Source: an uncultured Verrucomicrobiota bacterium | Lineage (GTDB): Bacteria; Verrucomicrobiota; Verrucomicrobiia; Opitutales; UBA9783 | Reading direction: 5' to 3' | Length of the DNA stretch: 64,000 bases | Assembly (NCBI GenBank): GCA_946186275.1 | Contig: CAMHMO010000005.1 | Span: 5,087 to 69,086, forward strand | Shown here: positions 1-64,000 of the stretch, piece after piece | How the letters are laid out: every line of letters begins with the position of its first letter | How positions within the stretch are numbered: position 1 is the stretch's first letter | Position numbers and translations under genes: made by a program | Notes under the pieces: generated by a model | Databases searched by the model: none | Seen by the model: the letters and a program-made list of their open reading frames with translations, nothing else | Told to the model about the DNA's origin: nothing

Positions 1-1230
1 TGGCAGGGAACTTTGAAAAAAAGTTCCGATACACTGGATGTGTGGATTGATTCCGGGTGCAGTCATGCGGCGGTCTTAAAGCCGAACGGTTGGTTTCCAG
101 CGGATTTATATTTGGAGGGCAGCGACCAGCATCGCGGTTGGTTCCAATCGTCGTTGATGACGGCGTTGGTTGATGGCGACATTGCGCCTTACAAGACCGT
201 TCTTACGCACGGCTTTTTCGTGGACGAGGAACGGAAGAAAATCTCCAAAAGTTCCGCCAATGCCGATAAACCGCAAACCGCCGATGCGTATGTCGGCAAA
301 TACGGCGCGGATATTGTGCGTTTGTGGATTTCGTCCGAAGATTATAAGGACGATATTCCCGTGTCTGAGACCATTCTGCAACATGTGATTTCGACCTACC
401 GTACGTTGCGGAATACCCTGCGGTTTCAGTTGGGTAATTTGTACGATTTTAACCCGACGAAAGATAAGGTGCCGTACGAACGGTTGCTCGACATGGATCG
501 TTGGGCGCTGACGGAAACCAACGCGCTTATTCGGGAGGTTCAAATTGCGTACGAAGGGTATGATTTTCACAAAGTTTATCAGGCGGTGAACCGTTTTTGT
601 ACACTGACCTTGTCGGCGCGATATCATGATATTTTAAAGGATCGCCTTTATACGTTGCGTGCGGACGGTTTGGAGCGACGTTCGGCGCAAACGGTGCTGT
701 TTGAAATTTGTCAAACGTTGCTGAAACTGACGGCACCGATTTTGACCTTTACCGCCGACGAAGCCTGGGGCTATTTATGGGGGAATTCGGATTTCGGTTA
801 TCAACAATCGATCCATTTGGAAGATTTCCCGAAGCCGAACGTGCAGTGGGATGACGAGCGAATCGTGAAGGATTTTGCAGAGCTGTTTCGTTTGCGCGAA
901 AAGGTACAGTTTGAGTTGGAAAAGGCGCGGCAGCAGAAAATCATCGGTCAGTCGCTGGATGCGCAGGTGCTCATTGCGGTCGGCAGGCAACATGTATGGT
1001 GTTCGTTGGTGCAAACGTATCGCGAACAATTGCCGGAGTGCTTTATTGTTTCCGCCGTACATATTACGGAAACCGATGGCGACGCTTGCGACGTGACCGT
1101 GAAACATGCTGACGGCGTGCGTTGTCCGCGTACCTGGCGATGGGTTGATAAACTGGTCGAGGTGGAAGGGCTCGGTTTGGTTTCGGAGCGTTGCGCGGAA
1201 GTGTTGCGGTTTCGTAGGCAGATCTTATAA
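1..1230 (+). CDS. ileS: Isoleucyl-tRNA synthetase, 3' part (5' end lies outside the window)
   Basis: Open from base 1. Motifs DTLDVWIDSG, DLYLEGSDQHRGWFQSSL, KISKS (KMSKS variant), YGADIVRLW and the anticodon-binding domain. Confidence 0.97.
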   Translation, partial: WQGTLKKSSDTLDVWIDSGCSHAAVLKPNGWFPADLYLEGSDQHRGWFQSSLMTALVDGDIAPYKTVLTHGFFVDEERKKISKSSANADKPQTADAYVGKYGADIVRLWISSEDYKDDIPVSETILQHVISTYRTLRNTLRFQLGNLYDFNPTKDKVPYERLLDMDRWALTETNALIREVQIAYEGYDFHKVYQAVNRFCTLTLSARYHDILKDRLYTLRADGLERRSAQTVLFEICQTLLKLTAPILTFTADEAWGYLWGNSDFGYQQSIHLEDFPKPNVQWDDERIVKDFAELFRLREKVQFELEKARQQKIIGQSLDAQVLIAVGRQHVWCSLVQTYREQLPECFIVSAVHITETDGDACDVTVKHADGVRCPRTWRWVDKLVEVEGLGLVSERCAEVLRFRRQIL

Positions 1231-1268
1231 TGAGAGGACGGCGTTGCATGCAGGGAAGGAGGTAAGAA

Positions 1269-1862
1269 ATGGCTTTTCGCGGAAAGAAAAACAAATCGTC
1301 ATCGGAATATCAGGGAAGTGATTTGAAAAAAACTTCCGGCGGTGCTTTCCCGAAGGTGTCGGAGAAATCGACGGACGAAAAACCTTCACAAACCGCCGTG
1401 TCCAAAAAGTGCGTTGTACATACTGCTTCGCTGGCGGATATTCTCGGATTTCAACCGAAGCCTGCGGTTCCGAAAAAAGAGGCATCCGTTCCCAAGAAAT
1501 GGGAGCCGTTTTATCGCAAACTTTTGCGCCTGCAAACACTGTTGACCGACAGTAATGTCACACCACAAGAAGGCGATGAAGAATTGTTGGAGTTTGTATT
1601 CGATCGATCGCGAACGCTTGCCGAGGTTCGGGCGGCGATTGAGCGTATTTTTAAAGGTACCTACGGGATTTGCGAATTGACGCGAAAGCCGATTGAACCG
1701 CAACGCCTGGCGGCGATCCCCTACACGCGTTATTCGTTGGAGGGGCAACGGCAGGCGGAAGCGTTGCGTTCCGATGCGTTTGCTCCGGAAAGAGAAATGT
1801 TTGATACGGATATGGACGGAGAGGGGCTTTTGTACACACCCGATGAGCTGTCGGATGAGTAA
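1269..1862 (+). CDS. dksA: DksA/TraR-family transcription factor with a degenerate zinc finger
   Basis: C-terminal LAEVRAAIERIFKGTYGICELTRKPIEPQRLAAIPYTRYS; only one finger Cys is retained; ileS-dksA-lspA context. Confidence 0.8.
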   Translation: MAFRGKKNKSSSEYQGSDLKKTSGGAFPKVSEKSTDEKPSQTAVSKKCVVHTASLADILGFQPKPAVPKKEASVPKKWEPFYRKLLRLQTLLTDSNVTPQEGDEELLEFVFDRSRTLAEVRAAIERIFKGTYGICELTRKPIEPQRLAAIPYTRYSLEGQRQAEALRSDAFAPEREMFDTDMDGEGLLYTPDELSDE

Positions 1863-2304
1863 AACGTTTCGGATTTGGTTCTTTGTTGCCTTTGGAACGG
1901 TTGCGGCGGATCAACTGACAAAGGCGGTTGCACTGTGTTTTGAGCCGTATCGTTTGCCGATTATTCCAAATTTCTTTTCTTTAACGCTGACGATCAACAG
2001 CGGGAGTATTTGGGGCTTGGGTGCGGATTACACGCAGGTGTTGGGGTGGTTGGGAATTGTTTTCGTCTTTCTGTTGTGCGTTTTTTTTCGTTCTTTCATT
2101 CAAAAACACCCGATGATAAGCGGTTTTCTGACGGGCGGGATGATCGGCAATACGATCGATCGCTTTGCGCGCGGGTATGTGACGGATTTTTTGGATTTTT
2201 ACATCAAATCATGGCATTGGCCGTGCTTCAATGTCGCCGATATTGCCATTACGGGAACGTGTCTGTGGCTGATGTTTGGCGGGGCGATGAAAAAAGGCGG
2301 CTGA
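1855..2304 (+). CDS. lspA: Lipoprotein signal peptidase II
   Basis: DQLTK, NSGSIWG, GNTIDRFARGYVTDF and WPCFNVAD motifs. ATG at 1855 overlaps the dksA end. Confidence 0.95.
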   Translation: MSKTFRIWFFVAFGTVAADQLTKAVALCFEPYRLPIIPNFFSLTLTINSGSIWGLGADYTQVLGWLGIVFVFLLCVFFRSFIQKHPMISGFLTGGMIGNTIDRFARGYVTDFLDFYIKSWHWPCFNVADIAITGTCLWLMFGGAMKKGG

Positions 2305-2349
2305 ACGGTCGGATTTTTTTGGTTTTTACGACATAACTGCCGAAGTACT

Positions 2350-3075
2350 TTACGCCTTCTCCGCCTTTTCGAACGTGTGAAATTCCGGCGTGATTTTAAA
2401 TTCAATCAGTTCGCCTTCGATTTCGTTCGGTGCATAAAGGGAGCGCAGTTCGACGGGAAACGGTTGAGCCATCAAAACGGCGTTCAGGGTACTGAGGGTG
2501 TGCCAATTTGTGCGAACATTCGGGGTCGGACACGTGCGGATTTCGAATTCGACCAGGTTCGGATTATCCATGGAATATCCGTCTTCGCCGAAACGAAAGT
2601 TAATGCCGATCGGCGTTCCCAAGGGAAGCAGTTTGTCGGTGCACAAACGCGGAAGTTTTTTGGAAAGTTCGGTGTTCCGTTGTTGCGCCTTTTTGAACGC
2701 CGCATCGTTATTTTGCCCGATTTGGTTTCGTTGGGCGATCGGAACGGAGGCGTCAAACGGCATGCACAGACCGAAATTAACGCGCGTTTTGGTTTTGGCT
2801 TTGGCATCGGAGGCTTCGAAATTCCACGGATTGAAACCGCGAATGCGGTCAAGTAAGTCCGATGTCACCCGCGGTTCCAATTCCAGCAAATGTTTGATGT
2901 GATCATCGTCGATGCGGTAGTGGTACGCAATCGTCAGTTTCTTTAAGTTCCAATACCAGTAAGCGTAGGTTTTCAGCGGGACGCGTACGGTGGCGAAATT
3001 ATAGGGTGTTTCGGGGCGAAGCAGAATGGCATTGCTGACCCCGAGGGCGTTCACAAATGTGCGGTACGGTTGCAT
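2350..3075 (-). CDS. Hypothetical protein, last gene of the phage-like cluster (possible receptor-binding or fibre protein)
   Basis: 241-aa ORF co-directional with the cluster; no motif recognised; role inferred from position only. Confidence 0.55.
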   Translation of the reverse strand: MQPYRTFVNALGVSNAILLRPETPYNFATVRVPLKTYAYWYWNLKKLTIAYHYRIDDDHIKHLLELEPRVTSDLLDRIRGFNPWNFEASDAKAKTKTRVNFGLCMPFDASVPIAQRNQIGQNNDAAFKKAQQRNTELSKKLPRLCTDKLLPLGTPIGINFRFGEDGYSMDNPNLVEFEIRTCPTPNVRTNWHTLSTLNAVLMAQPFPVELRSLYAPNEIEGELIEFKITPEFHTFEKAEKA

Positions 3076-3139
3076 GACGATTGGAAGGTTGGGTTAAAAG
3101 ACGTTAATTTGACGAAAAATCGGACGATGGAACGGAAAA

Positions 3140-4846
3140 TTACGAGGACGGGATCCAAACGGTTTTCAGTTCGCCGTTTTCCACAACGGCAAATTCTTTG
3201 AGTTTGATTTCGGTTTTTTCGGGCAATGTTGCGGCATTGAGGATCACCTTCTTGTCTTTATCCTTAATCGTCAGCTGTTTGTACTGTCCGCGGTCGATCA
3301 TCGAATTGACCAACGGCGTCATGTGCGGGAAGTACGTTTTGGTGCTTCCGGAGCGTTTGGCGGCAAAGCGTGCGTTCGTATCCTCGGTGATGGTTCGCAT
3401 GCGGTGCGTGTGCATCAACTGGCAAAGGTCGTTGGGACCGAGTTGCTTCGGCGCACCGAATTTCAGTTGTACCGTTCCCGAGTCCAAAAATAAGCGTTCT
3501 TCCTGCACGGGAAGCCGCAAATTGCGCCATTCGGGATGACCGTCGGTAAAATTCAGCGTTTGCCCCATGAAGGAATTGGATAATTCTTCGCATTCCAGTT
3601 GCAGCCGCCCTTCGTAACGCAGGCAGTGTGTTGCGTCGTAGATGATTTTTGCCAAATTTTTTGGCGGTTCCGTGCCTTCGCTGAGAAAGACCGCTTTTCG
3701 ATAAGTGCGCGAAACGGCATCGGTGGCGCAAAATTTAAGGGAAAAGGTTCGGTTTTCGACCACGCTGTCGGCGGTTTCATAACTCACATCAGCGGTAATC
3801 GTTGCATATTCCGCACGACATCCCATCCACGGCGCAACGGCTCCCTTGGTCAGTTCATTCCGCAGTTTCGTCGAACAACGCACATTCGAAATTTGAATAT
3901 CCTTATCCGCCGCTTGGCTCAAACAGGGAAAATGCTCCTTCCACCAGGCGATCGAAGCGATTTCGACAGGTTTTGTTTCCACATACTGCTCCTGGATGTG
4001 CGAATGCGTGCCTTCCAATTCAATCGTCAGCACCAGCGCGTTGAAACCTTCGCCGGCGCCTTTGTTCGGATAGGTATCCGTCGTGACGGTCTTCCAGGTT
4101 TCGCCCGATTGAGAATGTGAGTGTTCGTATTTCAACACGACGGCTTTGATTTGCAGGTCATTCCTCGGAACCATCGAAAATTGAGAACACTTTGAAAGCG
4201 ATAAATCGGTTGTCCCGAGGCGATCGGCGCGCGCGATCCGCAACGTCGGTTGGGACGTTGTGTAGTCGAACCAAACGACCGCATCTGGCGTCCAGCGCAG
4301 AATCTTCATCAATGCTTCGGCGCAACTGCAATCGCGAACGGTTTCGCAGGGAAATGCGAAATCAAAGCCGATAATATCCCCGCAGGCAATCGGTGCGCCG
4401 TGATTTTGGGCGTAGGTCACAATGTCCCGCAAACATTGCGCGGCGTGAACGGGCTTTCCGTCCTTATCCTGTCCCAACAGACAGACACTGCGGGAAACGG
4501 TTTCGGTTTTTCCCGTCCCGTCCTTAAAGTATTCCCACGGTTGCTGAAATACCAGATGTTCCAGATACCACGTGGGTCCGGAGACGCGGCAGGTCGCCAG
4601 CTCTTGCGTTGCGCCGTAAAAGCAGGGGGTTTGCGTGATGCGCCCGCAAAACCAGCGTACGTCATCTTTGAAAATTTCAACCGTTGCTTCGGCGACAAAC
4701 GATTGCGTCGCGGATGTGGTTTGAAACGTCAGCGTGTCGGTGCCCTGATTGAGAACGTGACGTTCGACGTTGAAAATGCCCCATTCGGACAGTGTTTTCC
4801 TCCGGACGCGCTTGTCGGGTGCCTTGTATGATAAAAACCAGGTCAT
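3140..4846 (-). CDS. Putative tail-tip/baseplate hub-like protein (568 aa)
   Basis: N-terminus resembles hub proteins (NQGTDTLTF...WFCGRIT...CRVSGPTWYLEHLVFQQ). ATG at 4846 overlaps the upstream TGA (TGATG). Confidence 0.55.
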   Translation of the reverse strand: MTWFLSYKAPDKRVRRKTLSEWGIFNVERHVLNQGTDTLTFQTTSATQSFVAEATVEIFKDDVRWFCGRITQTPCFYGATQELATCRVSGPTWYLEHLVFQQPWEYFKDGTGKTETVSRSVCLLGQDKDGKPVHAAQCLRDIVTYAQNHGAPIACGDIIGFDFAFPCETVRDCSCAEALMKILRWTPDAVVWFDYTTSQPTLRIARADRLGTTDLSLSKCSQFSMVPRNDLQIKAVVLKYEHSHSQSGETWKTVTTDTYPNKGAGEGFNALVLTIELEGTHSHIQEQYVETKPVEIASIAWWKEHFPCLSQAADKDIQISNVRCSTKLRNELTKGAVAPWMGCRAEYATITADVSYETADSVVENRTFSLKFCATDAVSRTYRKAVFLSEGTEPPKNLAKIIYDATHCLRYEGRLQLECEELSNSFMGQTLNFTDGHPEWRNLRLPVQEERLFLDSGTVQLKFGAPKQLGPNDLCQLMHTHRMRTITEDTNARFAAKRSGSTKTYFPHMTPLVNSMIDRGQYKQLTIKDKDKKVILNAATLPEKTEIKLKEFAVVENGELKTVWIPSS

Positions 4847-5046
4847 CAGTGTCGCGTCTGTTTCAGTTGCTCTTCCAATTCCGCCAGACGGCATTCCAAG
4901 TCGGCGATGCGGTTAAGTTGCTCGTCGTAAGCGTCCGACAGTTCGTTGTAATCTCGGTGATTACCGAAGCCGTTGCAGTAGCCGGGTGAGGACATCATAT
5001 TTTTAAACATTGAGTTATTCATAAAATTTCGGGTGTTGACGGGCAT
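4846..5046 (-). CDS. Small protein with a C-terminal coiled coil
   Basis: 66 aa (a GTG at 5049 is an alternative start); stop/start overlaps on both sides; LECRLAELEEQLK heptads. Confidence 0.55.
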   Translation of the reverse strand: MPVNTRNFMNNSMFKNMMSSPGYCNGFGNHRDYNELSDAYDEQLNRIADLECRLAELEEQLKQTRH

Positions 5047-5456
5047 CACGCATTAACGTGCAGTTTTCCGCCGTAGATTTCATACGTTGTATAGGAAGCA
5101 TTCCCTTTGTAATGCGTTTGAACGGACGCAAGCGTTGCGGATTCCAACGTAAGCGAACGTCCCTTCGAACCTTCCGACTGAATGAGGACTTCGCCGTGTG
5201 CGTGCGCGATTTCGCTCGCATGTACGAGCATGTGTTCGATTGCCGCCGATTGGTCGTTGTGCAGACGTCCGACTTCAAACACAAGCCGAACCTGCAGGTT
5301 ACCGCGGTCGTAGGTTTGAACGGAAGCGGCGCGGATGGCTTTGACGGATTGCAACGTGCGTTCCGCCGTTACGGATATGTGCGTCGGTTCTTCGTTCACT
5401 GCGGTTCCGCCCGCCAAAACGTAGGATTTTTGGTCTGTTTTAAGCGTAATTTTCAT
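5046..5456 (-). CDS. Phage structural protein, distal-tail/tube-like beta fold (tentative)
   Basis: 136 aa with alternating beta-strand patterns (TYDRGNLQVRLVFEV; YTTYEIYGG); ATGA overlap with the upstream gene. Confidence 0.5.
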   Translation of the reverse strand: MKITLKTDQKSYVLAGGTAVNEEPTHISVTAERTLQSVKAIRAASVQTYDRGNLQVRLVFEVGRLHNDQSAAIEHMLVHASEIAHAHGEVLIQSEGSKGRSLTLESATLASVQTHYKGNASYTTYEIYGGKLHVNA

Positions 5457-5902
5457 ACATTCGAAACGTTAAAATCGGAAGTGATAAAGTGCAGTTGCAG
5501 CGCGGTGCCGTTTGTCCAATCGAGTCGCGTCCACGGTTCCTTTTCGGTCAAAACAAAACGACCGTCCCAGAGATTGTCGACGACGATCGGCTTTTGGGTT
5601 ACCTCGAAACTTATTCTTTCCGCCCAATCGATAAACGCGTATGCTTCGTCGTACTGCAATGACTGCGCCAGTGTGAGATTGAGTGACAACGTTCCCCAGC
5701 AGGACGATGCCAATCCGAGCGTTTGCAGCGGGAACGGCAACGAAACGAACAGCAGGAACGGTTGTGTTTGCGCAACTTTTAAGGCAAGCAGTTCATCGAC
5801 GGAAAAGGCGTCGCTTGCAACGACGGTCATCGCGTTTTTGAGCTCCGAAGCTTTGAGAGTTTCAATCAGCTTGGTTTGAATGCTTCGTAAAATCGGTTTC
5901 AT
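5453..5902 (-). CDS. Putative tail terminator/neck protein (Mu gp37 position)
   Basis: 149 aa directly after the gp36-like gene; size and position fit, sequence evidence is weak. Confidence 0.45.
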   Translation of the reverse strand: MKPILRSIQTKLIETLKASELKNAMTVVASDAFSVDELLALKVAQTQPFLLFVSLPFPLQTLGLASSCWGTLSLNLTLAQSLQYDEAYAFIDWAERISFEVTQKPIVVDNLWDGRFVLTEKEPWTRLDWTNGTALQLHFITSDFNVSNV

Positions 5903-5929
5903 GATTATCCTTTCAACGGAAGCGGACTG

Positions 5930-6373
5930 TTAAAATCCTTTCAGCGTCGATTGGCGTGCGTCGCGTCTGCGGTAATGCACCGCTTCGATGCGCGGATCGG
6001 TGACTTTCGGGTTTGATTGCTTTTCCCACATCGCTGCCAGGTCATCGAGCGTTTTGCGCGCCTGTTGGGCGTTGCGGATTTGGTCGTCCGACAATTTTAA
6101 ATCCGGCAGACGTGATTGCAGAGCTTCGATCACCAAGTGGCATGCGGCGGTTTTACACGCCGTCGGAATATGATTGGGTGCCGTCGGGTTCGGGTGAAAC
6201 TTCTGCGGTACGCGATTTTGAATGTACGCGCAGATATCGTTTATAACGGCGTCGATGTGCTTCGGATCGCCTTTTTCGCGGAAATTGTTCACGACCGACA
6301 ACTGGTCTTGAATAAGGTAATCCGAAATATGTTTGGCTTCGAGTAAAGTCCAGGGAATGGAGATAACGGGCAT
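5930..6373 (-). CDS. Head-tail connector, Mu gp36/DUF1320-like
   Basis: Pattern I...I..YI..R...IP..CK.AAC.L....L..R...L...Q....A...L; follows the capsid gene. Confidence 0.7.
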   Translation of the reverse strand: MPVISIPWTLLEAKHISDYLIQDQLSVVNNFREKGDPKHIDAVINDICAYIQNRVPQKFHPNPTAPNHIPTACKTAACHLVIEALQSRLPDLKLSDDQIRNAQQARKTLDDLAAMWEKQSNPKVTDPRIEAVHYRRRDARQSTLKGF

Positions 6374-6452
6374 TGGAATTTAAATGTTTAAGGGTTGATA
6401 AGTGTTAAGGGTTGCGAGAGAGGGCGATAAGCCCTCCCTCGATATGTTTGTG

Positions 6453-7391
6453 TTACGCGCCTTTGACTTTGATTTGCAGAATGTTGGTGGCGGACGTAAC
6501 AACGATATTGCTGTAATGTTCGACGGTAATATCGGTGTACTTGGTGTGCGGTTCGACGTAGACGCGGAACAAATGTCCGTCATCGAACGGCGTTACGAAG
6601 CGTTTAACGGCTGACGGTTCATCCTTTAACAGTCCGTTTTGGGCATAGAACGCGAAGATTTCATCGCCTTCCAATTCCTTGCCTTGTAACCCGAGATGCA
6701 CCTGTTTGATCAGTTGCACGTTTTCGACGAGCAACTTTTCCGCCAACGCTTCGCGCGACAATTCCGCCGCAATGCGGGCGCCGGCATTGTTCTGCGACGC
6801 GTAGCAGTCCTGACGGAGATACCAGGCGTTTTCACTGAACAGCAGACGGTTCGGCGAAAATCCGTAGTCGGAGCGTGCCGTTAAGACGGCGTTGCGAAGA
6901 TCCGCATCCGGTTGCGCTTTTTCACCCGTCCAGGCGTCCGGCTCGACAATTTGCTTTTTGCTTTTCTTCTGAGCCGCTTTGATCGTTTCGACGAACGCCC
7001 TGATCGTACGACGATACTCGTTGCAACAGAGGCGGCGTTTCAGGGCATAAACATAGCGCGTTTCCCAGTCACCGCCGGCGATGTCATCCGTGTCCACGCG
7101 TATCGTCAGACCTTTGTTGAACGTTTTTGACTGGATCGTATCGCCGTTGAAGTCGATGCGTTTGAAAGGGCTGCCGGCGGTGCGAATGTCGTCGCTTTCC
7201 GAATAAAACGTGTCGTTTTCGGTGATCCTTTTGTAGTCATGGCGACGCGGAACCAATGTGCACGGTGCGGCGAAATTTAACGCTTTTTCAACGTCTTCGT
7301 TGCCCTGCGACGTATTGGCAAATTGCGTCAGTTCGGACGAATAGTAATTTTGATTGAATTGTGTTTCGTTTGCTTGTGTTGCGGTTGTCAT
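6453..7391 (-). CDS. Major capsid protein (HK97-fold candidate)
   Basis: 312 aa after the protease and cement genes and before the gp36-like gene; IRTAGSPFKRIDF and KGLTIRVD segments are capsid-like. Confidence 0.7.
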   Translation of the reverse strand: MTTATQANETQFNQNYYSSELTQFANTSQGNEDVEKALNFAAPCTLVPRRHDYKRITENDTFYSESDDIRTAGSPFKRIDFNGDTIQSKTFNKGLTIRVDTDDIAGGDWETRYVYALKRRLCCNEYRRTIRAFVETIKAAQKKSKKQIVEPDAWTGEKAQPDADLRNAVLTARSDYGFSPNRLLFSENAWYLRQDCYASQNNAGARIAAELSREALAEKLLVENVQLIKQVHLGLQGKELEGDEIFAFYAQNGLLKDEPSAVKRFVTPFDDGHLFRVYVEPHTKYTDITVEHYSNIVVTSATNILQIKVKGA

Positions 7392-7403
7392 AAGAGGATG
7401 TGA

Positions 7404-7826
7404 TTATTTGAGGTTATTGGGAAGTGAAGTCAGTGCTTCGATACGATCGTCTTTTCCGCCGCTCGAAAGTGCCAGACCGATGATGTTGCTGCCGTCCGAA
7501 CATTTTTTGGCGAAGCCGTCCTTGGAAAAGCTGATGAATTCACCGGCTTTGACGGCGTCCGCCATGAGAATGCGCGCCGTTTGTCCGTTGTTGGACAGCG
7601 GTTGAACGGAGATGTAGGTTTTGTCGTCCGAGGCGGTCGTGTCGCGCAGGGCAATTCCCCAGGGAATGCTCTTTTCGGGACACGGCACAACGAACTGTTC
7701 GTCGTCGTCAAAGCTGATCAGCATGCCGGCTCTGACCGCGCTTCCCGGTTTCAGACGCTTTGTGAGAGCGCCTTCGAAAAACCCAACGGCGTTTGCGTTG
7801 GACATGATTTTATGGGTTGTATTCAT
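7404..7826 (-). CDS. Capsid cement/decoration protein (DUF2190-like)
   Basis: 140 aa Gly/Ala-rich beta protein (VKAGEFISFSKDG...IIGLALSSG) between protease and capsid. Confidence 0.6.
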   Translation of the reverse strand: MNTTHKIMSNANAVGFFEGALTKRLKPGSAVRAGMLISFDDDEQFVVPCPEKSIPWGIALRDTTASDDKTYISVQPLSNNGQTARILMADAVKAGEFISFSKDGFAKKCSDGSNIIGLALSSGGKDDRIEALTSLPNNLK

Positions 7827-7859
7827 AGGTTAAAAAAAGGGTTAAAAGGATTGTTAAAT

Positions 7860-8819
7860 TTACGGTTGTTTCGTAACCGTTGCCGTTTTCAACGACCGCG
7901 GCGCAAAATTTCTGCGTTTTGTGCAAGCCGTCGGCGGTTTGGATCCGTCGCTTTCCGTTGCATTCGGATAATTGCCTGCAATGGTTGCGGGCGTTTGATG
8001 AAGCAACGCGTTCCAGGCCTCCGGGTAACTTTCGCCTGTGGCTTCCATCCGTGCCCGAACGGCTTGCCCGAACTGCAGAATGCGGCGTTTTTCTTCGCGC
8101 GTTTGCGTACCGTGCAGATCCGATGAAAGCGGTGTTCGATGCCCCGAGAATAGATCTTCGTCGGATGTCGGGAGTAGGGTAGAGGACTGTGTGCCGATGG
8201 TCGATGCTGTTGGTTTGATTTTTTTCACAAACGCCCGACGTAACGGTTCGATGAACGTTGCAAATCCCTTGTGAAGTGCGCCATCGGAACGAACGCCGCC
8301 TGTTTGCGTGTGCGACGTTTCGGTGGAACGTTGCCGTTTCGTCAAAGCTCGCAGAAGAACACGAAGTCCGAAGCTTTTTTTCGGGAATGCATCGAACGCA
8401 ATCGGTTGAACGGGCAAATTCGGGTGTTGCGTTAGACCGACGGAAAGGAGACGTTCGGGATGATAAGCGGTTTGATGTTCCGTTTTACAAAGTACCCAGC
8501 GGGGTGACAGGTACTGTCGCGGCGATTTGGACAGGAAGGTGTGACCGTATTTTGTTAATTTTACAAACACCCACAGACCGTCTCCATCGGCGCACAAATT
8601 TTTCACATAGCCGTAAATGCGCGGATCCGAATGTTCGTTCTTAAATAACGGATCGTCGGGATGTCCGAGGTAGACGGGGATTTTTTTCAGCCCGAGACGG
8701 AACCGCCACGTGCGCGTTTTCCGAATGCACCGTTGCGCGTCGGCGGACGAGATGCTTTGCAGACCCTCCGGATGTTCGAAGGTACCGTAGGGCGATAAAT
8801 GAAGTTTAACAGTTTTCAT
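7860..8819 (-). CDS. Mu gpI-like prohead protease with a possible C-terminal scaffold
   Basis: GHPD...IYGYV...GDGLWV...YLSPRW...LLSVGLTQHPNL matches the Mu-like protease pattern; scaffold-like VRARMEATGESYPEAW near the end. Confidence 0.8.
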   Translation of the reverse strand: MKTVKLHLSPYGTFEHPEGLQSISSADAQRCIRKTRTWRFRLGLKKIPVYLGHPDDPLFKNEHSDPRIYGYVKNLCADGDGLWVFVKLTKYGHTFLSKSPRQYLSPRWVLCKTEHQTAYHPERLLSVGLTQHPNLPVQPIAFDAFPKKSFGLRVLLRALTKRQRSTETSHTQTGGVRSDGALHKGFATFIEPLRRAFVKKIKPTASTIGTQSSTLLPTSDEDLFSGHRTPLSSDLHGTQTREEKRRILQFGQAVRARMEATGESYPEAWNALLHQTPATIAGNYPNATESDGSKPPTACTKRRNFAPRSLKTATVTKQP

Positions 8820-8836
8820 GGATGTTTAGTTTTTGA

Positions 8837-10033
8837 TTACTTTTGAACGGTGTCGTTTTTATCCGTCGGCGGATTGATGCCGAAGTGTTCGCGAATATCG
8901 TTGAGGCTCAGGGGGATGTTCATTTCGTAAAGGGTTTTCAAAATCGCCAGGTCGTTGTTGAGGTTTTTGTTGGGCGAAGGTTTCAGGTGAAAGTAGGCTT
9001 TAGGGAATTCGGTTTGCTCTAAATGCTTTAAAACAGCCCGATCGACCTGGTCGTTGAGCGTGTCGGAAATCATTTGTGCGTCGTCCTCTTCCAACAGATC
9101 GCGTTCGTTGCGCTGTTGCGTAACGCCGACAGCATTTTCGCGCCCCAGCGTGGTCAAATCCGAACCGCGCCAGAGAGCCGCCATGGCGCGATCCATGCGT
9201 TCCACCAGCTTCGGATACGGCAATTCGCCTTTGCCGGAAATATCGATCGCCTGAATATCCGTTCCGGCGGACATCAATGCATGAAATTCCGCGCCGAAAT
9301 TCTGCACCGCTTCGCGTGCGATTTCCCACTCGGCGGAACCGGGACGCGCCTGCGTAATGCCTTTGACGCCGGGCATGCCGTTGCGCTCGCAGTAAATCAG
9401 CCAATCGCGCAGAGGAAGGTGCTTGAACAGATAGGCAATGGAGCACGATTCCATCAGCCCGTCACCCGTGGTAACGAGCCATTCGTCGCCGGACAACGGA
9501 ATGTCTTTATTACCTTTGTCGCCGACGAAATGCAATTTCCCGTCTTTGTTTTCGAAGAAGAACAGCGGTACGAAACGAAATTCCGCCGTCAACAGCGACC
9601 GATCGTCCTTACGAAAGGACTTGAAGACAATTTCGTGCACGGCGTAACGCTTTCCGACGGCATCCATCATCTGACGGATGAGCAACGGCAGACCGCCGCG
9701 TTCGTTTTCGTCGTAGGCGTTAATGCAGGAAAGGTGATTGTAGAATTGCTCTAAAATCTCCTTCTGCCGCGCGGCTTCTTCGGAATTATCCAATGTGAGG
9801 ATTTCCCAATCGAGGCGCGAAATCGACTTTTTGCGTTTGGAAATCACGCCCTGAAGCAGGTCGTCGCGACGTTCGATGGCGTCCCAAACAAGTGCGGCTT
9901 GGCGCAGTTTGCCGGCGTGGAAATCGTCCAAAATGCGCGCCAGCGACGTCGGCGTCAACGAACGAATGGGGTTCCAGTTCAGTCGCGCGAGGCTGTCGCG
10001 ACGCAACGGCGTTACGTAGGTGTTGGTTTTCAT
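8837..10033 (-). CDS. Portal protein, Mu gp29/DUF935 family (398 aa)
   Basis: LARILDD...IERRDDLLQGVISKRK.SI..LDWEI; W..YCERNGMPGV; GTDIQAI. Start placed at ATG 10033 rather than the ORF-track start 10267. Confidence 0.88.
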   Translation of the reverse strand: MKTNTYVTPLRRDSLARLNWNPIRSLTPTSLARILDDFHAGKLRQAALVWDAIERRDDLLQGVISKRKKSISRLDWEILTLDNSEEAARQKEILEQFYNHLSCINAYDENERGGLPLLIRQMMDAVGKRYAVHEIVFKSFRKDDRSLLTAEFRFVPLFFFENKDGKLHFVGDKGNKDIPLSGDEWLVTTGDGLMESCSIAYLFKHLPLRDWLIYCERNGMPGVKGITQARPGSAEWEIAREAVQNFGAEFHALMSAGTDIQAIDISGKGELPYPKLVERMDRAMAALWRGSDLTTLGRENAVGVTQQRNERDLLEEDDAQMISDTLNDQVDRAVLKHLEQTEFPKAYFHLKPSPNKNLNNDLAILKTLYEMNIPLSLNDIREHFGINPPTDKNDTVQK

Positions 10034-10305
10034 GACAAAACGGAAAAGAAACGTTTGTGAACGGTGGCGGGAACGAAGGCGTTCGCGCATAATGCGTTGC
10101 CGACATTCGACGGATATTGATTTCCGCGGCGTCTTCGCGGCGGCGGCGTTTGGAATTCGGGTGTACTCATAAGATTTAAGAAAGTATCTGGAAACGCGGA
10201 TGCCTTCGTAAGACGGGAGGTTTTTTCGGAAAAACGATTTCCGCGGTCGAATTTCCTGCCGAGGCACTTTATGGCTTCGAACGTTTTATTTTTGTCAGTA
10301 TTCAT
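10030..10305 (-). CDS. Small basic hypothetical protein (91 aa) between terL and portal
   Basis: Fills the gap from ATG 10305; its TGA overlaps the portal ATG (ATGA at 10030-10033). Confidence 0.4.
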   Translation of the reverse strand: MNTDKNKTFEAIKCLGRKFDRGNRFSEKTSRLTKASAFPDTFLNLMSTPEFQTPPPRRRRGNQYPSNVGNALCANAFVPATVHKRFFSVLS

Positions 10306-10319
10306 GGTGTCAAAGGTGT

Positions 10320-11642
10320 TCAGAAGCAGGCGGTCGGTCGTTGAAAATGAAACAGTTCGGCAACAGCACTTGATGAAGACTGCTTTCGGTCGGCATGCAG
10401 AGCCAGAGCCAATGCCCAAAAGCGGTCGGCGTGTCCGTCGGCACCGTGTTGTGCCGTCAGTTTCATATCCTCCGAGATGCGAACGGCAAGCAGATCGGAA
10501 ATCAGCTTTTCGTCGCACGGAAGGCGCAGGGTTCGTTGTTCGATGTGTGTTTTCAAATTGTAGGCGAGCGTTTCTTTGGTGCTTTGCGTGAATTGGATGC
10601 CTTCAACGGCAGTACCGAAACGTGCCTGTGCGCGTTCCAGGAATTGTCGCCCGATGCCCGTTTGATCCACGCAGACGCGTTGAACGTTAAAATTGCGAAA
10701 TAAACGTTCGAAGAGGGCTTCCTGTTCGTCGAAGCGCGCGTTTTTCAGGCACTGCACGTGACGGAGAAAGAATATGTTTTCGACTTTCTCAACCAAAACG
10801 AAGGCACTCAAATCCTGTGTTCGTGCGAGGTCAACGCCCATCAGTGCCGTTCCGTTCGTCCACGAGCGCCAATCGCAATTCTTATCGTAAAAGCACCGTT
10901 CCAGGGCTTCGTAGGAGAGAAGCGTCGAGGCGTCTTCCATCGGTTGACACATGTATTCCTGCAGAAAGGCTTTTTCGGTGGCGCAGGAATTTTTGATAAA
11001 ATTGTAATAATCGCCTTCATCCATGGTTTGGCGCGGGTCGTCGGGCGGAAGTTTGGCCTTGAGTTTTTGCAAAAATCCCTGTTCCAATGCGTCCGATAAC
11101 GTGACGCGATGCAGGGAAATACCCTTCGGATTACCGCCGTTGCGCGCTTCCTCAATGAGACGATTGAAGAAATTGTGTGCGCCGCGGTGCGTGGAAATCA
11201 TCTCCAACTGCCCGCCCCAGGTAATGCCCGGGTAGGCGACGTTGTAGAGGGCTTCCGGGTCTTCGTGCAGGGCGAATTCGTCCAAAATCCTCGACCCGCG
11301 CTTGCCGGCTTGGGCATTGATGTTGGAAGAAATCAATGTCAACGTACTGCCGTTGTTGAGGCGCAGGATTGTCCGTTGTTCCGATTGTTTTCCGATCAGC
11401 TTTTCCTTGTACGCCTGATTGAGAACGGACGCGAAGGCTTTGCAGTCGTTGAGGAACAACTGCGCCTGTTGCAGATCGCGGGAACAAATCCAAACGTGCG
11501 TTCTCGGATGAACGGCGGCATTTCGCAAGGCACGGTATGCCGTTGACCACGAGAGACCGATTTGTCGGGATTTTTCCATAATTTTGATACGCGCGTCGTC
11601 GCGGATCCAGCGTACCTGATAGGGGAGAAAGAACGGCGTCAT
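10320..11642 (-). CDS. Terminase large subunit, Mu gp28-like
   Basis: FLPYQVRWI.D, EKSRQIGLSW (Walker A region), ILDEFA (Walker B), ISTHRG, MGVDLART, VDQTGIG and GHADRFWALALA (nuclease). Confidence 0.93.
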   Translation of the reverse strand: MTPFFLPYQVRWIRDDARIKIMEKSRQIGLSWSTAYRALRNAAVHPRTHVWICSRDLQQAQLFLNDCKAFASVLNQAYKEKLIGKQSEQRTILRLNNGSTLTLISSNINAQAGKRGSRILDEFALHEDPEALYNVAYPGITWGGQLEMISTHRGAHNFFNRLIEEARNGGNPKGISLHRVTLSDALEQGFLQKLKAKLPPDDPRQTMDEGDYYNFIKNSCATEKAFLQEYMCQPMEDASTLLSYEALERCFYDKNCDWRSWTNGTALMGVDLARTQDLSAFVLVEKVENIFFLRHVQCLKNARFDEQEALFERLFRNFNVQRVCVDQTGIGRQFLERAQARFGTAVEGIQFTQSTKETLAYNLKTHIEQRTLRLPCDEKLISDLLAVRISEDMKLTAQHGADGHADRFWALALALHADRKQSSSSAVAELFHFQRPTACF

Positions 11643-11974
11643 AACATTTGAAGTTGATCTTCAATATCTTTGAGAACGTCTTCCGACAAAGCCCATGCGT
11701 TGTTGTCGGCGTTTTCTGGATTGGATTTTTGGCACACGGCAAACAGCTGTCGGTAGGTTTGCAGGAGCTTGTGAAGAATGCCCGTCAGTTCTTTTACCGT
11801 ACTTAAGTCCGATTGGGTTTCGTCGACGCACAAACGATCGAAAATGCGTTCCCAAAGCAGTCCCATGGATTGTTCCGCGATATTCATTTGTTCGAGGAGA
11901 GAAGCTGTATTTTTGGCGCGCTGAATGCGTTGCAGGTGCTCCTTAAAGGCGATCGGCGTTTCTTCGTTCATCAT
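11639..11974 (-). CDS. Putative terminase small subunit, Mu gp27-like
   Basis: Directly upstream of terL with ATGA overlap; C-terminus LSEDVLKDIEDQLQML resembles gp27/DUF3486-type tails. Confidence 0.6.
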   Translation of the reverse strand: MMNEETPIAFKEHLQRIQRAKNTASLLEQMNIAEQSMGLLWERIFDRLCVDETQSDLSTVKELTGILHKLLQTYRQLFAVCQKSNPENADNNAWALSEDVLKDIEDQLQML

Positions 11975-12227
11975 TGAGAAAATCAATTCCTTTAACGGAT
12001 AATTTGTAGCGTCGGTGTTGCGGACAAAGTTCGTTCGGAACGAGCTCCACGAAGTCTTTGGCATGCAAATACGCCAGCTCCTTTTCCAAAAACCGCCGTC
12101 GGATGCGCAGCCCCGAGAGAAACAGCCCCAATTTGAGGGTTTTCATCGGCAGCGAATGCGGATAAGCGGCGTCCAGTTGCAACAACAGCGTGCGTCGGAC
12201 AAATTCGTTGAGAACAAATTCAATCAT
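11943..12227 (-). CDS. Winged-helix protein, Mu gp26-like
   Basis: 94 aa: RRTLLLQL...LEKELAYLHAKDFV...YKLSVKGIDF; gp26 position upstream of terS. Confidence 0.6.
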   Translation of the reverse strand: MIEFVLNEFVRRTLLLQLDAAYPHSLPMKTLKLGLFLSGLRIRRRFLEKELAYLHAKDFVELVPNELCPQHRRYKLSVKGIDFLNDERRNADRL

Positions 12228-12236
12228 AAAAATCCT

Positions 12237-12689
12237 TTAATGTTTCAAATCTACAAGCGCGCTTCCGAAGTACAGCCCGACGATGGCGGAGAGCAGATGC
12301 GTATCGAGCGGCGTGATGACGAGCCCGTTCAGCTGAACCCAGTGGAGTTTTTCGTAAGCGGAGGAGAAGAACAGAAATCCGCCCGAGCGTTGCGAATAAC
12401 CGACCGAAATCGGAACGTTCGGGTAAAAGACGGCAATCAGTTTCGGCCAGGCAATGACGAAGAAGACTGCGATAAACGCGATAAAGCGCCGCGTCAGTTG
12501 CAAACCCGACGCTTTACGCGCACTGACGACGGTATGTTCGAGGGCGCGCGTTCGGCAGAGGCGCATCAGATGTTCGCGGTGATGCGCCATCATGAAGAAA
12601 CTGAGTAAGCGGATTCCGCTGCCGAGAAGCGACGATCCGAGCAGCGAAACCAGTTCCGAGGGGAGGGGTGTTGAGGCGAAGGTGTTCAT
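12237..12689 (-). CDS. Phage-type membrane protein (putative holin-like)
   Basis: Hydrophobic segments; TRRFIA...PKLIAVFYP...GLVITPLDTHLLSAIVGLYFG resembles uncharacterised phage membrane proteins; first gene of the cluster (lysis-gene position in Mu). Confidence 0.5.
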   Translation of the reverse strand: MNTFASTPLPSELVSLLGSSLLGSGIRLLSFFMMAHHREHLMRLCRTRALEHTVVSARKASGLQLTRRFIAFIAVFFVIAWPKLIAVFYPNVPISVGYSQRSGGFLFFSSAYEKLHWVQLNGLVITPLDTHLLSAIVGLYFGSALVDLKH

Positions 12690-12920
12690 GTGCCCCGAGT
12701 GTATCGAAAAATGCCGAAATCCCCAACGCTTGCATGGGCTGCAGCCCGTTCTGTTGGCTGGTTGGAGTGGATTGCGTTACGCGGGATGAGGTTTTGGAAA
12801 ATTGATCGAAAAAGACAAAAAGTCGACCCGAAAACGGTTTGGAAAATCGGTCGGTTTTAACACCGAAAAAGGCGTTTTCGATGAAAAGGTAAATTTTCTC
12901 AAAAAAAACCTAAAAAACAC

Positions 12921-12947
12921 TTGACTCTCTCTCTCTCTCTCTCTAAT
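12921..12947 (+). promoter_or_regulatory. Sigma70-type promoter whose spacer is a CT repeat
   Basis: TTGACT (12921-26), 15-bp spacer, TCTAAT (12942-47); ATG follows at 12954. Confidence 0.6.
12925..12944 (+). repeat. (CT)10 dinucleotide repeat
   Basis: Read directly from the sequence. Confidence 0.97.
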
Positions 12948-12953
12948 GGAGGC

Positions 12954-13733
12954 ATGAATGGGAAATGTTTATGCCTTATCGGCGGTTTGGGGGTTGTCGG
13001 AATGTCGGCGATTACGGGATTAAAAGCATCGGACGGCGGTTCGGAGGTTGACTACGGTCGGGAATGGAACCCGTACGTGACGGTACGCGGCGGATGGCTG
13101 TTCGGGAAAGCGAAATACAACGATTACGTAACTTTTGGAAATACAGTCGATCATAGTATCAAAAAGAGCATTAAAAATGCCTGGTCGGGTTCGGCGGAGC
13201 TCGGTACATCTTACGACGATCGTGTTTTTGTCGGCTTGGAGTTGGGATATTTTACGGGAAAGATGAAGGATGTTGCGGGCGGTTGTTCGATTCTCGCAGG
13301 AGGGAACAGAGTTGATATGGAATGGAAAGGGAACGGTAAAATAGAAAATTATTTCGGTGCCTGCAATGTAACCCTGCGGCACGATGTCGGAGAGCGGGCA
13401 TTTTTATACGGCGGCGTCGGAGCGGGTATCGCGCGATCGCGGTGTTCTTACGATTTGAATGTAAGGGTGACGGTGACGATTCCGCCGGCACCCGCGGTTA
13501 CCGCAGATGAGCCCGAGGGAGGCGGAAAAGACAAGTGGCGGTTTCTCGGGCAGATGTTTGCGGGAATCGGTGTATGTCTCAATGAAAATTGGCAATTAAC
13601 AGCGGGCTATCGTTTGCGGTATATACCCGGAAGTTTTCATTGGGACGGAAAAAATGATGCATTGGAAGTCGGCTTTTCGGTCAAGCAGGATATTGTTCAC
13701 GCCGCAGAGATCGGGCTGACGTATCTGTTTTAA
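12954..13733 (+). CDS. Outer-membrane beta-barrel protein (opacity/OMP_b-brl-like), paralog 1
   Basis: Signal peptide, amphipathic strands, AGYRLRY and C-terminal EIGLTYLF with terminal Phe. Confidence 0.85.
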   Translation: MNGKCLCLIGGLGVVGMSAITGLKASDGGSEVDYGREWNPYVTVRGGWLFGKAKYNDYVTFGNTVDHSIKKSIKNAWSGSAELGTSYDDRVFVGLELGYFTGKMKDVAGGCSILAGGNRVDMEWKGNGKIENYFGACNVTLRHDVGERAFLYGGVGAGIARSRCSYDLNVRVTVTIPPAPAVTADEPEGGGKDKWRFLGQMFAGIGVCLNENWQLTAGYRLRYIPGSFHWDGKNDALEVGFSVKQDIVHAAEIGLTYLF

Positions 13734-13814
13734 CGCCATCCCTTTACGGGGCTACCGAAGCGCGGGCACTGTGATGTGTCCGCGCCTTGTGTGTTTTTTC
13801 TCTAAATTTCCCTT

Positions 13815-14150
13815 TTATCCTCCGATGCACACTTCTTTGCGCTTGGTTTTCATCAGGCGCGTGCGGTTTCGCAGTTTTCGCAGGAGTTTTTCCTCCAAAT
13901 CGTCGATGGCGTTGTACAAATTGTCCGAAAATGTCGAAACGATGAAGTTTGGTCCGCGGAGCTCGATGATGCCTTTGGCTTCGAAAGCATTTTGGTCTTT
14001 TTTGTCGACATCCTTCGTGAGTTCCACGCGAACGCGGATAATATCGGGTTCGTGACGGAAAAGTTTGTTCATTTTCTCGTGCACGACCGATTTAATGGCT
14101 TCGGTCAGTTCAAAATGAACGCCGGTAATGATAACGGAAGCGGTATCCAT
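13815..14150 (-). CDS. hpf: Ribosome hibernation factor (HPF/RaiA)
   Basis: ITGVHFELTEAIK...KMNKL...NLYNAIDDLEEKLLRKLR. Confidence 0.9.
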   Translation of the reverse strand: MDTASVIITGVHFELTEAIKSVVHEKMNKLFRHEPDIIRVRVELTKDVDKKDQNAFEAKGIIELRGPNFIVSTFSDNLYNAIDDLEEKLLRKLRNRTRLMKTKRKEVCIGG

Positions 14151-14176
14151 GCCTGTATGTGAAGCAGATTTTGTGC

Positions 14177-15158
14177 CTACATTTCGATAAAAATGCCGAG
14201 CGTATGTTTTATTTCCGACGGTCGTGGCGCGGAGCCGTCGGACATTTCGCGGGCATATTTTAAAATTGCACGTACCAGATTATCTCTTTCGGCAGACGGA
14301 GTGTTGTAACGAACGTAAACGCTGCGCAAGAGGTATTCGAAGCAGTTGGCACGGAACCGTGCTTTAATTTCTTCCTTTAAACGATCTCCGCAGGTTGCAT
14401 CAAAACCGTCAACGCACTTATTGAAACAGGTTGTCACGGAATTGATGAAATCCTCCATTTTTTTGGAGCTGAATTGCATTGTGTGCGGAACCATGACCGA
14501 ATACAGAACGGTTGATCAGGAACCGTCGGATGCCTGTGCGGCAAGGTACCACGGATCCTTATGAAGTTCGTTGGCAAGTATGTCGGATTTTTTAAGATCA
14601 TACCAGGAACGAATGCCGGTGCGTACAATTTCCGTGATTTCATCGGTTATGTCGAAAATCTTTGCGCAAGCCTGCACATATCCCTGAAACAAGGGCTCGG
14701 CTTTGCGAAAAACTGTTAAAGTTGTGTCGGAAAGATGCCGGAAGTTTGACTTTGATGCGTCCGGCGGGTTTGTGAGTTCGCATTGTATTTTATCGAAGGA
14801 CCACCGCGAAAGATTATAAAAACCAAAGATATCCCCGCGACGCCTTTGCCCGGACGGGTTCCCGTAACCGCCGGTGTCGATTTTGGTTCGAATTTCCTCA
14901 AATGACAGCGCATCTTTTTCTAAAAAAGTAAGCAAATCCCGCATGAGAGCGACGGCAAGTTTGTGAAGATTTTTAAGGATTTTGTCTTCGTAATCATTGG
15001 AGAGTTTTTGAATCTTTTGCAACAGCTCTTCCGACGAAATCGAAACTGCGAAGTTGTTGAAGATCTTTAAGTACGATTTCCCGGAGCGGGCGCGTTGCCG
15101 AACAGGGCGCAATAAACGACAACAACATCGAGAAAAGCAGGAAAATTCTCAATTTCAC
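14177..15158 (-). pseudogene. Interrupted gene for a secreted protein (one frameshift and one in-frame TGA)
   Basis: Signal-peptide frame from GTG 15158 (MKLRIFLLFSMLLSFIAPCSA) stops at 14994. ORF 14516-15112 lies in the +1 frame. Its TGA (14516-18) is followed in frame (STVLYSV) by ORF 14177-14494. Confidence 0.5.
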
Positions 15159-15383
15159 TTTTCTATACCCTCACCATATGAAATGTGCAAAAGGTGTCAA
15201 TCGAATAGGAATTATTTCGTATTTTACGGAAAATTTTTCCGAAATACGGTTTGTCGGATATGGCATTGAGGGAAGTTGTCTACCCATATAGGCATGGAAA
15301 GCTTTTGTGTTGCCGACGTTGAAGACAACTGTACGGCGGCGAAATTTTTATGAAAAATGCGGTTGTTTTCCGCAAAAAAACGC

Positions 15384-15412
15384 TTGACGGTCTTTTTAAA
15401 TGCCTCAACAGT
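15384..15412 (+). promoter_or_regulatory. Candidate promoter for tRNA-Thr/tuf
   Basis: A-tract, TTGACG, 17-bp spacer, AACAGT. Confidence 0.4.
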
Positions 15413-15454
15413 GGAGGAGCATAGCTTTTGTGAAAGCCGAAAGCGGCGGAACGT

Positions 15455-15530
15455 GCCCTTGTAGCTCAGTCGGCAGAGCGCGTCCTTGGTAAGGACGAGG
15501 TCGGCGGTTCAAGTCCGCTCGGGGGCTCCA
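15455..15530 (+). tRNA. tRNA-Thr(GGT)
   Basis: Cloverleaf, anticodon loop TTGGTAA, TTCAAGT T-loop, encoded CCA. Confidence 0.96.
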
Positions 15531-15566
15531 CGATCGGAAGCGTGCGTCGGGAACTTTATTTTTGAT

Positions 15567-16757
15567 ATGGCGAAGGAAACATTCACTCGAACGAAGCCCC
15601 ACGTGAACGTGGGAACGATTGGTCACGTGGACCACGGTAAAACAACGTTGACGACGGCGCTCCTGAAGGTGCAGGCCGATAAAGGTTTGGCGCAGGTAAA
15701 GTCTTACGCGGAAATCGCGAAAGGCGGTACGGTGCGCGATGCGTCGAAAATTGTGACGATTGCGGTTTCGCACGTCGAATACGAGACGCCGAACCGTCAC
15801 TATGCGCACGTAGACTGCCCGGGGCACGCGGACTTTGTTAAAAACATGATTACCGGTGCCGCGCAGATGGACGGCGCGATTTTGGTGGTCAGTGCCTACG
15901 ACGGTCCGATGCCGCAAACGCGCGAGCACATTCTTTTGGCGCGCCAAGTCGGGGTTCCCAACATCGTTGTTTTTCTCAATAAAGTGGATTTGGTCGACGA
16001 TGCCGAAATGTTAGATTTGGTCGAGGTAGAGGTTCGCGATCTGTTGAAGAAGTACGAATATCCCGGCGATGACATTACCGTTATTCGCGGTTCGGCTCTG
16101 GGGGCTTTGGAAGGGAAGCCGGAAGCGGTGGAGTCTGTTTCGAAATTGTTGGAGGCGTTGGATAAGGATATTCCGGAGCCGAAGCACGATTTGGATAAGC
16201 CTTTCTTAATGTCCATTGAGGATGTTTTCAGCATTACGGGTCGCGGTACCGTGGTGACGGGTCGTATCGAGCGCGGCGTCATCAAGGTCAATGACGAAGT
16301 TGAGATTGTCGGTTTGGGCGAAACCCGTAAGACGGTTTGTACCGGTGTCGAAATGTTCCGTAAGTTGCTGGATCAGGGGCAGGCGGGCGATAACGTCGGC
16401 GTTTTGTTGCGCGGTATTGAAAAGAAGGATGTGGAGCGCGGTCAGGTGCTGGCGAAACCCGGTTCGATTACGCCGCACACGAAGGCAAAGGCCGAGATTT
16501 ACGTTTTGACAAAGGACGAAGGCGGTCGTCATACGCCGTTCTTTAAGGGGTATCGTCCTCAATTCTTCTTCGGAACCGCCGATGTCACGGGTGTTTGCGA
16601 ATTGCCGGAAGGTACCGAAATGGTGATGCCTGGTGACAATCTCGGCATTACGATTGAACTCGGAAAGCCGATTGCGATGGAGAAAGGACAGCGTTTCGCC
16701 ATGCGCGAAGGCGGTCGTACCATCGGTGCCGGTCGTATCACGGAAATTTTGAAGTAA
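15567..16757 (+). CDS. tuf: Elongation factor Tu
   Basis: [19 protein letters not shown]; PVC-type effector loop. Confidence 0.99.
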
Positions 16758-16805
16758 GAAATTTTTGTTGACAAAGGCAAAGTTCTTTTGAATGTTTTTC
16801 TTAGT

Positions 16806-16881
16806 AGGGGAATAGCGCAATTGGTAGAGTAGCGGTCTCCAAAACCGTCGGTTGGGGGTTCGAGTCCCTCTTCCCCTGCCA
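16806..16881 (+). tRNA. tRNA-Trp(CCA)
   Basis: Cloverleaf, loop CTCCAAA, encoded CCA; upstream of secE. Confidence 0.96.
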
Positions 16882-16892
16882 GGTTTCGTCGT

Positions 16893-17096
16893 ATGAAGTG
16901 GTTGAAAAAAGCGCGCACGTTTTGTCGGGAAATGATCGGGGAGCTGAAAAAGGCTTCCTGGCCCGGTTGGCGGGAATTGCGCCAATCCACCGTGAAGGTT
17001 TTGGTCGGCATTATTCTGTTGGGTGTGTTTGTGGGAGCCGTCGACATGTCGCTGTATCACATGGTGGATTTGTTGATGCATTGCGTGGGGCGTTAG
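16893..17096 (+). CDS. secE: Preprotein translocase subunit SecE
   Basis: ELKKASWPGWREL followed by one TM segment. Confidence 0.92.
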   Translation: MKWLKKARTFCREMIGELKKASWPGWRELRQSTVKVLVGIILLGVFVGAVDMSLYHMVDLLMHCVGR

Positions 17097-17100
17097 GGAA

Positions 17101-17673
17101 ATGACGGATACGCAAACGGACGATTTTAAATGGTACGCGGTGCGAACGCTGACGAACCAGGAGTTGAAGGTGAAGCGTTTTATCGATCAGGCGTGCGAGG
17201 CGGGTACGTTAAAAGATTGTGTTAAGCAGGTGCTGGTGCCGACGAAAACCGTTTTGGAGGTGAAAAACGGGAAAAAGACAAGTCGCACCGCCAAGTTTTT
17301 TCCGGGATACGTCTTTCTGTGCATGAAACTTTACGACGAAGGCGGCGAGTTTTTGCAGGATACGGCTTCGTTTGTCCGTCGCATTCAGGGCGTAACGGGC
17401 TTTATGGGCGGTGATAACCGTCCGGTTCCGATGAAGCCGTCGGAGGCGGAAGCGTTGCTGGGGCAGGCGGAAGAAAATCAAGGGAAAAAAGTTTTAAAGG
17501 CGGATTACGAGGTCGGCGGAAAGGTAAAGGTGACCGACGGCGCGTTTGTCGGGTCTTCGGCGGTGATTGATGAAGTGGATGCCGAGAAGGGGCGTTTGCG
17601 CGTTTCGGTATCGATTTTCGGTCGTTCTACGCCGGTGGAGTTGGAGTATTGGCAGGTACGGAAGGAAAATTAA
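17101..17673 (+). CDS. nusG: Transcription factor NusG
   Basis: WYAVRT, FFPGYVF, KOW domain, SIFGRSTPVEL. Confidence 0.97.
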   Translation: MTDTQTDDFKWYAVRTLTNQELKVKRFIDQACEAGTLKDCVKQVLVPTKTVLEVKNGKKTSRTAKFFPGYVFLCMKLYDEGGEFLQDTASFVRRIQGVTGFMGGDNRPVPMKPSEAEALLGQAEENQGKKVLKADYEVGGKVKVTDGAFVGSSAVIDEVDAEKGRLRVSVSIFGRSTPVELEYWQVRKEN

Positions 17674-17676
17674 AGG

Positions 17677-18105
17677 ATGGCATCGAAAAAAGTAACGGGT
17701 GAAATTCGGTTGCAGTTGCCCGCGGGTGCGGCAAACCCGGCACCGCCGGTGGGACCGGCTTTGGGTGCGAAGGGCGTGAATATCATGAACTTCTGCAAGG
17801 AGTTTAATGCACGTACGCAGGATAAAGCCGGATTGGTTATTCCGGTGGTGATTACGGTTTATTCGGATAAATCGTTCACGTTTATTCTAAAGACACCGCC
17901 TGCTTCGGTGCTCTTGTGTAAAGCGGCGGGCATTCAGAAGGGTTCGGGCGAGCCGAATAAGAATAAAGTCGGTACGGTGACCGCCAAGCAACTGGAGGAG
18001 ATTGCGACTATGAAGATGGCGGATTTAAATGCGAACAATGTGAAGCATGCGGCGCGGATGATTGCCGGAACAGCTCGCAGTATGGGAATTCAGGTCGTCG
18101 GGTAA
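17677..18105 (+). CDS. rplK: Ribosomal protein L11
   Basis: [12 protein letters not shown]. Confidence 0.98.
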
Positions 18106-18109
18106 AGGT

Positions 18110-18802
18110 ATGAAGAAGTACGGGAAAAGGTATCGCGCGGCGTTGGAGAAGGCGGAAGTCGGGAAGCGGTATGATTTAAAGAGTGCTTTTATGACGTTGC
18201 TTTCGTTGCCGGCGACGAAATTCGACGAAACGGTCGAGTTGGCATTGCATTTGGCTGTCGATCCGAAGCAGAGCGATCAAATGGTGCGCGGACGGGTGCA
18301 GTTGCCGAACGGAAACGGTAAGGACGTGCGTGTGATTGCCTTTACAAAGGATCCGCAGGTAGCGTTGAAGGCGGGTGCGTGCGAAGCGGGTTTGGCGGAT
18401 CTGATGGAGAAGATTAAAGGCGGCTGGTTGGATTTTGACGTGGCGGTGTCGACGACGGAAGCCATGAAGGAGGTTAAGACCCTGGCGCGTCTTCTGGGAC
18501 CGAAAGGATTGATGCCGAGCCCGAAAGCGGGGACGGTGACCGACGATTTGGCGGCGTGCATTACCGAATTAAAGAAGGGTCGCGTGGAATTTAAGATGGA
18601 CAAGGCGGCAAACGTTCAATTGGGTATCGGGAAGCGTTCGTTCGGTCTTGAAAAGCTGTTGGCGAATGCGACGGCGGCGTTGGAAGCGATTCGTCAGGCG
18701 CGCCCGTCGGTCTTCCGCGGGAAGTTTGTGCTTAACGGCGCGATTTCGTCGACCATGAGTCCCGGTTTATTGTTGGATGCTTCGGTGTTTGCCAAATTTT
18801 AA
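18110..18802 (+). CDS. rplA: Ribosomal protein L1
   Basis: KFDETVE, LGPKGLMPSPKAGTVT. Confidence 0.98.
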   Translation: MKKYGKRYRAALEKAEVGKRYDLKSAFMTLLSLPATKFDETVELALHLAVDPKQSDQMVRGRVQLPNGNGKDVRVIAFTKDPQVALKAGACEAGLADLMEKIKGGWLDFDVAVSTTEAMKEVKTLARLLGPKGLMPSPKAGTVTDDLAACITELKKGRVEFKMDKAANVQLGIGKRSFGLEKLLANATAALEAIRQARPSVFRGKFVLNGAISSTMSPGLLLDASVFAKF

Positions 18803-18807
18803 GAGCG

Positions 18808-19314
18808 ATGAGAATTGAAAAAACATTTTTGTTAAACGAGATTTCCGACAGCGTTAAGGACTCGGGGTACGTTTATTTAGTCGATTTCGGCGGCGTAAAG
18901 GTGGACGAAATCTCCGAATTGCGCAGAGGGTTGCGCGAGCACGGGGCGCAATTTCACGTCGTTCAGAATACGCTGTTGCGAAAAGTCGGCGAAGGTTTGT
19001 CATGGCCGTCCTTTACGCAGTGGTTGCACGGGCAGACGGGCATCGTGTTCGGCGGCGATAATCCGACCGGCGTGGCGAAGCTCTTGGTGCAATTTGCGAA
19101 AGATAAGGGAAAATTGCCCCCCAAAGGCGGTTTGATGGACGGTCAGTTGTATGATACGGCGGCGTTGGAAGAACTTTCGAAGTTGCCGGATCTGCCGACG
19201 CTTCGGGCGACGTTCCTGTCGTTGCTGTTGATGCCTTATCGTCGTTGTCTGTACGTCTTGCAGGGCGTTCCGCAGGCATTATTGAATGTGTTGCAGGCGA
19301 AGAGCGGGAACTAA
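18808..19314 (+). CDS. rplJ: Ribosomal protein L10
   Basis: ELRRGLRE..FHVVQNTL; operon position. Confidence 0.93.
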   Translation: MRIEKTFLLNEISDSVKDSGYVYLVDFGGVKVDEISELRRGLREHGAQFHVVQNTLLRKVGEGLSWPSFTQWLHGQTGIVFGGDNPTGVAKLLVQFAKDKGKLPPKGGLMDGQLYDTAALEELSKLPDLPTLRATFLSLLLMPYRRCLYVLQGVPQALLNVLQAKSGN

Positions 19315-19398
19315 TTATTTTCAGGTCAGGTTAGGGAGAACGGTTCTCCTTAAACGGTTCGTCTGAAAAAACGAATACTAATCTGTTCGGGAGAAATC

Positions 19399-19782
19399 AT
19401 GGGAGAAATCAAAAAAGAAGAGGTTATCGAGTGGTTGAGTAACCAGTCGGTATTGGAGATTGCGGGTCTGGTAAAAGATCTGGAAGAAAAGTGGGGCGTC
19501 AGCGCGGCGGCTCCTGTTGCGGTTGCGGCGGCACCGGCGGGCGGCGCGGCAACACCGGCGGCGGAAGAAAAGACGGAGTTTGACGTCATTCTCGCCGACA
19601 TGGGTGCCAAAAAGATCGATGTCATCAAAGAGGTGAAGGCGATCACGGGCTTGGGGCTTGCGGAAGCGAAGGCACTGGTGGAAGGTGCCCCGAAGCCGGT
19701 AAAGGAAGGCATCGGAAAGAAAGAGGCGGAAGAAATTAAAGCCAAACTGGAAGCCGCCGGCGCAAAAGTCGAATTGAAGTAA
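19399..19782 (+). CDS. rplL: Ribosomal protein L7/L12
   Basis: [27 protein letters not shown]. Confidence 0.98.
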
Positions 19783-19831
19783 ATTATATAACCTTCGACA
19801 AGAATGGATTGGAAGAACCTTTCTTGTTTAA

Positions 19832-22800
19832 GTGCCTGAATTTATGTCCGATCGTATCAATCTCGGGAAATTGAAAGAAATTATTCCGCCTTTGGATCTG
19901 CTGGGTCTGCAGTTAGATTCCTACAAGGAGTTTTTGCAGCAGTTCGTTCCGCCGTCCGAGCGCAAAAAGGTCGGCTTGGAAGCGGTTTTTCAAGATTTTT
20001 TTCCGATTGAGGATTACGACAATAAGTACCGCCTGGAGTATGTATCGTACCGATGGGGCGACGTAACAGGCGATTATTTCGATTGCATTCGCAACGGCAC
20101 CACGTACGGTACGTCTTTGTACCTGACGTTGCGCCTGATGAGCGACAATAAGCAGGTTCAGGAGGGTGAAGTTTATTTGGGCGAGTTCCCGCTGATGACG
20201 GATCGCGCCTCTTTTGTCGTCAACGGTGCCGAACGTGTGGTGGTGAGTCAGTTGCATCGTTCGCCCGGCATTAGTTTTGATCAAGAGTGGCATCCGTCCG
20301 GAAAGCGGTTGCATGCGTTTCGCATTATTCCCGATCGCGGCGTCTGGGTGGAAGTTCAGTTTGATGCGAACGATCTGCTGTACGTTTATCTGGATCGTCG
20401 CCGTCGTCGTTATCGGTTCCTTATTACGACGCTTTTGCGCGCTTTCGGCTTCGGTACGAACGAGACGATTTTAAAGTTATTCTATAAGCCGACCAAGATG
20501 CGCGTTTCGGCGTTGTTGTCGCAGAACGATCTGGCGCATTGGGTACTGACGGAAGACGTGATTGACGTTGCGAAGGGTTTGGTATTGGGGCGCGCGTTGG
20601 AACCGATCACCAAAACCGCTCTGCAGACGTTTCAACAGTCGAAAATCGAGACGATTTCGGTGGTCGACGCAAGCGCGGATGACGGTGCGATTGTGCGTTG
20701 TTTGAGAAAAGACGGTGCGTCTTCGACGGAAGACGGATTGTGCGATATTTATCGGTTATTGCATCCCGGCGAGACCGTGAATTTGCAGGATGCGCGCGCC
20801 TTTTTTCAACGTTCCTTTTACGATCCGAAACGTTACGATTTGACGCGCGTGGGGCGTTATCGTCTGAACGAAAAACTCGGTTTGGACGTTCCGCTTTCGA
20901 AGACGTTGCTTCAACCGATTGATATTGCGGAGGCGGTGCGCGAACTGTGTCGCCTGCGCAAAGGGCAGGGGTCGATCGATGATATCGACTTTCTCGGCAA
21001 TCGTCGCGTGCGTTTGGTGGGTGAACTGGTGGCGGTGCAATGCCGTTCGGGCTTGGCGCGAATGGAACGCATCATTCGCGAACGTATGGCGCAATTGGAT
21101 CGGGCGGACGGTGTTTCGTTAAAGCATGTGGTGGATTCGCGCGCCGTTACGATAGCGGTGGTTGATTTTTTTGCGCGCAATCCGCTGTCTCAGCTGACGG
21201 ATCAAATCAATCCGCTGTCGGAAATTACCCATAAGCGTCGTTTATCGGCGTTGGGGGCGGGCGGCTTGGATCGCGAACGGGCGGGCTTGGAAGTGCGCGA
21301 CGTACATGTTTCCCACTACGGTCGCATCTGTCCCATTGAAACGCCGGAAGGTTCCAACATCGGTCTGATTAATTCGCTGACGACCTACGCGCGCATCAAC
21401 GAACTCGGTTTGATTGAAACGCCGTACCGACGCGTGCATAACAAGGTTGTGACGGACGAAGTTGATTATTTGACGGCGGAACAGGAGAAAACGGAGGTGG
21501 TTGCGCAGTCGGATGCAACGATCGATTCGAAGGGTTGTTTGGAAGGCACCGTGATGGCGCGCAAAAATTTCGACGTGTGCGAAGTGCAGCCCGAGGAAGT
21601 GACGTACATGGAGATTTCTCCGAAGCAGGTGATTTCGGCGGCAACCGCTCTTATTCCGTTCCTGGAGCACGACGACGCCAGCCGCGCGTTGATGGGGTCG
21701 AACATGTTGCGTCAGGCGGTGCCGTTGTTACGACCCGAAGCGCCCTTTGTCGGAACGGGGTTGGAAGAGACGACGGCGCGCGATTCCCGTGTTACGGTTG
21801 TGGCGGAAGCGGACGGGAAGGTGGCGGAAGTGAGCGGTACGCGGATTGTCGTGACGCCCGACGGAATGTTGCCGCACGTTCGCAAGGGTGAGACGTTGCG
21901 GACGGATGCGCAAAAGGGAATATATGTTTATCCGTTGCATAAGTTTGCGCGTTCCAATGCGATGACGTGCTTCAATGCCCGACCGTTGGTGCGACCGGGC
22001 GATACGGTCAAAGCCGGGCAGGTGTTGGCGGACGGCGGCGCGACGGATCACGGCGAAACGGCGTTGGGGCGCAACGTTTTGGTGGCGTACCTTTCCTGGA
22101 AGGGATATAATTTCGAAGATGCGGTGATTTTGAGTGAACGCATGGTTTCGGAAGATGTTTATACGTCGATTCATATCGAAGAGTACGAAATCGTCGCGAA
22201 TGATACGAAGTTGGGCATGGAGGAAATTACGCGTGATATTCCGAATGTCGGCGAAGAGGCTTTAAAGCATTTGGATCGCAATGGAATTATCTGCATCGGT
22301 TCCGAAGTGCATCCGGGCGATATTTTGGTCGGGAAGATTACGCCGAAGAGCGAAACGGAACTGGCGCCCGAAGAAAAGTTATTGCGCGCGATTTTCGGCG
22401 AAAAAGCGGCGGACGTAAAAAATTCTTCTTTAATTGCGCCGTCCGGTTGCGAGGGATACGTGATGGACGTTCACGTGACGATGCAGGGCGGTGCGGACGA
22501 AACGTCGGGTGTTGCGAGCGATCGCCGTCGTCGGGAGAAAAAGCTGATTGAAGAGTATCGGGTCGCCAAAGAGCGTTTGCGGGAATCGTTGACGGAGGCG
22601 TTGTCGAACGTTCTTTTGGGTGAAAAAATTCCCTTAAATATTACCGGCGGTGAAACGGGCGAGGTTATCATTCAGGCAAATCGGAAAATCACCAAAACGG
22701 CGTTGCGTAAATTGGCGTTTCATCCGAGCGACGTTCAAATGGAGCAGTCGCCGATTAAGTTGAGGGTTTTTGAGATTATAACACCCTTTGTGCGTCAGTT

Positions 22801-23626
22801 TGACGAGTTGGAGGCATCGCATCGGACGAAATTGGAGGATTTGGATGCGGAAGCGGCGGGAACCGTGAAGAGCGTGAAGGTTTGGGTTGCCGTCAAGCGC
22901 AAAATTTGCGTCGGCGATAAGATGGCGGGACGTCACGGAAACAAGGGCGTTGTGGCGCGCGTGGTTCCCGTTCAGGATATGCCGTTTTTGGAGGACGGGA
23001 CGCCCGTGGACATGATTTTAAATCCTCTGGGTGTGCCGAGCCGCATGAACATCGGGCAGATTTTGGAGGCGCACCTCGGTTTGGCGTGCAAACTGCTCGG
23101 CATTAAGGTTTCGACGCCGGTGTTTGACGGCGCTTCCGATGCGACCGTCAGGGAGTATTTAAAGAAGGCGCATCTGCCGGAGGACGGGAAGGTGACGCTT
23201 TACGACGGGTGCACCAGCGAGCCGTTTAAGCGGAAGGTGACGGTCGGCTGTTCCTACATGATGAAGCTCAATCACCTGGTGGACGACAAGGTGCATGCGC
23301 GTGCGGTCGGTCCGTACAGTCTGATTACACAACAGCCGTTGGGCGGTAAGGCGCAGTTCGGCGGACAGCGCTTCGGTGAAATGGAAGTGTGGGCGTTAGA
23401 ATCGTACGGCGCGGCGTACACGTTGCAGGAAATGTTGACGGTTAAATCCGATGACGTTCAGGGGCGCACCAAGATGTACGAATCCATTGTGAAAGGGTAC
23501 CATTCGTTGCAGGCGGGTGTGCCGCAGTCGTTCAAGGTGTTGGTGAAGGAAATTCAGGGATTGGGATTGGATTTGCAACTCAATGCGGACCGCCTGATGA
23601 CGGAAGAAGCGGAGGTTGCGGAGTAA
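19832..23626 (+). CDS. rpoB: RNA polymerase beta subunit
   Basis: [38 protein letters not shown]. Confidence 0.99.
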
Positions 23627-23630
23627 TTTT

Positions 23631-26600
23631 ATGTTTAGGGACGACATTCACGGTCTTTTGGGGTTCGAGTCGGATCCGACGTTTGATTCGGTTCGGATTT
23701 CGATCGCTTCTCCCGAAACCATTCGTCAATGGTCGAAGGGGGAGGTCAAAACACCCGAAACCATCAATTACCGCACCTGGAAGCCGGAACCGGACGGTTT
23801 GTTCTGCCAGCGGATTTTCGGTCCGGTGACGGATTACGAGTGTGCCTGCGGCAAGTACAAGCGCATTAAGTACCGCGGGGTGGTGTGCGACCGTTGCGGT
23901 GTGGAGGTCACCGTTTCGCGCGTGCGTCGCGAGTGGATGGGGCACATCGAATTGGCGGTTCCCGTGGCGCACGTTTGGTTTTTAAAGAGCGTTCCGAGCT
24001 GTTTCAGTTTGCTTTTGGACATGACCGTTCGCGATTTGGAGCGTGTCATTTATTACGAAAGTTATCTTGTTCTGGATCCCGGCAGTGCGCCTTTGGAGAA
24101 AAAGCAGCTCTTGACCGAGAGCGAGTACCAATCGGCGCAAGCCGAGTTCGGCGAAGATGCGTTCACGGCGAAAATGGGTGCGGAGGCGATCCGTGAGCTG
24201 TTGTGCGACATGAGTTTGGAGGACGAGGCGGAGGAGATGCAGATGCGGATGGCGACGGATACCTCAAAAAGTCTGAAGCAAAAATTGTCCAAGCGTCTCA
24301 AGTTGATCAACGGAATGATTCGTAGCAAAATCCGACCCGAATGGATGGTGTTGGAGGTGTTGCCGGTGACACCGCCCGATTTGCGTCCGTTGGTGCCGCT
24401 GGACGGCGGGCGTTTTGCCACCAGCGATTTGAACGATTTGTACCGTCGCGTCATCAATCGCAACAATCGTCTTCGCAGTTTGTTGCAACTGAAAACGCCG
24501 GACATTATCATCCACAACGAAAAGCGCATGTTGCAGGAGGCGGTGGATGCGTTGTTTGATAACGGTTGCCGCGGAACGCGCGCGGTTGCCGGTTCCAACG
24601 GTCGTCCGTTGAAGTCTCTGAGCGAGTCGTTGAAGGGAAAGCAGGGGCGTTTTCGTCAAAATCTGCTCGGTAAGCGCGTCGATTACAGCGGTCGTACCGT
24701 GATTATCGTCGGACCGGAATTGAAAATTTACCAGTGCGGTCTGCCGAAACAGATGGCGTTGGTGCTGTTTGAACCGTTCATCATTCATCGATTGCGAGAG
24801 TTGGGTTTTGCCTACACGGTGCGTGCGGCGCGCAAGATGATAGAAAACAAGACGCCCGAAGTATGGGACGTATTGCAGGAAGTTATTAAGGGACATCCCG
24901 TGTTGCTGAACCGTGCGCCGACGTTGCATCGTTTGTCCATTCAGGCATTCGAACCCGTGCTCATCGAAGGCGGTGCCATTCGTTTGCATCCGTTAGTGTG
25001 TGCGGCATTCAATGCGGACTTCGACGGCGATCAAATGGCGGTGCACGTTCCGTTGTCCGCGGAGGCGGTGATGGAAGTGCGGTTGTTGATGTTTTCGTCG
25101 CACAATCTGTTTTCGCCTTCCAGCGGCAAGCCGATTATGGTGCCGTCGCAGGACATTGTTTTGGGGATTTATGCATTGACGGCGGATACGAAGCCGCAAC
25201 CGGAGAAGTCGCGGCGGGTTCCGATTATTTCGGGTGCTTCGGAAGCGGAGCGGATGGAAAGCGAGGGCATTCTCTCTTCGGACGATTGGGTGGATATACC
25301 GAATCCCGATTGGCAAAAAGAGACGAAGTTCGGCGTTTCGATCGAAAAATATCTCCGAACCACGATCGGGCGCATTCTTTTTAACGCCGTTTTCCCGAAG
25401 GAAATCGGTTTTGTCAACGAAACGGTCGGCAAAGATAAGTTACTGGACATGATTAACGCGGCGTATCATTTGATTTCTTCCGATGTGTTTGCGGAATTGT
25501 TGGATGCGTTGAAGGACATCGGTTTTTCGAGGGTGACCCAAAGCGGGATTTCCATCGGAATGGGGGATATTGTCGTTTCGGACGAAAAAGCCGCCGTTAT
25601 CGGGAAGAACGAGAAGAACATTAAAGAGGTTGAGTCGCAGTTTCGCCGCGGCATTATCACCAACAACGAACGTTATAACAAGGTCATTGCGATTTGGACG
25701 GGCGCGACGGAGGAAGTGGCGAATGCTTCGTTCGAGAAGTTGGCGCAGCGCAGGGAAGACGGCGATCCGAATCCGATTTGGATGATGATGGATTCGGGCG
25801 CGCGCGGTAACAAACAGCAGGTACGTCAGCTGGTCGGCATGCGCGGTTTAATGGCGAAACCTTCGGGAGAAATCATCGAACAGCCGATTTTATCGTCTTT
25901 CCGTGACGGCTTGAAAGTGTTGGAGTACTTCACGTCGACGCACGGCGGTCGTAAGGGTATGGCGGATACGGCGTTGAAAACGGCGGATGCGGGGTATTTG
26001 ACCCGTAAATTGTGCGACGTCGCCATGGATTGCGTGGCGGAAGAAAGCGACGAATCGTTGGATTATTCAAAGGGCATTTGGAAGCAGGCGATTTGCGACG
26101 GCGAAGATGAAGTCGTTTCCTTATCCGAGCGCATCATCGGGCGTTGTTCCTGCGAGGATGTCGTCAATCCGACCGATCCGAGCGAGTGCGTCATTCGTCG
26201 CGGCGATTTAATTACCGAAGCGCAGGCAAAACGCGTCGAGGCGTTGGGGATTGATGCGGTAAAGATTTTGTCGCCGCTGACGCACATGGTTAAGAATGTG
26301 ATTCCGACGAAGGCATACGGCGAAGATACGGCAACGCACGCGTTGGTAACGGAGGGAACGTCGGTCGGTATTTTGGCGGCGCAATCCATCGGCGAACCGG
26401 GTACCCAGCTGACGCTTCGTACGTTTCACTCGGGCGGTGTGGCGGGACAGGCGTTTAAGACGCCGGAGTTTCGCGCACAGCATGACGGTATCGTGAAGTA
26501 CGACGGTTTGCGAACGGTAACGACGCAGGAAGGGACGATTGTGGCGTTGAACAAAACTGGCGTGCTTCGAATTTTGTCGCAGGATCACCGCGAGCTGGAA

Positions 26601-27830
26601 TCGTACCATATTCATATCGGTTCGGTGTTGGCGGTTGCGGATGGAAGCGTTGTCGAAAAAGGCGCTTCCCTGGCGATGTGGGATGCGACCAAGATCCCTA
26701 TTTTGTCGGAAAAGAGCGGCGAAGTGCGTTTTAAGGATATTTTGTCGGGCGTGACCGTTTGCCGTGCCAGCGAGGATTCCGATGTGCGCATGATCATGGA
26801 GCATCAGGACGATTTGAATCCGTCCGTTGAAATCGTCGATAAGCGCGGAACGTTGCTGGCGACCTATCCGATTCCGTCGGGGGCACAGCTGACGGTTACG
26901 GAAGGCGATACCGTTTATCCCGGGACGCTGATTGCCAAAACGGCGCGCGTTTCGAATAAAACGCAGGATATTGTGGGCGGTTTGCCGCGCATTACTGAAC
27001 TGTTTGAAGCCCGTTGTCCGAAGAAAACGGCGGAAATGGCGCGCATCGACGGTGTGGTGTCGCTGACGGGAACGGTGCGCGGAAAGAAGCGGCTTGTTGT
27101 AACTAATGCCGAAACGGAAACGGCGGATGTGCATTTTGTGGCGCAGGATAAGCAGATTGTCGTGCAGGACGGTGATTTCGTCAGAAAGGGGCAGTTCCTG
27201 ACCGACGGATTGGCGGATCCGCACGAAATGCTTGCCGTTTTAGGCGAAACGGTGGCGCAGGAGTATTTGTTATCGGAAATCCAAAAGGTGTACCGTTTGC
27301 AGGGGGTGACCATTAACGACAAGCACCTGGAAGTGATTTTGGCACGGATGTTCGGGAAAGTTCGCGTGACAGATCCGGGCGATACGGAATTTTTCCACGA
27401 CGAACAGGTGGATCGCGAAAATTTTGCGGAAGCGAACAGGAACGTGGTCGAGATGGGCGGAAAGCCTGCCGAGGGCGAACCGATATTATTGGGAATTACC
27501 AAGGCGTCGTTGCAGACGGACAGCTTTATTTCCGCCGCTTCCTTCCAGGAAACAACGCGTATTTTAACGGAAGCCGCCGCCGTCGGGAAGCAGGATAACA
27601 TGAAGGGCTTCAAGGAAAACGTCATCATGGGGAATCTGATCCCTGCCGGGACCGGGGTGCCGAAGTACCGACATTTGACGGTTTGTATAACAGAAGCGGG
27701 ACAGGCAGCCGCCGAGGCGATTTCCGAGGGAGCCGTGTTATGGGGAGATGCCGAAACAGTTTCAACGGAGAGTACTTCAAATGCTTCTTCCTCGGAAGCG
27801 GTGTCGGTTGCGACGGAGCGTGTTTCTTAG
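23631..27830 (+). CDS. rpoC: RNA polymerase beta' subunit
   Basis: [20 protein letters not shown], zinc-finger Cys residues. Confidence 0.99.
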
Positions 27831-28018
27831 GAAGACGGTGTAAATGAGGGATTTCGGAAATACGGCGATTGCGGAGCGGTTTTGGGTACTCTGCGGTCGT
27901 GTGCGTATTGTGCGTCGGTTCAAATGCGCGTCGGAGCGGTTACACGGAGGCGGGACAGCGTGTAAAAAAAGCTTGCGTTCCGTTGCGTGAATTTTTGTTA
28001 ATGAAGTGTTAAGATAAA

Positions 28019-28402
28019 ATGCCTACCATCAATCAGCTTATTTCGCATCCGAGGCGGGCGGTACGTTCAAAGTCGTCCGCGCCGGCGTTGGAGAAGCATC
28101 CGTTTAAGCGCGGCGTGTGCATTCAGGTGATGACGCGTACGCCGAAGAAGCCGAATTCCGCGGTTCGTAAAGTGACCAAAGTGCGTTTAACGAACGGTTC
28201 GGAAGTGATCGCTTACATTCCCGATGAAGGGCATAATCTGCAGGAGCACAGCATTGTGTTGGTGCGCGGCGGTTGCGTGCCCGATTTACCCGGTGTGCGT
28301 TATCATGTGGTGCGCGGGACGTTGGATGCGCAGGGTGTGGAGAAGCGTCGTCGCAGTCGTTCCAAGTACGGCGTGCATCGTCCGAAGGAAGCGAAAAAGT
28401 AA
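28019..28402 (+). CDS. rpsL: Ribosomal protein S12
   Basis: TPKKPNSA and DLPGVRY motifs. Confidence 0.98.
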
Positions 28403-28411
28403 GGTTTTGTT

Positions 28412-28885
28412 ATGTCACGTCGTCGAAGAGCGATACGTCGGGAGATAAAGGGAGATCCGCGTTACAACAGTCCGCTGGTGGAGCAGTTGACGAACCGCGT
28501 GATGCGTTGCGGGAAGAAGTCTTTGGCGCGCCGCATTGTGTACGGAGCGATCGAGAAGGTAAGCGAAACATTGGGTAAGGGTGATCCGATGGATTTCATG
28601 TTGGCGGCTTTGGAAAACATTCGTCCGAAATTGGAAGTAAAGAGCCGTCGCGTTGGCGGTGCGACTTACCAGGTGCCGATGGAGGTTCCGTATCAACGTC
28701 AAATCGGTTTGGCGTTTCGTTGGCTCGTTTTGGCGGCGGATAAACGCAAAGGACCGATGGCGGAAGGGTTGGCGAATGAATTGTTGGATGCCTACAATAA
28801 CACGGGCGAAGTGGTGAAGAAAAAGGAGGAAGTCCATCGTATGGCGCAGGCAAATCGTGCCTTTGCGCATTTTCGCTGGTCTTAA
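28412..28885 (+). CDS. rpsG: Ribosomal protein S7
   Basis: [24 protein letters not shown]. Confidence 0.98.
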
Positions 28886-28891
28886 ACGATT

Positions 28892-31036
28892 ATGGCAGGG
28901 CTTTCTTCGGCAAATTCTTCGGGTCGCAAGTATCCGCTGGAGCACTTGCGCAACATCGGTATCGCCGCGCATATTGATGCGGGAAAAACGACGACGACGG
29001 AACGTATTTTGTTCTATTCGGGTGTGGTGCACAAGATCGGCGAAGTGCATGACGGTGCCGCGACGACCGACTGGATGGAGCAGGAGCGCGAGCGCGGCAT
29101 CACGATTACATCGGCGGCAATCAGTTGCGATTGGACGAATAAAGGCGGTTTATTCCCCGGCGTTCATCACGGCATTAACATTATCGACACTCCGGGACAC
29201 GTGGATTTCACGGCGGAGGTGGAACGTTCGTTGCGCGTACTGGACGGTGCGGTGGCGGTGTTTTGTTCGGTTGCTGGTGTTCAACCGCAGTCCGAGACGG
29301 TGTGGCGGCAGATGGATAAGTATTATGTTCCGCGCCTGGCGTACATCAATAAAATGGATCGCACAGGGGCCGATTTTTTGGGTGCCGTTCATGACATTCG
29401 CGAGAAATTGGGTGGTAATGCGCATCCGCTGTTCCTGAATATCGGTGCCGAGGATCAATTTAAGGGCTTAATCGATTTGTTGGAAAACAAAGCCTACGTC
29501 TATGACGAAACGGATCCGAAGGGCATGAAGTTTGACGTAACGGATATTCCCGCCGAATACAAAGCGGAAGCGGAGAAGTACCGTTCGGAGTTGATTGAAG
29601 CCCTGGCGAATTTGGATGACGGAATTGCGGATAAGTTTTTGGAGGGGAAGGAAATTTCGACCGCCGAACTGCGTGCCGCTATTCGAAAAGCGACGCTGGA
29701 CTTGAAGTTTATCGGTGTTATTCCCGGAAGTTCTTTCAAAAATAAAGGTATTCAGATGCTTTTGGATGCCATTGTGGATTACCTGCCTAGCCCGTTGGAT
29801 TTGCCGCCGATGCACGGCGAGCGCGACGGTGAGAGCGTGGATATTGTTCCGGATGATCATCATGCGCCGGTCGGTTTGGTGTTTAAATTGATGACCGATC
29901 CGTTCGTCGGGAAGTTGATTTTTTATCGGGTTTACGCCGGTGTTGTTAAGAAGGGGATGGTGCTTTACAATCCCCGTACGCGCAAGCAGGAGCGCATCAG
30001 TCGGTTGGTGCTGATGAAAGCGAATGATCGCATTGACATCGAGGAAGCGTGTTCCGGGGATATTTGTGCGCTCATCGGTCCGCGGGAGGTGGTGACCGGC
30101 GATACGCTCTGTGAGAAAGAGTTAAACGTTTGCCTGGAGCCGCCAACATTCCCCGAGCCTGTCATCAGTATGTCGATTGAGCCGAAAACAAAGGCGGATC
30201 AGGAGAAGCTGTCGCTGGGATTGCAACGTTTGGCGGAGGAAGATCCGACGTTTCGCGTAACGACCAATCAGGAGACGGGACAGACGTTGATTGCCGGGAT
30301 GGGTGAGTTGCATCTGGATATTATTCGCGACCGTCTGTTCCGCGAGTTCAAGGTAGAGGCGGATGCAGGTCGCCCGCAAATTGCTTATCGTGAAACTATC
30401 ACGCAGGCATCGGAGGGAGAAGGTAAATTTATTCGGCAGACGGGTGGTCACGGTCAATACGGACACGCGATTATTAAGATGGAGCCGTTGGAGCGCGGTC
30501 AGGGTGTTGAAGTCGTGAACGAGATCGTGGGCGGTGCTATTCCGAAGGAATTTATCAAGCCGACGCAGGACGGTTTGATGGAAGGTGCGCAAAACGGCGT
30601 GGTCGCCGGGTATCCGGTGGTTGATTTTCGCGTGCGCATTGTCGATGGTACGTTCCATGAGGTGGATTCGTCGGAACTGGCGTTCAAAATGGCGGGTATT
30701 TTTGCCTTCAAAGAGGCGATGAAGAAAGCGAAGCCGATTTTGCTGGAGCCGATTATGAAGGTGGAGGTGACGACTCCGGAGGAGTATCAGGGGGATATCA
30801 TGGGCGATTTAAATCGTCGTCGCGGTCAGATTCAGGGGATGGAGAACAAAGGGAATGCGGCGGTGATTACCGCGTTTGTCCCGTTGGAGATGATGTTTGG
30901 GTATGCGACCGATATTCGGTCCTTGACAAAGGGGCGCGCGTCTTATTCGATGGAACCGTCGCACTTTGAACAGGTGCCGTCGAATTTGTTGAGTAAGATC
31001 GTAGAGACGGCTTCCAGGGCGCCGGCGCGTTCGTAA
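28892..31036 (+). CDS. fusA: Elongation factor G
   Basis: [21 protein letters not shown]. Confidence 0.99.
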
Positions 31037-31047
31037 AGGTGGGGAAT

Positions 31048-31353
31048 ATGGCGGAAAAAATTGAGATTAAGTTGAAAAGCTTCGATTATCGAATGTTGGA
31101 TAAGTCGGCGGCGGAAATTGTAAATACCGCCAAGCACTCCGGTTCGCGGGTATGTGGCCCGGTGCCGATGCCGACGCACATCGAGCGTTTTACGGTGAAC
31201 CGTTCGCCGCACGTCGGTAAAAAGTCGATGGATCAGTTTGAGTTGCGCACGCACAGCCGTTTGATTTTGATTAAAGAGGCGACGCCGCAGACAGTGGACG
31301 ATTTGAAGCGTTTAAATTTGCCGGCGGGCGTGGAGATTTCCGTTCATCTTTAA
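31048..31353 (+). CDS. rpsJ: Ribosomal protein S10
   Basis: GPVPMPT, RSPHV, LPAGV. Confidence 0.97.
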
Positions 31354-31430
31354 TGTTTTTTTATTGACGGGTATGGCGTAAATTTTTTAGTTCTAATGCA
31401 GGTTGTTGCTTCGACCTGCCGCTTAGCAGT

Positions 31431-32066
31431 ATGAAAGATCGGTTGTTATTGGTTGGGAAGAAAGTCGGCATGACGCAGTTGTTCGATGAGGACAATCGTC
31501 TGTTGCCGGTGACGGTTGTTTTGGCGGAACCCTGTGTCGTCAGCCAGATAAAGACGGCGGAAACGGACGGTTACACGGCGGTTCAGTTGGCGTACGGCAT
31601 TAAGAATAAAATAACCGCGCCGATTGCGGGTCATCTGAAGAAGGCGTCCGTTGAGGAAAATTTGTCTTGTTTTAAAGAATTTACGACGGATGATGTAAGT
31701 GCTTTTTCTTTGGGTCAGTCGTTGAATACGGATTTGTTTGCGGAAGGGCAGTTGGTGGATGCGGTTGCCGTCAGTAAGGGGAAGGGTTTTCAGGGCGTGG
31801 TGTTCCGCTACGGTTTCGGCGGCGGGCGTGCAACGCACGGTTCAATGTCGCATCGTCGCGGCGGCAGCTACGGGCATTTTCGTCGTATGGGGCATGTCGT
31901 TAAAAACCAAAAAATGCCGGGTCATATGGGATGCGTGCGTACGACGGTTAAGAATTTGGAAGTCGTGAAGGTTCTTCCCGAGAAGCGTTTAATTGTTTTG
32001 AAAGGCAGCCTTCCGGGTGCAAAAGGCGGTTTTGTGTTCCTTCGTAAAGCGAAGAGCGTCATGTAA
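31431..32066 (+). CDS. rplC: Ribosomal protein L3
   Basis: KVGMTQ, SKGKGFQG, MPGHMG. Confidence 0.97.
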   Translation: MKDRLLLVGKKVGMTQLFDEDNRLLPVTVVLAEPCVVSQIKTAETDGYTAVQLAYGIKNKITAPIAGHLKKASVEENLSCFKEFTTDDVSAFSLGQSLNTDLFAEGQLVDAVAVSKGKGFQGVVFRYGFGGGRATHGSMSHRRGGSYGHFRRMGHVVKNQKMPGHMGCVRTTVKNLEVVKVLPEKRLIVLKGSLPGAKGGFVFLRKAKSVM

Positions 32067-32078
32067 ATAAAGGAGAGA

Positions 32079-32711
32079 GTGATGAAAATTCCGTTTTACG
32101 ATGTGACCGGTGAAGCAAAAGGCGAGCGCGAGTATGCCATGGTGGAATTTGAGGGCGATCGCGGGCTTCAGGTGTTGAAAGAGGTCGTTTTGGCGTATCG
32201 TGCGAATGCGCGTCAGGGGAATGCTTGTACGAAGACGCGCGGTGACGTGAAGGGTTCCGGCAAGAAGCCATTCCGTCAAAAAGGGACGGGTATGGCGCGT
32301 CAGGGCGAAAAGCGCAGTCCGTTGGCTCGCGGCGGCGGTGTGGTTTTCGGACCGAAGCCGCGCGATTTTTCGGTGCGTTTGAATCGAAAAGAAAAACGTT
32401 TGGCGTTGCAGCGGGCGTTGTTTGATGCGGTTCGCGAAGGGAAGTTGTTTGTGCTGGAGGCGTTGAAGTCGCAGGAGACTCCAAAAACGCGGGAAATGGC
32501 GACGGTTTTCGACAAAATAACGAAACGTTCATGTTTATTGTTGGATAGTGAATTTTCAAAAAATCAACTGTTATCGCTTCGGAATTTGAAGCGCGTGTTT
32601 TCGATTGATATGGCTTCTGTAAATGCGCTGGATGTGACGCTTTATTCGAACATTGTTGTAACGGATCGTGCTTTAACGGCGTTTTTGGAAAAGATGAAGG
32701 CGGAGGGATAA
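32079..32711 (+). CDS. rplD: Ribosomal protein L4
   Basis: KPFRQKGTG, GGGVVFGPKPR. Confidence 0.97.
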   Translation: MMKIPFYDVTGEAKGEREYAMVEFEGDRGLQVLKEVVLAYRANARQGNACTKTRGDVKGSGKKPFRQKGTGMARQGEKRSPLARGGGVVFGPKPRDFSVRLNRKEKRLALQRALFDAVREGKLFVLEALKSQETPKTREMATVFDKITKRSCLLLDSEFSKNQLLSLRNLKRVFSIDMASVNALDVTLYSNIVVTDRALTAFLEKMKAEG

Positions 32712-32714
32712 ATT

Positions 32715-33005
32715 ATGGTGGAGCCCTGGAATATTTTGAAGGAATATCGCGTAACGGAGAAGGCGAGCAATTTGTCGGCTGTCGGAAATTGTTATACGTT
32801 TGAGGTTGCGCGGGAAGCCAATCGTACGGCGGTTGCGGATGCGGTGGAAGCGGCGTTTAAGGTGAAAGTTGAAAAAGTGAATATCCTTGTTCGTAAACCG
32901 AAGGTAAAGCGGAGTCGCATGCGAAAGTCGTTGCCTGGCTCCGTCGGCGGTATGAAAAAGGCGTTGGTGTTTTTAAAGAAAGGGTATCACATCGAAGTGA
33001 TATAA
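32715..33005 (+). CDS. rplW: Ribosomal protein L23
   Basis: TEKA..., YTFEV, KKA.V; operon position. Confidence 0.95.
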   Translation: MVEPWNILKEYRVTEKASNLSAVGNCYTFEVAREANRTAVADAVEAAFKVKVEKVNILVRKPKVKRSRMRKSLPGSVGGMKKALVFLKKGYHIEVI

Positions 33006-33009
33006 AAGG

Positions 33010-33855
33010 ATGATGGTACTTGTTAAGTCGGTTCCGGTAACGTCGAGTTGTCGGTTTTTGGTCAGCAATAAGGCGGAGGTGAGTAAAAAGCTTGCCGGGC
33101 GTTCGTTGGTCTCGGGGCGTCATTTTTCCAAAGGGCGCAATTGTTATGGTCGTATTACGTTGCGTCATCGTGGCGGCGGTCATAAGCGTTTGTATCGGAC
33201 GGTCGATTTTAAGCGTTCCAAGTTGGCGGTTCCCGCCGTGGTCGAAGCGATTGAGTATGATCCCAATCGTTCGGCGCTTTTGGCGTTGTTGAAGTATGCC
33301 GACGGCGAGAAAGCTTATATTTTGGCGCCGGAAGGGTTACGGGTCGGTGATTCGGTGGTCTCGTTAGATAAAGCGGTTTCGAATTATCGGATCGGAATGA
33401 GTTTCCCGTTGTCCTGTATTCCGTCGGGCTTGAAAATTCATGCTGTTGAGATGATTCCCGGGAAGGGGGCGGCTTTGGCACGGTCGGCGGGAGTGTCGTT
33501 GGAAATTATCGGTTTTGATAAAGGATACGCATCTTTAAAGATGCCGAGCGGCGAAATCCGTTTGGTGGATGAGCGTTGTCGCGCGACCATCGGGCGTGTC
33601 GGCAATGCCGATCATCAGAATGCGGTGATGGGAAAGGCTGGGCGCGCGCGCTGGAAGGGACGTCGTCCGCACGTTCGCGGTTGTGCCATGAATCCGATCG
33701 ATCACCCGATGGGTGGCGGTGAGACGGGCGGCGGCAATCATCCGGTTTCGCCCTGGGGGCAGCTTGCGAAGGGTTACATCACGCGCAAACGTACAAATGC
33801 AAGTGATCGGTTTATTTTGGTGCGTCGTAACGGCAAGAAGGTGAAAAGAGGGTAA
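33010..33855 (+). CDS. rplB: Ribosomal protein L2
   Basis: RGGGHKR, IEYDPNRSA, AMNPIDHPMGGG. Confidence 0.98.
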   Translation: MMVLVKSVPVTSSCRFLVSNKAEVSKKLAGRSLVSGRHFSKGRNCYGRITLRHRGGGHKRLYRTVDFKRSKLAVPAVVEAIEYDPNRSALLALLKYADGEKAYILAPEGLRVGDSVVSLDKAVSNYRIGMSFPLSCIPSGLKIHAVEMIPGKGAALARSAGVSLEIIGFDKGYASLKMPSGEIRLVDERCRATIGRVGNADHQNAVMGKAGRARWKGRRPHVRGCAMNPIDHPMGGGETGGGNHPVSPWGQLAKGYITRKRTNASDRFILVRRNGKKVKRG

Positions 33856-33858
33856 TCT

Positions 33859-34131
33859 ATGACACGTTCGTTAAAAAAAGGTTTTTTTGTGGATCCTAAG
33901 TTGATGGATAAGGTAAGTGCCTGTGTTCAGTCTGGTGATAAAAGACCCATCCAAACGTGGTCGCGTCGTTCGACCATTACGCCGGATTTTATCGGTTTAA
34001 ATTTTAATGTGCATAACGGGAAGACGTTTCTTCCGGTGTATGTGACTGAAAATATGGTGGGGCATAAATTGGGTGAATTTGCTCCGACCCGTACGTTTAA
34101 AGCTCATAACCCGCATACGAGAAAAGCCTGA
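33859..34131 (+). CDS. rpsS: Ribosomal protein S19
   Basis: [21 protein letters not shown]. Confidence 0.98.
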
Positions 34132-34490
34132 TGAAAGTACAAGCTTTAGTGAAGAATGTTCGTATTTCGCCGCTTAAGTTGCGACCGATAGCAGGGAATT
34201 TGGTCGGCATGCGGGCGCAGGAAGCGTTACAGACCTTGCGGTGGATGCCTCAAAAGTCCGCGCGGCTTTTATGGAAATCCGTCAAGAGCGCCGTTGCGAA
34301 TGCCGAGAATAATTTGAATGTTCCCGGTGAGCGTTTGTCGATTTGCGAGGCGCGCGTTGACGAAGGAATGGCGATGAAGCGTTTTCAGCCGGTTTCGCGC
34401 GGTTCGGCGCATCCGATTCGCAAGCGCGGCAGTCGTATTAAGATTGTGTTGACATGGGACGGGGAAAAACGCCAGGCTCGGGAAGGTTAG
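34131..34490 (+). CDS. rplV: Ribosomal protein L22
   Basis: RISPLK, KSAVANAENN. Confidence 0.96.
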   Translation: MKVQALVKNVRISPLKLRPIAGNLVGMRAQEALQTLRWMPQKSARLLWKSVKSAVANAENNLNVPGERLSICEARVDEGMAMKRFQPVSRGSAHPIRKRGSRIKIVLTWDGEKRQAREG

Positions 34491-34491
34491 T

Positions 34492-35121
34492 ATGGGACAG
34501 AAGGTAAATCCGATCGGTTTTCGTTTGCCGGTGCGTCGCGATTGGCGTTCCTGTTGGTATGCCGAAGGTTCGGGTTATGCGTTCCGCATAAAGGAGGATT
34601 TTGTCGTTCGTCGCTTTCTGGGGGAGAAATTGCATTATGCGTCCGTTCGGGATGTTCTCATAGAGCGTGCGGGAACGCGTGTTCGCGTAACGATTTCGAG
34701 CGGTCGTCCCGGCGTGATTGTCGGTCGCAGAGGTGCTGATTTGGAGAAATTGCGCACGTCGCTTCGCAAGTTGCTGGGGAAAGAAGTTCTTCTGGATGTT
34801 CAGGAAGTGAAGAGTCCCGATTTGACGGCGAAATTGATTGCGGAAAATATCGCGGTGCAGCTGGAGCGTCGCGTTTCGTTCCGTCGCGCCATGAAAAAGG
34901 CAACGCAGTTGGCAATGAGCATGGGCGCGAAGGGTATTCGTTTGCAGTGTTCCGGGCGTTTGGGCGGTGCCGAAATTGCCCGTTCGGAATCGCAACGTTT
35001 CGGTTCCGTTCCGTTGCATACGTTGCGCGCGGATGTGGATTACGGTTTTACGGAGGCACAGACGGTGTACGGCACCATCGGTGTCAAGTGTTGGGTTTGT
35101 ACGGAGGGGAAGAAGGAATAA
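34492..35121 (+). CDS. rpsC: Ribosomal protein S3
   Basis: MGQKVNPIGFRL, SGRLGGAEIAR. Confidence 0.98.
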   Translation: MGQKVNPIGFRLPVRRDWRSCWYAEGSGYAFRIKEDFVVRRFLGEKLHYASVRDVLIERAGTRVRVTISSGRPGVIVGRRGADLEKLRTSLRKLLGKEVLLDVQEVKSPDLTAKLIAENIAVQLERRVSFRRAMKKATQLAMSMGAKGIRLQCSGRLGGAEIARSESQRFGSVPLHTLRADVDYGFTEAQTVYGTIGVKCWVCTEGKKE

Positions 35122-35124
35122 GCG

Positions 35125-35556
35125 ATGGCAATGTTACTTCCGGCTCGGACGAAGTACGCCAAGGTTCAAAAGGGGCGTATTTACGGTAATGCCAAAGGCG
35201 GTGCGGAATTGGCTTTCGGAACGTTCGGTATTCAGGTGTTGGAACGCGGGCGTATTACGGCGGCGCAGTTGGAGGCGGCGCGTGTGGCGATCAACCGTCA
35301 TTTGAAGCGAAAGGGAAAGATGTGGTTGCGCGTGTTCCCGCAGAAGCCGATTACGCGTAAGCCTGCCGAGACCCGTATGGGAAAAGGGAAGGGCAGTGTG
35401 GAGTATTGGGTGACGATCGTAAAGCCCGGGATGATTTTGTTTGAGGTCACCGGCGTGCCGTTGGCGGTGGCGCAGGAGGCGATGTCGCTGGCGGATCGGA
35501 AGTTGGGCTTACGTTGTCGTTTTTTAAGTCAGGAATCGTTGGCGCAACGGTTTTAA
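35125..35556 (+). CDS. rplP: Ribosomal protein L16
   Basis: RMGKGKG, EAARVAI. Confidence 0.98.
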
Positions 35557-35559
35557 GGT

Positions 35560-35748
35560 ATGAAGAAGAAGAATTTTTCGGCGTTGAAGCCTGCGGAGTT
35601 GCAAGAGAAGTTAGTGAAGTTGTCCCAACAGATGTTGGAGTTGCGCATGAAAAAGCAGTTGGGGCAGTTAAAGGTGCCGTCCGAATTGCGCCAGTGCAGG
35701 AAAGATCGGGCGCGCATTCTGACGGTTTTATCACGGCAGTCATTGTAA
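35560..35748 (+). CDS. rpmC: Ribosomal protein L29
   Basis: RKDRARILT; operon position. Confidence 0.93.
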   Translation: MKKKNFSALKPAELQEKLVKLSQQMLELRMKKQLGQLKVPSELRQCRKDRARILTVLSRQSL

Positions 35749-35757
35749 GGGCGGTCT

Positions 35758-36024
35758 ATGGAACAAGAGCAGAGAAAATTGCGTAAGACGCTGGTTGGTG
35801 AAGTCAGAGGGCGTTTGGGGGATAAGACGGTGAAGGTGGTGTTTTTTTACAAGAAGCCGCATCCGTTGTTTCGAAAGGAAATTAAGCGCAAGACGGTGTT
35901 GTATGCGCATGATCAGGAGAATAAGTGTCAAGTCGGTGATCGGGTTGAGATTATGTCGACGCGCCCCTTAAGTCATTTAAAGCGTTGGCGCGTGGTTCGC
36001 TTGTTGGAGAAAGTGCAGGGGTAA
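35758..36024 (+). CDS. rpsQ: Ribosomal protein S17
   Basis: [16 protein letters not shown]. Confidence 0.96.
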
Positions 36025-36031
36025 GGACGTT

Positions 36032-36397
36032 ATGTTGCAGATGGGGAGCGTGTTGAATGTGACGGATAACACCGGTGCAAAAAGGGTTGCGGTGATCCGT
36101 CGTCTGGGGCAATTAAGTCGGACTGCGGGAATTGGCGATATTGTCATCGGTTCCGTGAAAGAGAGCACGCCTGAGGCGAGCGTCAAAAAGGGAGAAGTTG
36201 TGCGTGCCGTGGTGGTTCGTACGGCTTATCCGATTTTGCGGGAAGACGGTTCCGGTTTGCGTTTTGACGATAACGCGTGTGTGATTATTGATGCCGCCAA
36301 CAATCCGAAAGGAACGCGTGTATTCGGTCCGGTGGCGCGCGAATTGCGTCAAAAGAATTTTTCAAAAATTATTTCTTTGGCTCCGGAGGTTTTGTAA
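36032..36397 (+). CDS. rplN: Ribosomal protein L14
   Basis: [25 protein letters not shown]. Confidence 0.98.
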
Positions 36398-36669
36398 TGA
36401 AATTTAAAATCAAGCGGGATTCGGAAGTGGTTGTGATTTCCGGGGAACATAAAGGAAAAAAAGGGAAGGTTTTGAGGGTGCTTCGCGATTCTCAGCGCGT
36501 TTTGGTTGAGGGTGTGAATGTGCGTAAAAAGTGTCTCAAAAAATCGCAGGAAAATCCGAAGGGCGGAATGATTGAGACGGAAATGCCGATTCATTATTCG
36601 AATGTGATGTTGGCGGGCGCCAAAGTTTCGGGTGCGAAGAAGGGTATTGAACGTTCCAAAGAAAGGTGA
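36397..36669 (+). CDS. rplX: Ribosomal protein L24
   Basis: KOW motif VISGEHKGKKG; EMPIHYSNV. Confidence 0.96.
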   Translation: MKFKIKRDSEVVVISGEHKGKKGKVLRVLRDSQRVLVEGVNVRKKCLKKSQENPKGGMIETEMPIHYSNVMLAGAKVSGAKKGIERSKER

Positions 36670-37217
36670 GTGTTATGGCAACGACCGTTTTGAAGGATTT
36701 GTACGAGCAACAGGTGGTTCCCGCTCTCGAAAAAGAGTTGGAGATTAAGAATATCCATCGTGTTCCGAAGCTCGAGAAGATTGTTTTGAATTCCCGCATT
36801 GATGCGGAGGCGGATAAGGCGCACGTGGAGCAGTTGGTGAAAGAAATTGGTTTAATCGCGGGACAAAAGCCTCTGTTGATTAAAGCCAAGAAGAGTATTT
36901 CGAATTTCAAGTTGCGTCAGGGGATGCCGTCGGGTGTTAAGGCGACGTTGCGCGGGAAGCGGATGTACGATTTTCTTTATCGTCTTATTCATATCGTTCT
37001 TCCGGTGATCCGTGATTTTCGCGGTGTTTCGAAGCGGATGGATAAGCGCGGCAATTTAAACATCGGTATCGAGGATCATTCGATTTTTCCGGAGATTAAA
37101 ATTGAATCGAGCAGTCGGCAGAATACCGGTTTGGATATTGCAATTGTGACAACGACCGACAGCGATCGCGAGGCGTTGTTGTTGTTGCAAAAATTGGGAA
37201 TGGTTTTTCGGAAGTAG
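36666..37217 (+). CDS. rplE: Ribosomal protein L5
   Basis: [16 protein letters not shown]. Confidence 0.97.
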
Positions 37218-37218
37218 T

Positions 37219-37524
37219 ATGGCAAAAAAGTCCTCCATTGAGCGAAACGAGCGTCGCGCGCGGTTGATTAGAAAGTATGCGGCGAAGCGGAAGGAATTGA
37301 AGGCGAAAGTTTTAAATCCGGAAACGTCGGATGAGGCGTTTTTCGCCGCTCAGCGCGAATTGGCATTGTTGCCGCGTAATTCATCGCCCGTTCGTTATCG
37401 GAATCGTTGTTCGATTACGGGGCGCTCGCGCGGTTTTTACGGAAAGTTCGGTGTTTCGCGTTTGATTTTGCGTGAATTTGCGTCCGAGGGTTTGTTGCCG
37501 GGGGTAACGAAGGCATCTTGGTAG
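37219..37524 (+). CDS. rpsN: Ribosomal protein S14 (long, zinc-independent type)
   Basis: [25 protein letters not shown]. Confidence 0.97.
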
Positions 37525-37526
37525 TT

Positions 37527-37916
37527 ATGGATACGATCGGGGATTTTTTGACGGTTATTCGTAATGCGAATCGGGTTCGCAAGGCGAGTTGTTGCATTGC
37601 GTTTTCCCGCGTGCGTCACGCGATTGCTCTTTTGTTGAAAAAGGAGGGGTACATCGCCGGCGTGGAGGAGGTTGCGGACGAAAAGGGGCGAAAGTCATTG
37701 GTGGTGCGTTTGAAATACGTGAAGGGCTGTCCGGTTCTAAATGTTTTGGAACGTTGCAGTAAGCCGGGTGCGCGTTGGTATGTGGATTGCGCGCATATCC
37801 CGAGCGTGTTGAGCGGTCTCGGGATTTGTTTGTTGTCGACGTCGAAGGGAATGATGACGGGTCCACAGGCGAAGGCGATGAATGTCGGCGGCGAGTTAAT
37901 TTGTAAAGTGTGGTAG
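37527..37916 (+). CDS. rpsH: Ribosomal protein S8
   Basis: DTIGDFLTVIRNA, LSTSKG, GGELIC. Confidence 0.97.
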   Translation: MDTIGDFLTVIRNANRVRKASCCIAFSRVRHAIALLLKKEGYIAGVEEVADEKGRKSLVVRLKYVKGCPVLNVLERCSKPGARWYVDCAHIPSVLSGLGICLLSTSKGMMTGPQAKAMNVGGELICKVW

Positions 37917-37920
37917 AGCG

Positions 37921-38457
37921 ATGAGTCGTATAGGTAAATTACCGATTGATTGCGGCGAAAAAGTGACGGTTACCGTGGACGGTTCGACCGTGACGGTGAA
38001 AGGACCGAAGGGGGAATTGAAGCAAACCTTTGCGCCTTGCGTAACCATTCGTCAGGAAGATCGTCACATTTTGGTAGAACCGAAAGGTTCCGATCGTTTT
38101 TCATTGGCGATGCACGGTACGGTGCGTGCAATCATCGCCAACATGGTGAAGGGGGTACAAACGCCCTTTTCGAAAAATCTGGAAATCCAGGGTGTCGGTT
38201 TTAAGGCGGCTTTGAACGGTAAATTTCTGGATTTGGCGCTCGGGTATTCGCATCCGATTAAATATCCCGTTCCGGACGGTATTGCCGTCCAGGTGAAGGA
38301 CGGGACGCAGATTCATGTCGAGGGAGCCGATTGTTGCAAAGTCGGTCAGGTGGCGGCGGATATTAAACGTTATTATCCGGTGGAGCCTTATAAAGGCAAG
38401 GGGGTTCGGATTATCGGTGAGTATATTCGCCGTAAGGAAGGCAAGAAGAAGGCATAA
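37921..38457 (+). CDS. rplF: Ribosomal protein L6
   Basis: MSRIGKLP, EPYKGKGV. Confidence 0.98.
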   Translation: MSRIGKLPIDCGEKVTVTVDGSTVTVKGPKGELKQTFAPCVTIRQEDRHILVEPKGSDRFSLAMHGTVRAIIANMVKGVQTPFSKNLEIQGVGFKAALNGKFLDLALGYSHPIKYPVPDGIAVQVKDGTQIHVEGADCCKVGQVAADIKRYYPVEPYKGKGVRIIGEYIRRKEGKKKA

Positions 38458-38460
38458 CAT

Positions 38461-38823
38461 ATGAAATTGCTTGAAAAACAACGATTGGAGGCGAAACGTC
38501 GGGCGCGTATTCGTTCGCGTGTTCGCGGAACGGCGGGTCGTCCGCGTTTGGCTTTGTGTCTTTCAAATAAGCATGCGTATGCGCAGTGCATTGATGATGA
38601 GGTCGGGAAGACGTTGGCGTCTTTGTCTTCCATGTCGAAGGATATAAAGTCGCAACGTATCAAGCCGAACCGCGCCGGCATGGAGGCGTTGGGGAAACTG
38701 TTCGGTGCTCTTTTGAAAGAAAAAGGGATTGAGCGCGTTGTTTTTGATCGTTCGGGTCGGTTATATTTCGGTTGCGTTCGGACGTTCGCCGATGCCGTTC
38801 GTCAGCAGGGGATTCAATTTTGA
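38461..38823 (+). CDS. rplR: Ribosomal protein L18
   Basis: RPRL, VVFDRSG. Confidence 0.96.
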   Translation: MKLLEKQRLEAKRRARIRSRVRGTAGRPRLALCLSNKHAYAQCIDDEVGKTLASLSSMSKDIKSQRIKPNRAGMEALGKLFGALLKEKGIERVVFDRSGRLYFGCVRTFADAVRQQGIQF

Positions 38824-39398
38824 TGGACAATTTAGGAATGGTGGCGGAAAACGAGCAGGCGGTCGGCGGTTCGCCGTTGGACTTTTTGACCGAAAAGCGG
38901 GAGTTGATGCTTTCGGAGGTGCCGGAGGGTTGGGAAGAGCGGACGGTTTGTGTGAACCGTTGCGCAAAAGTGTCGAAGGGCGGTCGTCGTTTCAGCTTTT
39001 CGGTATTGGTGGTTGCCGGTAATAAGGCGGGTTTGATTGGCTACGGCATCGGGAAAGCGAAGGAAGTGACGGATGCTGTTCGTAAAGCAAGCGAGCGTGC
39101 CAAGAAGCATGTTTATAAGGTTTCTTTGTTGAATAACACCGTTCCGCATGTTGCTTTGGGGCTTTCCGACGGCGGTCGCGTGATGTTGAAGCCCGCGTGT
39201 CACGGTACGGGTGTCGTGGCGGGCGGCGGTGTGCGTGCGGTTTTGGAGTTGGCGGGCGTCAAAGATGTATTGTCGAAGTCGCTCGGTTCCAAAAACGGCG
39301 TCGGTGTGGTTTGCGCAACCGTTAAAGCGCTTTTGAAAATGCGTACCAAGCAGCAAATCAATGCGCTTCGAGCGGCAGAAGCGGATGCGCTCGCGTAG
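38823..39398 (+). CDS. rpsE: Ribosomal protein S5
   Basis: KVSKGGRRFSFS, GTGVVAGG. Confidence 0.97.
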   Translation: MDNLGMVAENEQAVGGSPLDFLTEKRELMLSEVPEGWEERTVCVNRCAKVSKGGRRFSFSVLVVAGNKAGLIGYGIGKAKEVTDAVRKASERAKKHVYKVSLLNNTVPHVALGLSDGGRVMLKPACHGTGVVAGGGVRAVLELAGVKDVLSKSLGSKNGVGVVCATVKALLKMRTKQQINALRAAEADALA

Positions 39399-39412
39399 GG
39401 AAAGGAAGTAAA

Positions 39413-39859
39413 ATGCGATTGGATAAATTACCTTTTACGCCTAATCGTTTGAAGAAAAGCAAACGTTTGGGGTGCGGTCGGGCGTGCGGTCACGGCGAGA
39501 CGTCGACGCGCGGGAATAAAGGTGGGAATGCGCGTTCCGGATACTCGACGCCTCACAACTTTTCCGGTATTCCCTGGTATCGCAAGTTTCCGAAGCGTGG
39601 TTTTAGCAACAGCAATTTCAGGAAGTTGTATCATGTGGTCAACCTGGGGCTGTTGGATTCGGTGTTACCGGCGGATTTTTCGGCGATCGTTGACCGAAAA
39701 GTGCTATCGGATTTGAAACTTATCGATGAAGACAAGCTTCCGGTTAAGATATTGGGGAACGGCGAATGGAAGCGTTCGCTTTCGTTCCGGGTCGATAAGG
39801 TAAGCGAGGGTGCAAAAGCGAAGATTGAGGCGGTCGGCGGTAAAGTGTTGGATGCTTAA
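39413..39859 (+). CDS. rplO: Ribosomal protein L15
   Basis: RLGCGRACGHGETSTRG, PKRGF, KILGNG. Confidence 0.95.
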   Translation: MRLDKLPFTPNRLKKSKRLGCGRACGHGETSTRGNKGGNARSGYSTPHNFSGIPWYRKFPKRGFSNSNFRKLYHVVNLGLLDSVLPADFSAIVDRKVLSDLKLIDEDKLPVKILGNGEWKRSLSFRVDKVSEGAKAKIEAVGGKVLDA

Positions 39860-39865
39860 CGATCT

Positions 39866-41383
39866 ATGTGGGTGGCGTTTTTGAACTGTTTTCGGGTTCC
39901 GGAGCTGAAGCAGCGTATTTTGTTCACGCTTTCGTTGCTTTTCGTAGCGAGAATTGGGTGTAACATTCCTTTGCCCGGGATTGATCCGTCGCCGTTAAAA
40001 GCTTTTTTCGAATCTCAAAAGGTCGCGGGTGGCGGTCAGTTGATCGGTCTTTACAATCTGTTCACGGGCGGGGCGTTTCTGAAAGGGGCGATTTTCGGGC
40101 TGGGCGTTATGCCGTACATCAGTGCTTCCATTATTTTCCAACTGTTGGGTGTTATGATGCCGTCGTTGGCAAAAATGCAACAGGAAGGGGAATTCGGTCG
40201 CCAGCGTCTGATGCAGTACACGCGTTATTTGACGTTGTTGATTTGCCTCATTCAGGGAGGGCTGTTGGTGATGGCGTTGACCAATTATCCCGACAAACTG
40301 TTCCCCGGGTTTGATGCGTCGACGTATGGGTCGATTGCGCTTTACAACGGTTTTTGGTTTTTGTTGGTCAGCACGTTTCTTTTGTCCACGGGTACCATGA
40401 TTTTGACATGGTTGGGCGAACAGATTACGCAACACGGCATCGGAAACGGTATTTCGTTGTTGATTACGGTCGGTATTTTGTCGGGGTTGCCGCAAAGCAT
40501 GGTGTTGTTCGGTAAAATGTTCACAACACCTTTGGGCGTGGAAGAGGGCGTGCGGTTGGGTTGGCTCCAGGGGTGCTTGATGATTGCGCTGTTGTTTGTC
40601 GTGATTGCAGCGATGGTGGCGGTGACGCAGGCGAGCCGTAAAATCGTTGTTCAATACGCCAAGCGGGTAGTTGGTCGAAAGATGTACGGCGGACAAAGTT
40701 CCTTTTTGCCGTTAAAGGTTAATTACGCAGGCGTGATGCCGGTCATTTTTGCGAGTGCGTTGTTGATGTTTCCGCAGCAGTTGTTGGCATATCTGGGTGC
40801 TGCCTTCGGTATCTCGGCGTTTCAGGAATGGTCGATGTTTTTGGTGCAGGGTTCTTCTTTGTACTATACCGTGTACGGATTGTTGATTTTGTTGTTCAGT
40901 TACTTTTGGGTTTCCATCATGTTCAAGCCGTTGCAAATTGCGGATGAATTGAAGAAGAACGGCGGGTATATCCCCGGGGTCCGTCCCGGAGCCGATACGG
41001 CGAAGTTTTTGGACTTTGTGATGACGCGTTTGACGTTGGCGGGGGCTATTTTCCTGACGGCGATCGCGCTGTTCCCGGATATGTTATATTTTTGGTATAA
41101 AATTCCGTACCGCGTGGCATTGTTCTTCGGCGGAACGGGTACGTTGATTACGGTGGGTGTTTTGCTGGAAACAACAAAGCAGATGGAGACCTACCTGTTG
41201 CAGCGGAACTACGAAGGTTTTTTGTCGAAAGGAGCTTTGCGCGGGCGTTCCAATCTCTCTTCGCAGTTTCAAATGTTGATGAATTCCGAAGATAAGGGGA
41301 TGCGTTGGCTTTTTGGCACGGTGATTACTTTGTTCGTTGCCGGTTTCGTTGCCTGGGGGTTGCAGGTGTTGTTTTTCAAATAA
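39866..41383 (+). CDS. secY: Preprotein translocase subunit SecY
   Basis: LGVMPYISASII, AGVMPVIFA, IPGVRPG; carries an extra C-terminal hydrophobic segment. Confidence 0.98.
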   Translation: MWVAFLNCFRVPELKQRILFTLSLLFVARIGCNIPLPGIDPSPLKAFFESQKVAGGGQLIGLYNLFTGGAFLKGAIFGLGVMPYISASIIFQLLGVMMPSLAKMQQEGEFGRQRLMQYTRYLTLLICLIQGGLLVMALTNYPDKLFPGFDASTYGSIALYNGFWFLLVSTFLLSTGTMILTWLGEQITQHGIGNGISLLITVGILSGLPQSMVLFGKMFTTPLGVEEGVRLGWLQGCLMIALLFVVIAAMVAVTQASRKIVVQYAKRVVGRKMYGGQSSFLPLKVNYAGVMPVIFASALLMFPQQLLAYLGAAFGISAFQEWSMFLVQGSSLYYTVYGLLILLFSYFWVSIMFKPLQIADELKKNGGYIPGVRPGADTAKFLDFVMTRLTLAGAIFLTAIALFPDMLYFWYKIPYRVALFFGGTGTLITVGVLLETTKQMETYLLQRNYEGFLSKGALRGRSNLSSQFQMLMNSEDKGMRWLFGTVITLFVAGFVAWGLQVLFFK

Positions 41384-41386
41384 GCC

Positions 41387-42160
41387 GTGGTGAAGGTTTC
41401 GGTCAAAACGGAGTCGGAGGTTGCCAAAATGCGCGAAGCGGGGCAATGTGCGGCGTTCGTTTTGGATGCGGTGAGGAAACAGGTCATTCCCGGCGTTTCG
41501 ACATGGGATTTGGATCAATTTGCCAAGAAAACGATGGATTCCGTCGGTGCCGTCAGTGCGTCTTACGGATACGGCGGCAAAAAGAATCCGTTTCCCGGTT
41601 ATATTTGTATTTCGCTGAACGAGGAAGTCGTGCACGGGATCGGGCGAAGAGATCGGGTGATTCGGGAGGGCGATTTGGTCAGTTTGGATGTGGCGCTATT
41701 TTACAACGGTTTTGCCGGGGACAACACGGTAACGGTTGCGGTCGGAACGGTTGATGGGGAGCAGGAGGCTTTGTCGAAGGTGACGGAGCAGGCATTGTAC
41801 CGCGGCATTGATCAAGCGAAAGAAGGTAATTGTGTCGGTGATATTTCGTGGGCGATCCAATCGTTCGCGGAAGCGCATCATCTGGGCGTTGTTCGGGAGT
41901 TGGTCGGGCATGGCATCGGGAAAGAGATGCACGAAGAGCCGCAGGTTCCGAACGTCGGTCGCCCGCATACGGGTGTGCATTTGAAAGCCGGCATGACGTT
42001 GGCGATCGAGCCGATGTTGACATCGGGAGCACCGCGGTTGCGTACGCTGGAAGACGGCTGGACGATCGTGACGGCAGACGGAAAACCGAGTGCGCATTTC
42101 GAACACACGGTTTTGATAACAAAAGGGGCACCTGAGATATTGACAAGGGTGAAAAATTGA
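41387..42160 (+). CDS. map: Methionine aminopeptidase (type I)
   Basis: VVHGI, GHGIG, AIEPM, HFEHT. Confidence 0.97.
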
Positions 42161-42198
42161 TACAAAGTCATTTACGTAAGGGAAGAAAAGCGGAAAAT

Positions 42199-42576
42199 AT
42201 GGCACGATTGATTGGCGTAGAGATACCGGATGGTAAAAAGTTGCTTTATGCGTTGCCGTACATTTACGGTATCGGGTTGTCACGTTCGAGGGAGATTATA
42301 GAGGCGACGGGTTTAAATCCGGACGATCGTGTGCATACGCTGAAAGAGGATGCTTTAAATAAATTGACGGAAGCGATTACGCACGCGACGTACCATGTGG
42401 AGGGCGATTTGCGCCGCGAGATTATCGGCAACATTAAGCGCCTGCAGAGTATTCGTTGTTATCGCGGTTTGCGACACATGCGCGGGTTACCGGTTCGTGG
42501 GCAGCGGACCAGTACCAATGCTCGTACGCGCAAAGGAAAACGCAAGACGGTGGGTGTGAAGAGTGCCGAGAAATAG
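42199..42576 (+). CDS. rpsM: Ribosomal protein S13
   Basis: [23 protein letters not shown]. Confidence 0.98.
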
Positions 42577-42582
42577 TGCGGA

Positions 42583-43203
42583 ATGGATATGACGGAAGAA
42601 AAATCATCGGTTGAGAGTGTTTCTGTGGAGAAGGTGCAGGAAGGTGCGGCGGCGAGTGTTGTGAAGGAACCGTCGAAGCGTGCGAGAGCTCCGAAAGCGA
42701 AGACGGCGGATAAAAAGACGTCCGATGGAACGGTGAAATCCGAGAATAAGCAGGAGACGCCGCAGGCGGAAAAGACTGAAAAAGAGACGGCGGAGTCTCT
42801 GTTGAAAGAGGGGCTTGAGGAAAATTTAAAGATTAAGCGCGCCAAGGGAAGTAAGAATGTTACGGCGGGCGTATGCCATATTGCGGCGACCTTTAACAAT
42901 ACAAAAGTTGTTTTTTCGGACGTAAAGGGCAATGTGTTGTCGTGGTCAAGCGCCGGGCGTTGCGGTTTCAAGGGTTCGCGCAAGTCAACGGCTTACGCGG
43001 GTCAGGTGGCAACGACGGAAGCGGCAAAAGTGGCGATGGGGCACGGATTGCGCGACGTTTCCGTTGAGGTAAAAGGACCCGGGATGGGGCGCGATGCCGC
43101 CATTCGTACGTTACAAACGGTCGGTTTGTCGGTTTCCGCGATTAAGGATGTGACACCGATTCCGCACGGCGGTTGTCGTCCGAAGAAGCGGCGCAGGGTT
43201 TGA
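42583..43203 (+). CDS. rpsK: Ribosomal protein S11 with a long charged N-terminal extension
   Basis: [25 protein letters not shown]. Confidence 0.97.
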
Positions 43204-43228
43204 TTTTTTTTGTGAAAGTTTAAGGTAT

Positions 43229-43834
43229 ATGCGTTACACGGGACCTACCACTCGCATCAATCGTCGTTTTAAAACGATCCTCTTTCCCGCTACTAAGGCG
43301 TACGAACGGAAGCCTTATCTGCCCGGTATTCACGGTGCGCATTTAAGGCGCCGCGTGAGTGATTACGCGAAAGGTTTGACGGAGAAGCAGAAATTGCGCT
43401 TTATGTTCGGTTTGTCCGAGAGGCAGTTTCGTTTGACGTTTGAAAGAGCAAAGCAGGCGCGTGGTGTGACGGGTGAAACATTTTTGCGCCTCTTGGAGTT
43501 GCGTTTGGATAACATTGTTTATCGGATGGGATTGGCAAAAACCCGCCGTGCCGCCCGACAGATGGTGTTGCACGGACATGTGCGCGTGAGCGGAAAGAAG
43601 GTCAGTATTCCGAGTTATACCTGTGAGCCGTTGCAGGAAGTTTCCGCGGGCGAGAAAGCGGCTTCGCGTCAGTTGGCAACCCGCAGTCTGGAAGCCAGTC
43701 AGGGGCGCAATTGCCCTGCGTGGATGACGGTTCAGTCGGATAAGTTGAAGGGTGTTGTCAATCGTATGCCGGTACGGGAGGAGATGGTGCCGGATGTCGA
43801 TGAGCAACTGATCGTCGAGTTTTACAGTCGTTAA
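43229..43834 (+). CDS. rpsD: Ribosomal protein S4
   Basis: LELRLDNIVYR, ARQMVLHGH, LIVEFYSR. Confidence 0.97.
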   Translation: MRYTGPTTRINRRFKTILFPATKAYERKPYLPGIHGAHLRRRVSDYAKGLTEKQKLRFMFGLSERQFRLTFERAKQARGVTGETFLRLLELRLDNIVYRMGLAKTRRAARQMVLHGHVRVSGKKVSIPSYTCEPLQEVSAGEKAASRQLATRSLEASQGRNCPAWMTVQSDKLKGVVNRMPVREEMVPDVDEQLIVEFYSR

Positions 43835-43846
43835 TTTTTTATTTTC

Positions 43847-44833
43847 ATGGCTAAGAGACTGGGAAAGTTTGAGTTGCCGAAGCGGTTGGTGCGCGTGGAA
43901 GAAACCGCAACGCCGACCTTTGCGTGTTTTATTGCCGAGCCGTTCGAAAAGGGGTTTGGGCATACGATTGGTAATGCTTTGCGTCGAGTTTTGCTGAGTG
44001 CGATTGAAGGGGGTGCGATTGCGTCCGTCAAGATCGAGGGCTTCAGCCATGAATTTCAATGTTGCGACGGTGTTTTGGAAGATGCGACGGAGATTGTGTT
44101 AAATCTGAAACAGGTGCATTTGAAGATGTCTTCCCATGAACCCGTCATGCTGTATATCGACGTCAATAAAGCGGGTGCGGTGACGGCGGGAGATATCAAA
44201 GCACCTGCCGGCGTGGAGGTGGTGAACCCCGATCAGTTAATTTGTACGTTGACGAAGAAGCATCATTTTCAGGCGGAGCTGAAGGCGATGTTGGGGCGCG
44301 GTTACCGATTGGCGGAAGAGAATAAGGAAGGCGAGCAACCGTTAGGCGTGATTGCCATCGACAGTTTATTCAGCCCCGTGACGCGTGTGGGATATCGTGT
44401 GGAGGATGCACGTGTCGGTCAAATGACCGATTTTGATAAGTTGATTTTGGAAATTTCAACCGACGGGCGCATATCGCCCGAGGAGGCGCTGAAGGATGCG
44501 GTTGCGATTTTGCGTCATCATTTGGATGTGTTCGATTGCATTTCTTCCGGCGCGGTTGAGGTTGATGATAAGGCGCGCAATACGGAGGGTGAAGAAAATC
44601 GCCTGCGTAAGTTGCTCGGTATGAGCGTTAACGAGATTGAACTGTCGGTGCGTGCGATCAACTGTCTCAATAATGCGGGTATTTTGACCGTCGGCGAACT
44701 GGTGAGTAAATCGGAAGCGGAGATGTTGAAGTATCGCAATTTCGGCAAGAAATCGCTGACGGAGATCAAGAATCGCCTGGAGCAGTTGGGTCTTTCGCTC
44801 GGGATGAAGATCGACGAGAATCTGATAAATTAG
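43847..44833 (+). CDS. rpoA: RNA polymerase alpha subunit
   Basis: GHTIGNALRRVLLS, NFGKKSL. Confidence 0.98.
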   Translation: MAKRLGKFELPKRLVRVEETATPTFACFIAEPFEKGFGHTIGNALRRVLLSAIEGGAIASVKIEGFSHEFQCCDGVLEDATEIVLNLKQVHLKMSSHEPVMLYIDVNKAGAVTAGDIKAPAGVEVVNPDQLICTLTKKHHFQAELKAMLGRGYRLAEENKEGEQPLGVIAIDSLFSPVTRVGYRVEDARVGQMTDFDKLILEISTDGRISPEEALKDAVAILRHHLDVFDCISSGAVEVDDKARNTEGEENRLRKLLGMSVNEIELSVRAINCLNNAGILTVGELVSKSEAEMLKYRNFGKKSLTEIKNRLEQLGLSLGMKIDENLIN

Positions 44834-44888
44834 GTCGGGCATTATCGGTTTTTTTGGGGGGGGTTGCGGATATTTTAAAAAGGTTTTT

Positions 44889-45482
44889 ATGCGTCATTTA
44901 AAGCATCATTTTCAGTTAAGCGTCAAGCAGGAGCATCGCAAAAGTCTGATGGCGAATTTGGCTTCGCAGTTGTTTTTGCACGAGAAAATCAAAACAACCT
45001 TGATTAAAGCCAAGGCGTTGCGTCCGTTTTCCGAGCGCATTATTACGCTGGCGAAGCACGCGGCTTTGTCGGAGAAGCCCGAGCAAAAATTGCACTATCG
45101 TCGTCTGGCGATTGCGCGCATCCGTAACGAAGCCGCCGTTAAAAAGCTTTTCGACGAAACGGTTTTGCAGTTTTTAAAGCGCGACGGCGGGTACACGCGT
45201 ATCTACAAATTGATGTCGCGCGTCGGTGACGGTGCACCGATGGCGTTGATACAGTTGGTGGAAGCTCCTTCCGAAAAGCGCCGTTCGACGAAACGCTTGA
45301 AGGTTGCCAAAACAAAGGCGTTGCGGGCGGATTCGGCGGAGAGGTTCGTGGCGGAAGCGGTTGAAACAGCGGCGGTTGCAGAAGAGCAAGGCGGAGTGTT
45401 AGAGGTGTCTGTTGCGGAACAGAGTGAAGTTAAAGACGAACCATCCTCCGTTCCGTCTGACAAAAAAACACCCGGAGCGTAG
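44889..45482 (+). CDS. rplQ: Ribosomal protein L17 with an acidic C-terminal extension
   Basis: HEKIKTT, RDGGYTRI. Confidence 0.96.
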   Translation: MRHLKHHFQLSVKQEHRKSLMANLASQLFLHEKIKTTLIKAKALRPFSERIITLAKHAALSEKPEQKLHYRRLAIARIRNEAAVKKLFDETVLQFLKRDGGYTRIYKLMSRVGDGAPMALIQLVEAPSEKRRSTKRLKVAKTKALRADSAERFVAEAVETAAVAEEQGGVLEVSVAEQSEVKDEPSSVPSDKKTPGA

Positions 45483-45545
45483 GGCGGTTTTGCCTTTTTG
45501 ATTTTTGGAATTTTATCCGTCTTTCAACCGAGGCGGTCGGTTGTT

Positions 45546-46406
45546 ATGTCTATGCCGATGGATGTCGTTGCGTTTATCCGAAGTCAATGGAAATGCGAGG
45601 ATCCGTTGTGCGCGATTGATTTTCCGCAAACGCTTTGGGATGAACTGTGTGAGCGTGCCTATCGGGATTTAACGGAGCGTTTCGGTTGTCCGAAGGCGTC
45701 GAAATTTTGCATTCGTTTGGTTGGTCAGTCGGGTTCGGGAAAAACTTCGCAGTTGCTTCCCGCCGTGAAAGCCGCTTTGGAAGCGCAATTGCAGAAGTAT
45801 GTTTCACTGGCGGTTCGCGATTTTGTGCCGTATCATCCGAATTTAAGCGCTATTCGCGAACATTACGACGAGGGGCTGGTTCGGGAAAAAACGAATGCCT
45901 TCGCGCTGACGTTGCTGACATTGGTTTTGGTGCGTTGCATTCGGGCGCATTTGCCGATTTTGTTCGAAGTCACTCTATTGTCGCCCGAGTACGAGCGTTT
46001 TGCGCATCGTTGTTTGTCCGAAGAAGGGTACGGTTGCGATTATCATTGTCTGGCGATTGCCAAAGAGACTTCCGACGCTTGGATTGAAGCCCGTTGTCGC
46101 GAAACGCATCGCGTGGTTTTGAAGCGTTCATCCGATTTTTTCTTTCAAACCCTGCAATCGGCTCTCGAAAGCTTGCAGTCGGTTCGTATGCCCAATCGCG
46201 TGTTTATTTGGGACGCGTACCATACGGAACCGCAACGGACGCATTTTCCCGATGCACATTTGTGGGGAAAAATGCAAACCCTTGCGCATGCGAATGCCGA
46301 ACCGTTGGGTTTTGAAATGGCGTTGGGAGCCAAAGAGAAATTCCTTTGTAATTTTTATCGCGAACATTCGTTTGTCGTTACCGATGAACAGGCGTCGGGC
46401 GGTTAG
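45546..46406 (+). CDS. Zeta-toxin-family P-loop kinase
   Basis: Walker A GQSGSGKT, DFVPYHP segment, ILFEVTL. Confidence 0.7.
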   Translation: MSMPMDVVAFIRSQWKCEDPLCAIDFPQTLWDELCERAYRDLTERFGCPKASKFCIRLVGQSGSGKTSQLLPAVKAALEAQLQKYVSLAVRDFVPYHPNLSAIREHYDEGLVREKTNAFALTLLTLVLVRCIRAHLPILFEVTLLSPEYERFAHRCLSEEGYGCDYHCLAIAKETSDAWIEARCRETHRVVLKRSSDFFFQTLQSALESLQSVRMPNRVFIWDAYHTEPQRTHFPDAHLWGKMQTLAHANAEPLGFEMALGAKEKFLCNFYREHSFVVTDEQASGG

Positions 46407-46955
46407 ACTTTGAATCGTTCGGGGTTGCTTTTTACGGAAACGATTTCGAATTGCGTTCCATATTCATCCTGTGGAGAAGGGAAGGGGACAGGTGTTTATG
46501 CGCTCCCTCATATCCGTATGACTTTTAAAGCAACAGCGTACTTGGAAGAATGATTTTTTCGGGAAAATACGCAAAAACCGGGGAAATTTTCGAATTTATA
46601 CGGGATATTCGGGTGGGTGGGGGATGGTTTGAATTTTAAGAAGTAAGTTTTCCCTCTTTCTTAAAAAAGCGCGCAAGGTTCCGTTTTTAACGGAAGAGGA
46701 TTGTGAAAAGCACGCTGTTTTTAATTCAAAGGAAATAAGAAAACAATACATTTCCCTGTTTTTCCCATAACTCCAAACCTTTTTTAAATGCCAAAATAAA
46801 CTTTCGGCGGTTTTGTGCGTATTGCCAAAAATTATAAACACGGTACGGCGCAGTACGCGACGCATATTTTTTTTCGCCTCTTAAAACAACCGTATGTTTT
46901 TTTCTTTATTTTTATCATTGACGGAGCGAAAAAAATATCGGATCTTTGAAGTGAG

Positions 46956-47031
<76 letters not shown>

Positions 47032-47039
47032 TTTTGGGG

Positions 47040-47420
47040 ATGGGGACGCTTTCGGAACGTTTTGAGAAGCGGGTCGATGAGATTTTGGCGCAATATCCCG
47101 ATTATCGCCGCGGTATTTATCGGCATGTTTTTCGTTCGCTCGAAAAGGCGGGGCGGCGTGTGTCGGCGGGAGCGGTTCGTTGTGTTTCGGTGACGGATTT
47201 GGTGAAGGACGGGTTGGTGCCGCTTGCCGTGGAGAATTGGGGGATTTTGGCGCCTGCGGTGTTTCGGTTTTGGGGCATCGAAACAGGGGCGGATTTAAGG
47301 AAGGTTTTGGAACGTTTGGTTCGGTTTAAGGTGTTCAAACAGGATGCCGACGAACGGTTGGAAGCGTTGGATGCGATCGATTTGAAGGAAATTTTTCTCG
47401 AACGATTGAAAAATCGGTAA
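47040..47420 (+). CDS. Minf_1886-like (Planctomycetes/Verrucomicrobia conserved) protein
   Basis: Y...Y..VF..L...VS..DL...WGI.A..V...WGI...DL..V...L pattern. Confidence 0.6.
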   Translation: MGTLSERFEKRVDEILAQYPDYRRGIYRHVFRSLEKAGRRVSAGAVRCVSVTDLVKDGLVPLAVENWGILAPAVFRFWGIETGADLRKVLERLVRFKVFKQDADERLEALDAIDLKEIFLERLKNR

Positions 47421-47484
47421 TTTTTTTACTTTTTTTATTGACAGCCTTTTTTTTAAGCTTCCGACTGAAAGAAAGGTCTGTGTT

Positions 47485-48645
47485 ATGAACCTGAAACAAA
47501 TCAAAATGAAGATCCTAAAGGGGGCGTCGTATGGTGCGGCGTTGTTTTTGGGCGGGTGCGGTACGATGGGGAGCGGTCCGAAAAAATTTTTGGATCAACA
47601 GCCTAAGTATGATGATGCGGTGGTCGGAAACGAGGAGCGTCAATTGTTGAAGAATTTGGTGCGTCTGCGTTATTGCGATAACATTGCGTCTTTGGATATT
47701 GCATCTTTGAACTATTCGGGTTCGGGTTGTACAAGCGGGAGCGTCAATCTCGGCGATGGTTTTTTATCGGATCTCAGTCATATCGACAAGAAAATCGGAG
47801 CTTCTTTAGCAATCAATCCCGGTAGCAATCCTTCGGTAAATTTGACACCGCCGTCCGGTGGAAATTATATCAAGAAGTATATGACGCCCATTAAGTTTTC
47901 GGCAGTTTCGGCTCTCGTTCAGGGCGGATGGAGCGTCGATCGCGTTTTTAACCTTTGCGTTGAGCGTGTCAACGATCTGTACAACGCAACCGAAGCGGAC
48001 GGACCGACTCCGAAAAAGATGCCGAGCTATAAGCCGTTCCAGGCGTTCACGAGTATTTTGGATGAAGCGGATACCAACCGTTTGTTGGAATTCGGAACGA
48101 AGCCGGGTAAAAATTTTTCGGGTATGTACTTATACCTGAATGAGCCGAAGCTGAACGATCGGATTCGTCATGCGTCGGTTGAGGCGATGCCCTATTACAA
48201 CGGTTTAAAAGCGAGAATTCGTGAACTGAAGCAGTTGGCGGGGTTGTCGCAGGATACATCCTTGTTCAGTCTGGATGAGGATTTTGTTTCCGATATGGAT
48301 CCGGCTTCACTTGTTATTCAGTGCCGTTCATTGTTGGGTGTGATGTTCTACCTGTCGCAGAATGTGGACGTACCGCAGGAACATAAAGATAAGGGACTGG
48401 TTGGCGTTACCCTGGATGCTGCCGGTGAAGAATTTGACTGGAGCGAAGTTTGTAAGTACTTCTCTGTACAGTGTTCGAAATATCGTCCGAAAAACGCGTA
48501 TGTGTCCTGTTATTATCGCGGACAGTGGTTTTACATTGCCGATGATGATCGGGATTCGAAGATGACCCTTATGCTGGTGATGCAGTTGTGCAAATTGCAG
48601 TCTTCCGACTATCAATCAAATACGCCGCTGTTGCTGTTGAACTGA
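47485..48645 (+). CDS. Conserved hypothetical lipoprotein
   Basis: Lipobox LGGC at residue 25; GP...Y..A...QLL.NLVRLRY and YRGQWFYIADDD.SK motifs. Confidence 0.75.
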   Translation: MNLKQIKMKILKGASYGAALFLGGCGTMGSGPKKFLDQQPKYDDAVVGNEERQLLKNLVRLRYCDNIASLDIASLNYSGSGCTSGSVNLGDGFLSDLSHIDKKIGASLAINPGSNPSVNLTPPSGGNYIKKYMTPIKFSAVSALVQGGWSVDRVFNLCVERVNDLYNATEADGPTPKKMPSYKPFQAFTSILDEADTNRLLEFGTKPGKNFSGMYLYLNEPKLNDRIRHASVEAMPYYNGLKARIRELKQLAGLSQDTSLFSLDEDFVSDMDPASLVIQCRSLLGVMFYLSQNVDVPQEHKDKGLVGVTLDAAGEEFDWSEVCKYFSVQCSKYRPKNAYVSCYYRGQWFYIADDDRDSKMTLMLVMQLCKLQSSDYQSNTPLLLLN

Positions 48646-48667
48646 TTGATATTTTGGTTCCATACAT

Positions 48668-48703
48668 AAATGCCGAGCGCTCGAAAGGGCGTTCGGTATT
48701 TTT
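48668..48703 (+). terminator. Intrinsic terminator
   Basis: AATGCCGAGCGCTC-GAAA-GGGCGTTCGGTATT followed by a T run. Confidence 0.8.
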
Positions 48704-48838
48704 GTTTTCGGAGGGAAAATGTTTTGTGAGATGTTTTTAAGGATATCAATGAAGGTTTTACCGGTGAATTTTTGGAGAGAATCACCTAAAAATAGGATTT
48801 GTCGAGAAATTTTTTAAACTTCCGAAGGGGTGGTTTTG

Positions 48839-49726
48839 TTAAATTTCCGAATGTCTGGCGATAAATTGACGAATCAGCGGTAAAATTTCTTCCTTTGCGT
48901 CTTCCAAAACGTAGTGTCCGGCATCCGGAAATTGATAACTTTCCGCTTTTGGGAAGTATTGTTGCCAGACGGATAAAAATTCCGGCGTGAAGCAAAAATC
49001 CCGCATTCCCCAGGCAAGCAGGCAGGGTTTGCCTTCCAGCAGCCACAGGTGCTCCTGAATGTTTTTTAAAACCTCATAGCTCGGGTGCGATGGTTCCATG
49101 GGAATATCTTGCACAAAACGATCGATGGCGATGCGATGTTGCGGGCTGTCATACGGATAAAGATAGCCGGCTTTTACGTCGGGCGATAAAGGCGTTTGTA
49201 CCGCCATGAACGTTGCGGCTTTTGCAAAAACGTTCCAGTGCCGTATTGCCCATGAACCGATTTTGGTGCGGCAGAGCGCAATTCGAAGCGGCATGCGTTG
49301 CGATAAGAATGCGGCGGAATTTAAAACCGTTATCGATCGGACACTTGCCGGCCAGCGTGTCGCGACCCCCATGCCGATCGCACCGCCCCAATCGTGTACA
49401 ATAAGATGAAAATGACCGATGTTGATACCTTTCAACCACTGCAGGGTATTATCGATGTGTTGTTGCAGACAATAATTATACGACTGCGGTTTATCCGATA
49501 ATCCGCAACCGATGTGATCGGACACCAGACAGCGATAATCGGACTTTAAATGAAGCACCAAATTCCGATAGTAAAAGGACCACGTCGGGTTTCCGTGCAA
49601 CATTACAACCGCTTCGCCTCTCCCTTCATCGATGTAATGCATTCGAGGGGATTTTTGTTCGTTTAAAGTAAAAAAGTGCGACTTAAACGGGTACAGACGG
49701 GCAATGTTTTGGGGGAGAACCTCCAT
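48839..49726 (-). CDS. Alpha/beta hydrolase of the haloalkane dehalogenase/OleB type
   Basis: YPF..H...MHYIDEG, HGNPTWSFYYR, DHIGCGLSDKP, HDWGG nucleophile elbow, AGHYVLED. Start placed at ATG 49726. Confidence 0.85.
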   Translation of the reverse strand: MEVLPQNIARLYPFKSHFFTLNEQKSPRMHYIDEGRGEAVVMLHGNPTWSFYYRNLVLHLKSDYRCLVSDHIGCGLSDKPQSYNYCLQQHIDNTLQWLKGINIGHFHLIVHDWGGAIGMGVATRWPASVRSITVLNSAAFLSQRMPLRIALCRTKIGSWAIRHWNVFAKAATFMAVQTPLSPDVKAGYLYPYDSPQHRIAIDRFVQDIPMEPSHPSYEVLKNIQEHLWLLEGKPCLLAWGMRDFCFTPEFLSVWQQYFPKAESYQFPDAGHYVLEDAKEEILPLIRQFIARHSEI

Positions 49727-49938
49727 AGCATTTATTCTAGGGACATGATTTGAAAAGTAAAATAAAAGGAGAGTGAAAACGTACCGCGACATCCCGTCGT
49801 TTTTTTTATTGCTCCCTGAAGGGCATCGAAACATTCATTCCGGAAATCTTTTATTGCGTCGATTTAAAAAAAAGCGTGCTGAAGCAACTGTTTTTACTTT
49901 TTCTTAAATTTTCCCGGAACCATTCCTCCTCAAAAAAC

Positions 49939-49975
49939 TTGACATTCCTTTCTTCCTTTCTTTCTTTTTTTCCAT
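49939..49975 (+). promoter_or_regulatory. Promoter region homologous to that of OMP paralog 1, with a pyrimidine-repeat spacer
   Basis: AAAAAAC-TTGACA, then TTCCTTTC x2, TTTC and a T run; no good -10 at a 17-bp spacing. Confidence 0.35.
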
Positions 49976-49981
49976 GAAAGT

Positions 49982-50734
49982 ATGAAGAGGAGATGTACAT
50001 GTTTCACAAGCTCAATGTGCGTTGTTGGGATGCTGTCGGGTGTGTCGTTGGGAGCGACGAGTAGTTTAGAGGTTGACTATGGACGGGAGTGGAGCCCATA
50101 CGTGACATTGCGCGGCGGGTGGCTGTTTGGAGAATATAAAATGCGTGATCATTACGATATCGGTGATTGGAATTGGAAAAGAAGCACCGAAAGCGGTTGG
50201 TTGTATTCGGCGGAAGCAGGTATAGCCTGTTTTGAAGATCGCGTATTTTTAGGGTTGGAACTGGGAAGTTTCGGAGAAAAAGTTCACGATAATCTTCGAT
50301 GTAATTCGCCGGAGGTTTTCCTGGTGGTACGGGTGGACGAGATTTCGGCGGACGGCAAAATTAAGCATTCTTTCAGTGCCTGTAACTTTACGTTTAAACA
50401 GGACATCGGTGAGCGCGCTTTCCTGTACAGCGGCGTCGGTGTCGGGATTGTACGCGCGGTTGCGGATTGGCATTTCCGTGAAACCGGTATAGACATAGGC
50501 ACTGGTGATGAGTGGAACGACGTGCATTCCGAGCATGATGCCAAATGGGGGGGGGGCGGTCAGGCGTTTGGCGGGCTCGGTTGGTATTTGAATGACAACT
50601 GGTCTTTGAGTGTCGGCTATCGTTTGCGTTATGTACCCGGCGATTTTCGTTTCCTTGATGCCGACGGCTGTGGTTTGTCGGTGAAATCAAACTGTTTGCA
50701 TGCTGCAGAGGTGGGACTGACGTATAGGTTTTAG
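49982..50734 (+). CDS. Outer-membrane beta-barrel protein, paralog 2
   Basis: Shares EVDYGREW.PYVT.RGGWLFG, VGYRLRYVPG and HAAEVGLTYRF with 12954-13733. Confidence 0.85.
   Translation: MKRRCTCFTSSMCVVGMLSGVSLGATSSLEVDYGREWSPYVTLRGGWLFGEYKMRDHYDIGDWNWKRSTESGWLYSAEAGIACFEDRVFLGLELGSFGEKVHDNLRCNSPEVFLVVRVDEISADGKIKHSFSACNFTFKQDIGERAFLYSGVGVGIVRAVADWHFRETGIDIGTGDEWNDVHSEHDAKWGGGGQAFGGLGWYLNDNWSLSVGYRLRYVPGDFRFLDADGCGLSVKSNCLHAAEVGLTYRF
50547..50556 (+). repeat. G10 homopolymer inside the OMP paralog 2 CDS
   Basis: AAAT-GGGGGGGGGG-CGGT, read directly. Confidence 0.95.
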
Positions 50735-50922
50735 AGCCATCCCATTACGGGATTTATAATGCGAGGAGCGGGTACCGAGAGGTGCTGGCACTTGGCTCAC
50801 TCGGTCTTCCTTGTTTTTCTTTCTTGTAAAATCTATGTGTACACAAATGTGCCCGGCTCAAGGGAGCACATTGTGACAGTTTTTAACCAACCGTCATCTG
50901 CGTGCTAAAACAGGGGCAAATT

Positions 50923-52059
50923 TTACCCCTCTCCGCCGATAAGTGCCTCTACGTAGGACGCTATCGAAAACGGTTGCAAATCCTCCGCTTTTTCGCCCAG
51001 ACCGACGAAGTAAATCGGTACGTGCAGGGTTTGATAAATGCCGACCAATGCACCGCCTTTGCTCGTTCCGTCCAGTTTGGTGACAATAAGTCCCGTCAAA
51101 CCGACGGCTTCGTGAAATAATTTCGCCTGTTGCAGGGAATTGGTGCCAAGGGAACCGTCGATGACCAGCCAGCGGTGTTGCGGAAACAACGGATGGCACT
51201 TGTGAAGTACGCGTACCATCTTTTTGAGTTCCTCCGTGAGCGAGGTTTTGGTGTGCAGGCGCCCGGCGGTATCCAAAATGACGCGTTGATAGCCGCGATG
51301 GAGACCCGCTTGGCAAACGTCGTAGGCGACGGAAGCCGCATCGGCACGCTGTTGACTGCCGATGCAGTCCAAATGCAACCGTTCCGCCCAGGTTTTCAGT
51401 TGCTGATCCGCCGCGGCGCGAAAGGTATCGCAGGAGCCCAACAGGGTATGTCGGTTGTTTTTTTCGAAGAAATGTGCCAATTTCGCCGCGGTGGTTGTTT
51501 TCCCTGCTCCGTTGATGCCCAACAGCAGTATGACCTGTAAATCGACCGCCTGCGTATTCGGAGGCGATTGAGGCAGAGAAGCATTTTTATCGGATGCAGG
51601 TGAGGCATCGGTTAGAGTAAAAGGCATATTCGGATGGGATGCGCCGTTTGTTGCCTGTTGTTCCAATACGGGCGAACGGAAAACTTGTCCTTCGGAGGTG
51701 TTGCCGCGGTATTCTTCGTTTTCAACCGCTCCGCTCACGTTCGACGGAGTACCTGCGGCGACGGCATCGGATGGAACCGACAGAGGATTACCTTCGGAAC
51801 CCTGTAAAAGTTCGGTTAAAATTTGGCGCAGCAGTTCGGTGCCATCGACGGTTTTGTTTGTTTTGGAGGCTTCTTCAACGCGTTTCAGGACATATTCGAC
51901 GGTATCGACGCCGAAATCCGCTTCGTACAAACTCCGTTCCAACGATTGTCGGTCGTCCGCCGAGAGAGAAGGTTTCGAGAAAACGGCGACAACACTGCGC
52001 GTGATGCTCTGACGTACTTTGGCGCATTTTTCCGCAAACGTTTTAAAAAAGCCTAACAT
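50923..52059 (-). CDS. ftsY: SRP receptor FtsY with an internal insertion
   Basis: GINGAGKTTT, DTFRAAA, DTAGR, TKLDGTSKGG. Confidence 0.96.
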   Translation of the reverse strand: MLGFFKTFAEKCAKVRQSITRSVVAVFSKPSLSADDRQSLERSLYEADFGVDTVEYVLKRVEEASKTNKTVDGTELLRQILTELLQGSEGNPLSVPSDAVAAGTPSNVSGAVENEEYRGNTSEGQVFRSPVLEQQATNGASHPNMPFTLTDASPASDKNASLPQSPPNTQAVDLQVILLLGINGAGKTTTAAKLAHFFEKNNRHTLLGSCDTFRAAADQQLKTWAERLHLDCIGSQQRADAASVAYDVCQAGLHRGYQRVILDTAGRLHTKTSLTEELKKMVRVLHKCHPLFPQHRWLVIDGSLGTNSLQQAKLFHEAVGLTGLIVTKLDGTSKGGALVGIYQTLHVPIYFVGLGEKAEDLQPFSIASYVEALIGGEG

Positions 52060-52184
52060 ACTTCCTTTGAGATGTGCTTCGGCATGCCGTTGATGAAACG
52101 CTTGGAATCATCCGATGCGTACTCTTTGGCGAGCTTAACAGCTTCATTAGTGACCGCCGATGTCGTTTCACAAGAACTTAACAT
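52053..52184 (-). CDS. 43-aa mini-ORF formed from a diverged duplicate of the nusB 3' end
   Basis: MLSSCETTSAVTNEAVKLAKEYASDDSKRFINGMPKHISKEVC; its ATG overlaps the nusB end and its end overlaps the ftsY ATG. Confidence 0.5.
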   Translation of the reverse strand: MLSSCETTSAVTNEAVKLAKEYASDDSKRFINGMPKHISKEVC

Positions 52185-52282
52185 ACCTCCTTTGCAATGC
52201 GATCAAGCATGCCGTTGATGAAACGCTTGGAATCGTCCGATGCGTACTCCTTGGCGAGTTCAATGGCTTCGTTAATGACTAC
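52053..52282. repeat. Diverged tandem duplication, 125-bp offset
   Basis: CATGCCGTTGATGAAACGCTTGGAATC occurs at 52083 and 52208, with flanking similarity over about 105 bp. Confidence 0.93.
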
Positions 52283-52600
52283 CGGCGGCGGTGTTTGCGC
52301 GAATTTTAACTCATAAACGGCGAGCCGTAAAATCGCCAGATCGACCTTCGCGATGCGTTCGAACGCCCAATTTTCCGCGTGCTTTTCCAGAATTTTGTCA
52401 ATCAACGGCTGTTGCCGAACAACATCGTACAGAGTTGTCGAAACAAACTCAGACGGCAGAATATCGCTCGCATCTTTCTTTTCTTCACAATACCAAGCAT
52501 AAAGCGTTTCGACTGCAACATCCTGCTGGACATCCCGCATGTACAAACACTCGATAATGCATTGACGCTGTCGGTGGCGTTTGGACGGATGCGAAGCCAT
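52178..52600 (-). CDS. nusB: Transcription antitermination factor NusB
   Basis: R..R...IECLY, DLAILRLAVYEL, VINEAIELAK.Y...S.RFINGML. Confidence 0.95.
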   Translation of the reverse strand: MASHPSKRHRQRQCIIECLYMRDVQQDVAVETLYAWYCEEKKDASDILPSEFVSTTLYDVVRQQPLIDKILEKHAENWAFERIAKVDLAILRLAVYELKFAQTPPPVVINEAIELAKEYASDDSKRFINGMLDRIAKEVC

Positions 52601-52775
52601 AAGAACTCAAATAACGAAGCGTGGCGGCGAAATGCCGAAAACACTCTTATGAGGGAAAAAAGCGGGCGAATTGTCAATTTTTTAAGAAAAATTTTATCAA
52701 AATCGTTTCTTTTGTGCGGCGCGTAACGGAAAATTGTATTTGCGTTGTGGCGGTAAGATGTGACAATGAAGCGAG

Positions 52776-53972
52776 ATGATCATCCAATCGAAAGTTCGCG
52801 GTTTCATTTGCATTACGGCGCACCCGGACGGTTGTGCGGCGCAGGTTCGGAAGCAAATTGATTATGTGCGCGCGCGGGGCGAATTAAAGAATGCGCCGAA
52901 GCGTATTTTGATTTTGGGTGCATCAACGGGCTACGGGTTAGCGAGTCGCATCGTGAGCGTCGCCGGTGCGAAGGCGGCAACATTCGGCGTGTTTTATGAA
53001 CGCCCGAGCGCGGACGGCAAACCCGCTTCGGCAGGTTGGTACAATACCGCGGCGTTGGAAGCGGCGGCATTGAAGGAAGGTATTCCTTTTTATTCGATGA
53101 ACGGCGATGCGTTTTCGTCGGACTTTAAAACAAAAACCGTCGAAGCCCTGCGAAAGACGCTCGGGACGGTCGATTGCGTGATTTACAGCCTGGCGGCTCC
53201 GCGTCGAACGGATAAAGACGGGATAACATATAAGTCGGTTTTAAAGCCGATCGGGCAAAGTTTTACGAGCAAAACCGTCAATACCGACAAAGGCGAAGTC
53301 TTTGAAATCACCCTCGAACCCGCGACCGATGACGAAATTTTCCAAACGGTCAAAGTCATGGGGGGCGAAGACTGGGAGGAATGGATCCGCTTATTGGTTG
53401 CGGAAAAGCTTCTGGCTTCGAACGCAACAATCGTGGCGTATTCCTACATCGGTCCGGAGGTGACGTGGCCGATTTACAAGTCGGGTACCATCGGACGGGC
53501 GAAGGCGCACCTGGCGGAAACCGCCGAACGTTTGAATAGTTTTCTGTCGGACAAAATTCAAGGTCGGGCGTTGATTTCGGTCAATAAAGCCGTTGTAACA
53601 CAAGCCAGTTCCGCCATTCCCGTGGTTCCGCTTTATAATTCGATTTTGTTCAAAGTCATGAAGGAGGCGGGATTGCATGAGGATTGCATTCAGCAAATGT
53701 ACCGTCTTTTTGCGGGCTTGTTTGACGAAAAGGGTGCTTTAAAGCGTGACAGTGCGACGTGCGTGCGTTTGGACGATTTGGAATTGAAACCCGAAGTGCA
53801 ATTCGAAGTACAACGGATTTGGGAGCGAATCAACACAAGTAATTTACGTACATTAAGTGACTTTGACGGCTACAAAAAGAATTTTTTGCAGCTGTTCGGG
53901 TTCGAGTGCGAAGGTGTGGATTACAATGCCGACGTCAATCCCGAGCGTCCGATACGAAATTTGATTGCTTAA
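52776..53972 (+). CDS. fabV: Enoyl-ACP/trans-2-enoyl-CoA reductase FabV
   Basis: RGFICITAHP, GASTGYGLASRI, YSLAAPRR, AYSYIGP, VTQASSAIP. Confidence 0.93.
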   Translation: MIIQSKVRGFICITAHPDGCAAQVRKQIDYVRARGELKNAPKRILILGASTGYGLASRIVSVAGAKAATFGVFYERPSADGKPASAGWYNTAALEAAALKEGIPFYSMNGDAFSSDFKTKTVEALRKTLGTVDCVIYSLAAPRRTDKDGITYKSVLKPIGQSFTSKTVNTDKGEVFEITLEPATDDEIFQTVKVMGGEDWEEWIRLLVAEKLLASNATIVAYSYIGPEVTWPIYKSGTIGRAKAHLAETAERLNSFLSDKIQGRALISVNKAVVTQASSAIPVVPLYNSILFKVMKEAGLHEDCIQQMYRLFAGLFDEKGALKRDSATCVRLDDLELKPEVQFEVQRIWERINTSNLRTLSDFDGYKKNFLQLFGFECEGVDYNADVNPERPIRNLIA

Positions 53973-54889
53973 TGCAAACCGAAATCGATCGGTTGCTGGA
54001 AGGCATTCTGAAAACGCAACGGACGTTGGGCGAAGAGAATTTTCTGCTTTCGCCGAAAGTTCTGAGTGATTTTTTGCAGAACGAACATAGGGTGCTTGCA
54101 GAGGATTTCGACAGGGCTTCTCACGCAAAGCCGATAGGTTGTGCAACGGAACATGTTGCTTCTGTCTCTTCTTCCTTTCCTTCAAATTTGCCTCAATCAG
54201 TTTTGCATACATCCGAAGCACAAACATCGGATAATGTCGGAATGTCTCCCGTTGTAACGCTCCCGTCGGGGACAAAGGCGGAGCAATGGCAGTGGCTGAA
54301 GGAAAAAGTTTTATCCTGTCCGAATTGTCTGCAACATGTTCCTGAGGGTAAAAAGCCGGTGTTCGGAAGCGGGAATTTGGATGCCGATATTTTCTTTTGC
54401 GGTGAAGCGCCGGGTGCGGAAGAAGAGGAGCAGGGCGAGGTTTTTGTCGGGCGCGCGGGGCAGTTGTTGACAAAAATTATCGAAGCCATGGGGTTGCGGC
54501 GTTCGGACGTGTACATCGGCAACATTATGAATTGGCGTCCGGAGACGCCGAACCGCATCGGCAATCGACCGCCGACGCAGGAAGAAATGCGGTTTTGTTT
54601 GCCCTATCTCATCGGGCAGGTGGAGATTGTGCGCCCGAAGGTCCTTGTTGCCTTGGGTTTGACGGCGGTGAACGGTCTGCTCGGTTATGACGCCAATCGA
54701 AAAATGCGCGATTGCCGCGGGAAGTGGTTTGAATTTCATAAAATTCCGCTGTTGGTGACCTATCATCCGTCGTATCTGTTGCGCAACGGTACGTCCGCTT
54801 CCAAACGCATGGTGTGGGAAGATATGCTGTGCGTGATGAAGTTTTTAAAGATGCCGATTTCCGAAAAACAAGAGGGGTATTTTTTGTAG
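53972..54889 (+). CDS. udg: Uracil-DNA glycosylase family 4 (Fe-S) with an N-terminal extension
   Basis: C..C, GEAPGAEE..QG.VFVGRAGQLL, N...WRP...NRPP, TYHPSYLLR. Confidence 0.92.
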   Translation: MQTEIDRLLEGILKTQRTLGEENFLLSPKVLSDFLQNEHRVLAEDFDRASHAKPIGCATEHVASVSSSFPSNLPQSVLHTSEAQTSDNVGMSPVVTLPSGTKAEQWQWLKEKVLSCPNCLQHVPEGKKPVFGSGNLDADIFFCGEAPGAEEEEQGEVFVGRAGQLLTKIIEAMGLRRSDVYIGNIMNWRPETPNRIGNRPPTQEEMRFCLPYLIGQVEIVRPKVLVALGLTAVNGLLGYDANRKMRDCRGKWFEFHKIPLLVTYHPSYLLRNGTSASKRMVWEDMLCVMKFLKMPISEKQEGYFL

Positions 54890-55614
54890 GGAATACGACC
54901 GTAAAAACGCGTTTTTTTGAAAAAATCTTACGTTCCGTAATTGTTTTTGGAAGAAACATCAGCTGTTTAGGGGGGGGATAACGGAACCGACATGCTTTAC
55001 GTGAAAGTTTTGTTAAAAGTTTTTTTTAAAACGGAGCGTTGGAGTAACTTCTTTTTTCCCGAAAAATCTTTGAACGATTTCCCAATGCTTCGGTCTCTCC
55101 CTTATGAACACGTTTTTTATTCATTGTTCCGAAGTATTCCCCAAATGCTTCGGTTACTTTCGCATCACCGCCGGCAGTTTTGCCGGCGGCGGTGTTTTTG
55201 GGGAAGTGTTTTGTAAGTCCCGTTTAAATACGTCGTGTGTTTTCGCACACAATTTTTTTTATTGCAGACGGATGTTGGATGAAGTTTTGCCTCTGTGCTT
55301 TCACCGAGGGGGCAACTATCAAACCATTGCCGTGATCCATATCAAAAAAAATCACAGTATCAAGAGGGCAGGGAAGTGTTTTTTTCGGATATAGTGCGGT
55401 TACTGAATGAATGCGTCGTTTGGCGTATTTTGGCGTATTATTTTGGAACGTCGTTTGGCGGGTGTTGTTTGAGAATAAATTATGTCTGTTTATCCCGGGT
55501 GTCGGGTTTTGCACGTGTTGCTTTTTGAAGTGTACACGAAAATTTCCAAAAAAACTTTGAACAACTTTTACGTATATCGGTCGTCCTTTTATGGTATAGC
55601 TTTCTATTTATTTT

Positions 55615-55649
55615 CCAAGGGCACCGCAAAGGTGCCCTTGGTTTTTTTT
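55615..55649 (+). terminator. Strong intrinsic terminator with no clear upstream gene
   Basis: Perfect 11-bp stem CCAAGGGCACC-GCAAA-GGTGCCCTTGG followed by T8. Confidence 0.8.
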
Positions 55650-56193
55650 GGTGTTTCGTCGAATTCTTGTGTTGTATCGGCTTTGTTTTGTCTTCTTTTG
55701 ATCGTACGTTGTTGCGATTATCTTGAGAGTGTTGTGCTCTGCGGATGCGATACGCAAAATGCCGTCTGGTTTTAATGAAATTGCTCCGTTGTATCTCCGT
55801 GGAACACCTTGAGGTTCAATTGCGTGCTCCGTATTAAAAAAATTACCGTGTCAAGAAGATGGGAAAGTAATTTATTGCGGATGCGTGCGTTTGAACTCCA
55901 TTTTTTTTGGTTTCAACAGCCGTTTGCCGTAACTTGATTTCTTCCCGAAGGATTCCGCCGCAAAACGCAAATCGGACGCTTTTATTCGAGGAACCGTGCT
56001 CTGCCGTGCATATAACGTGTCCAAAAGGCAGGAGGGGGTGAACGACAAAACCAAGTATATCGGCAAAAACACAACAAAATCATAAAGTTGAACGGCAGGC
56101 AGTCTTCCCAAAAAAATCGTTCAACTGTTTAAGCATTGCATTGTTACACGCGTGCCTTTGCTAAAGGCGGCTTTCGATTCTTTCTGCGGCAAT

Positions 56194-56220
56194 AAAAAAG
56201 CCCCCGCTTTTGCGAGGGCT
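56194..56220 (-). terminator. Intrinsic terminator of the large secreted-protein gene
   Basis: Minus strand AGCCCTCGC-AAAA-GCGGGGGCT followed by a T run, about 50 bp after the stop. Confidence 0.75.
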
Positions 56221-56232
56221 CCTTTACAATTC

Positions 56233-56265
56233 GATAACTTATCTTTTACGGATAACTTATCTTTT
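56233..56265. repeat. Tandem GATAACTTATCTTTT x2 (18-bp period); each core is a 5-1-5 palindrome
   Basis: Read directly at 56233 and 56251. Confidence 0.85.
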
Positions 56266-56267
56266 TT

Positions 56268-59200
56268 TTACGCTCCGACAGGTTCCACCAAGGCCCTGTT
56301 ATCCTCATCGAGGATGCCACGACGAACTTCAACCTCTTCCGAAGCGGAAGGACGCACCGTATCATTGCCGAACTCTTCATAGATCGGATGCGTCATGTCT
56401 TCATCATCTTGTTCATTAAAGAAACCGTCGAGGCTCAATTTTTTACAGACTTCATCGGCAAAGTCAACAAACAACCTATGTGACGGACGCTTCCCCTCGC
56501 GAAGTTTCTCACGATACGCACACGCAATTTCTCCCAATATAATTGCCGCTTCAGGTGTCTTAAGCCTTTTGAAACCGCCCTGAAAACTGCCTTCGTAACT
56601 CGGGTGTTGGTAGCCGTTATAGAACTCCACAATCGCATCCCGTTTATTTTCAAGTGCATGATACCAATTCGCCAAACGTGCATTTGCCTCTCTCTGAACC
56701 GGAGACAGATCCTCGACCATCTTCTTTGCGATACTGCGTACGGCACCTCCCATACGCTCGCTGCTTATATCTCGTGTGCCGTATTGACATGCCGCAAGAT
56801 ACATAACGACTTCCAAATGGCGTATGCCGAGATCGCGCAACTGTTTGCCCCACTTAGACAAAAGATCCCGGCGATCGCCTTCATCTTCGTTTATGTACAC
56901 GCCCTTGCTGTATACCTCATCTAAGCCGGACGGGATCCACCACTCGCTGCCTTCCCTGGGCTCGGTTTCTACATTTACCGGAACAAATGTCCGAGCAACT
57001 TTGGATTCTTCGCGATTTTCGGCAACAACCGCAGGCTTTTGAGCATTGTCTTCCGATGCAACCGCAGACTTCGCCTCATTTCCGAACTCTTCGAACGTCA
57101 ACGGCACGTTAGCAAAGACATCCGAATTGCAGGCTTTGCAGAACTCTGCCGCGAATTTTACGAATGCCGGATGTGCCGGACGCGAGCCGTTGATAATAGC
57201 GGCACCGTACACGGAAAAGATGTCCAAAAGGGCATTCCGCTGCTCTTCCGCCGTAAGCTCTTTGAAACCGCGTTCAAACGGCTGGCGACTGATCGGATTG
57301 TCGTTCGGATGATCGACTGCATTGTTAAACGCCATGAAGACATTCCGAAGGCGCGGATTTGAACTGTCCTTGTCGACCGTCATGAAAAGATTGCCGACCT
57401 CCTTGGCAAGTTCGATAATTCCGGAATCGGATTCTCCGCTTTTTTGCAATGTCGTCGCATGCAACGTCGCCGCTTTGTAGATAATCGCTTCCTCCCGGCG
57501 TATGGGCAACTGTTTCAGGACATTCCGGAACAATGCCGGTTTTGCATGATACTTCATGCTCACGCTCGTCGGAAGCAGATTGACCGGAATTTCGTGACAA
57601 TAAGCGTAATATACGCGATACGGAAGATTCCATTCTTCGGTTTCCTGTTTTTCGTTTTCAATAATCGCGTTCGCGCCGACGTTCTTGTCGCTTGTCTTCT
57701 CCGACGAAACATCCGAAGCGACTTGTGCGTTATCCGCTTCCCATACGGCATCAAAACATTCAAAAGCAGCCTTCGCGAGTTGAATGAACGCGTCGCTCGC
57801 CGCCTTCTTTCCGCTCATCAACCGATGCATATACTGATCGGCGATATAATACAGAACGGCATTCAGTTCGTTGATGCCGAGCCTTTCAAGTCCCCCGCTG
57901 AACTCCGCGGTCTCCGTGTGTTCGAATGCATTATAGACGTTCAGTATCGCCGCGCTTGTGCCCGAATACGGGAAAATGCCGTCTACGGCGGTTACGGCTT
58001 CGGCGATATTCTCTTCCATGCGAATACCCTCGTTCATCATTTGTTTGCACGGAATCGCGGTCAACCAAAGCATGGCTTCCAACTTACGGATGCCGAGAGG
58101 GTTCAACCCGCGAGCCCATCTGTCCGCACGATTGCGATTGTATTCAAGATCGTATCCGCGGAAAGCATCCTGTACGAACGGAGGAATTGTCCACGAATCC
58201 GTCTCGACTTCCTCCTCGATATTGCCTGCGCTCGCCGCAACGTTTGCCTGTTCCTGCGCAACCGCATCCGTCTCGAGATATTCGCGTGCCTGTTCCTGCG
58301 CCGCGAGGACGGAATCGGAATTAACCTGCGCCTCTTCGGACTCGTATTTGAAGTCTTCGCCGTTTTGCGCCTCTTCGACGGGAACCGCTTTCAGATTTTC
58401 GCGCAACTGCTCCTGTTCCGCAAGAAGCCGGTCGGCACGAATTTGCCTGTCTTCGGCATCGTATTCCGCCTGCAACTTTTTCGCCAATTCGTAATCGCCG
58501 TTAATTTGCGCCTGACGCTGTGCTTCTTTGCGTTCTTTGTTCTTTCGCAGTGCCTCCGTTATTTTGAGAGCCGCATTGTCTTTGCGCGTTTCTTCCTGCT
58601 TTCTTAAAAGATCCGCCTTGCGACGCGCCAACTGAGCCCGACGCGCGTTTTGAATCTTCTCCGCCGCATTCGCCTGTTCCCGAGCCGCTTTTTTGCTTTC
58701 CGCCAACGCATTTGCTTTTTCTTTGAGTTCCTGCGCTCTTTCCGTACGTTCGGCACGCGTCGCTTCCCTGTCGGCTTCGAGGCGTTCCGCCATCATGGAA
58801 TTCAATTCCTTACGAGCTTCCTCTTTCGCCAAACGCTCCGATCTTCTGCGGGCATTTTCGTTTCTCTTTAAATGCGCCTGCAAATGAAGATCTCTTGCTT
58901 CCAGATCGATCGCATCTCTGCTCTTGCCGCGATAATCTTTAAGCATCCCCTGTAACTCTTCACTGTCACGGGCACGCGCTTCCTTTGTCTTGGCAATGCG
59001 CGCTTCCTCCTTACGGGCATTATCTTCATCGAAGAGGTTTTGAAGATCCCTGCCGCTCGTCCGCTCGGCATCATGCCTTGCTATGTTGTTTTGCGCCCGT
59101 TCGGCGAGACGTTTGGCTCTTGTGCGTCTTCCCGCCTTTTTCCGGGCAATAACAGCTTCTTCCTTACGCGCATTCTCTTCGTTGAAGAGACGTTGCAAAT

Positions 59201-59711
59201 CTTCGCCGCGCGTTTGTTCGGCCGCTTCCGCGAGTGCTCTGCTTTCCTGCCGTTCTTCTTCGTGAGAACGGACTTCTTTCGTCATTTCCTCCGCATCCGA
59301 TTCCGAAACGGTCGTTGCGCGATCCTCCAAATCCTGCGTTCTCTCAAACTTCAAAGCATTTAACTTATCCGAAGCGCCCGGTTTCTCGTTCGAGCTTTGG
59401 ATCGTCGTTTCGGTATTGCTCCAGGTGTTATCCAAAGAAGACGCATTGCTCGTCGGAATGTTCAGAAAAGCATCCGCGTTCTTTCTGTCCGCCAACGCCA
59501 GCTTTCCGAGAAACTCGTTATCCGGAAGAGTCTCCGGCTTGTATCCTTTGGATAAGCCGTACCCTCTGTAGTCAAAGTGCGGGCATGCATCCGTCCCGTG
59601 ATCGTATGTCTTGTCTCCGCACAGACCGCAGTCGGCCAACGCAACCGAATTTGCACCCGCCACAACGGCAGAGGCACTCAATAACTTCATTAATTTTGAT
59701 ATTTTTCCCAT
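56268..59711 (-). CDS. Large secreted protein (1147 aa): signal peptide, Cys/His motif, long coiled coil and three tandem helical domains
   Basis: MKLLSASAVVAGANSVALA signal; A/E/R-rich heptads; repeated W-x-[IL]-P-started domains. Confidence 0.85.
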   Translation of the reverse strand: MGKISKLMKLLSASAVVAGANSVALADCGLCGDKTYDHGTDACPHFDYRGYGLSKGYKPETLPDNEFLGKLALADRKNADAFLNIPTSNASSLDNTWSNTETTIQSSNEKPGASDKLNALKFERTQDLEDRATTVSESDAEEMTKEVRSHEEERQESRALAEAAEQTRGEDLQRLFNEENARKEEAVIARKKAGRRTRAKRLAERAQNNIARHDAERTSGRDLQNLFDEDNARKEEARIAKTKEARARDSEELQGMLKDYRGKSRDAIDLEARDLHLQAHLKRNENARRRSERLAKEEARKELNSMMAERLEADREATRAERTERAQELKEKANALAESKKAAREQANAAEKIQNARRAQLARRKADLLRKQEETRKDNAALKITEALRKNKERKEAQRQAQINGDYELAKKLQAEYDAEDRQIRADRLLAEQEQLRENLKAVPVEEAQNGEDFKYESEEAQVNSDSVLAAQEQAREYLETDAVAQEQANVAASAGNIEEEVETDSWTIPPFVQDAFRGYDLEYNRNRADRWARGLNPLGIRKLEAMLWLTAIPCKQMMNEGIRMEENIAEAVTAVDGIFPYSGTSAAILNVYNAFEHTETAEFSGGLERLGINELNAVLYYIADQYMHRLMSGKKAASDAFIQLAKAAFECFDAVWEADNAQVASDVSSEKTSDKNVGANAIIENEKQETEEWNLPYRVYYAYCHEIPVNLLPTSVSMKYHAKPALFRNVLKQLPIRREEAIIYKAATLHATTLQKSGESDSGIIELAKEVGNLFMTVDKDSSNPRLRNVFMAFNNAVDHPNDNPISRQPFERGFKELTAEEQRNALLDIFSVYGAAIINGSRPAHPAFVKFAAEFCKACNSDVFANVPLTFEEFGNEAKSAVASEDNAQKPAVVAENREESKVARTFVPVNVETEPREGSEWWIPSGLDEVYSKGVYINEDEGDRRDLLSKWGKQLRDLGIRHLEVVMYLAACQYGTRDISSERMGGAVRSIAKKMVEDLSPVQREANARLANWYHALENKRDAIVEFYNGYQHPSYEGSFQGGFKRLKTPEAAIILGEIACAYREKLREGKRPSHRLFVDFADEVCKKLSLDGFFNEQDDEDMTHPIYEEFGNDTVRPSASEEVEVRRGILDEDNRALVEPVGA

Positions 59712-60188
59712 ATATTTTTCCTTATACCGTCACTGATGATAGATGTGCATATTTTGTTGTCAAGTCGTTTTTTACAAAAATTTTACATTTTTTTAAAAAA
59801 AATTTTCGAAGCCGCCAACCAAGCGGTGAAACACTCAAGTAATTATATGAATTTGAGCCACATTCGTCAAAAAAAAGTTCGTATGTTTGACGGTTTATTG
59901 CGATATCGTCCGCAAAGATGACTGCTCCGTCTCCATGTCTTGTACCGTTTGTATTATTCATATTATTTACTTTGCGTGCGCGTCACATGTGTACCCCGCT
60001 CGTCCGACGGAGGCGGTCGAGACGCTTTATTACAGGAAATAACCGGCATCTTATACAAAGAACGGCTGAAAATTATTTTTTAACAATTTTTTTGCTCGAT
60101 CATGTTTTTTACGGACAATAATCAAAATAAAAGCTCGCGAAACCGTGAATCATCGCCATAAGATAACGGCGTTGCACGTATATATAAT

Positions 60189-60887
60189 ATGGAACAAACG
60201 GATTTTGAGGATTTTTTGAAAAATTTGGACAAAAACGGCGAACTTTCGGCGCGTTTGCCGCAACGCATCGTGTGGTTGAGCGGGTCGCCGGGCTCGGGAA
60301 AAGGAACGCACACGCGGATGTTGATTGATTTCTTCGGGCTTTATCAAGAGCCGTTGATCGCCAGCAGTCTGCTCAAAACGCCCGAGATGCTTGAAAAAAT
60401 CAACCAAGGGCTGCTGTTGGACGACGGAACGGTTACCACGGCGGTTTTTGAAGCATTAAAAAATCCGTTGTACCGAAACGGCATATTGGTTGACGGTTTC
60501 CCGCGCACCGACGGGCAGGCATATGTCATTGAGTGGTTTTATAAGAAGCTTTTGGTCGAAGGACGACAGCCGCAATTTATATCCGTTGTTTTGCTGACGA
60601 GCGAAGAGATAAGCGTGGAGCGTCAGCTGGGGCGCGGACGACGAGCTCTGGCGCATAACGAAAAAGTGAAACAAACGGGCAAGGGCGAATTGAAGGAAGT
60701 GCGCGCGACGGATTTGGATCCGAATGTGGCGCGGAAACGCTACGAAGTTTTCATGAAGGAAACCTACGCCGCCGTTAAGAAGCTGGACGGTAAAATTCCG
60801 TTTGTTTCCGTTAATGCCGACGGTACGTTGGAAGCGGTTAAGGCGGAATTGTCGGCGAAACTGCGGCAGTTGAATTTAAAGCCGTAA
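60189..60887 (+). CDS. adk: Adenylate kinase-family nucleoside monophosphate kinase
   Basis: GSPGSGKGT, GLLLDD, ILVDGFPRT..QA. Confidence 0.85.
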   Translation: MEQTDFEDFLKNLDKNGELSARLPQRIVWLSGSPGSGKGTHTRMLIDFFGLYQEPLIASSLLKTPEMLEKINQGLLLDDGTVTTAVFEALKNPLYRNGILVDGFPRTDGQAYVIEWFYKKLLVEGRQPQFISVVLLTSEEISVERQLGRGRRALAHNEKVKQTGKGELKEVRATDLDPNVARKRYEVFMKETYAAVKKLDGKIPFVSVNADGTLEAVKAELSAKLRQLNLKP

Positions 60888-61109
60888 CAGGCGCATAAAC
60901 CGCGTTTGAAAGTTTGTGTGCGGTGCCGTTTGTTGGCGGAACATTGGGGAGTGGTCTCGTAAACGCGGGAAGAAGCTGTTTTTTGGGAAACGGAGCGGGT
61001 GTTGAAGTCAAAGATTTTGGGTGACGACAAATCATAGGCGGTCGTCGTTTTCTGCCGTCGAACGCATTGCCTTGTCTTTGGTACGAAAAAACGCCTCAAT
61101 TTCTTATGC

Positions 61110-62309
61110 ATGGCGGCTTGGTCGGTTTTGCTCGTCGTAACGCTGTTGGAAGGATTGAGCGGACTCGGGCGTACGGCGGCGTTCAGTCCGTTTTTGAATG
61201 ACCTTTGTCGGGATTTATCCTTATCGCGTACCCAAATCAGCGCGGCGTATGCATTGGCGCATCTGGCGACGATGTTCGTACTGCCAAGCATCGGGCGGTT
61301 GTTTGATCGCGCTTCGTTTCCGAAGTTTTTAAGTATCTTTACGCTCCTGTTCGGTATTTCCTTCGTCGGCATGAGCGGTCTGGGAATAATAGGAACCACA
61401 CCGTTGGTAAGTTTATTTATCCTGTGGTTCGGAACCTTCGGCATCCGCATGGCATTGCATTCGTATTCCATTGCGGGACGCTCGACGATCGCCCTGTGGT
61501 TTCCAAAGAAGCGCGGCGTCGCCATGGGAATTTATACCTTATTTACGACGCTCATCGGTTCCGCCGTCCCGTCGATCGCGTATCATTTGCATCAACACTT
61601 TACGTGGGCGGGCGTTTGGGTGACCATCGGTCTGCTGTGGATATGGATGCTGTTGCTCTGTCCGTGCTCCGCCAAACCGCCGCCGCAAAACATACCGACG
61701 GTATCATCACCGTTGCCGTCGTCGTCCGAGAAAAAAGCAACCTGTCAACCGATGGTGTTTTACTTTGTGATGATGACCCTGTTTTTTAAAGCCTTTCAAA
61801 ACACGGGCATTACGTTGCACTGGATGCCGATGTGTCGCGAATTCGGTGCGGATGCGGAGAAAGTTTCCTTCGGATTTATGCCGATTGCCGTTGTTTCAAT
61901 TACGACGACGTTTGTTTTCGGGCACTTTTTTAAAAAAATAACGCCTGTGACGGTGCTGTTGTTGTTTTTGAGCGCCGATTTGGGAATGTTGTGCGCCGCA
62001 AAAGCGATTGCGGCAACCGTCGGCGTGTACGGCTTTATTTTATTCACGGGGCTGTATTACGGCTTGAATAACGTTGTTGCGACATTGGTGTTGCCGGTGC
62101 TGTTCGGCGTGAGAAAAATCGGTGCACTGCACGGCTGGGCGTACGCCTTCGTGAGTTTCGGCAGTTCCGTCGGTTCGTTTTATTTCGGGTGGATGAGCGA
62201 CCGCGCGTCCTATCAAACGGCACTGTCGCTCTGTACGGTTGCGGTGTTTGTTCTGATGCTGTGCCTGTTTAGAATGCGGAAGTCGTTGCGGCGTCATGAA
62301 ACCGTTTAA
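61110..62309 (+). CDS. MFS transporter, paralog 1
   Basis: About 12 hydrophobic segments; IGRLFDR motif A; WFPKKRG.A.G. Confidence 0.85.
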   Translation: MAAWSVLLVVTLLEGLSGLGRTAAFSPFLNDLCRDLSLSRTQISAAYALAHLATMFVLPSIGRLFDRASFPKFLSIFTLLFGISFVGMSGLGIIGTTPLVSLFILWFGTFGIRMALHSYSIAGRSTIALWFPKKRGVAMGIYTLFTTLIGSAVPSIAYHLHQHFTWAGVWVTIGLLWIWMLLLCPCSAKPPPQNIPTVSSPLPSSSEKKATCQPMVFYFVMMTLFFKAFQNTGITLHWMPMCREFGADAEKVSFGFMPIAVVSITTTFVFGHFFKKITPVTVLLLFLSADLGMLCAAKAIAATVGVYGFILFTGLYYGLNNVVATLVLPVLFGVRKIGALHGWAYAFVSFGSSVGSFYFGWMSDRASYQTALSLCTVAVFVLMLCLFRMRKSLRRHETV

Positions 62310-64000
62310 CACTGTCGGTACGTTAACCGTTTTAACCCTTCTGGAAGGGTTGAGTGCGTTCGGACGAACATCGGCTCTCAGTCCGTTTTTGCCGTCGCTG
62401 TGTTCGGATTTGTCGTTGCCGCTGACGCAAATCAGCGGTGCTTATATGTTGGCAAATCTGATTGCGGGGTTGCTGTTGCCGTTTGTCGGAAAAATGTACG
62501 ATCGCATGAAATTTTCGGATTTCATGAGTACCTTTATCGCCGTTTTTGCCTCTTCTTTTGCTTTTACGGGACTGTTGGGTGTAGTAAAAAACGGCACAAA
62601 GGGATGGAATTTGCTCCCATGGCTGATTTTGCCTGTTTGTTTTGGCGTAACTCTGAATCGTGTCGGTACCGTATTGTCCGTTTTTTTCAAGAGTCGTCGA
62701 AGTCAATTTTTGGTATTTTTGACGGGAACCTGCATAATATTCGGTCTTGCTGCCGTGTATATTGTTGCAAGGAAGCCGAATTGGATCATGATGACGGCTT
62801 GCGTATTTTCATGTTTGGCGGAGTTGATATTGGTTTCTTTAAAATACGGGGAGAAAAAGTATTTTTTTCTTTTCTCCGATCTGTTAAAAGCATCCTTTAT
62901 TACCCTTATTATCGGATTTTTTTTGGGATGGGCTTGTACCACCGTTGTTTGGGTATGTTTAATTTCTTCGGTGGTGACGGGGTATAAGTTCCGGAAGAGA
63001 AAGCAAATTTCCGATGCATTGGATGTAATATTGTGTTCCTGTGGGCTTAAAATGGCTTTTGGTTGGACTTGGTCGGCGGTTTGTTGGCTGTGTTGTGTCT
63101 TATTTTTATCGAACTGTATATTGAATCACATTCGTCCCAGGGGTGAGAATATGATTTGCAACGGTGTTGGCTGTACCGACTATGTTCCCTTGCGGCGACT
63201 TGAAAATCTGGCTGTCGTGTTCCCTGGTTTGTTCTTTTTGCTCCGCGCGGATACCTTCCCGATATGGATTGTGTTTGCAATACTTACATGCGCTTTCATC
63301 GGTATACGAATTTCCGTACAGGCATACGCATTGGCGGGACGTTCGTGGCTGGCGATGCATTTTTCGAAACGCCGCGGGTTTGCAACGGGATGCGTACAAC
63401 TGTGTGTGACGATGATAACGGCTTCGACACCTGTCATTTGTTACCAAATCAGTCAATGTTGGACATGGACGGTGTTTTTTTGTGTATTGGGCAATGTTTG
63501 GTGTATCGGATTGATTGTATGTGCTTTTCTTCATGATAAACCGCGAACAAAACGACCGTCGAAAATATCGACCTTTGGAGCGATACGACAGTTCCAAAAC
63601 GACAATCGATTTCTGTTCGGTTTTCTTTGGCTGACACTTTTTTTTCGAAATGCACAGAACAGCGGTATTGCGTTTCATCTGGTGCCGATGTGTCGCGATT
63701 TTGGCGTAAACGCAAAAGCGGTTTCGGCGGCGTTTCTGCCGATCTCGTTTCTGGCGATCGGTATGACGTTTTTGTTCGGACATTATTTTAAACGGTTCGG
63801 TTCGCGAATGTCTCTGGGATTGTTTTTGTTGTCCGATGCGGGGATGTTGTATGCGGTGAAACATATCGATATAGGCGGGATGCTTTGGTTGTTTATCGCC
63901 TGCACGGGGATTTATTGGGGCATCAACAACATTATTGCTTCCATGGTCATTCCGGCGCTGTTCGGTACAAACCGCATCGGTGCGTTGAACGGCTTTGCAT
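62296..64000 (+). CDS. MFS transporter, paralog 2, with a large hydrophobic insertion (runs off the window; absent from the ORF track)
   Basis: Translated by hand: open from ATG 62296 to the window end. LLEGLSAFGRTSALSPFL, VGKMYDR, GIR...AGRS...FSKRRGFATG and NAQNSGIAFHLVPMCRDFG match paralog 1. Confidence 0.88.
   Translation, partial: MKPFNTVGTLTVLTLLEGLSAFGRTSALSPFLPSLCSDLSLPLTQISGAYMLANLIAGLLLPFVGKMYDRMKFSDFMSTFIAVFASSFAFTGLLGVVKNGTKGWNLLPWLILPVCFGVTLNRVGTVLSVFFKSRRSQFLVFLTGTCIIFGLAAVYIVARKPNWIMMTACVFSCLAELILVSLKYGEKKYFFLFSDLLKASFITLIIGFFLGWACTTVVWVCLISSVVTGYKFRKRKQISDALDVILCSCGLKMAFGWTWSAVCWLCCVLFLSNCILNHIRPRGENMICNGVGCTDYVPLRRLENLAVVFPGLFFLLRADTFPIWIVFAILTCAFIGIRISVQAYALAGRSWLAMHFSKRRGFATGCVQLCVTMITASTPVICYQISQCWTWTVFFCVLGNVWCIGLIVCAFLHDKPRTKRPSKISTFGAIRQFQNDNRFLFGFLWLTLFFRNAQNSGIAFHLVPMCRDFGVNAKAVSAAFLPISFLAIGMTFLFGHYFKRFGSRMSLGLFLLSDAGMLYAVKHIDIGGMLWLFIACTGIYWGINNIIASMVIPALFGTNRIGALNGFA

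Follow-up and report, generated by a model that had tools for sequence, protein, structure and literature searches.

Relation to described particles

The gene transfer agents (GTAs) of Rhodobacter capsulatus (RcGTA; 6TBA/6TOA) and other Alphaproteobacteria are encoded by a single co-directional chromosomal head-tail operon of 10–15 kb that holds no integration, replication or lysogeny genes and includes, in order, small and large terminase, portal, protease, capsid, adaptor, tube and hub. These RcGTA-like GTAs are inherited vertically across whole clades under purifying selection (PMC10883770, PMC8987985). VSH-1 of Brachyspira, BaGTA of Bartonella, Dd1, VTA and PBSX of Bacillus embody the same concept of a host-encoded tailed particle whose genes do not propagate themselves, and for these the particles and packaged host DNA have been shown experimentally; PBSX kills and does not transfer. 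The cf-PICIs, compact chromosomal elements of ~10–15 kb, also carry their own capsid, portal, protease, connectors and terminase; they possess an integrase, regulators and a replication module, are tail-less, reside at att sites and have a patchy distribution.

Here we describe a block of 14 genes spanning 10.3 kb, within a 64,000-nucleotide window (the whole stretch of DNA analysed) of an uncultured Opitutales bacterium (Verrucomicrobiota), that shares with RcGTA its operon organisation, its gene order, its lack of self-propagation genes and its mode of inheritance and selection. From its genes we interpret the block as a domesticated, vertically inherited mini-virion, probably a GTA of independent Mu-lineage origin, and use 'GTA' as a candidate label. 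As the earlier note had supposed, no GTA from Verrucomicrobiota was found in the literature searched, nor was any prior description of this block.

The block has no detectable sequence relationship to RcGTA, and its proteins gave no match in NCBIfam, which includes GTA-specific models. Its portal, protease and gp27 are of Mu type, where the RcGTA counterparts are HK97-like. Its gene set is smaller, and a tape measure, distal tail protein, peptidase and megatron could not be recognised in it; its host belongs to another phylum, and its particle is one predicted from genes. VSH-1, whose cluster of ~16 kb is the nearest in size, BaGTA, Dd1, VTA and PBSX likewise differ from it in phage ancestry and host phylum, and it departs from cf-PICIs in having tail proteins and vertical inheritance and no integrase, regulator or replication modules.

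Affinity with Mu and Mu-like phages (the B3/D3112 group) is seen in the portal, a gpI-like protease N-domain, g04 orthologues of the gp27 family, a weakly DUF1320/gp36-like adaptor and a hub with the Mu gp44 fold (9ki1_G, 1wru). The closest cultured phages by portal, Pseudomonas B3/D3112-like phages, are only 25% identical in that protein. At 10 kb against ~37 kb for Mu, the block has no transposon ends, MuA/MuB, repressor, Mor/C, sheath, baseplate wedge or lysis cassette. The order of the Mu late operon, which the earlier note had recognised here, holds for the portal (PF06074 at 2e-59) and, partly through orthologues, for gpI and gp27, but the link to gp36/DUF1320 is weak and no homologue of Mu gp30 (F) is present.

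Organisation of the block

The block lies at 2350–12689 on the reverse strand, as do all its features described below. An initial count of 15 co-directional ORFs stands for 14 well-supported genes; the remaining one, ORFx (10030–10306, 91 aa), is doubtful, an open frame being restricted to the closest group of four, namely the window locus (W) and three of the related loci (numbered L001, L002 and so on), L001–L003. ORFx lies in the 286-nt spacer between TerL and portal genes that is found in the window's closest relatives only; in most other loci these genes abut or overlap. The N-terminal half of ORFx diverges fast and its last ~35 codons are nearly invariant. All five stop/start overlaps claimed at the outset could be read in the sequence: ATGA at g04/TerL (11639–42), ORFx/portal (10030–33) and g11/g12 (5453–56), and TGATG at g12/g13 (5044–48) and g13/g14 (4844–48). 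The remaining intergenic gaps, apart from TerL–portal, are 9–79 nt. Placement between lspA and a host outer membrane protein gene was likewise borne out: the g15 stop lies 45 nt from the end of lspA (PF01252) at 2304, and the beta-barrel gene (PF13505) starts at ~12954 on the opposite strand.

Packaging and head genes

Upstream of the first gene, g02, a non-coding stretch (12692–12826) is nearly invariant in W, L002 and L001 and partially conserved in L015; it has no significant RNA fold (z = +1.1) and no Rfam match, and we infer a leader or promoter function. The 150-aa product of g02 (12237–12689; phrog_38283 at 2.6e-7) has three hydrophobic segments, with hydropathy peaks at residues ~11–35, 61–95 and 121–149, and is possibly a holin-like or membrane component. 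Its orthologues open the module in many loci, including L088–L090 and L173, with dN/dS of 0.03–0.10. The next gene, g03 (11943–12227), encodes a 94-aa winged-helix DNA-binding protein (phrog_436 at 7.7e-6) that is 100% identical in amino acids to those of L002/L003; HxlR/PadR winged-helix matches among the pooled g02/g03/g04 orthologues are attributed to it, and it may act as a regulator or as a DNA-recognition partner of the terminase. Small terminase candidate g04 (11639–11974; open to 12064, with ATG 11974 the likely start) overlaps TerL. Three members of the pooled orthologue set match the Mu gp27 family (PF11985, best 4.1e-6), to which the L175 g04 orthologue also belongs; the window protein itself does not match.

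The large terminase TerL (10320–11642) combines an ATPase with an RNase H-like nuclease (PF03237 at 1e-12, PF17289 at 6.9e-19, PHROG terminase families at 3e-36), and across 58 orthologues conservation is 95% or higher at K24-S-R-Q-I-G-L-S, D121-E122, S150-T151, D271, D326 and D406. Homologues of the portal (8837–10033), a member of the Mu gp29 family, number more than 1000. Identity to the top 120 is 52–96%, and all of these with a source name come from Opitutales/Puniceicoccales/Verrucomicrobia. The head maturation protease (7860–8819) joins a Mu gpI-like N-domain to a variable C-terminal extension, conservation being confined to the N-terminal ~150 aa; the window protein matches PF10123 below the Pfam cut-off (1.2e-4) as well as phrog_328, and Mu-like_Pro_N is already recorded for its orthologues. 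A scaffolding/decoration-type head protein, g08 (7404–7826), matches phrog_673 (head scaffolding protein, 1.3e-10) and, weakly, Phage_cement_2 and head fibre models.

The major capsid protein (6453–7391) matches PHROG major head proteins (phrog_1005/29/1650, best 1.2e-5), and a profile of 30 orthologues matches the 'phage-related protein' 3bjq_A at 1.3e-4; the family is small, with 299 cluster representatives among 1.84 billion. A stem-loop with a perfect 11-bp stem in the window (6415–6441) lies 14 nt past the capsid stop and is a probable attenuator or mRNA stabiliser; of 59 loci, 66% have a strong hairpin of differing sequence at this position (z < −2, with a median z of −3.2). Beyond it, g10 (5930–6373) is a head-tail adaptor candidate by position and by a weak, near full-length profile match (28 orthologues) to the DUF1320 protein 8rka_B (E = 0.56). 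A conserved neck or tail-completion protein of unrecognised fold, g11 (5453–5902), occurs in 52 loci with dN/dS of 0.07–0.20 and has no Pfam, PHROG or PDB profile match.

Tail genes

The earlier note had read the block as a head-and-packaging module only, a view overturned by structure predictions for two genes. The AlphaFold2 model of g12 (5046–5456; pLDDT 85.5) has a tail-tube fold resembling, in Foldseek searches, the tube proteins of phage 812, AFP, lambda gpV, monocin and RcGTA (6toa_G, 6tba_50), and also Hcp (E 3e-4 to 1e-2, probability 0.97–1.0). That of g14 (3140–4846; pLDDT 83.8) is a gp27-, Mu gp44- and VgrG-like tail hub or central spike, matching in the PDB the spikes of eCIS/PVC/AFP, Mu gp44, the MuSo2 43-kDa tail protein and VgrG (2.5e-13 to 1e-8), and in BFVD tail proteins and Mu gpP; its start at 4846 is consistent with 97% query coverage by homologues. 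Between them lies g13 (4846–5046), for a small coiled-coil protein that ends in a conserved C-terminal motif (..NLR(N)/TRH) and may serve as a plug or a tape measure of minimal size; nearly all complete loci have a 40–76-aa ORF with this common motif directly upstream of the hub gene. In sister clades a tail fibre and its chaperone (Phage_tail_APC) are also encoded. In the window's clade no fibre gene occurs within the 64-kb window, or within 10 kb in relatives, a gap in the means of adsorption that counts against a GTA. The last gene, g15 (2350–3075), is the fastest-evolving of the block, with orthologues in 39 loci at 25–38% identity beyond the closest relatives, and is longer in clades without a fibre; it may encode a tail-tip or receptor-contact protein.

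A hub with a VgrG/eCIS spike fold, a rapidly evolving last gene and the fusion of the L023 g15 orthologue to a PT-TG pre-toxin module (2.9e-13) could also suit a domesticated killing or effector-delivery particle, in the manner of a PBSX-like defective phage or headed bacteriocin, in which hub and tip attack neighbours and packaged DNA is incidental. We regard this as unlikely: the toxin fusion was seen in one lineage only, and the minimal tail has no sheath or contractile machinery.

Absence of mobility and control genes

The absence of integrase, transposase, repressor, replication gene, endolysin and att repeat was confirmed by searches of the block against Pfam, PHROGs, NCBIfam and PADLOC and by a repeat search, in which flanking direct repeats did not exceed chance 14–24-mers. 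No tRNA adjoins the block, the nearest being 2.7 kb away. The Pfam-annotated flanks of seven contexts (window, L081, L083, L173, L174, L175 and L087) hold housekeeping genes throughout and no mobility or control genes. That the block itself contains no endolysin or recognised regulator counts against a GTA. The more distant relative L091, with a 41% identical portal, does have a CI/LexA-type repressor and so illustrates the make-up of a real phage of this lineage.

The existence of such bona fide phages with a related portal, the lack of a lysin and, in the window clade, of a fibre, and a size and content like those of capsid-forming islands with their own head and packaging genes would fit a phage satellite or non-autonomous transposable-phage derivative. 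A co-resident or infecting Mu-like phage would then induce and mobilise the element and supply fibres, lysis and regulators. We regard this reading, too, as unlikely. Known satellites have the integrase, replication and regulatory modules missing here, att repeats are absent, and the 45-nt gap between g15 and lspA leaves no room for a transposon end.

Proposed particle

On the GTA reading, the block would be a chromosomally fixed domesticated operon, derived from a Mu-lineage tailed phage, that encodes a complete but minimal virion. Transcription would start in the conserved leader and run through 14 translationally coupled genes, the post-capsid hairpin helping to set capsid excess. Protease, scaffold and capsid proteins would assemble on the Mu-type portal, and the large terminase and gp27-like small subunit, possibly with winged-helix g03, would package DNA at random by the headful. 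Adaptor, g11, one or a few tube-fold rings, g13, the trimeric hub and g15 would close the portal as a very short, non-contractile tail, with a hypervariable fibre added in sister clades for adsorption; release may be aided by the membrane protein g02. Since the element has no means to excise, replicate or integrate, the heads would have to carry host chromosome, and the particle would thus act as a GTA, delivering host DNA to related cells. If the capsid were of T=4 size, however, all 10.3 kb of the block would fit inside and the element might package itself, which counts against this reading.

Distribution and inheritance

A collection with one genome per species gave 142 matches to the module, with gene order unchanged. 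The best 80 come from 80 different Opitutales/Puniceicoccales assemblies, with one copy each and shared gene order, so that it is present in at least 80 species and probably in ~140 species of Opitutales in all. The ileS-dksA-lspA site is common to W, L002, L003, L015, L016 and L017, even where ileS identity has fallen to 73%, but orthologues are not generally found there: the 33 complete loci represent at least 17 chromosomal contexts, and none of 80 distant ileS-dksA-lspA loci adjoins the element, both of which count against a GTA. Flanks are conserved inside clades and differ between clades, always consisting of housekeeping genes; the differences reflect either genome rearrangement or relocation or transfer of the element at deep nodes. 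Such differences in position would fit a helper-dependent element. Set against this are the single copy per genome, identical neighbours in 21 of 24 contigs of one human-gut species, and near absence from IMG/VR, where four of 2.9 million contigs matched and three of the four were the same element with host flanks.

Divergence argues further against helper-driven mobility. In six independent species pairs, dS is about the same in the element as in the host genes beside it: 0.2–0.6 in the element against 0.41 (ileS) and 0.37 (lspA) for W–L002, and element/flank medians of ~0.54/0.64 (L004–L007), ~0.30/0.34 (L008–L010), ~0.44/0.47 (L010–L013), ~0.43/0.55 (L024–L036) and ~0.25/0.28 (L016–L017). 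TerL, portal, capsid and hub trees recover the same clades without mosaicism. The element is thus inherited vertically, with the reservation that position differs between clades.

Purifying selection acts on every gene, each of the 14 having an NG86 dN/dS of 0.02–0.35 across 14 species pairs. There is no sign of pseudogenisation, and core genes are intact in more than 90% of loci, with full-length, stop-free TerL in 58 of 60, portal in 76 of 80, capsid in 63 of 65 and hub in 37 of 40. A structural module without early genes could be what a prophage deletion leaves behind, functionless and yet to decay. We strongly disfavour such a cryptic remnant and think it very improbable, given that 13–15 genes keep their order across at least 80 species with portals 51–97% identical, that even unannotated genes are constrained, that catalytic motifs are kept, and that the non-coding leader and post-capsid hairpin are conserved. 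Of the earlier proposal of a domesticated GTA-like element, the intact phage-derived particle cluster without mobility genes stands and, in the tests then suggested, behaves like a domesticated element in selection and descent; the head-only content does not stand, and the lspA site is not general.

Conservation and selection of this kind would suit any host-beneficial use, killing included, but TerL motifs, portal and capsid are conserved as strongly as the tail (dN/dS 0.02–0.12), which is not expected were DNA packaging dispensable. Codon usage (RSCU) correlates with that of the window's host genes, mostly highly expressed genes on the other strand, at only 0.72, counting against a GTA; at each of the three codon positions GC content is the same as in host genes.

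Gene content and organisation of the block

The phage-derived block between lspA and an OMP gene (window 2350-12689, minus strand) constitutes a complete, selected set of genes for a DNA-packaging head and a minimal non-contractile tail, and carries no means of self-propagation. Its 14 well-supported co-directional ORFs are designated, in order of transcription, g02, g03, g04, TerL, portal, protease, g08, MCP (capsid) and g10 to g15. An earlier note on this DNA had counted 15; the remaining ORF (ORFx, 10030-10306, 91 aa) is doubtful as a real gene. The five stop/start overlaps that it described were confirmed by reading the sequence (ATGA at 11639-42, 10030-33 and 5453-56; TGATG at 5044-48 and 4844-48), and the other intergenic gaps measure 9-79 nt, with the exception of a 286-nt spacer between TerL and portal (10030-10319), which is confined to the closest relatives of the window and holds ORFx. 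Only the window and its three closest relatives have this ORF open; the sequence of its N-terminal half changes rapidly, and that of its last ~35 codons hardly varies at the nucleotide level. In the closest relatives there is almost no variation in the ~95 nt preceding the start of portal, and the open frame of portal extends upstream into this stretch. The flanks are as previously described: on one side the 3' end of ileS, a dksA/traR-like gene and lspA, with 45 nt between its end and the stop codon of g15; on the other the OMP beta-barrel gene, followed by hpf, two unknown ORFs, tRNA-Thr, tuf and the ribosomal/rpoBC region.

Mu-type head genes (gp29 portal, gpI protease and gp27) are all represented, the protease by a weak match in the window and gp27 through orthologues. 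The portal is a member of the Mu gp29 family (PF06074, 2e-59), the protease has a Mu gpI-like N-domain (PF10123) that is on record for its orthologues, and orthologues of g04 match Phage_Mu_Gp27 (PF11985). TerL carries both Terminase_6 domains and a deviant Walker A (K24-S-R-Q-I-G-L-S) of the lambda gpA pattern; Walker B (D121-E122), S150-T151 and the nuclease residues D271, D326 and D406 are at least 95% conserved across 58 orthologues. Among the remaining proteins, g08 matches a head scaffolding PHROG (1.3e-10), and the 312-aa MCP matches major-head PHROGs and, searched as a profile, PDB entry 3bjq (1.3e-4), its family comprising 299 cluster representatives among 1.84 billion. Members that we assign to the g03 orthologues match winged-helix models, and g02 has three hydrophobic segments.

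The earlier note had read the block as head and packaging genes only, a claim that fails because AlphaFold2 models of g12 and g14 have the folds of tail proteins, both resolved by structure prediction only. The g14 model (pLDDT 83.8) matches central spikes or hubs at E-values of 2.5e-13 to 1e-8, including those of eCIS/PVC/AFP particles, Mu gp44, the MuSo2 43-kDa tail protein and VgrG, as well as viral tail proteins; g14 is also weakly similar to proteins of Akkermansia phages, where its counterpart is an unannotated tail-region protein. The g12 model (pLDDT 85.5) has a tail-tube/Hcp fold, with matches including lambda gpV, the monocin tube and RcGTA tube chains. Structure prediction, which had been suggested for every ORF, thus found folds for these two proteins. 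For g11 and g15 no relative with a known function could be detected, and sequence-profile searches of the PDB returned nothing informative for g11, g12, g15 or the N-domain of the fibre found in related loci. A weak but near full-length match links g10 to DUF1320 (Mu gp36-type), and g13 is a coiled coil of 40-76 aa with a conserved C-terminal NLR(N)-type end, encoded directly 5' of the hub gene in nearly all loci. Sheath, wedge and Mu F (gp30) families had no match in the block; the tail parts found are the tube-fold protein and the hub.

Loci of sister clades encode in addition a fibre of 400-1009 aa, with a conserved ~170-aa N-domain and a hypervariable, repeat-rich C-terminus that matches tail-fibre and head-fibre domains, and after it a tail-assembly chaperone (PF16778, 1e-18). 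This pair is missing from the superclade of the window and from three other lineages, and no copy was found elsewhere within the 64-kb window or within 10 kb of the element in relatives. In the related locus L023 (15497-17026) the g15 orthologue is lengthened to 509 aa and contains a PT-TG pre-toxin domain (2.9e-13) with ~80 more residues after it, and g15 of a second locus, L057, is also extended (400 aa), without a family match. The VgrG-like hub and the toxin fused to g15 in L023 would suit a particle that kills or delivers effectors rather than DNA; the conservation of terminase and portal equals that of the tail, however, and we consider this reading unlikely.

Distribution of the element

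A portal search returned more than 1000 homologues, and among the best 120 (52-96% identical) every named source belongs to the Opitutales, Puniceicoccales or Verrucomicrobia. A scan with one genome per species gave 142 matches, of which the best 80 come from 80 different assemblies, all of them Opitutales, Puniceicoccales, Opitutia or Verrucomicrobiota; those nearest to the window, with 97% portal identity, are MAGs from the rumen, which makes a rumen member of the Opitutales the most likely source of the window. Gene order is constant throughout ([g02] g03 g04 TerL portal protease g08 MCP g10 g11 g12 [fibre, chaperone] g13 g14 g15). The three most divergent loci (L077, L079 and L080; portal 52-53% identical) carry an ORF of 770-820 aa directly after g10 in place of g11 and g12, which suggests that across the order the tail module is conserved less well than the head module.

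To the nearest cultured phages, portal identity is just 25%. IMG/VR yielded only four matches: three represent this same element, flanked by host genes, and the fourth, whose portal is 41% identical, encodes a CI/LexA-type repressor and resembles a true phage from this lineage. A more distant compact relative lies on a 224-kb JGI contig (L087, 1-16000) flanked by miaA, hflX, radC and an Acetyltransf_11/hexapeptide (lpxA-like) gene. It encodes a GpA-type terminase, a Mu portal and protease, a hub 31% identical to g14, an Avd-like protein (PF05635) and a protein with an Mtd_N domain (PF18454), the last two hinting at diversity-generating targeting of a receptor-binding protein. A hub homologue (30% identity) was also found at the end of a Kiritimatiellae contig (L086, 5394-7307), adjoining restriction-modification, HipA-like and other defence-type genes, so relatives of the hub reach beyond the Opitutales.

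Inheritance and selection

The earlier note had predicted that orthologues of a domesticated element would be intact, under purifying selection and located at the same lspA locus in related genomes. The first two predictions are borne out. Full-length genes without stops were found for 58 of 60 TerL, 76 of 80 portal, 63 of 65 capsid and 37 of 40 hub sequences, and in 14 pairs drawn from different clades every one of the 14 genes has a dN/dS of 0.02-0.35, indicating purifying selection. In six independent species pairs, the dS of the element matches that of flanking host genes. An inert remnant might be suspected from the survival of a structural module only, but such a remnant would not be expected to show this match in dS, and we regard it as very improbable.

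The prediction of a shared locus held in part: the ileS-dksA-lspA junction is common to the window and five related loci (L002, L003, L015, L016 and L017), whereas the 33 complete loci represent at least 17 contexts. With the element, the ileS-dksA-lspA locus is shared down to 73% ileS identity, and in one human-gut species the neighbours are the same in 21 of the 24 contigs read. The flanks in the seven Pfam-annotated contexts are housekeeping genes (ileS/lspA, valS/Mla, glgA/LysR, ligA/rhomboid, prepilin peptidase, gltX/corA and miaA/hflX). A metagenome scan with ileS recovered distant relatives only (at most 55% identity), including 80 ileS-dksA-lspA loci without the element; this is a conserved host arrangement that occurs without it. 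Given these 80 loci and the clade-specific positions, the element may have undergone deep relocation or transfer.

The clades agree between trees of TerL, portal, capsid and hub (distance-matrix r 0.69-0.94), with one apparent conflict, in that portal and capsid of the window share higher identity with the L004 group than with L015. In four-point tests the TerL, capsid and hub sequences pair the window with L015, and the portal gives a nearly star-like tree in which the L015-L017 branches are long; the conflict is explained better by rate variation than by recombination or mosaicism of the head genes. GC content at each codon position equals that of host genes, and the RSCU correlation with host genes is only 0.72, against a host set biased towards highly expressed genes. 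Taken together, dN/dS, the dS pairs, the shared locus and tree congruence support vertical inheritance with purifying selection, as expected of a gene transfer agent (GTA).

Mobility genes and relation to known elements

As the earlier note had observed, integrase, transposase, repressor, replication and lysin genes are absent, with no family match in the block in Pfam, PHROGs, NCBIfam or PADLOC; att repeats are likewise lacking, the flanking repeats being short chance matches only. No tRNA adjoins the block, no dedicated regulator gene lies within it, and the seven Pfam-annotated contexts have no recombinase, transposase or repressor in or beside it. What is left is a structural cluster without genes for replication, integration/excision or lysogeny, as in GTAs. 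A helper-dependent satellite or other non-autonomous derivative could also lack fibre and lysin and vary in position between clades, as the element does; without an integrase or att site, though, we judge this quite unlikely.

Several known classes were rejected. A PICI or cf-PICI satellite would bring an integrase, att sites, and replication and regulatory modules, none of which were found, and the block has no NCBIfam or PADLOC match, which rules out a known defence system. Membership of the RcGTA family is ruled out by the lack of Pfam or NCBIfam GTA family matches and by the Mu-type portal and protease: the element resembles RcGTA-type agents in architecture and evolutionary behaviour, yet has no sequence relationship to them. 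Nor is it a transposable phage, as MuA/MuB transposase and repressor were not found, the gap between g15 and lspA is just 45 nt, and neither gp30 (F) nor a contractile tail with sheath and baseplate is present. The element is therefore Mu-derived in its head genes and hub fold, but fails to share any defining feature of transposable phages.

A candidate gene transfer agent

We propose that the operon would be transcribed from its conserved leader, that heads would assemble on the Mu-type portal and fill by headful packaging, and that a neck (g10, g11), one or a few rings of g12 tube protein, g13, a trimer of the g14 hub and g15 would complete the particle. The short coiled coil of g13 is a candidate minimal tape measure or plug, and fibres, where present, may mediate adsorption. 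Delivery of DNA to recipient cells is hinted at, indirectly, by the hub, the tube-fold protein and, in sister clades, the fibre with its chaperone. Since the element can neither excise nor replicate, the packaged DNA should be host chromosome, which is GTA behaviour, and we lean towards the view that the element is a GTA filling its heads in this way. As a GTA candidate it is unusually reduced, independently derived and from a phylum new to such agents; in agreement with the earlier note, a literature search turned up neither a GTA nor any comparable element for Opitutales, Puniceicoccales or Verrucomicrobia. A more far-reaching reading, whose chances we put a little below even, is that of an order-wide GTA of Opitutales and Puniceicoccales with an independent origin in the Mu lineage and the smallest tailed DNA-packaging gene set known (14 genes, 10.3 kb), with a tail of tube ring, hub and a 40-76-residue coiled coil in place of a tape measure, moving host DNA among gut, rumen, termite and aquatic Opitutales.

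To our knowledge, GTAs have evolved independently in only a handful of known cases, none of them described from the PVC superphylum. If confirmed, the element would add a further independent origin, conserved in ~140 species of an order widespread in rumen, human gut, termite gut, and fresh and sea water; it would show that domestication of phage particles for DNA exchange is commoner than thought, and would provide a route of horizontal transfer in the mostly uncultured Verrucomicrobiota. So small a working gene set for a tailed DNA-packaging particle would be of interest for studies of virion assembly and as a compact packaging chassis. Whatever its function, the block is a clean case of a phage module under host-level purifying selection, and its signature (an operon of structural genes only, the same dS in element and host, a single copy per genome and near absence from virus catalogues) can guide searches for further such elements.

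Non-coding features and neighbouring genes

The leader 5' of g02 is conserved among relatives, and its predicted folding is no better than that of shuffled sequences. A perfect 11-bp stem-loop (window 6415-6441, minus strand) lies 14 nt past the capsid gene stop, and a strong hairpin of different sequence occupies the same place in 66% of 59 related loci. Scans for consensus promoters and terminators gave matches at chance level, and Rfam found two tRNAs and nothing else in window 1-17000. The g02-g03 stretch (12100-12700) is 98-99% identical in nucleotides among the window and its close relatives L002 and L003, against 87.7% for the whole element, and the dS of g02 is about half that of the other element genes; this near-identity could reflect extra constraint or recent conversion.

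The divergent intergenic region common to the OMP gene and the first gene of the element contains a (CT)10 tract (12925-12944) just 5' of the RBS and ATG (12954) of the OMP gene. The tract has about double this length in L002 and could be phase-variable. An exact-sequence search with the window hpf led to a single 1.2-kb contig. The two ORFs between hpf and tRNA-Thr (105 and 198 aa; 14177-15112, minus strand) lie in a stretch of lowered GC content (0.48) and have no Pfam or PHROG match. Further along, an ORF of 1147 aa without a Pfam match (56268-59711, minus strand) adjoins a low-GC stretch (0.45) and has a reversed GC skew, unlike any other part of the window.

Follow-up and report, generated by a model that had tools for sequence, protein, structure and literature searches.

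Simple sequence repeats (SSRs) that lie in the spacer between the -35 and -10 hexamers and switch the gene behind them are known from porA (poly-G) and opc (poly-C) of N. meningitidis and from hifA/hifB (TA) of H. influenzae, as well as from fim of B. pertussis (poly-C) and vlp of M. hyorhinis (poly-A) (PMC3899988). We analysed a stretch of 64,000 nucleotides (the window) from an uncultured rumen bacterium of the Opitutales (phylum Verrucomicrobiota), in which a CT repeat occupies the corresponding position ahead of a gene for a predicted outer membrane protein (OMP). SSR contingency loci are textbook material in Neisseria, Haemophilus, Helicobacter, Campylobacter and Mycoplasma, and to our knowledge SSR-based contingency systems have until now been described nearly always in host-adapted pathogens; in gut commensals, phase variation is mostly attributed to invertible promoters. 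A full-text literature search retrieved nothing on Verrucomicrobia that described SSR phase variation or leaderless transcription. The elements surrounding the repeat are the following, with coordinates in the window.

12900-12920, plus strand: A-rich tract (A8 and A6 runs) abutting the -35 hexamer on its upstream side, UP-element-like
12921-12926, plus strand: TTGACT, predicted -35 hexamer, whose TTG is also a codon in the frame of ATG 12954
12925-12944, plus strand: (CT)10 SSR (TRF: period 2, 10.0 copies, 100% matches)
12942-12947, plus strand: TCTAAT, predicted weak -10 hexamer (5/6 matches, C at -11)
12948-12953, plus strand: GGAGGC, SD-like 6-nt segment of discriminator length between the -10 hexamer and the ATG
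12954-13733, plus strand: OMP gene, 259 aa; PF13505; signal peptide, about 25 aa long (MNGKCLCLIGGLGVVGMSAITGLKA); predicted small beta-barrel; C-terminus ...LTYLF
13760-13795, plus strand: intrinsic terminator-like hairpin with a T run, 3' of the OMP gene

The promoter sequence of the OMP gene thus reads CAAAAAAAACCTAAAAAACAC-TTGACT-CTCTCTCTCTCTCTC-TCTAAT-GGAGGC-ATG. The distance between the two hexamers is 15 bp (12927-12941), and the spacer is made up wholly of repeat, because (CT)10 overlaps the -35 hexamer by two bases and the -10 hexamer by three. The first-pass annotation of this DNA was accurate on these points: the hexamers, (CT)10, GGAGG and ATG 12954 lie where it had placed them (as judged from the sequence and TRF), the 15-bp spacer is CT repeat throughout and would grow to 17 bp with (CT)11, and transcription starting 7 nt past the -10 hexamer would begin on A12954. 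What it missed were the TTG at 12921 in frame with the ATG (ORF 12921-13733, starting MTLSLSLSNGGM-NGKC...), the absence of an A at position -11, and the family-wide repeat pattern. An A at -11 is normally essential for sigma-70, and both TCTAAT and TCTCAT, the form found in the CT orthologues, have a C there and so lack this mark of a competent -10 hexamer. A standard promoter scan (16-18 bp spacers) detected no sigma-70-like promoter further upstream on the plus strand.

The (CT)10 array is the sole dinucleotide array of at least six units in the window, far above chance expectation, and 14 or more orthologous loci, assembled independently of one another, have the same tract in the same place; it is therefore no assembly artefact. 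The A-rich tract 5' of the -35 hexamer is kept in every orthologue and paralog compared. GGAGG (12948-12952) is followed by a single base and then by ATG 12954, a separation too short for SD function. SD motifs at normal spacing are rare in the window as a whole (9 of 63 long ORFs in a crude scan), which suggests that SD-less initiation is normal in this genome; many genes in the window have A/T-rich upstream regions. RNA folding of the 5' region is not significant (z = -0.54), and the MFE structure leaves the CT tract unpaired. A riboregulator or hairpin role for the region was discarded because the fold is not significant.

The claim that the gene encodes an OMP is borne out by a match to PF13505 (OMP_b-brl), barely over the gathering score (30 bits vs a cut-off of 28.7), and by the predicted barrel fold, together with the signal peptide and the C-terminal aromatic residue. 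The AlphaFold2 model, obtained from a 42-sequence alignment, predicts a tall beta-barrel of about eight long antiparallel strands (pLDDT 82), the first 34 residues being disordered. Its Foldseek matches are OmpA-TM, Ail, OmpX, NspA and OmpT/Pla, with E around 1e-7 and low TM-scores, and a sequence search against solved structures returned marginal matches only. PF13505 alone matched at E <= 0.01, with no match to the Neisserial Opa family (PF02462); some homologues bear the JGI label 'opacity protein-like surface antigen'. Nearly all of the 103 homologues come from rumen or gut metagenomes, and the genomes with the family are exclusively MAGs of rumen Opitutales/Verrucomicrobia. Each of them has several paralogs, six or more in Tb.RUG.38 and four or more in SRR873610_bin.125. 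Public gene calls within the family are inconsistent (P0002, P0003, P0013, P0104-P0106, P0112, P0117): an in-frame tract often leads to a called start at the TTG or further upstream, giving spurious LSLSLS N-termini, and otherwise the called start is the ATG or an internal Met. The MTLSLSLS... N-termini are an annotation artefact worth noting in practice.

The first-pass annotation had proposed to count CT units in related genomes, and the length is indeed variable, with n = 6-16 among orthologues. The counts listed here were made on assembled sequence, those of the Logan contigs (n = 7, 8, 9 and at least 14) being read off indel tables, and they represent a comparison from strain to strain, not per read.

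n = 6: L011/L012
n = 7: X14/X15 contigs; P0112 (deduced from its N-terminus)
n = 8: L013/L014; X9/X10 contigs; L016/L032 (variant flank)
n = 9: X7/X20; X12
n = 10: the window; L002; L015; L033; proteins P0104, P0105, P0106 and P0117
n = 12: L029
n = 13: L004
n = 14: L031
n = 15: L030; L005
n = 16: L003
n at least 14: X4

The flanks of the repeat are constant among orthologues, following the pattern A-tract-CTTGN-(CT)n-[C/A]ATGGAGGY-ATG with GGAGGY kept. Rapid change of length shows most plainly in L030 and L031, which come from different samples and differ over 1011 bp solely by one CT unit. Short tracts, on the other side of the range, look stable, with n = 6 in both L011 and L012 (96.5% identical) and n = 8 in both L013 and L014 (99.8% identical). 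The modal allele, n = 10, is common to strains whose flanks are 81-88% identical (12-19% DNA divergence). The spacer of a CT locus equals 2n-5, so the alleles correspond to 7, 9, 11, 13, 15, 19, 21, 23, 25 and 27 bp, many of them (21-27 bp) distant from any optimum; n = 11, i.e. the 17-bp spacer, is absent from the roughly 19 distinct loci compared (about 24 contigs). A 19-bp spacer is seen once, in L029, where the start codon of the gene is destroyed and a stop comes early: in positions 1416-1500 of this locus, which include (CT)12, ATT replaces the start ATG and TAA follows three codons on, so this OMP copy is probably pseudogenised. Contigs often end at the tract (X2, X3, X4, X8), which is compatible with length heterogeneity without proving it, and the depth of the source-like run X1 was insufficient to span it. 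The CTCTCTCTMATGGAGGYATG pattern, run against collections of genomes, metagenomes and viruses, recovered the Tb.RUG.38 locus and chance matches only.

To compare the paralogs, we anchored the left side of the alignment at the conserved A-tract and TTG and its right side at the start codon. The promoter regions obtained in this way are given as -35 hexamer, spacer, -10 hexamer and the stretch up to the start codon.

49939-49981, plus strand, paralog b: TTGACA, 25 bp of imperfect TTCC/TTTC, TTCCAT, GAAAGT-ATG
49982-50734, plus strand, coding region of paralog b: second OMP paralog in the window, 250 aa, 47% identical
L019: TTGATC, 18 bp with (TTCC)4, TATCAT, GAAAAC-ATG
L020: TTGACC, 21 bp with (TTCC)5+, TCCCAT, GGAGGC-GTG
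L018: TTGACA, 10 bp with (CATA)n, TACACT, 12 nt including GGAG, then GTG
L025/L023/L028/L024: TTGNNN, (CCTA)n of 6/14/18/38 bp, TAYCAT, 14 nt, then ATG
L022, repeat-free: TTGATA, 17 bp, TATACT, 8 nt, then ATG
L026, repeat-free: TTGACA, 17 bp, TATATT
X10 contig, repeat-free: TTGACA, 17 bp, TGCTATAAT, GAAAAC
L021, repeat-free: TTGCCG, 15 bp (apparent), CATACT, 9 nt, then ATG

The spacer that holds the CT tract in the orthologues is thus filled in paralogs by (TTCC)4, (TTCC)5-6, (CCTA)2-10 or (CATA)3. Among the repeat-free copies, that on the X10 contig shares the upstream flank and displays a perfect extended consensus promoter. The -11 A is present in the CCTA and TTCC paralogs (TACCAT/TATCAT), and the 6-nt discriminator of paralogs, GAAAAC or GAAAGT, has the same length as GGAGGY in the orthologues. 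The promoter region of the tRNA-Thr/tuf genes in the window (15375-15389) reads AAAAAAC-N2-TTGAC(G), that is, AAAAAACGC-TTGACG, the same arrangement as at the OMP promoter. Because TTGAC aligns with the repeat-free consensus promoters and recurs in this arrangement of A-tract and hexamer at tuf, we conclude that it is the -35 hexamer of the family's predicted promoter. No good -10 hexamer was found 17 bp downstream of the tuf TTGACG, and the promoter rules of this organism may therefore differ from those of E. coli. The start codon follows the -10 hexamer after 6 nt in the window, L019, L020 and paralog b and after 8 nt in L022; a distance of 6-8 nt holds for most paralogs, the CCTA subfamily having 14 nt. 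As far as such geometry can tell, 6-8 nt fits a leaderless or near-leaderless mRNA.

Judging from these alignments, the spacer is a site that SSRs of several chemistries have repeatedly taken over. In the 1-8 kb loci of the family, the only repeat array of at least four units is the one preceding the OMP gene. The recurrence of different units at one and the same spacer, with none comparable elsewhere, is the strongest argument for selection for mutability. The spacer of paralog b resembles a degenerate form of the (TTCC)n in L019/L020, and its promoter may be locked off. Within its coding region lies a G10 run (50547-50556), the only homopolymer of nine or more bases in the window, which gives KWGGGGQAF where homologues have KWRFLGQAF and could be a tract for phase variation of the frameshift type. 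The TTCC/CCTA paralogs L019, L021, L023, L024, L025 and L028 have the motif TTCTCGGAGGCGGTCAAAAGAAGTTTTT about 60-110 nt upstream of the -35 hexamer, in L019 within a GCCTCC/GGAGGC hairpin.

On its 5' side, the OMP gene of the window is adjoined by a divergent phage-like head/packaging module (2350-12689, minus strand), with these members.

10320-11642, minus strand: TerL
8837-10267, minus strand: portal
7860-8819, minus strand: protease
6453-7391, minus strand: major head protein
Minus strand, further members: a 150-aa phrog_38283 protein and a 94-aa phrog_436 protein

The block terminase-110 aa-94 aa-150 aa together with the OMP gene is syntenic in many rumen contigs, and the gene 3' of the OMP varies (HPF in the window, SfsA or dnaX in other contigs). 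A constant block with a changing downstream neighbour suggests that the OMP gene may travel with a prophage or a GTA-like element, in which case a switch might serve phage-receptor or superinfection dynamics. The tract was also considered as a prophage att site, a candidate ruled out by the presence of spacer repeats in paralogs away from the phage-like module. A separate feature of the window is a 125-bp tandem duplication at 52054-52279 (1.8 copies, 84% identical), located at and just upstream of the start of a 378-aa minus-strand ORF (50923-52059). No RNA runs with the OMP gene of the window or with paralog b were found, and the sole metatranscriptome contig (X18) covers only the minus-strand gene upstream of the OMP.

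With modest confidence, we interpret the tract as a hypermutable SSR in a promoter spacer that would switch the transcription of a leaderless surface OMP gene by slippage. A repeat inside the promoter, a length that varies between strains and repeats ahead of the sister genes together make a slippage-driven expression switch probable. If the hexamers are an active promoter, slipped-strand mispairing would shift their distance in 2-bp steps (15 bp now, 17 bp at n = 11), and transcription would be switched or stepped, heritably and reversibly, within a population. The mRNA would have its 5' end at the AUG or 1-2 nt from it, i.e. it would be leaderless, and with most paralogs carrying a spacer SSR (CT, TTCC, CCTA or CATA) the outcome would be combinatorial variation of the surface. 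Several observations speak against a plain ON/OFF switch. The CT spacers span 7-27 bp, a range broader than in classical switches, which cluster round the optimum; n = 11 is unseen; the -10 hexamer of the CT loci is devoid of the -11 A; near-identical strain pairs with short tracts agree in n; and the repeat-free L021 seems to have a 15-bp spacer. One reading of the modal n = 10 is that 15 bp is the working or selected state in this organism, another that the tract is rather stable at this length; a third is that being OFF by one step is the usual majority state, with ON counter-selected. The first-pass annotation had called the allele of the window low or off, a verdict built on arithmetic and analogy that these data do not establish, n = 10 being the commonest allele, n = 11 unseen and many alleles distant from any optimum.

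Could the tract instead act on translation, or not act at all? If initiation took place at TTG 12921, the protein would gain an LSLSLS leader before its signal peptide, and CT gain and loss would cause coding frameshifts, with n = 7, 10, 13 and 16 being ON. The TTG is indeed in frame with ATG 12954 in the window, and gene callers have extended several homologues across the tract (MTLSLSLSHGGM..., MPLSLSLSLSLSHGGM...), but the homologous TTG is the consensus -35 in the repeat-free paralogs, where it stands out of frame (37 nt), and in paralog b its frame meets a stop ahead of the ATG. The repeat units of the family measure 2 or 4 nt and never 3, as a frameshifting device would have it, the modal n = 10 is an in-frame number, and 6 of the 11 loci unselected for their N-terminus are in frame vs one third expected (binomial p about 0.12, an estimate); yet none of the three frames is scarce (n = 6, 8, 9, 14, 15). 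An ATG or GTG start followed by a canonical K/R-rich signal peptide is conserved in all paralogs, so out-of-frame alleles still leave an intact ATG ORF, and those with n = 6, 8, 14 and 15 indeed have one, with no truncation. TTG is a rare start codon, though this one is preceded by an A-rich stretch in a genome that initiates mostly without SD, and no promoter was detected further upstream. We regard the frameshift reading as quite unlikely, and as weaker than the promoter-spacer reading. Equally directed at translation, or at mRNA stability, is the idea that an unrecognised upstream promoter makes the tract part of a 5' UTR, where it would bind S1 or pair as UCUCU-GGAGG. Such pairing is possible on inspection via G-U wobbles, few SD sequences are used in the genome, and the promoter rules of Verrucomicrobiota are uncharacterised; against this stand the non-significant fold with its unpaired tract, the lack of an upstream promoter match, the consensus promoter exactly at this place in repeat-free paralogs, and the CCTA/CATA paralogs, which share the architecture without GGAGG. 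Taken together, these make a 5' UTR role very improbable.

The remaining alternative, which we consider unlikely, dispenses with an adaptive switch and views the variation as mutational noise drifting neutrally in the pyrimidine-rich spacer of weakly expressed, silent or decaying family members. It would account for the broad and nearly flat distribution of lengths (6-16) without a cluster at 17 bp, for the weak -10 hexamer, for L029 (n = 12) with its missing start codon and early stop, and for paralog b with its degenerate tract and 25-bp spacer. Decay is, however, difficult to reconcile with ORFs that are nearly all intact and conserved and with the conservation of the flanking hexamers and the 6-nt discriminator, and noise would hardly place different units at exactly one spacer across paralogs with no comparable array elsewhere in the loci.

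Returning to the promoter-spacer reading, its extension to the whole family is more tentative: it is possible, though we would not count on it, that rumen Opitutales possess an SSR contingency system in which leaderless OMP copies switch independently, the surface is combinatorial, and the spacers were colonised independently of each other. Should the promoter-spacer reading be true, slippage-based surface variation would extend to uncultured Verrucomicrobiota of the rumen, with phages or the host as the presumed source of pressure. The family would also constitute a natural series of promoter spacers, 7-27 bp long and of four repeat chemistries, ahead of leaderless genes, in which promoter geometry could be examined beyond the model phyla.

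Among the described systems, the locus resembles the porA/hif type most in having an SSR in the -35/-10 spacer of a surface-protein gene (the promoter being predicted here and unmapped), in that gain or loss of a unit alters the spacing, and in a repeat number that differs between close strains; hif is the closest of all, because its repeat is also a dinucleotide and hence changes in 2-bp steps. It departs from this type in the CT unit, in the phylum (Verrucomicrobiota, as a rumen commensal), in the -10 hexamer lying 6 nt from the ATG, in alleles that span 7-27 bp with 17 bp unobserved, and in a whole paralogous family that bears differing units (CT, TTCC, CCTA, CATA) in one spacer. The hop/OMP genes of H. 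pylori (oipA, sabA, hopZ, babB) have CT repeats in the region coding for the signal peptide. They share with our family the CT repeat at the 5' end of a multicopy OMP gene and the LSLSLS encoded in frame, whereas here the tract precedes a conserved ATG with its signal peptide, no start lies upstream other than a TTG that is also part of the -35 hexamer, and the ATG ORF stays intact when the tract is out of frame. The opa genes of Neisseria, about 11 independently switching paralogs with coding CTCTT pentamers, are likewise multicopy genes for small beta-barrel surface proteins, each with a pyrimidine-rich SSR at the 5' end, but our family belongs to PF13505 and not to Pfam Opacity, and its repeats precede the ATG and have units of 2 or 4 nt. 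The likeness to hop and opa is thus thematic; the repeat within a translated ORF that defines both is probably not what the OMP family has. In tprE/G/J of Treponema pallidum, poly-G tracts lie upstream of the TSS, so that there, as would be the case here, a repeat beside the core promoter of OMP-family paralogs modulates transcription; the tpr repeat is a homopolymer, from another phylum and in another position relative to the hexamers. On sequence grounds, the locus is most likely a case of spacer phase variation of the porA/hif type, that is, a known mechanism in an unexpected phylum and in a multicopy OMP family.
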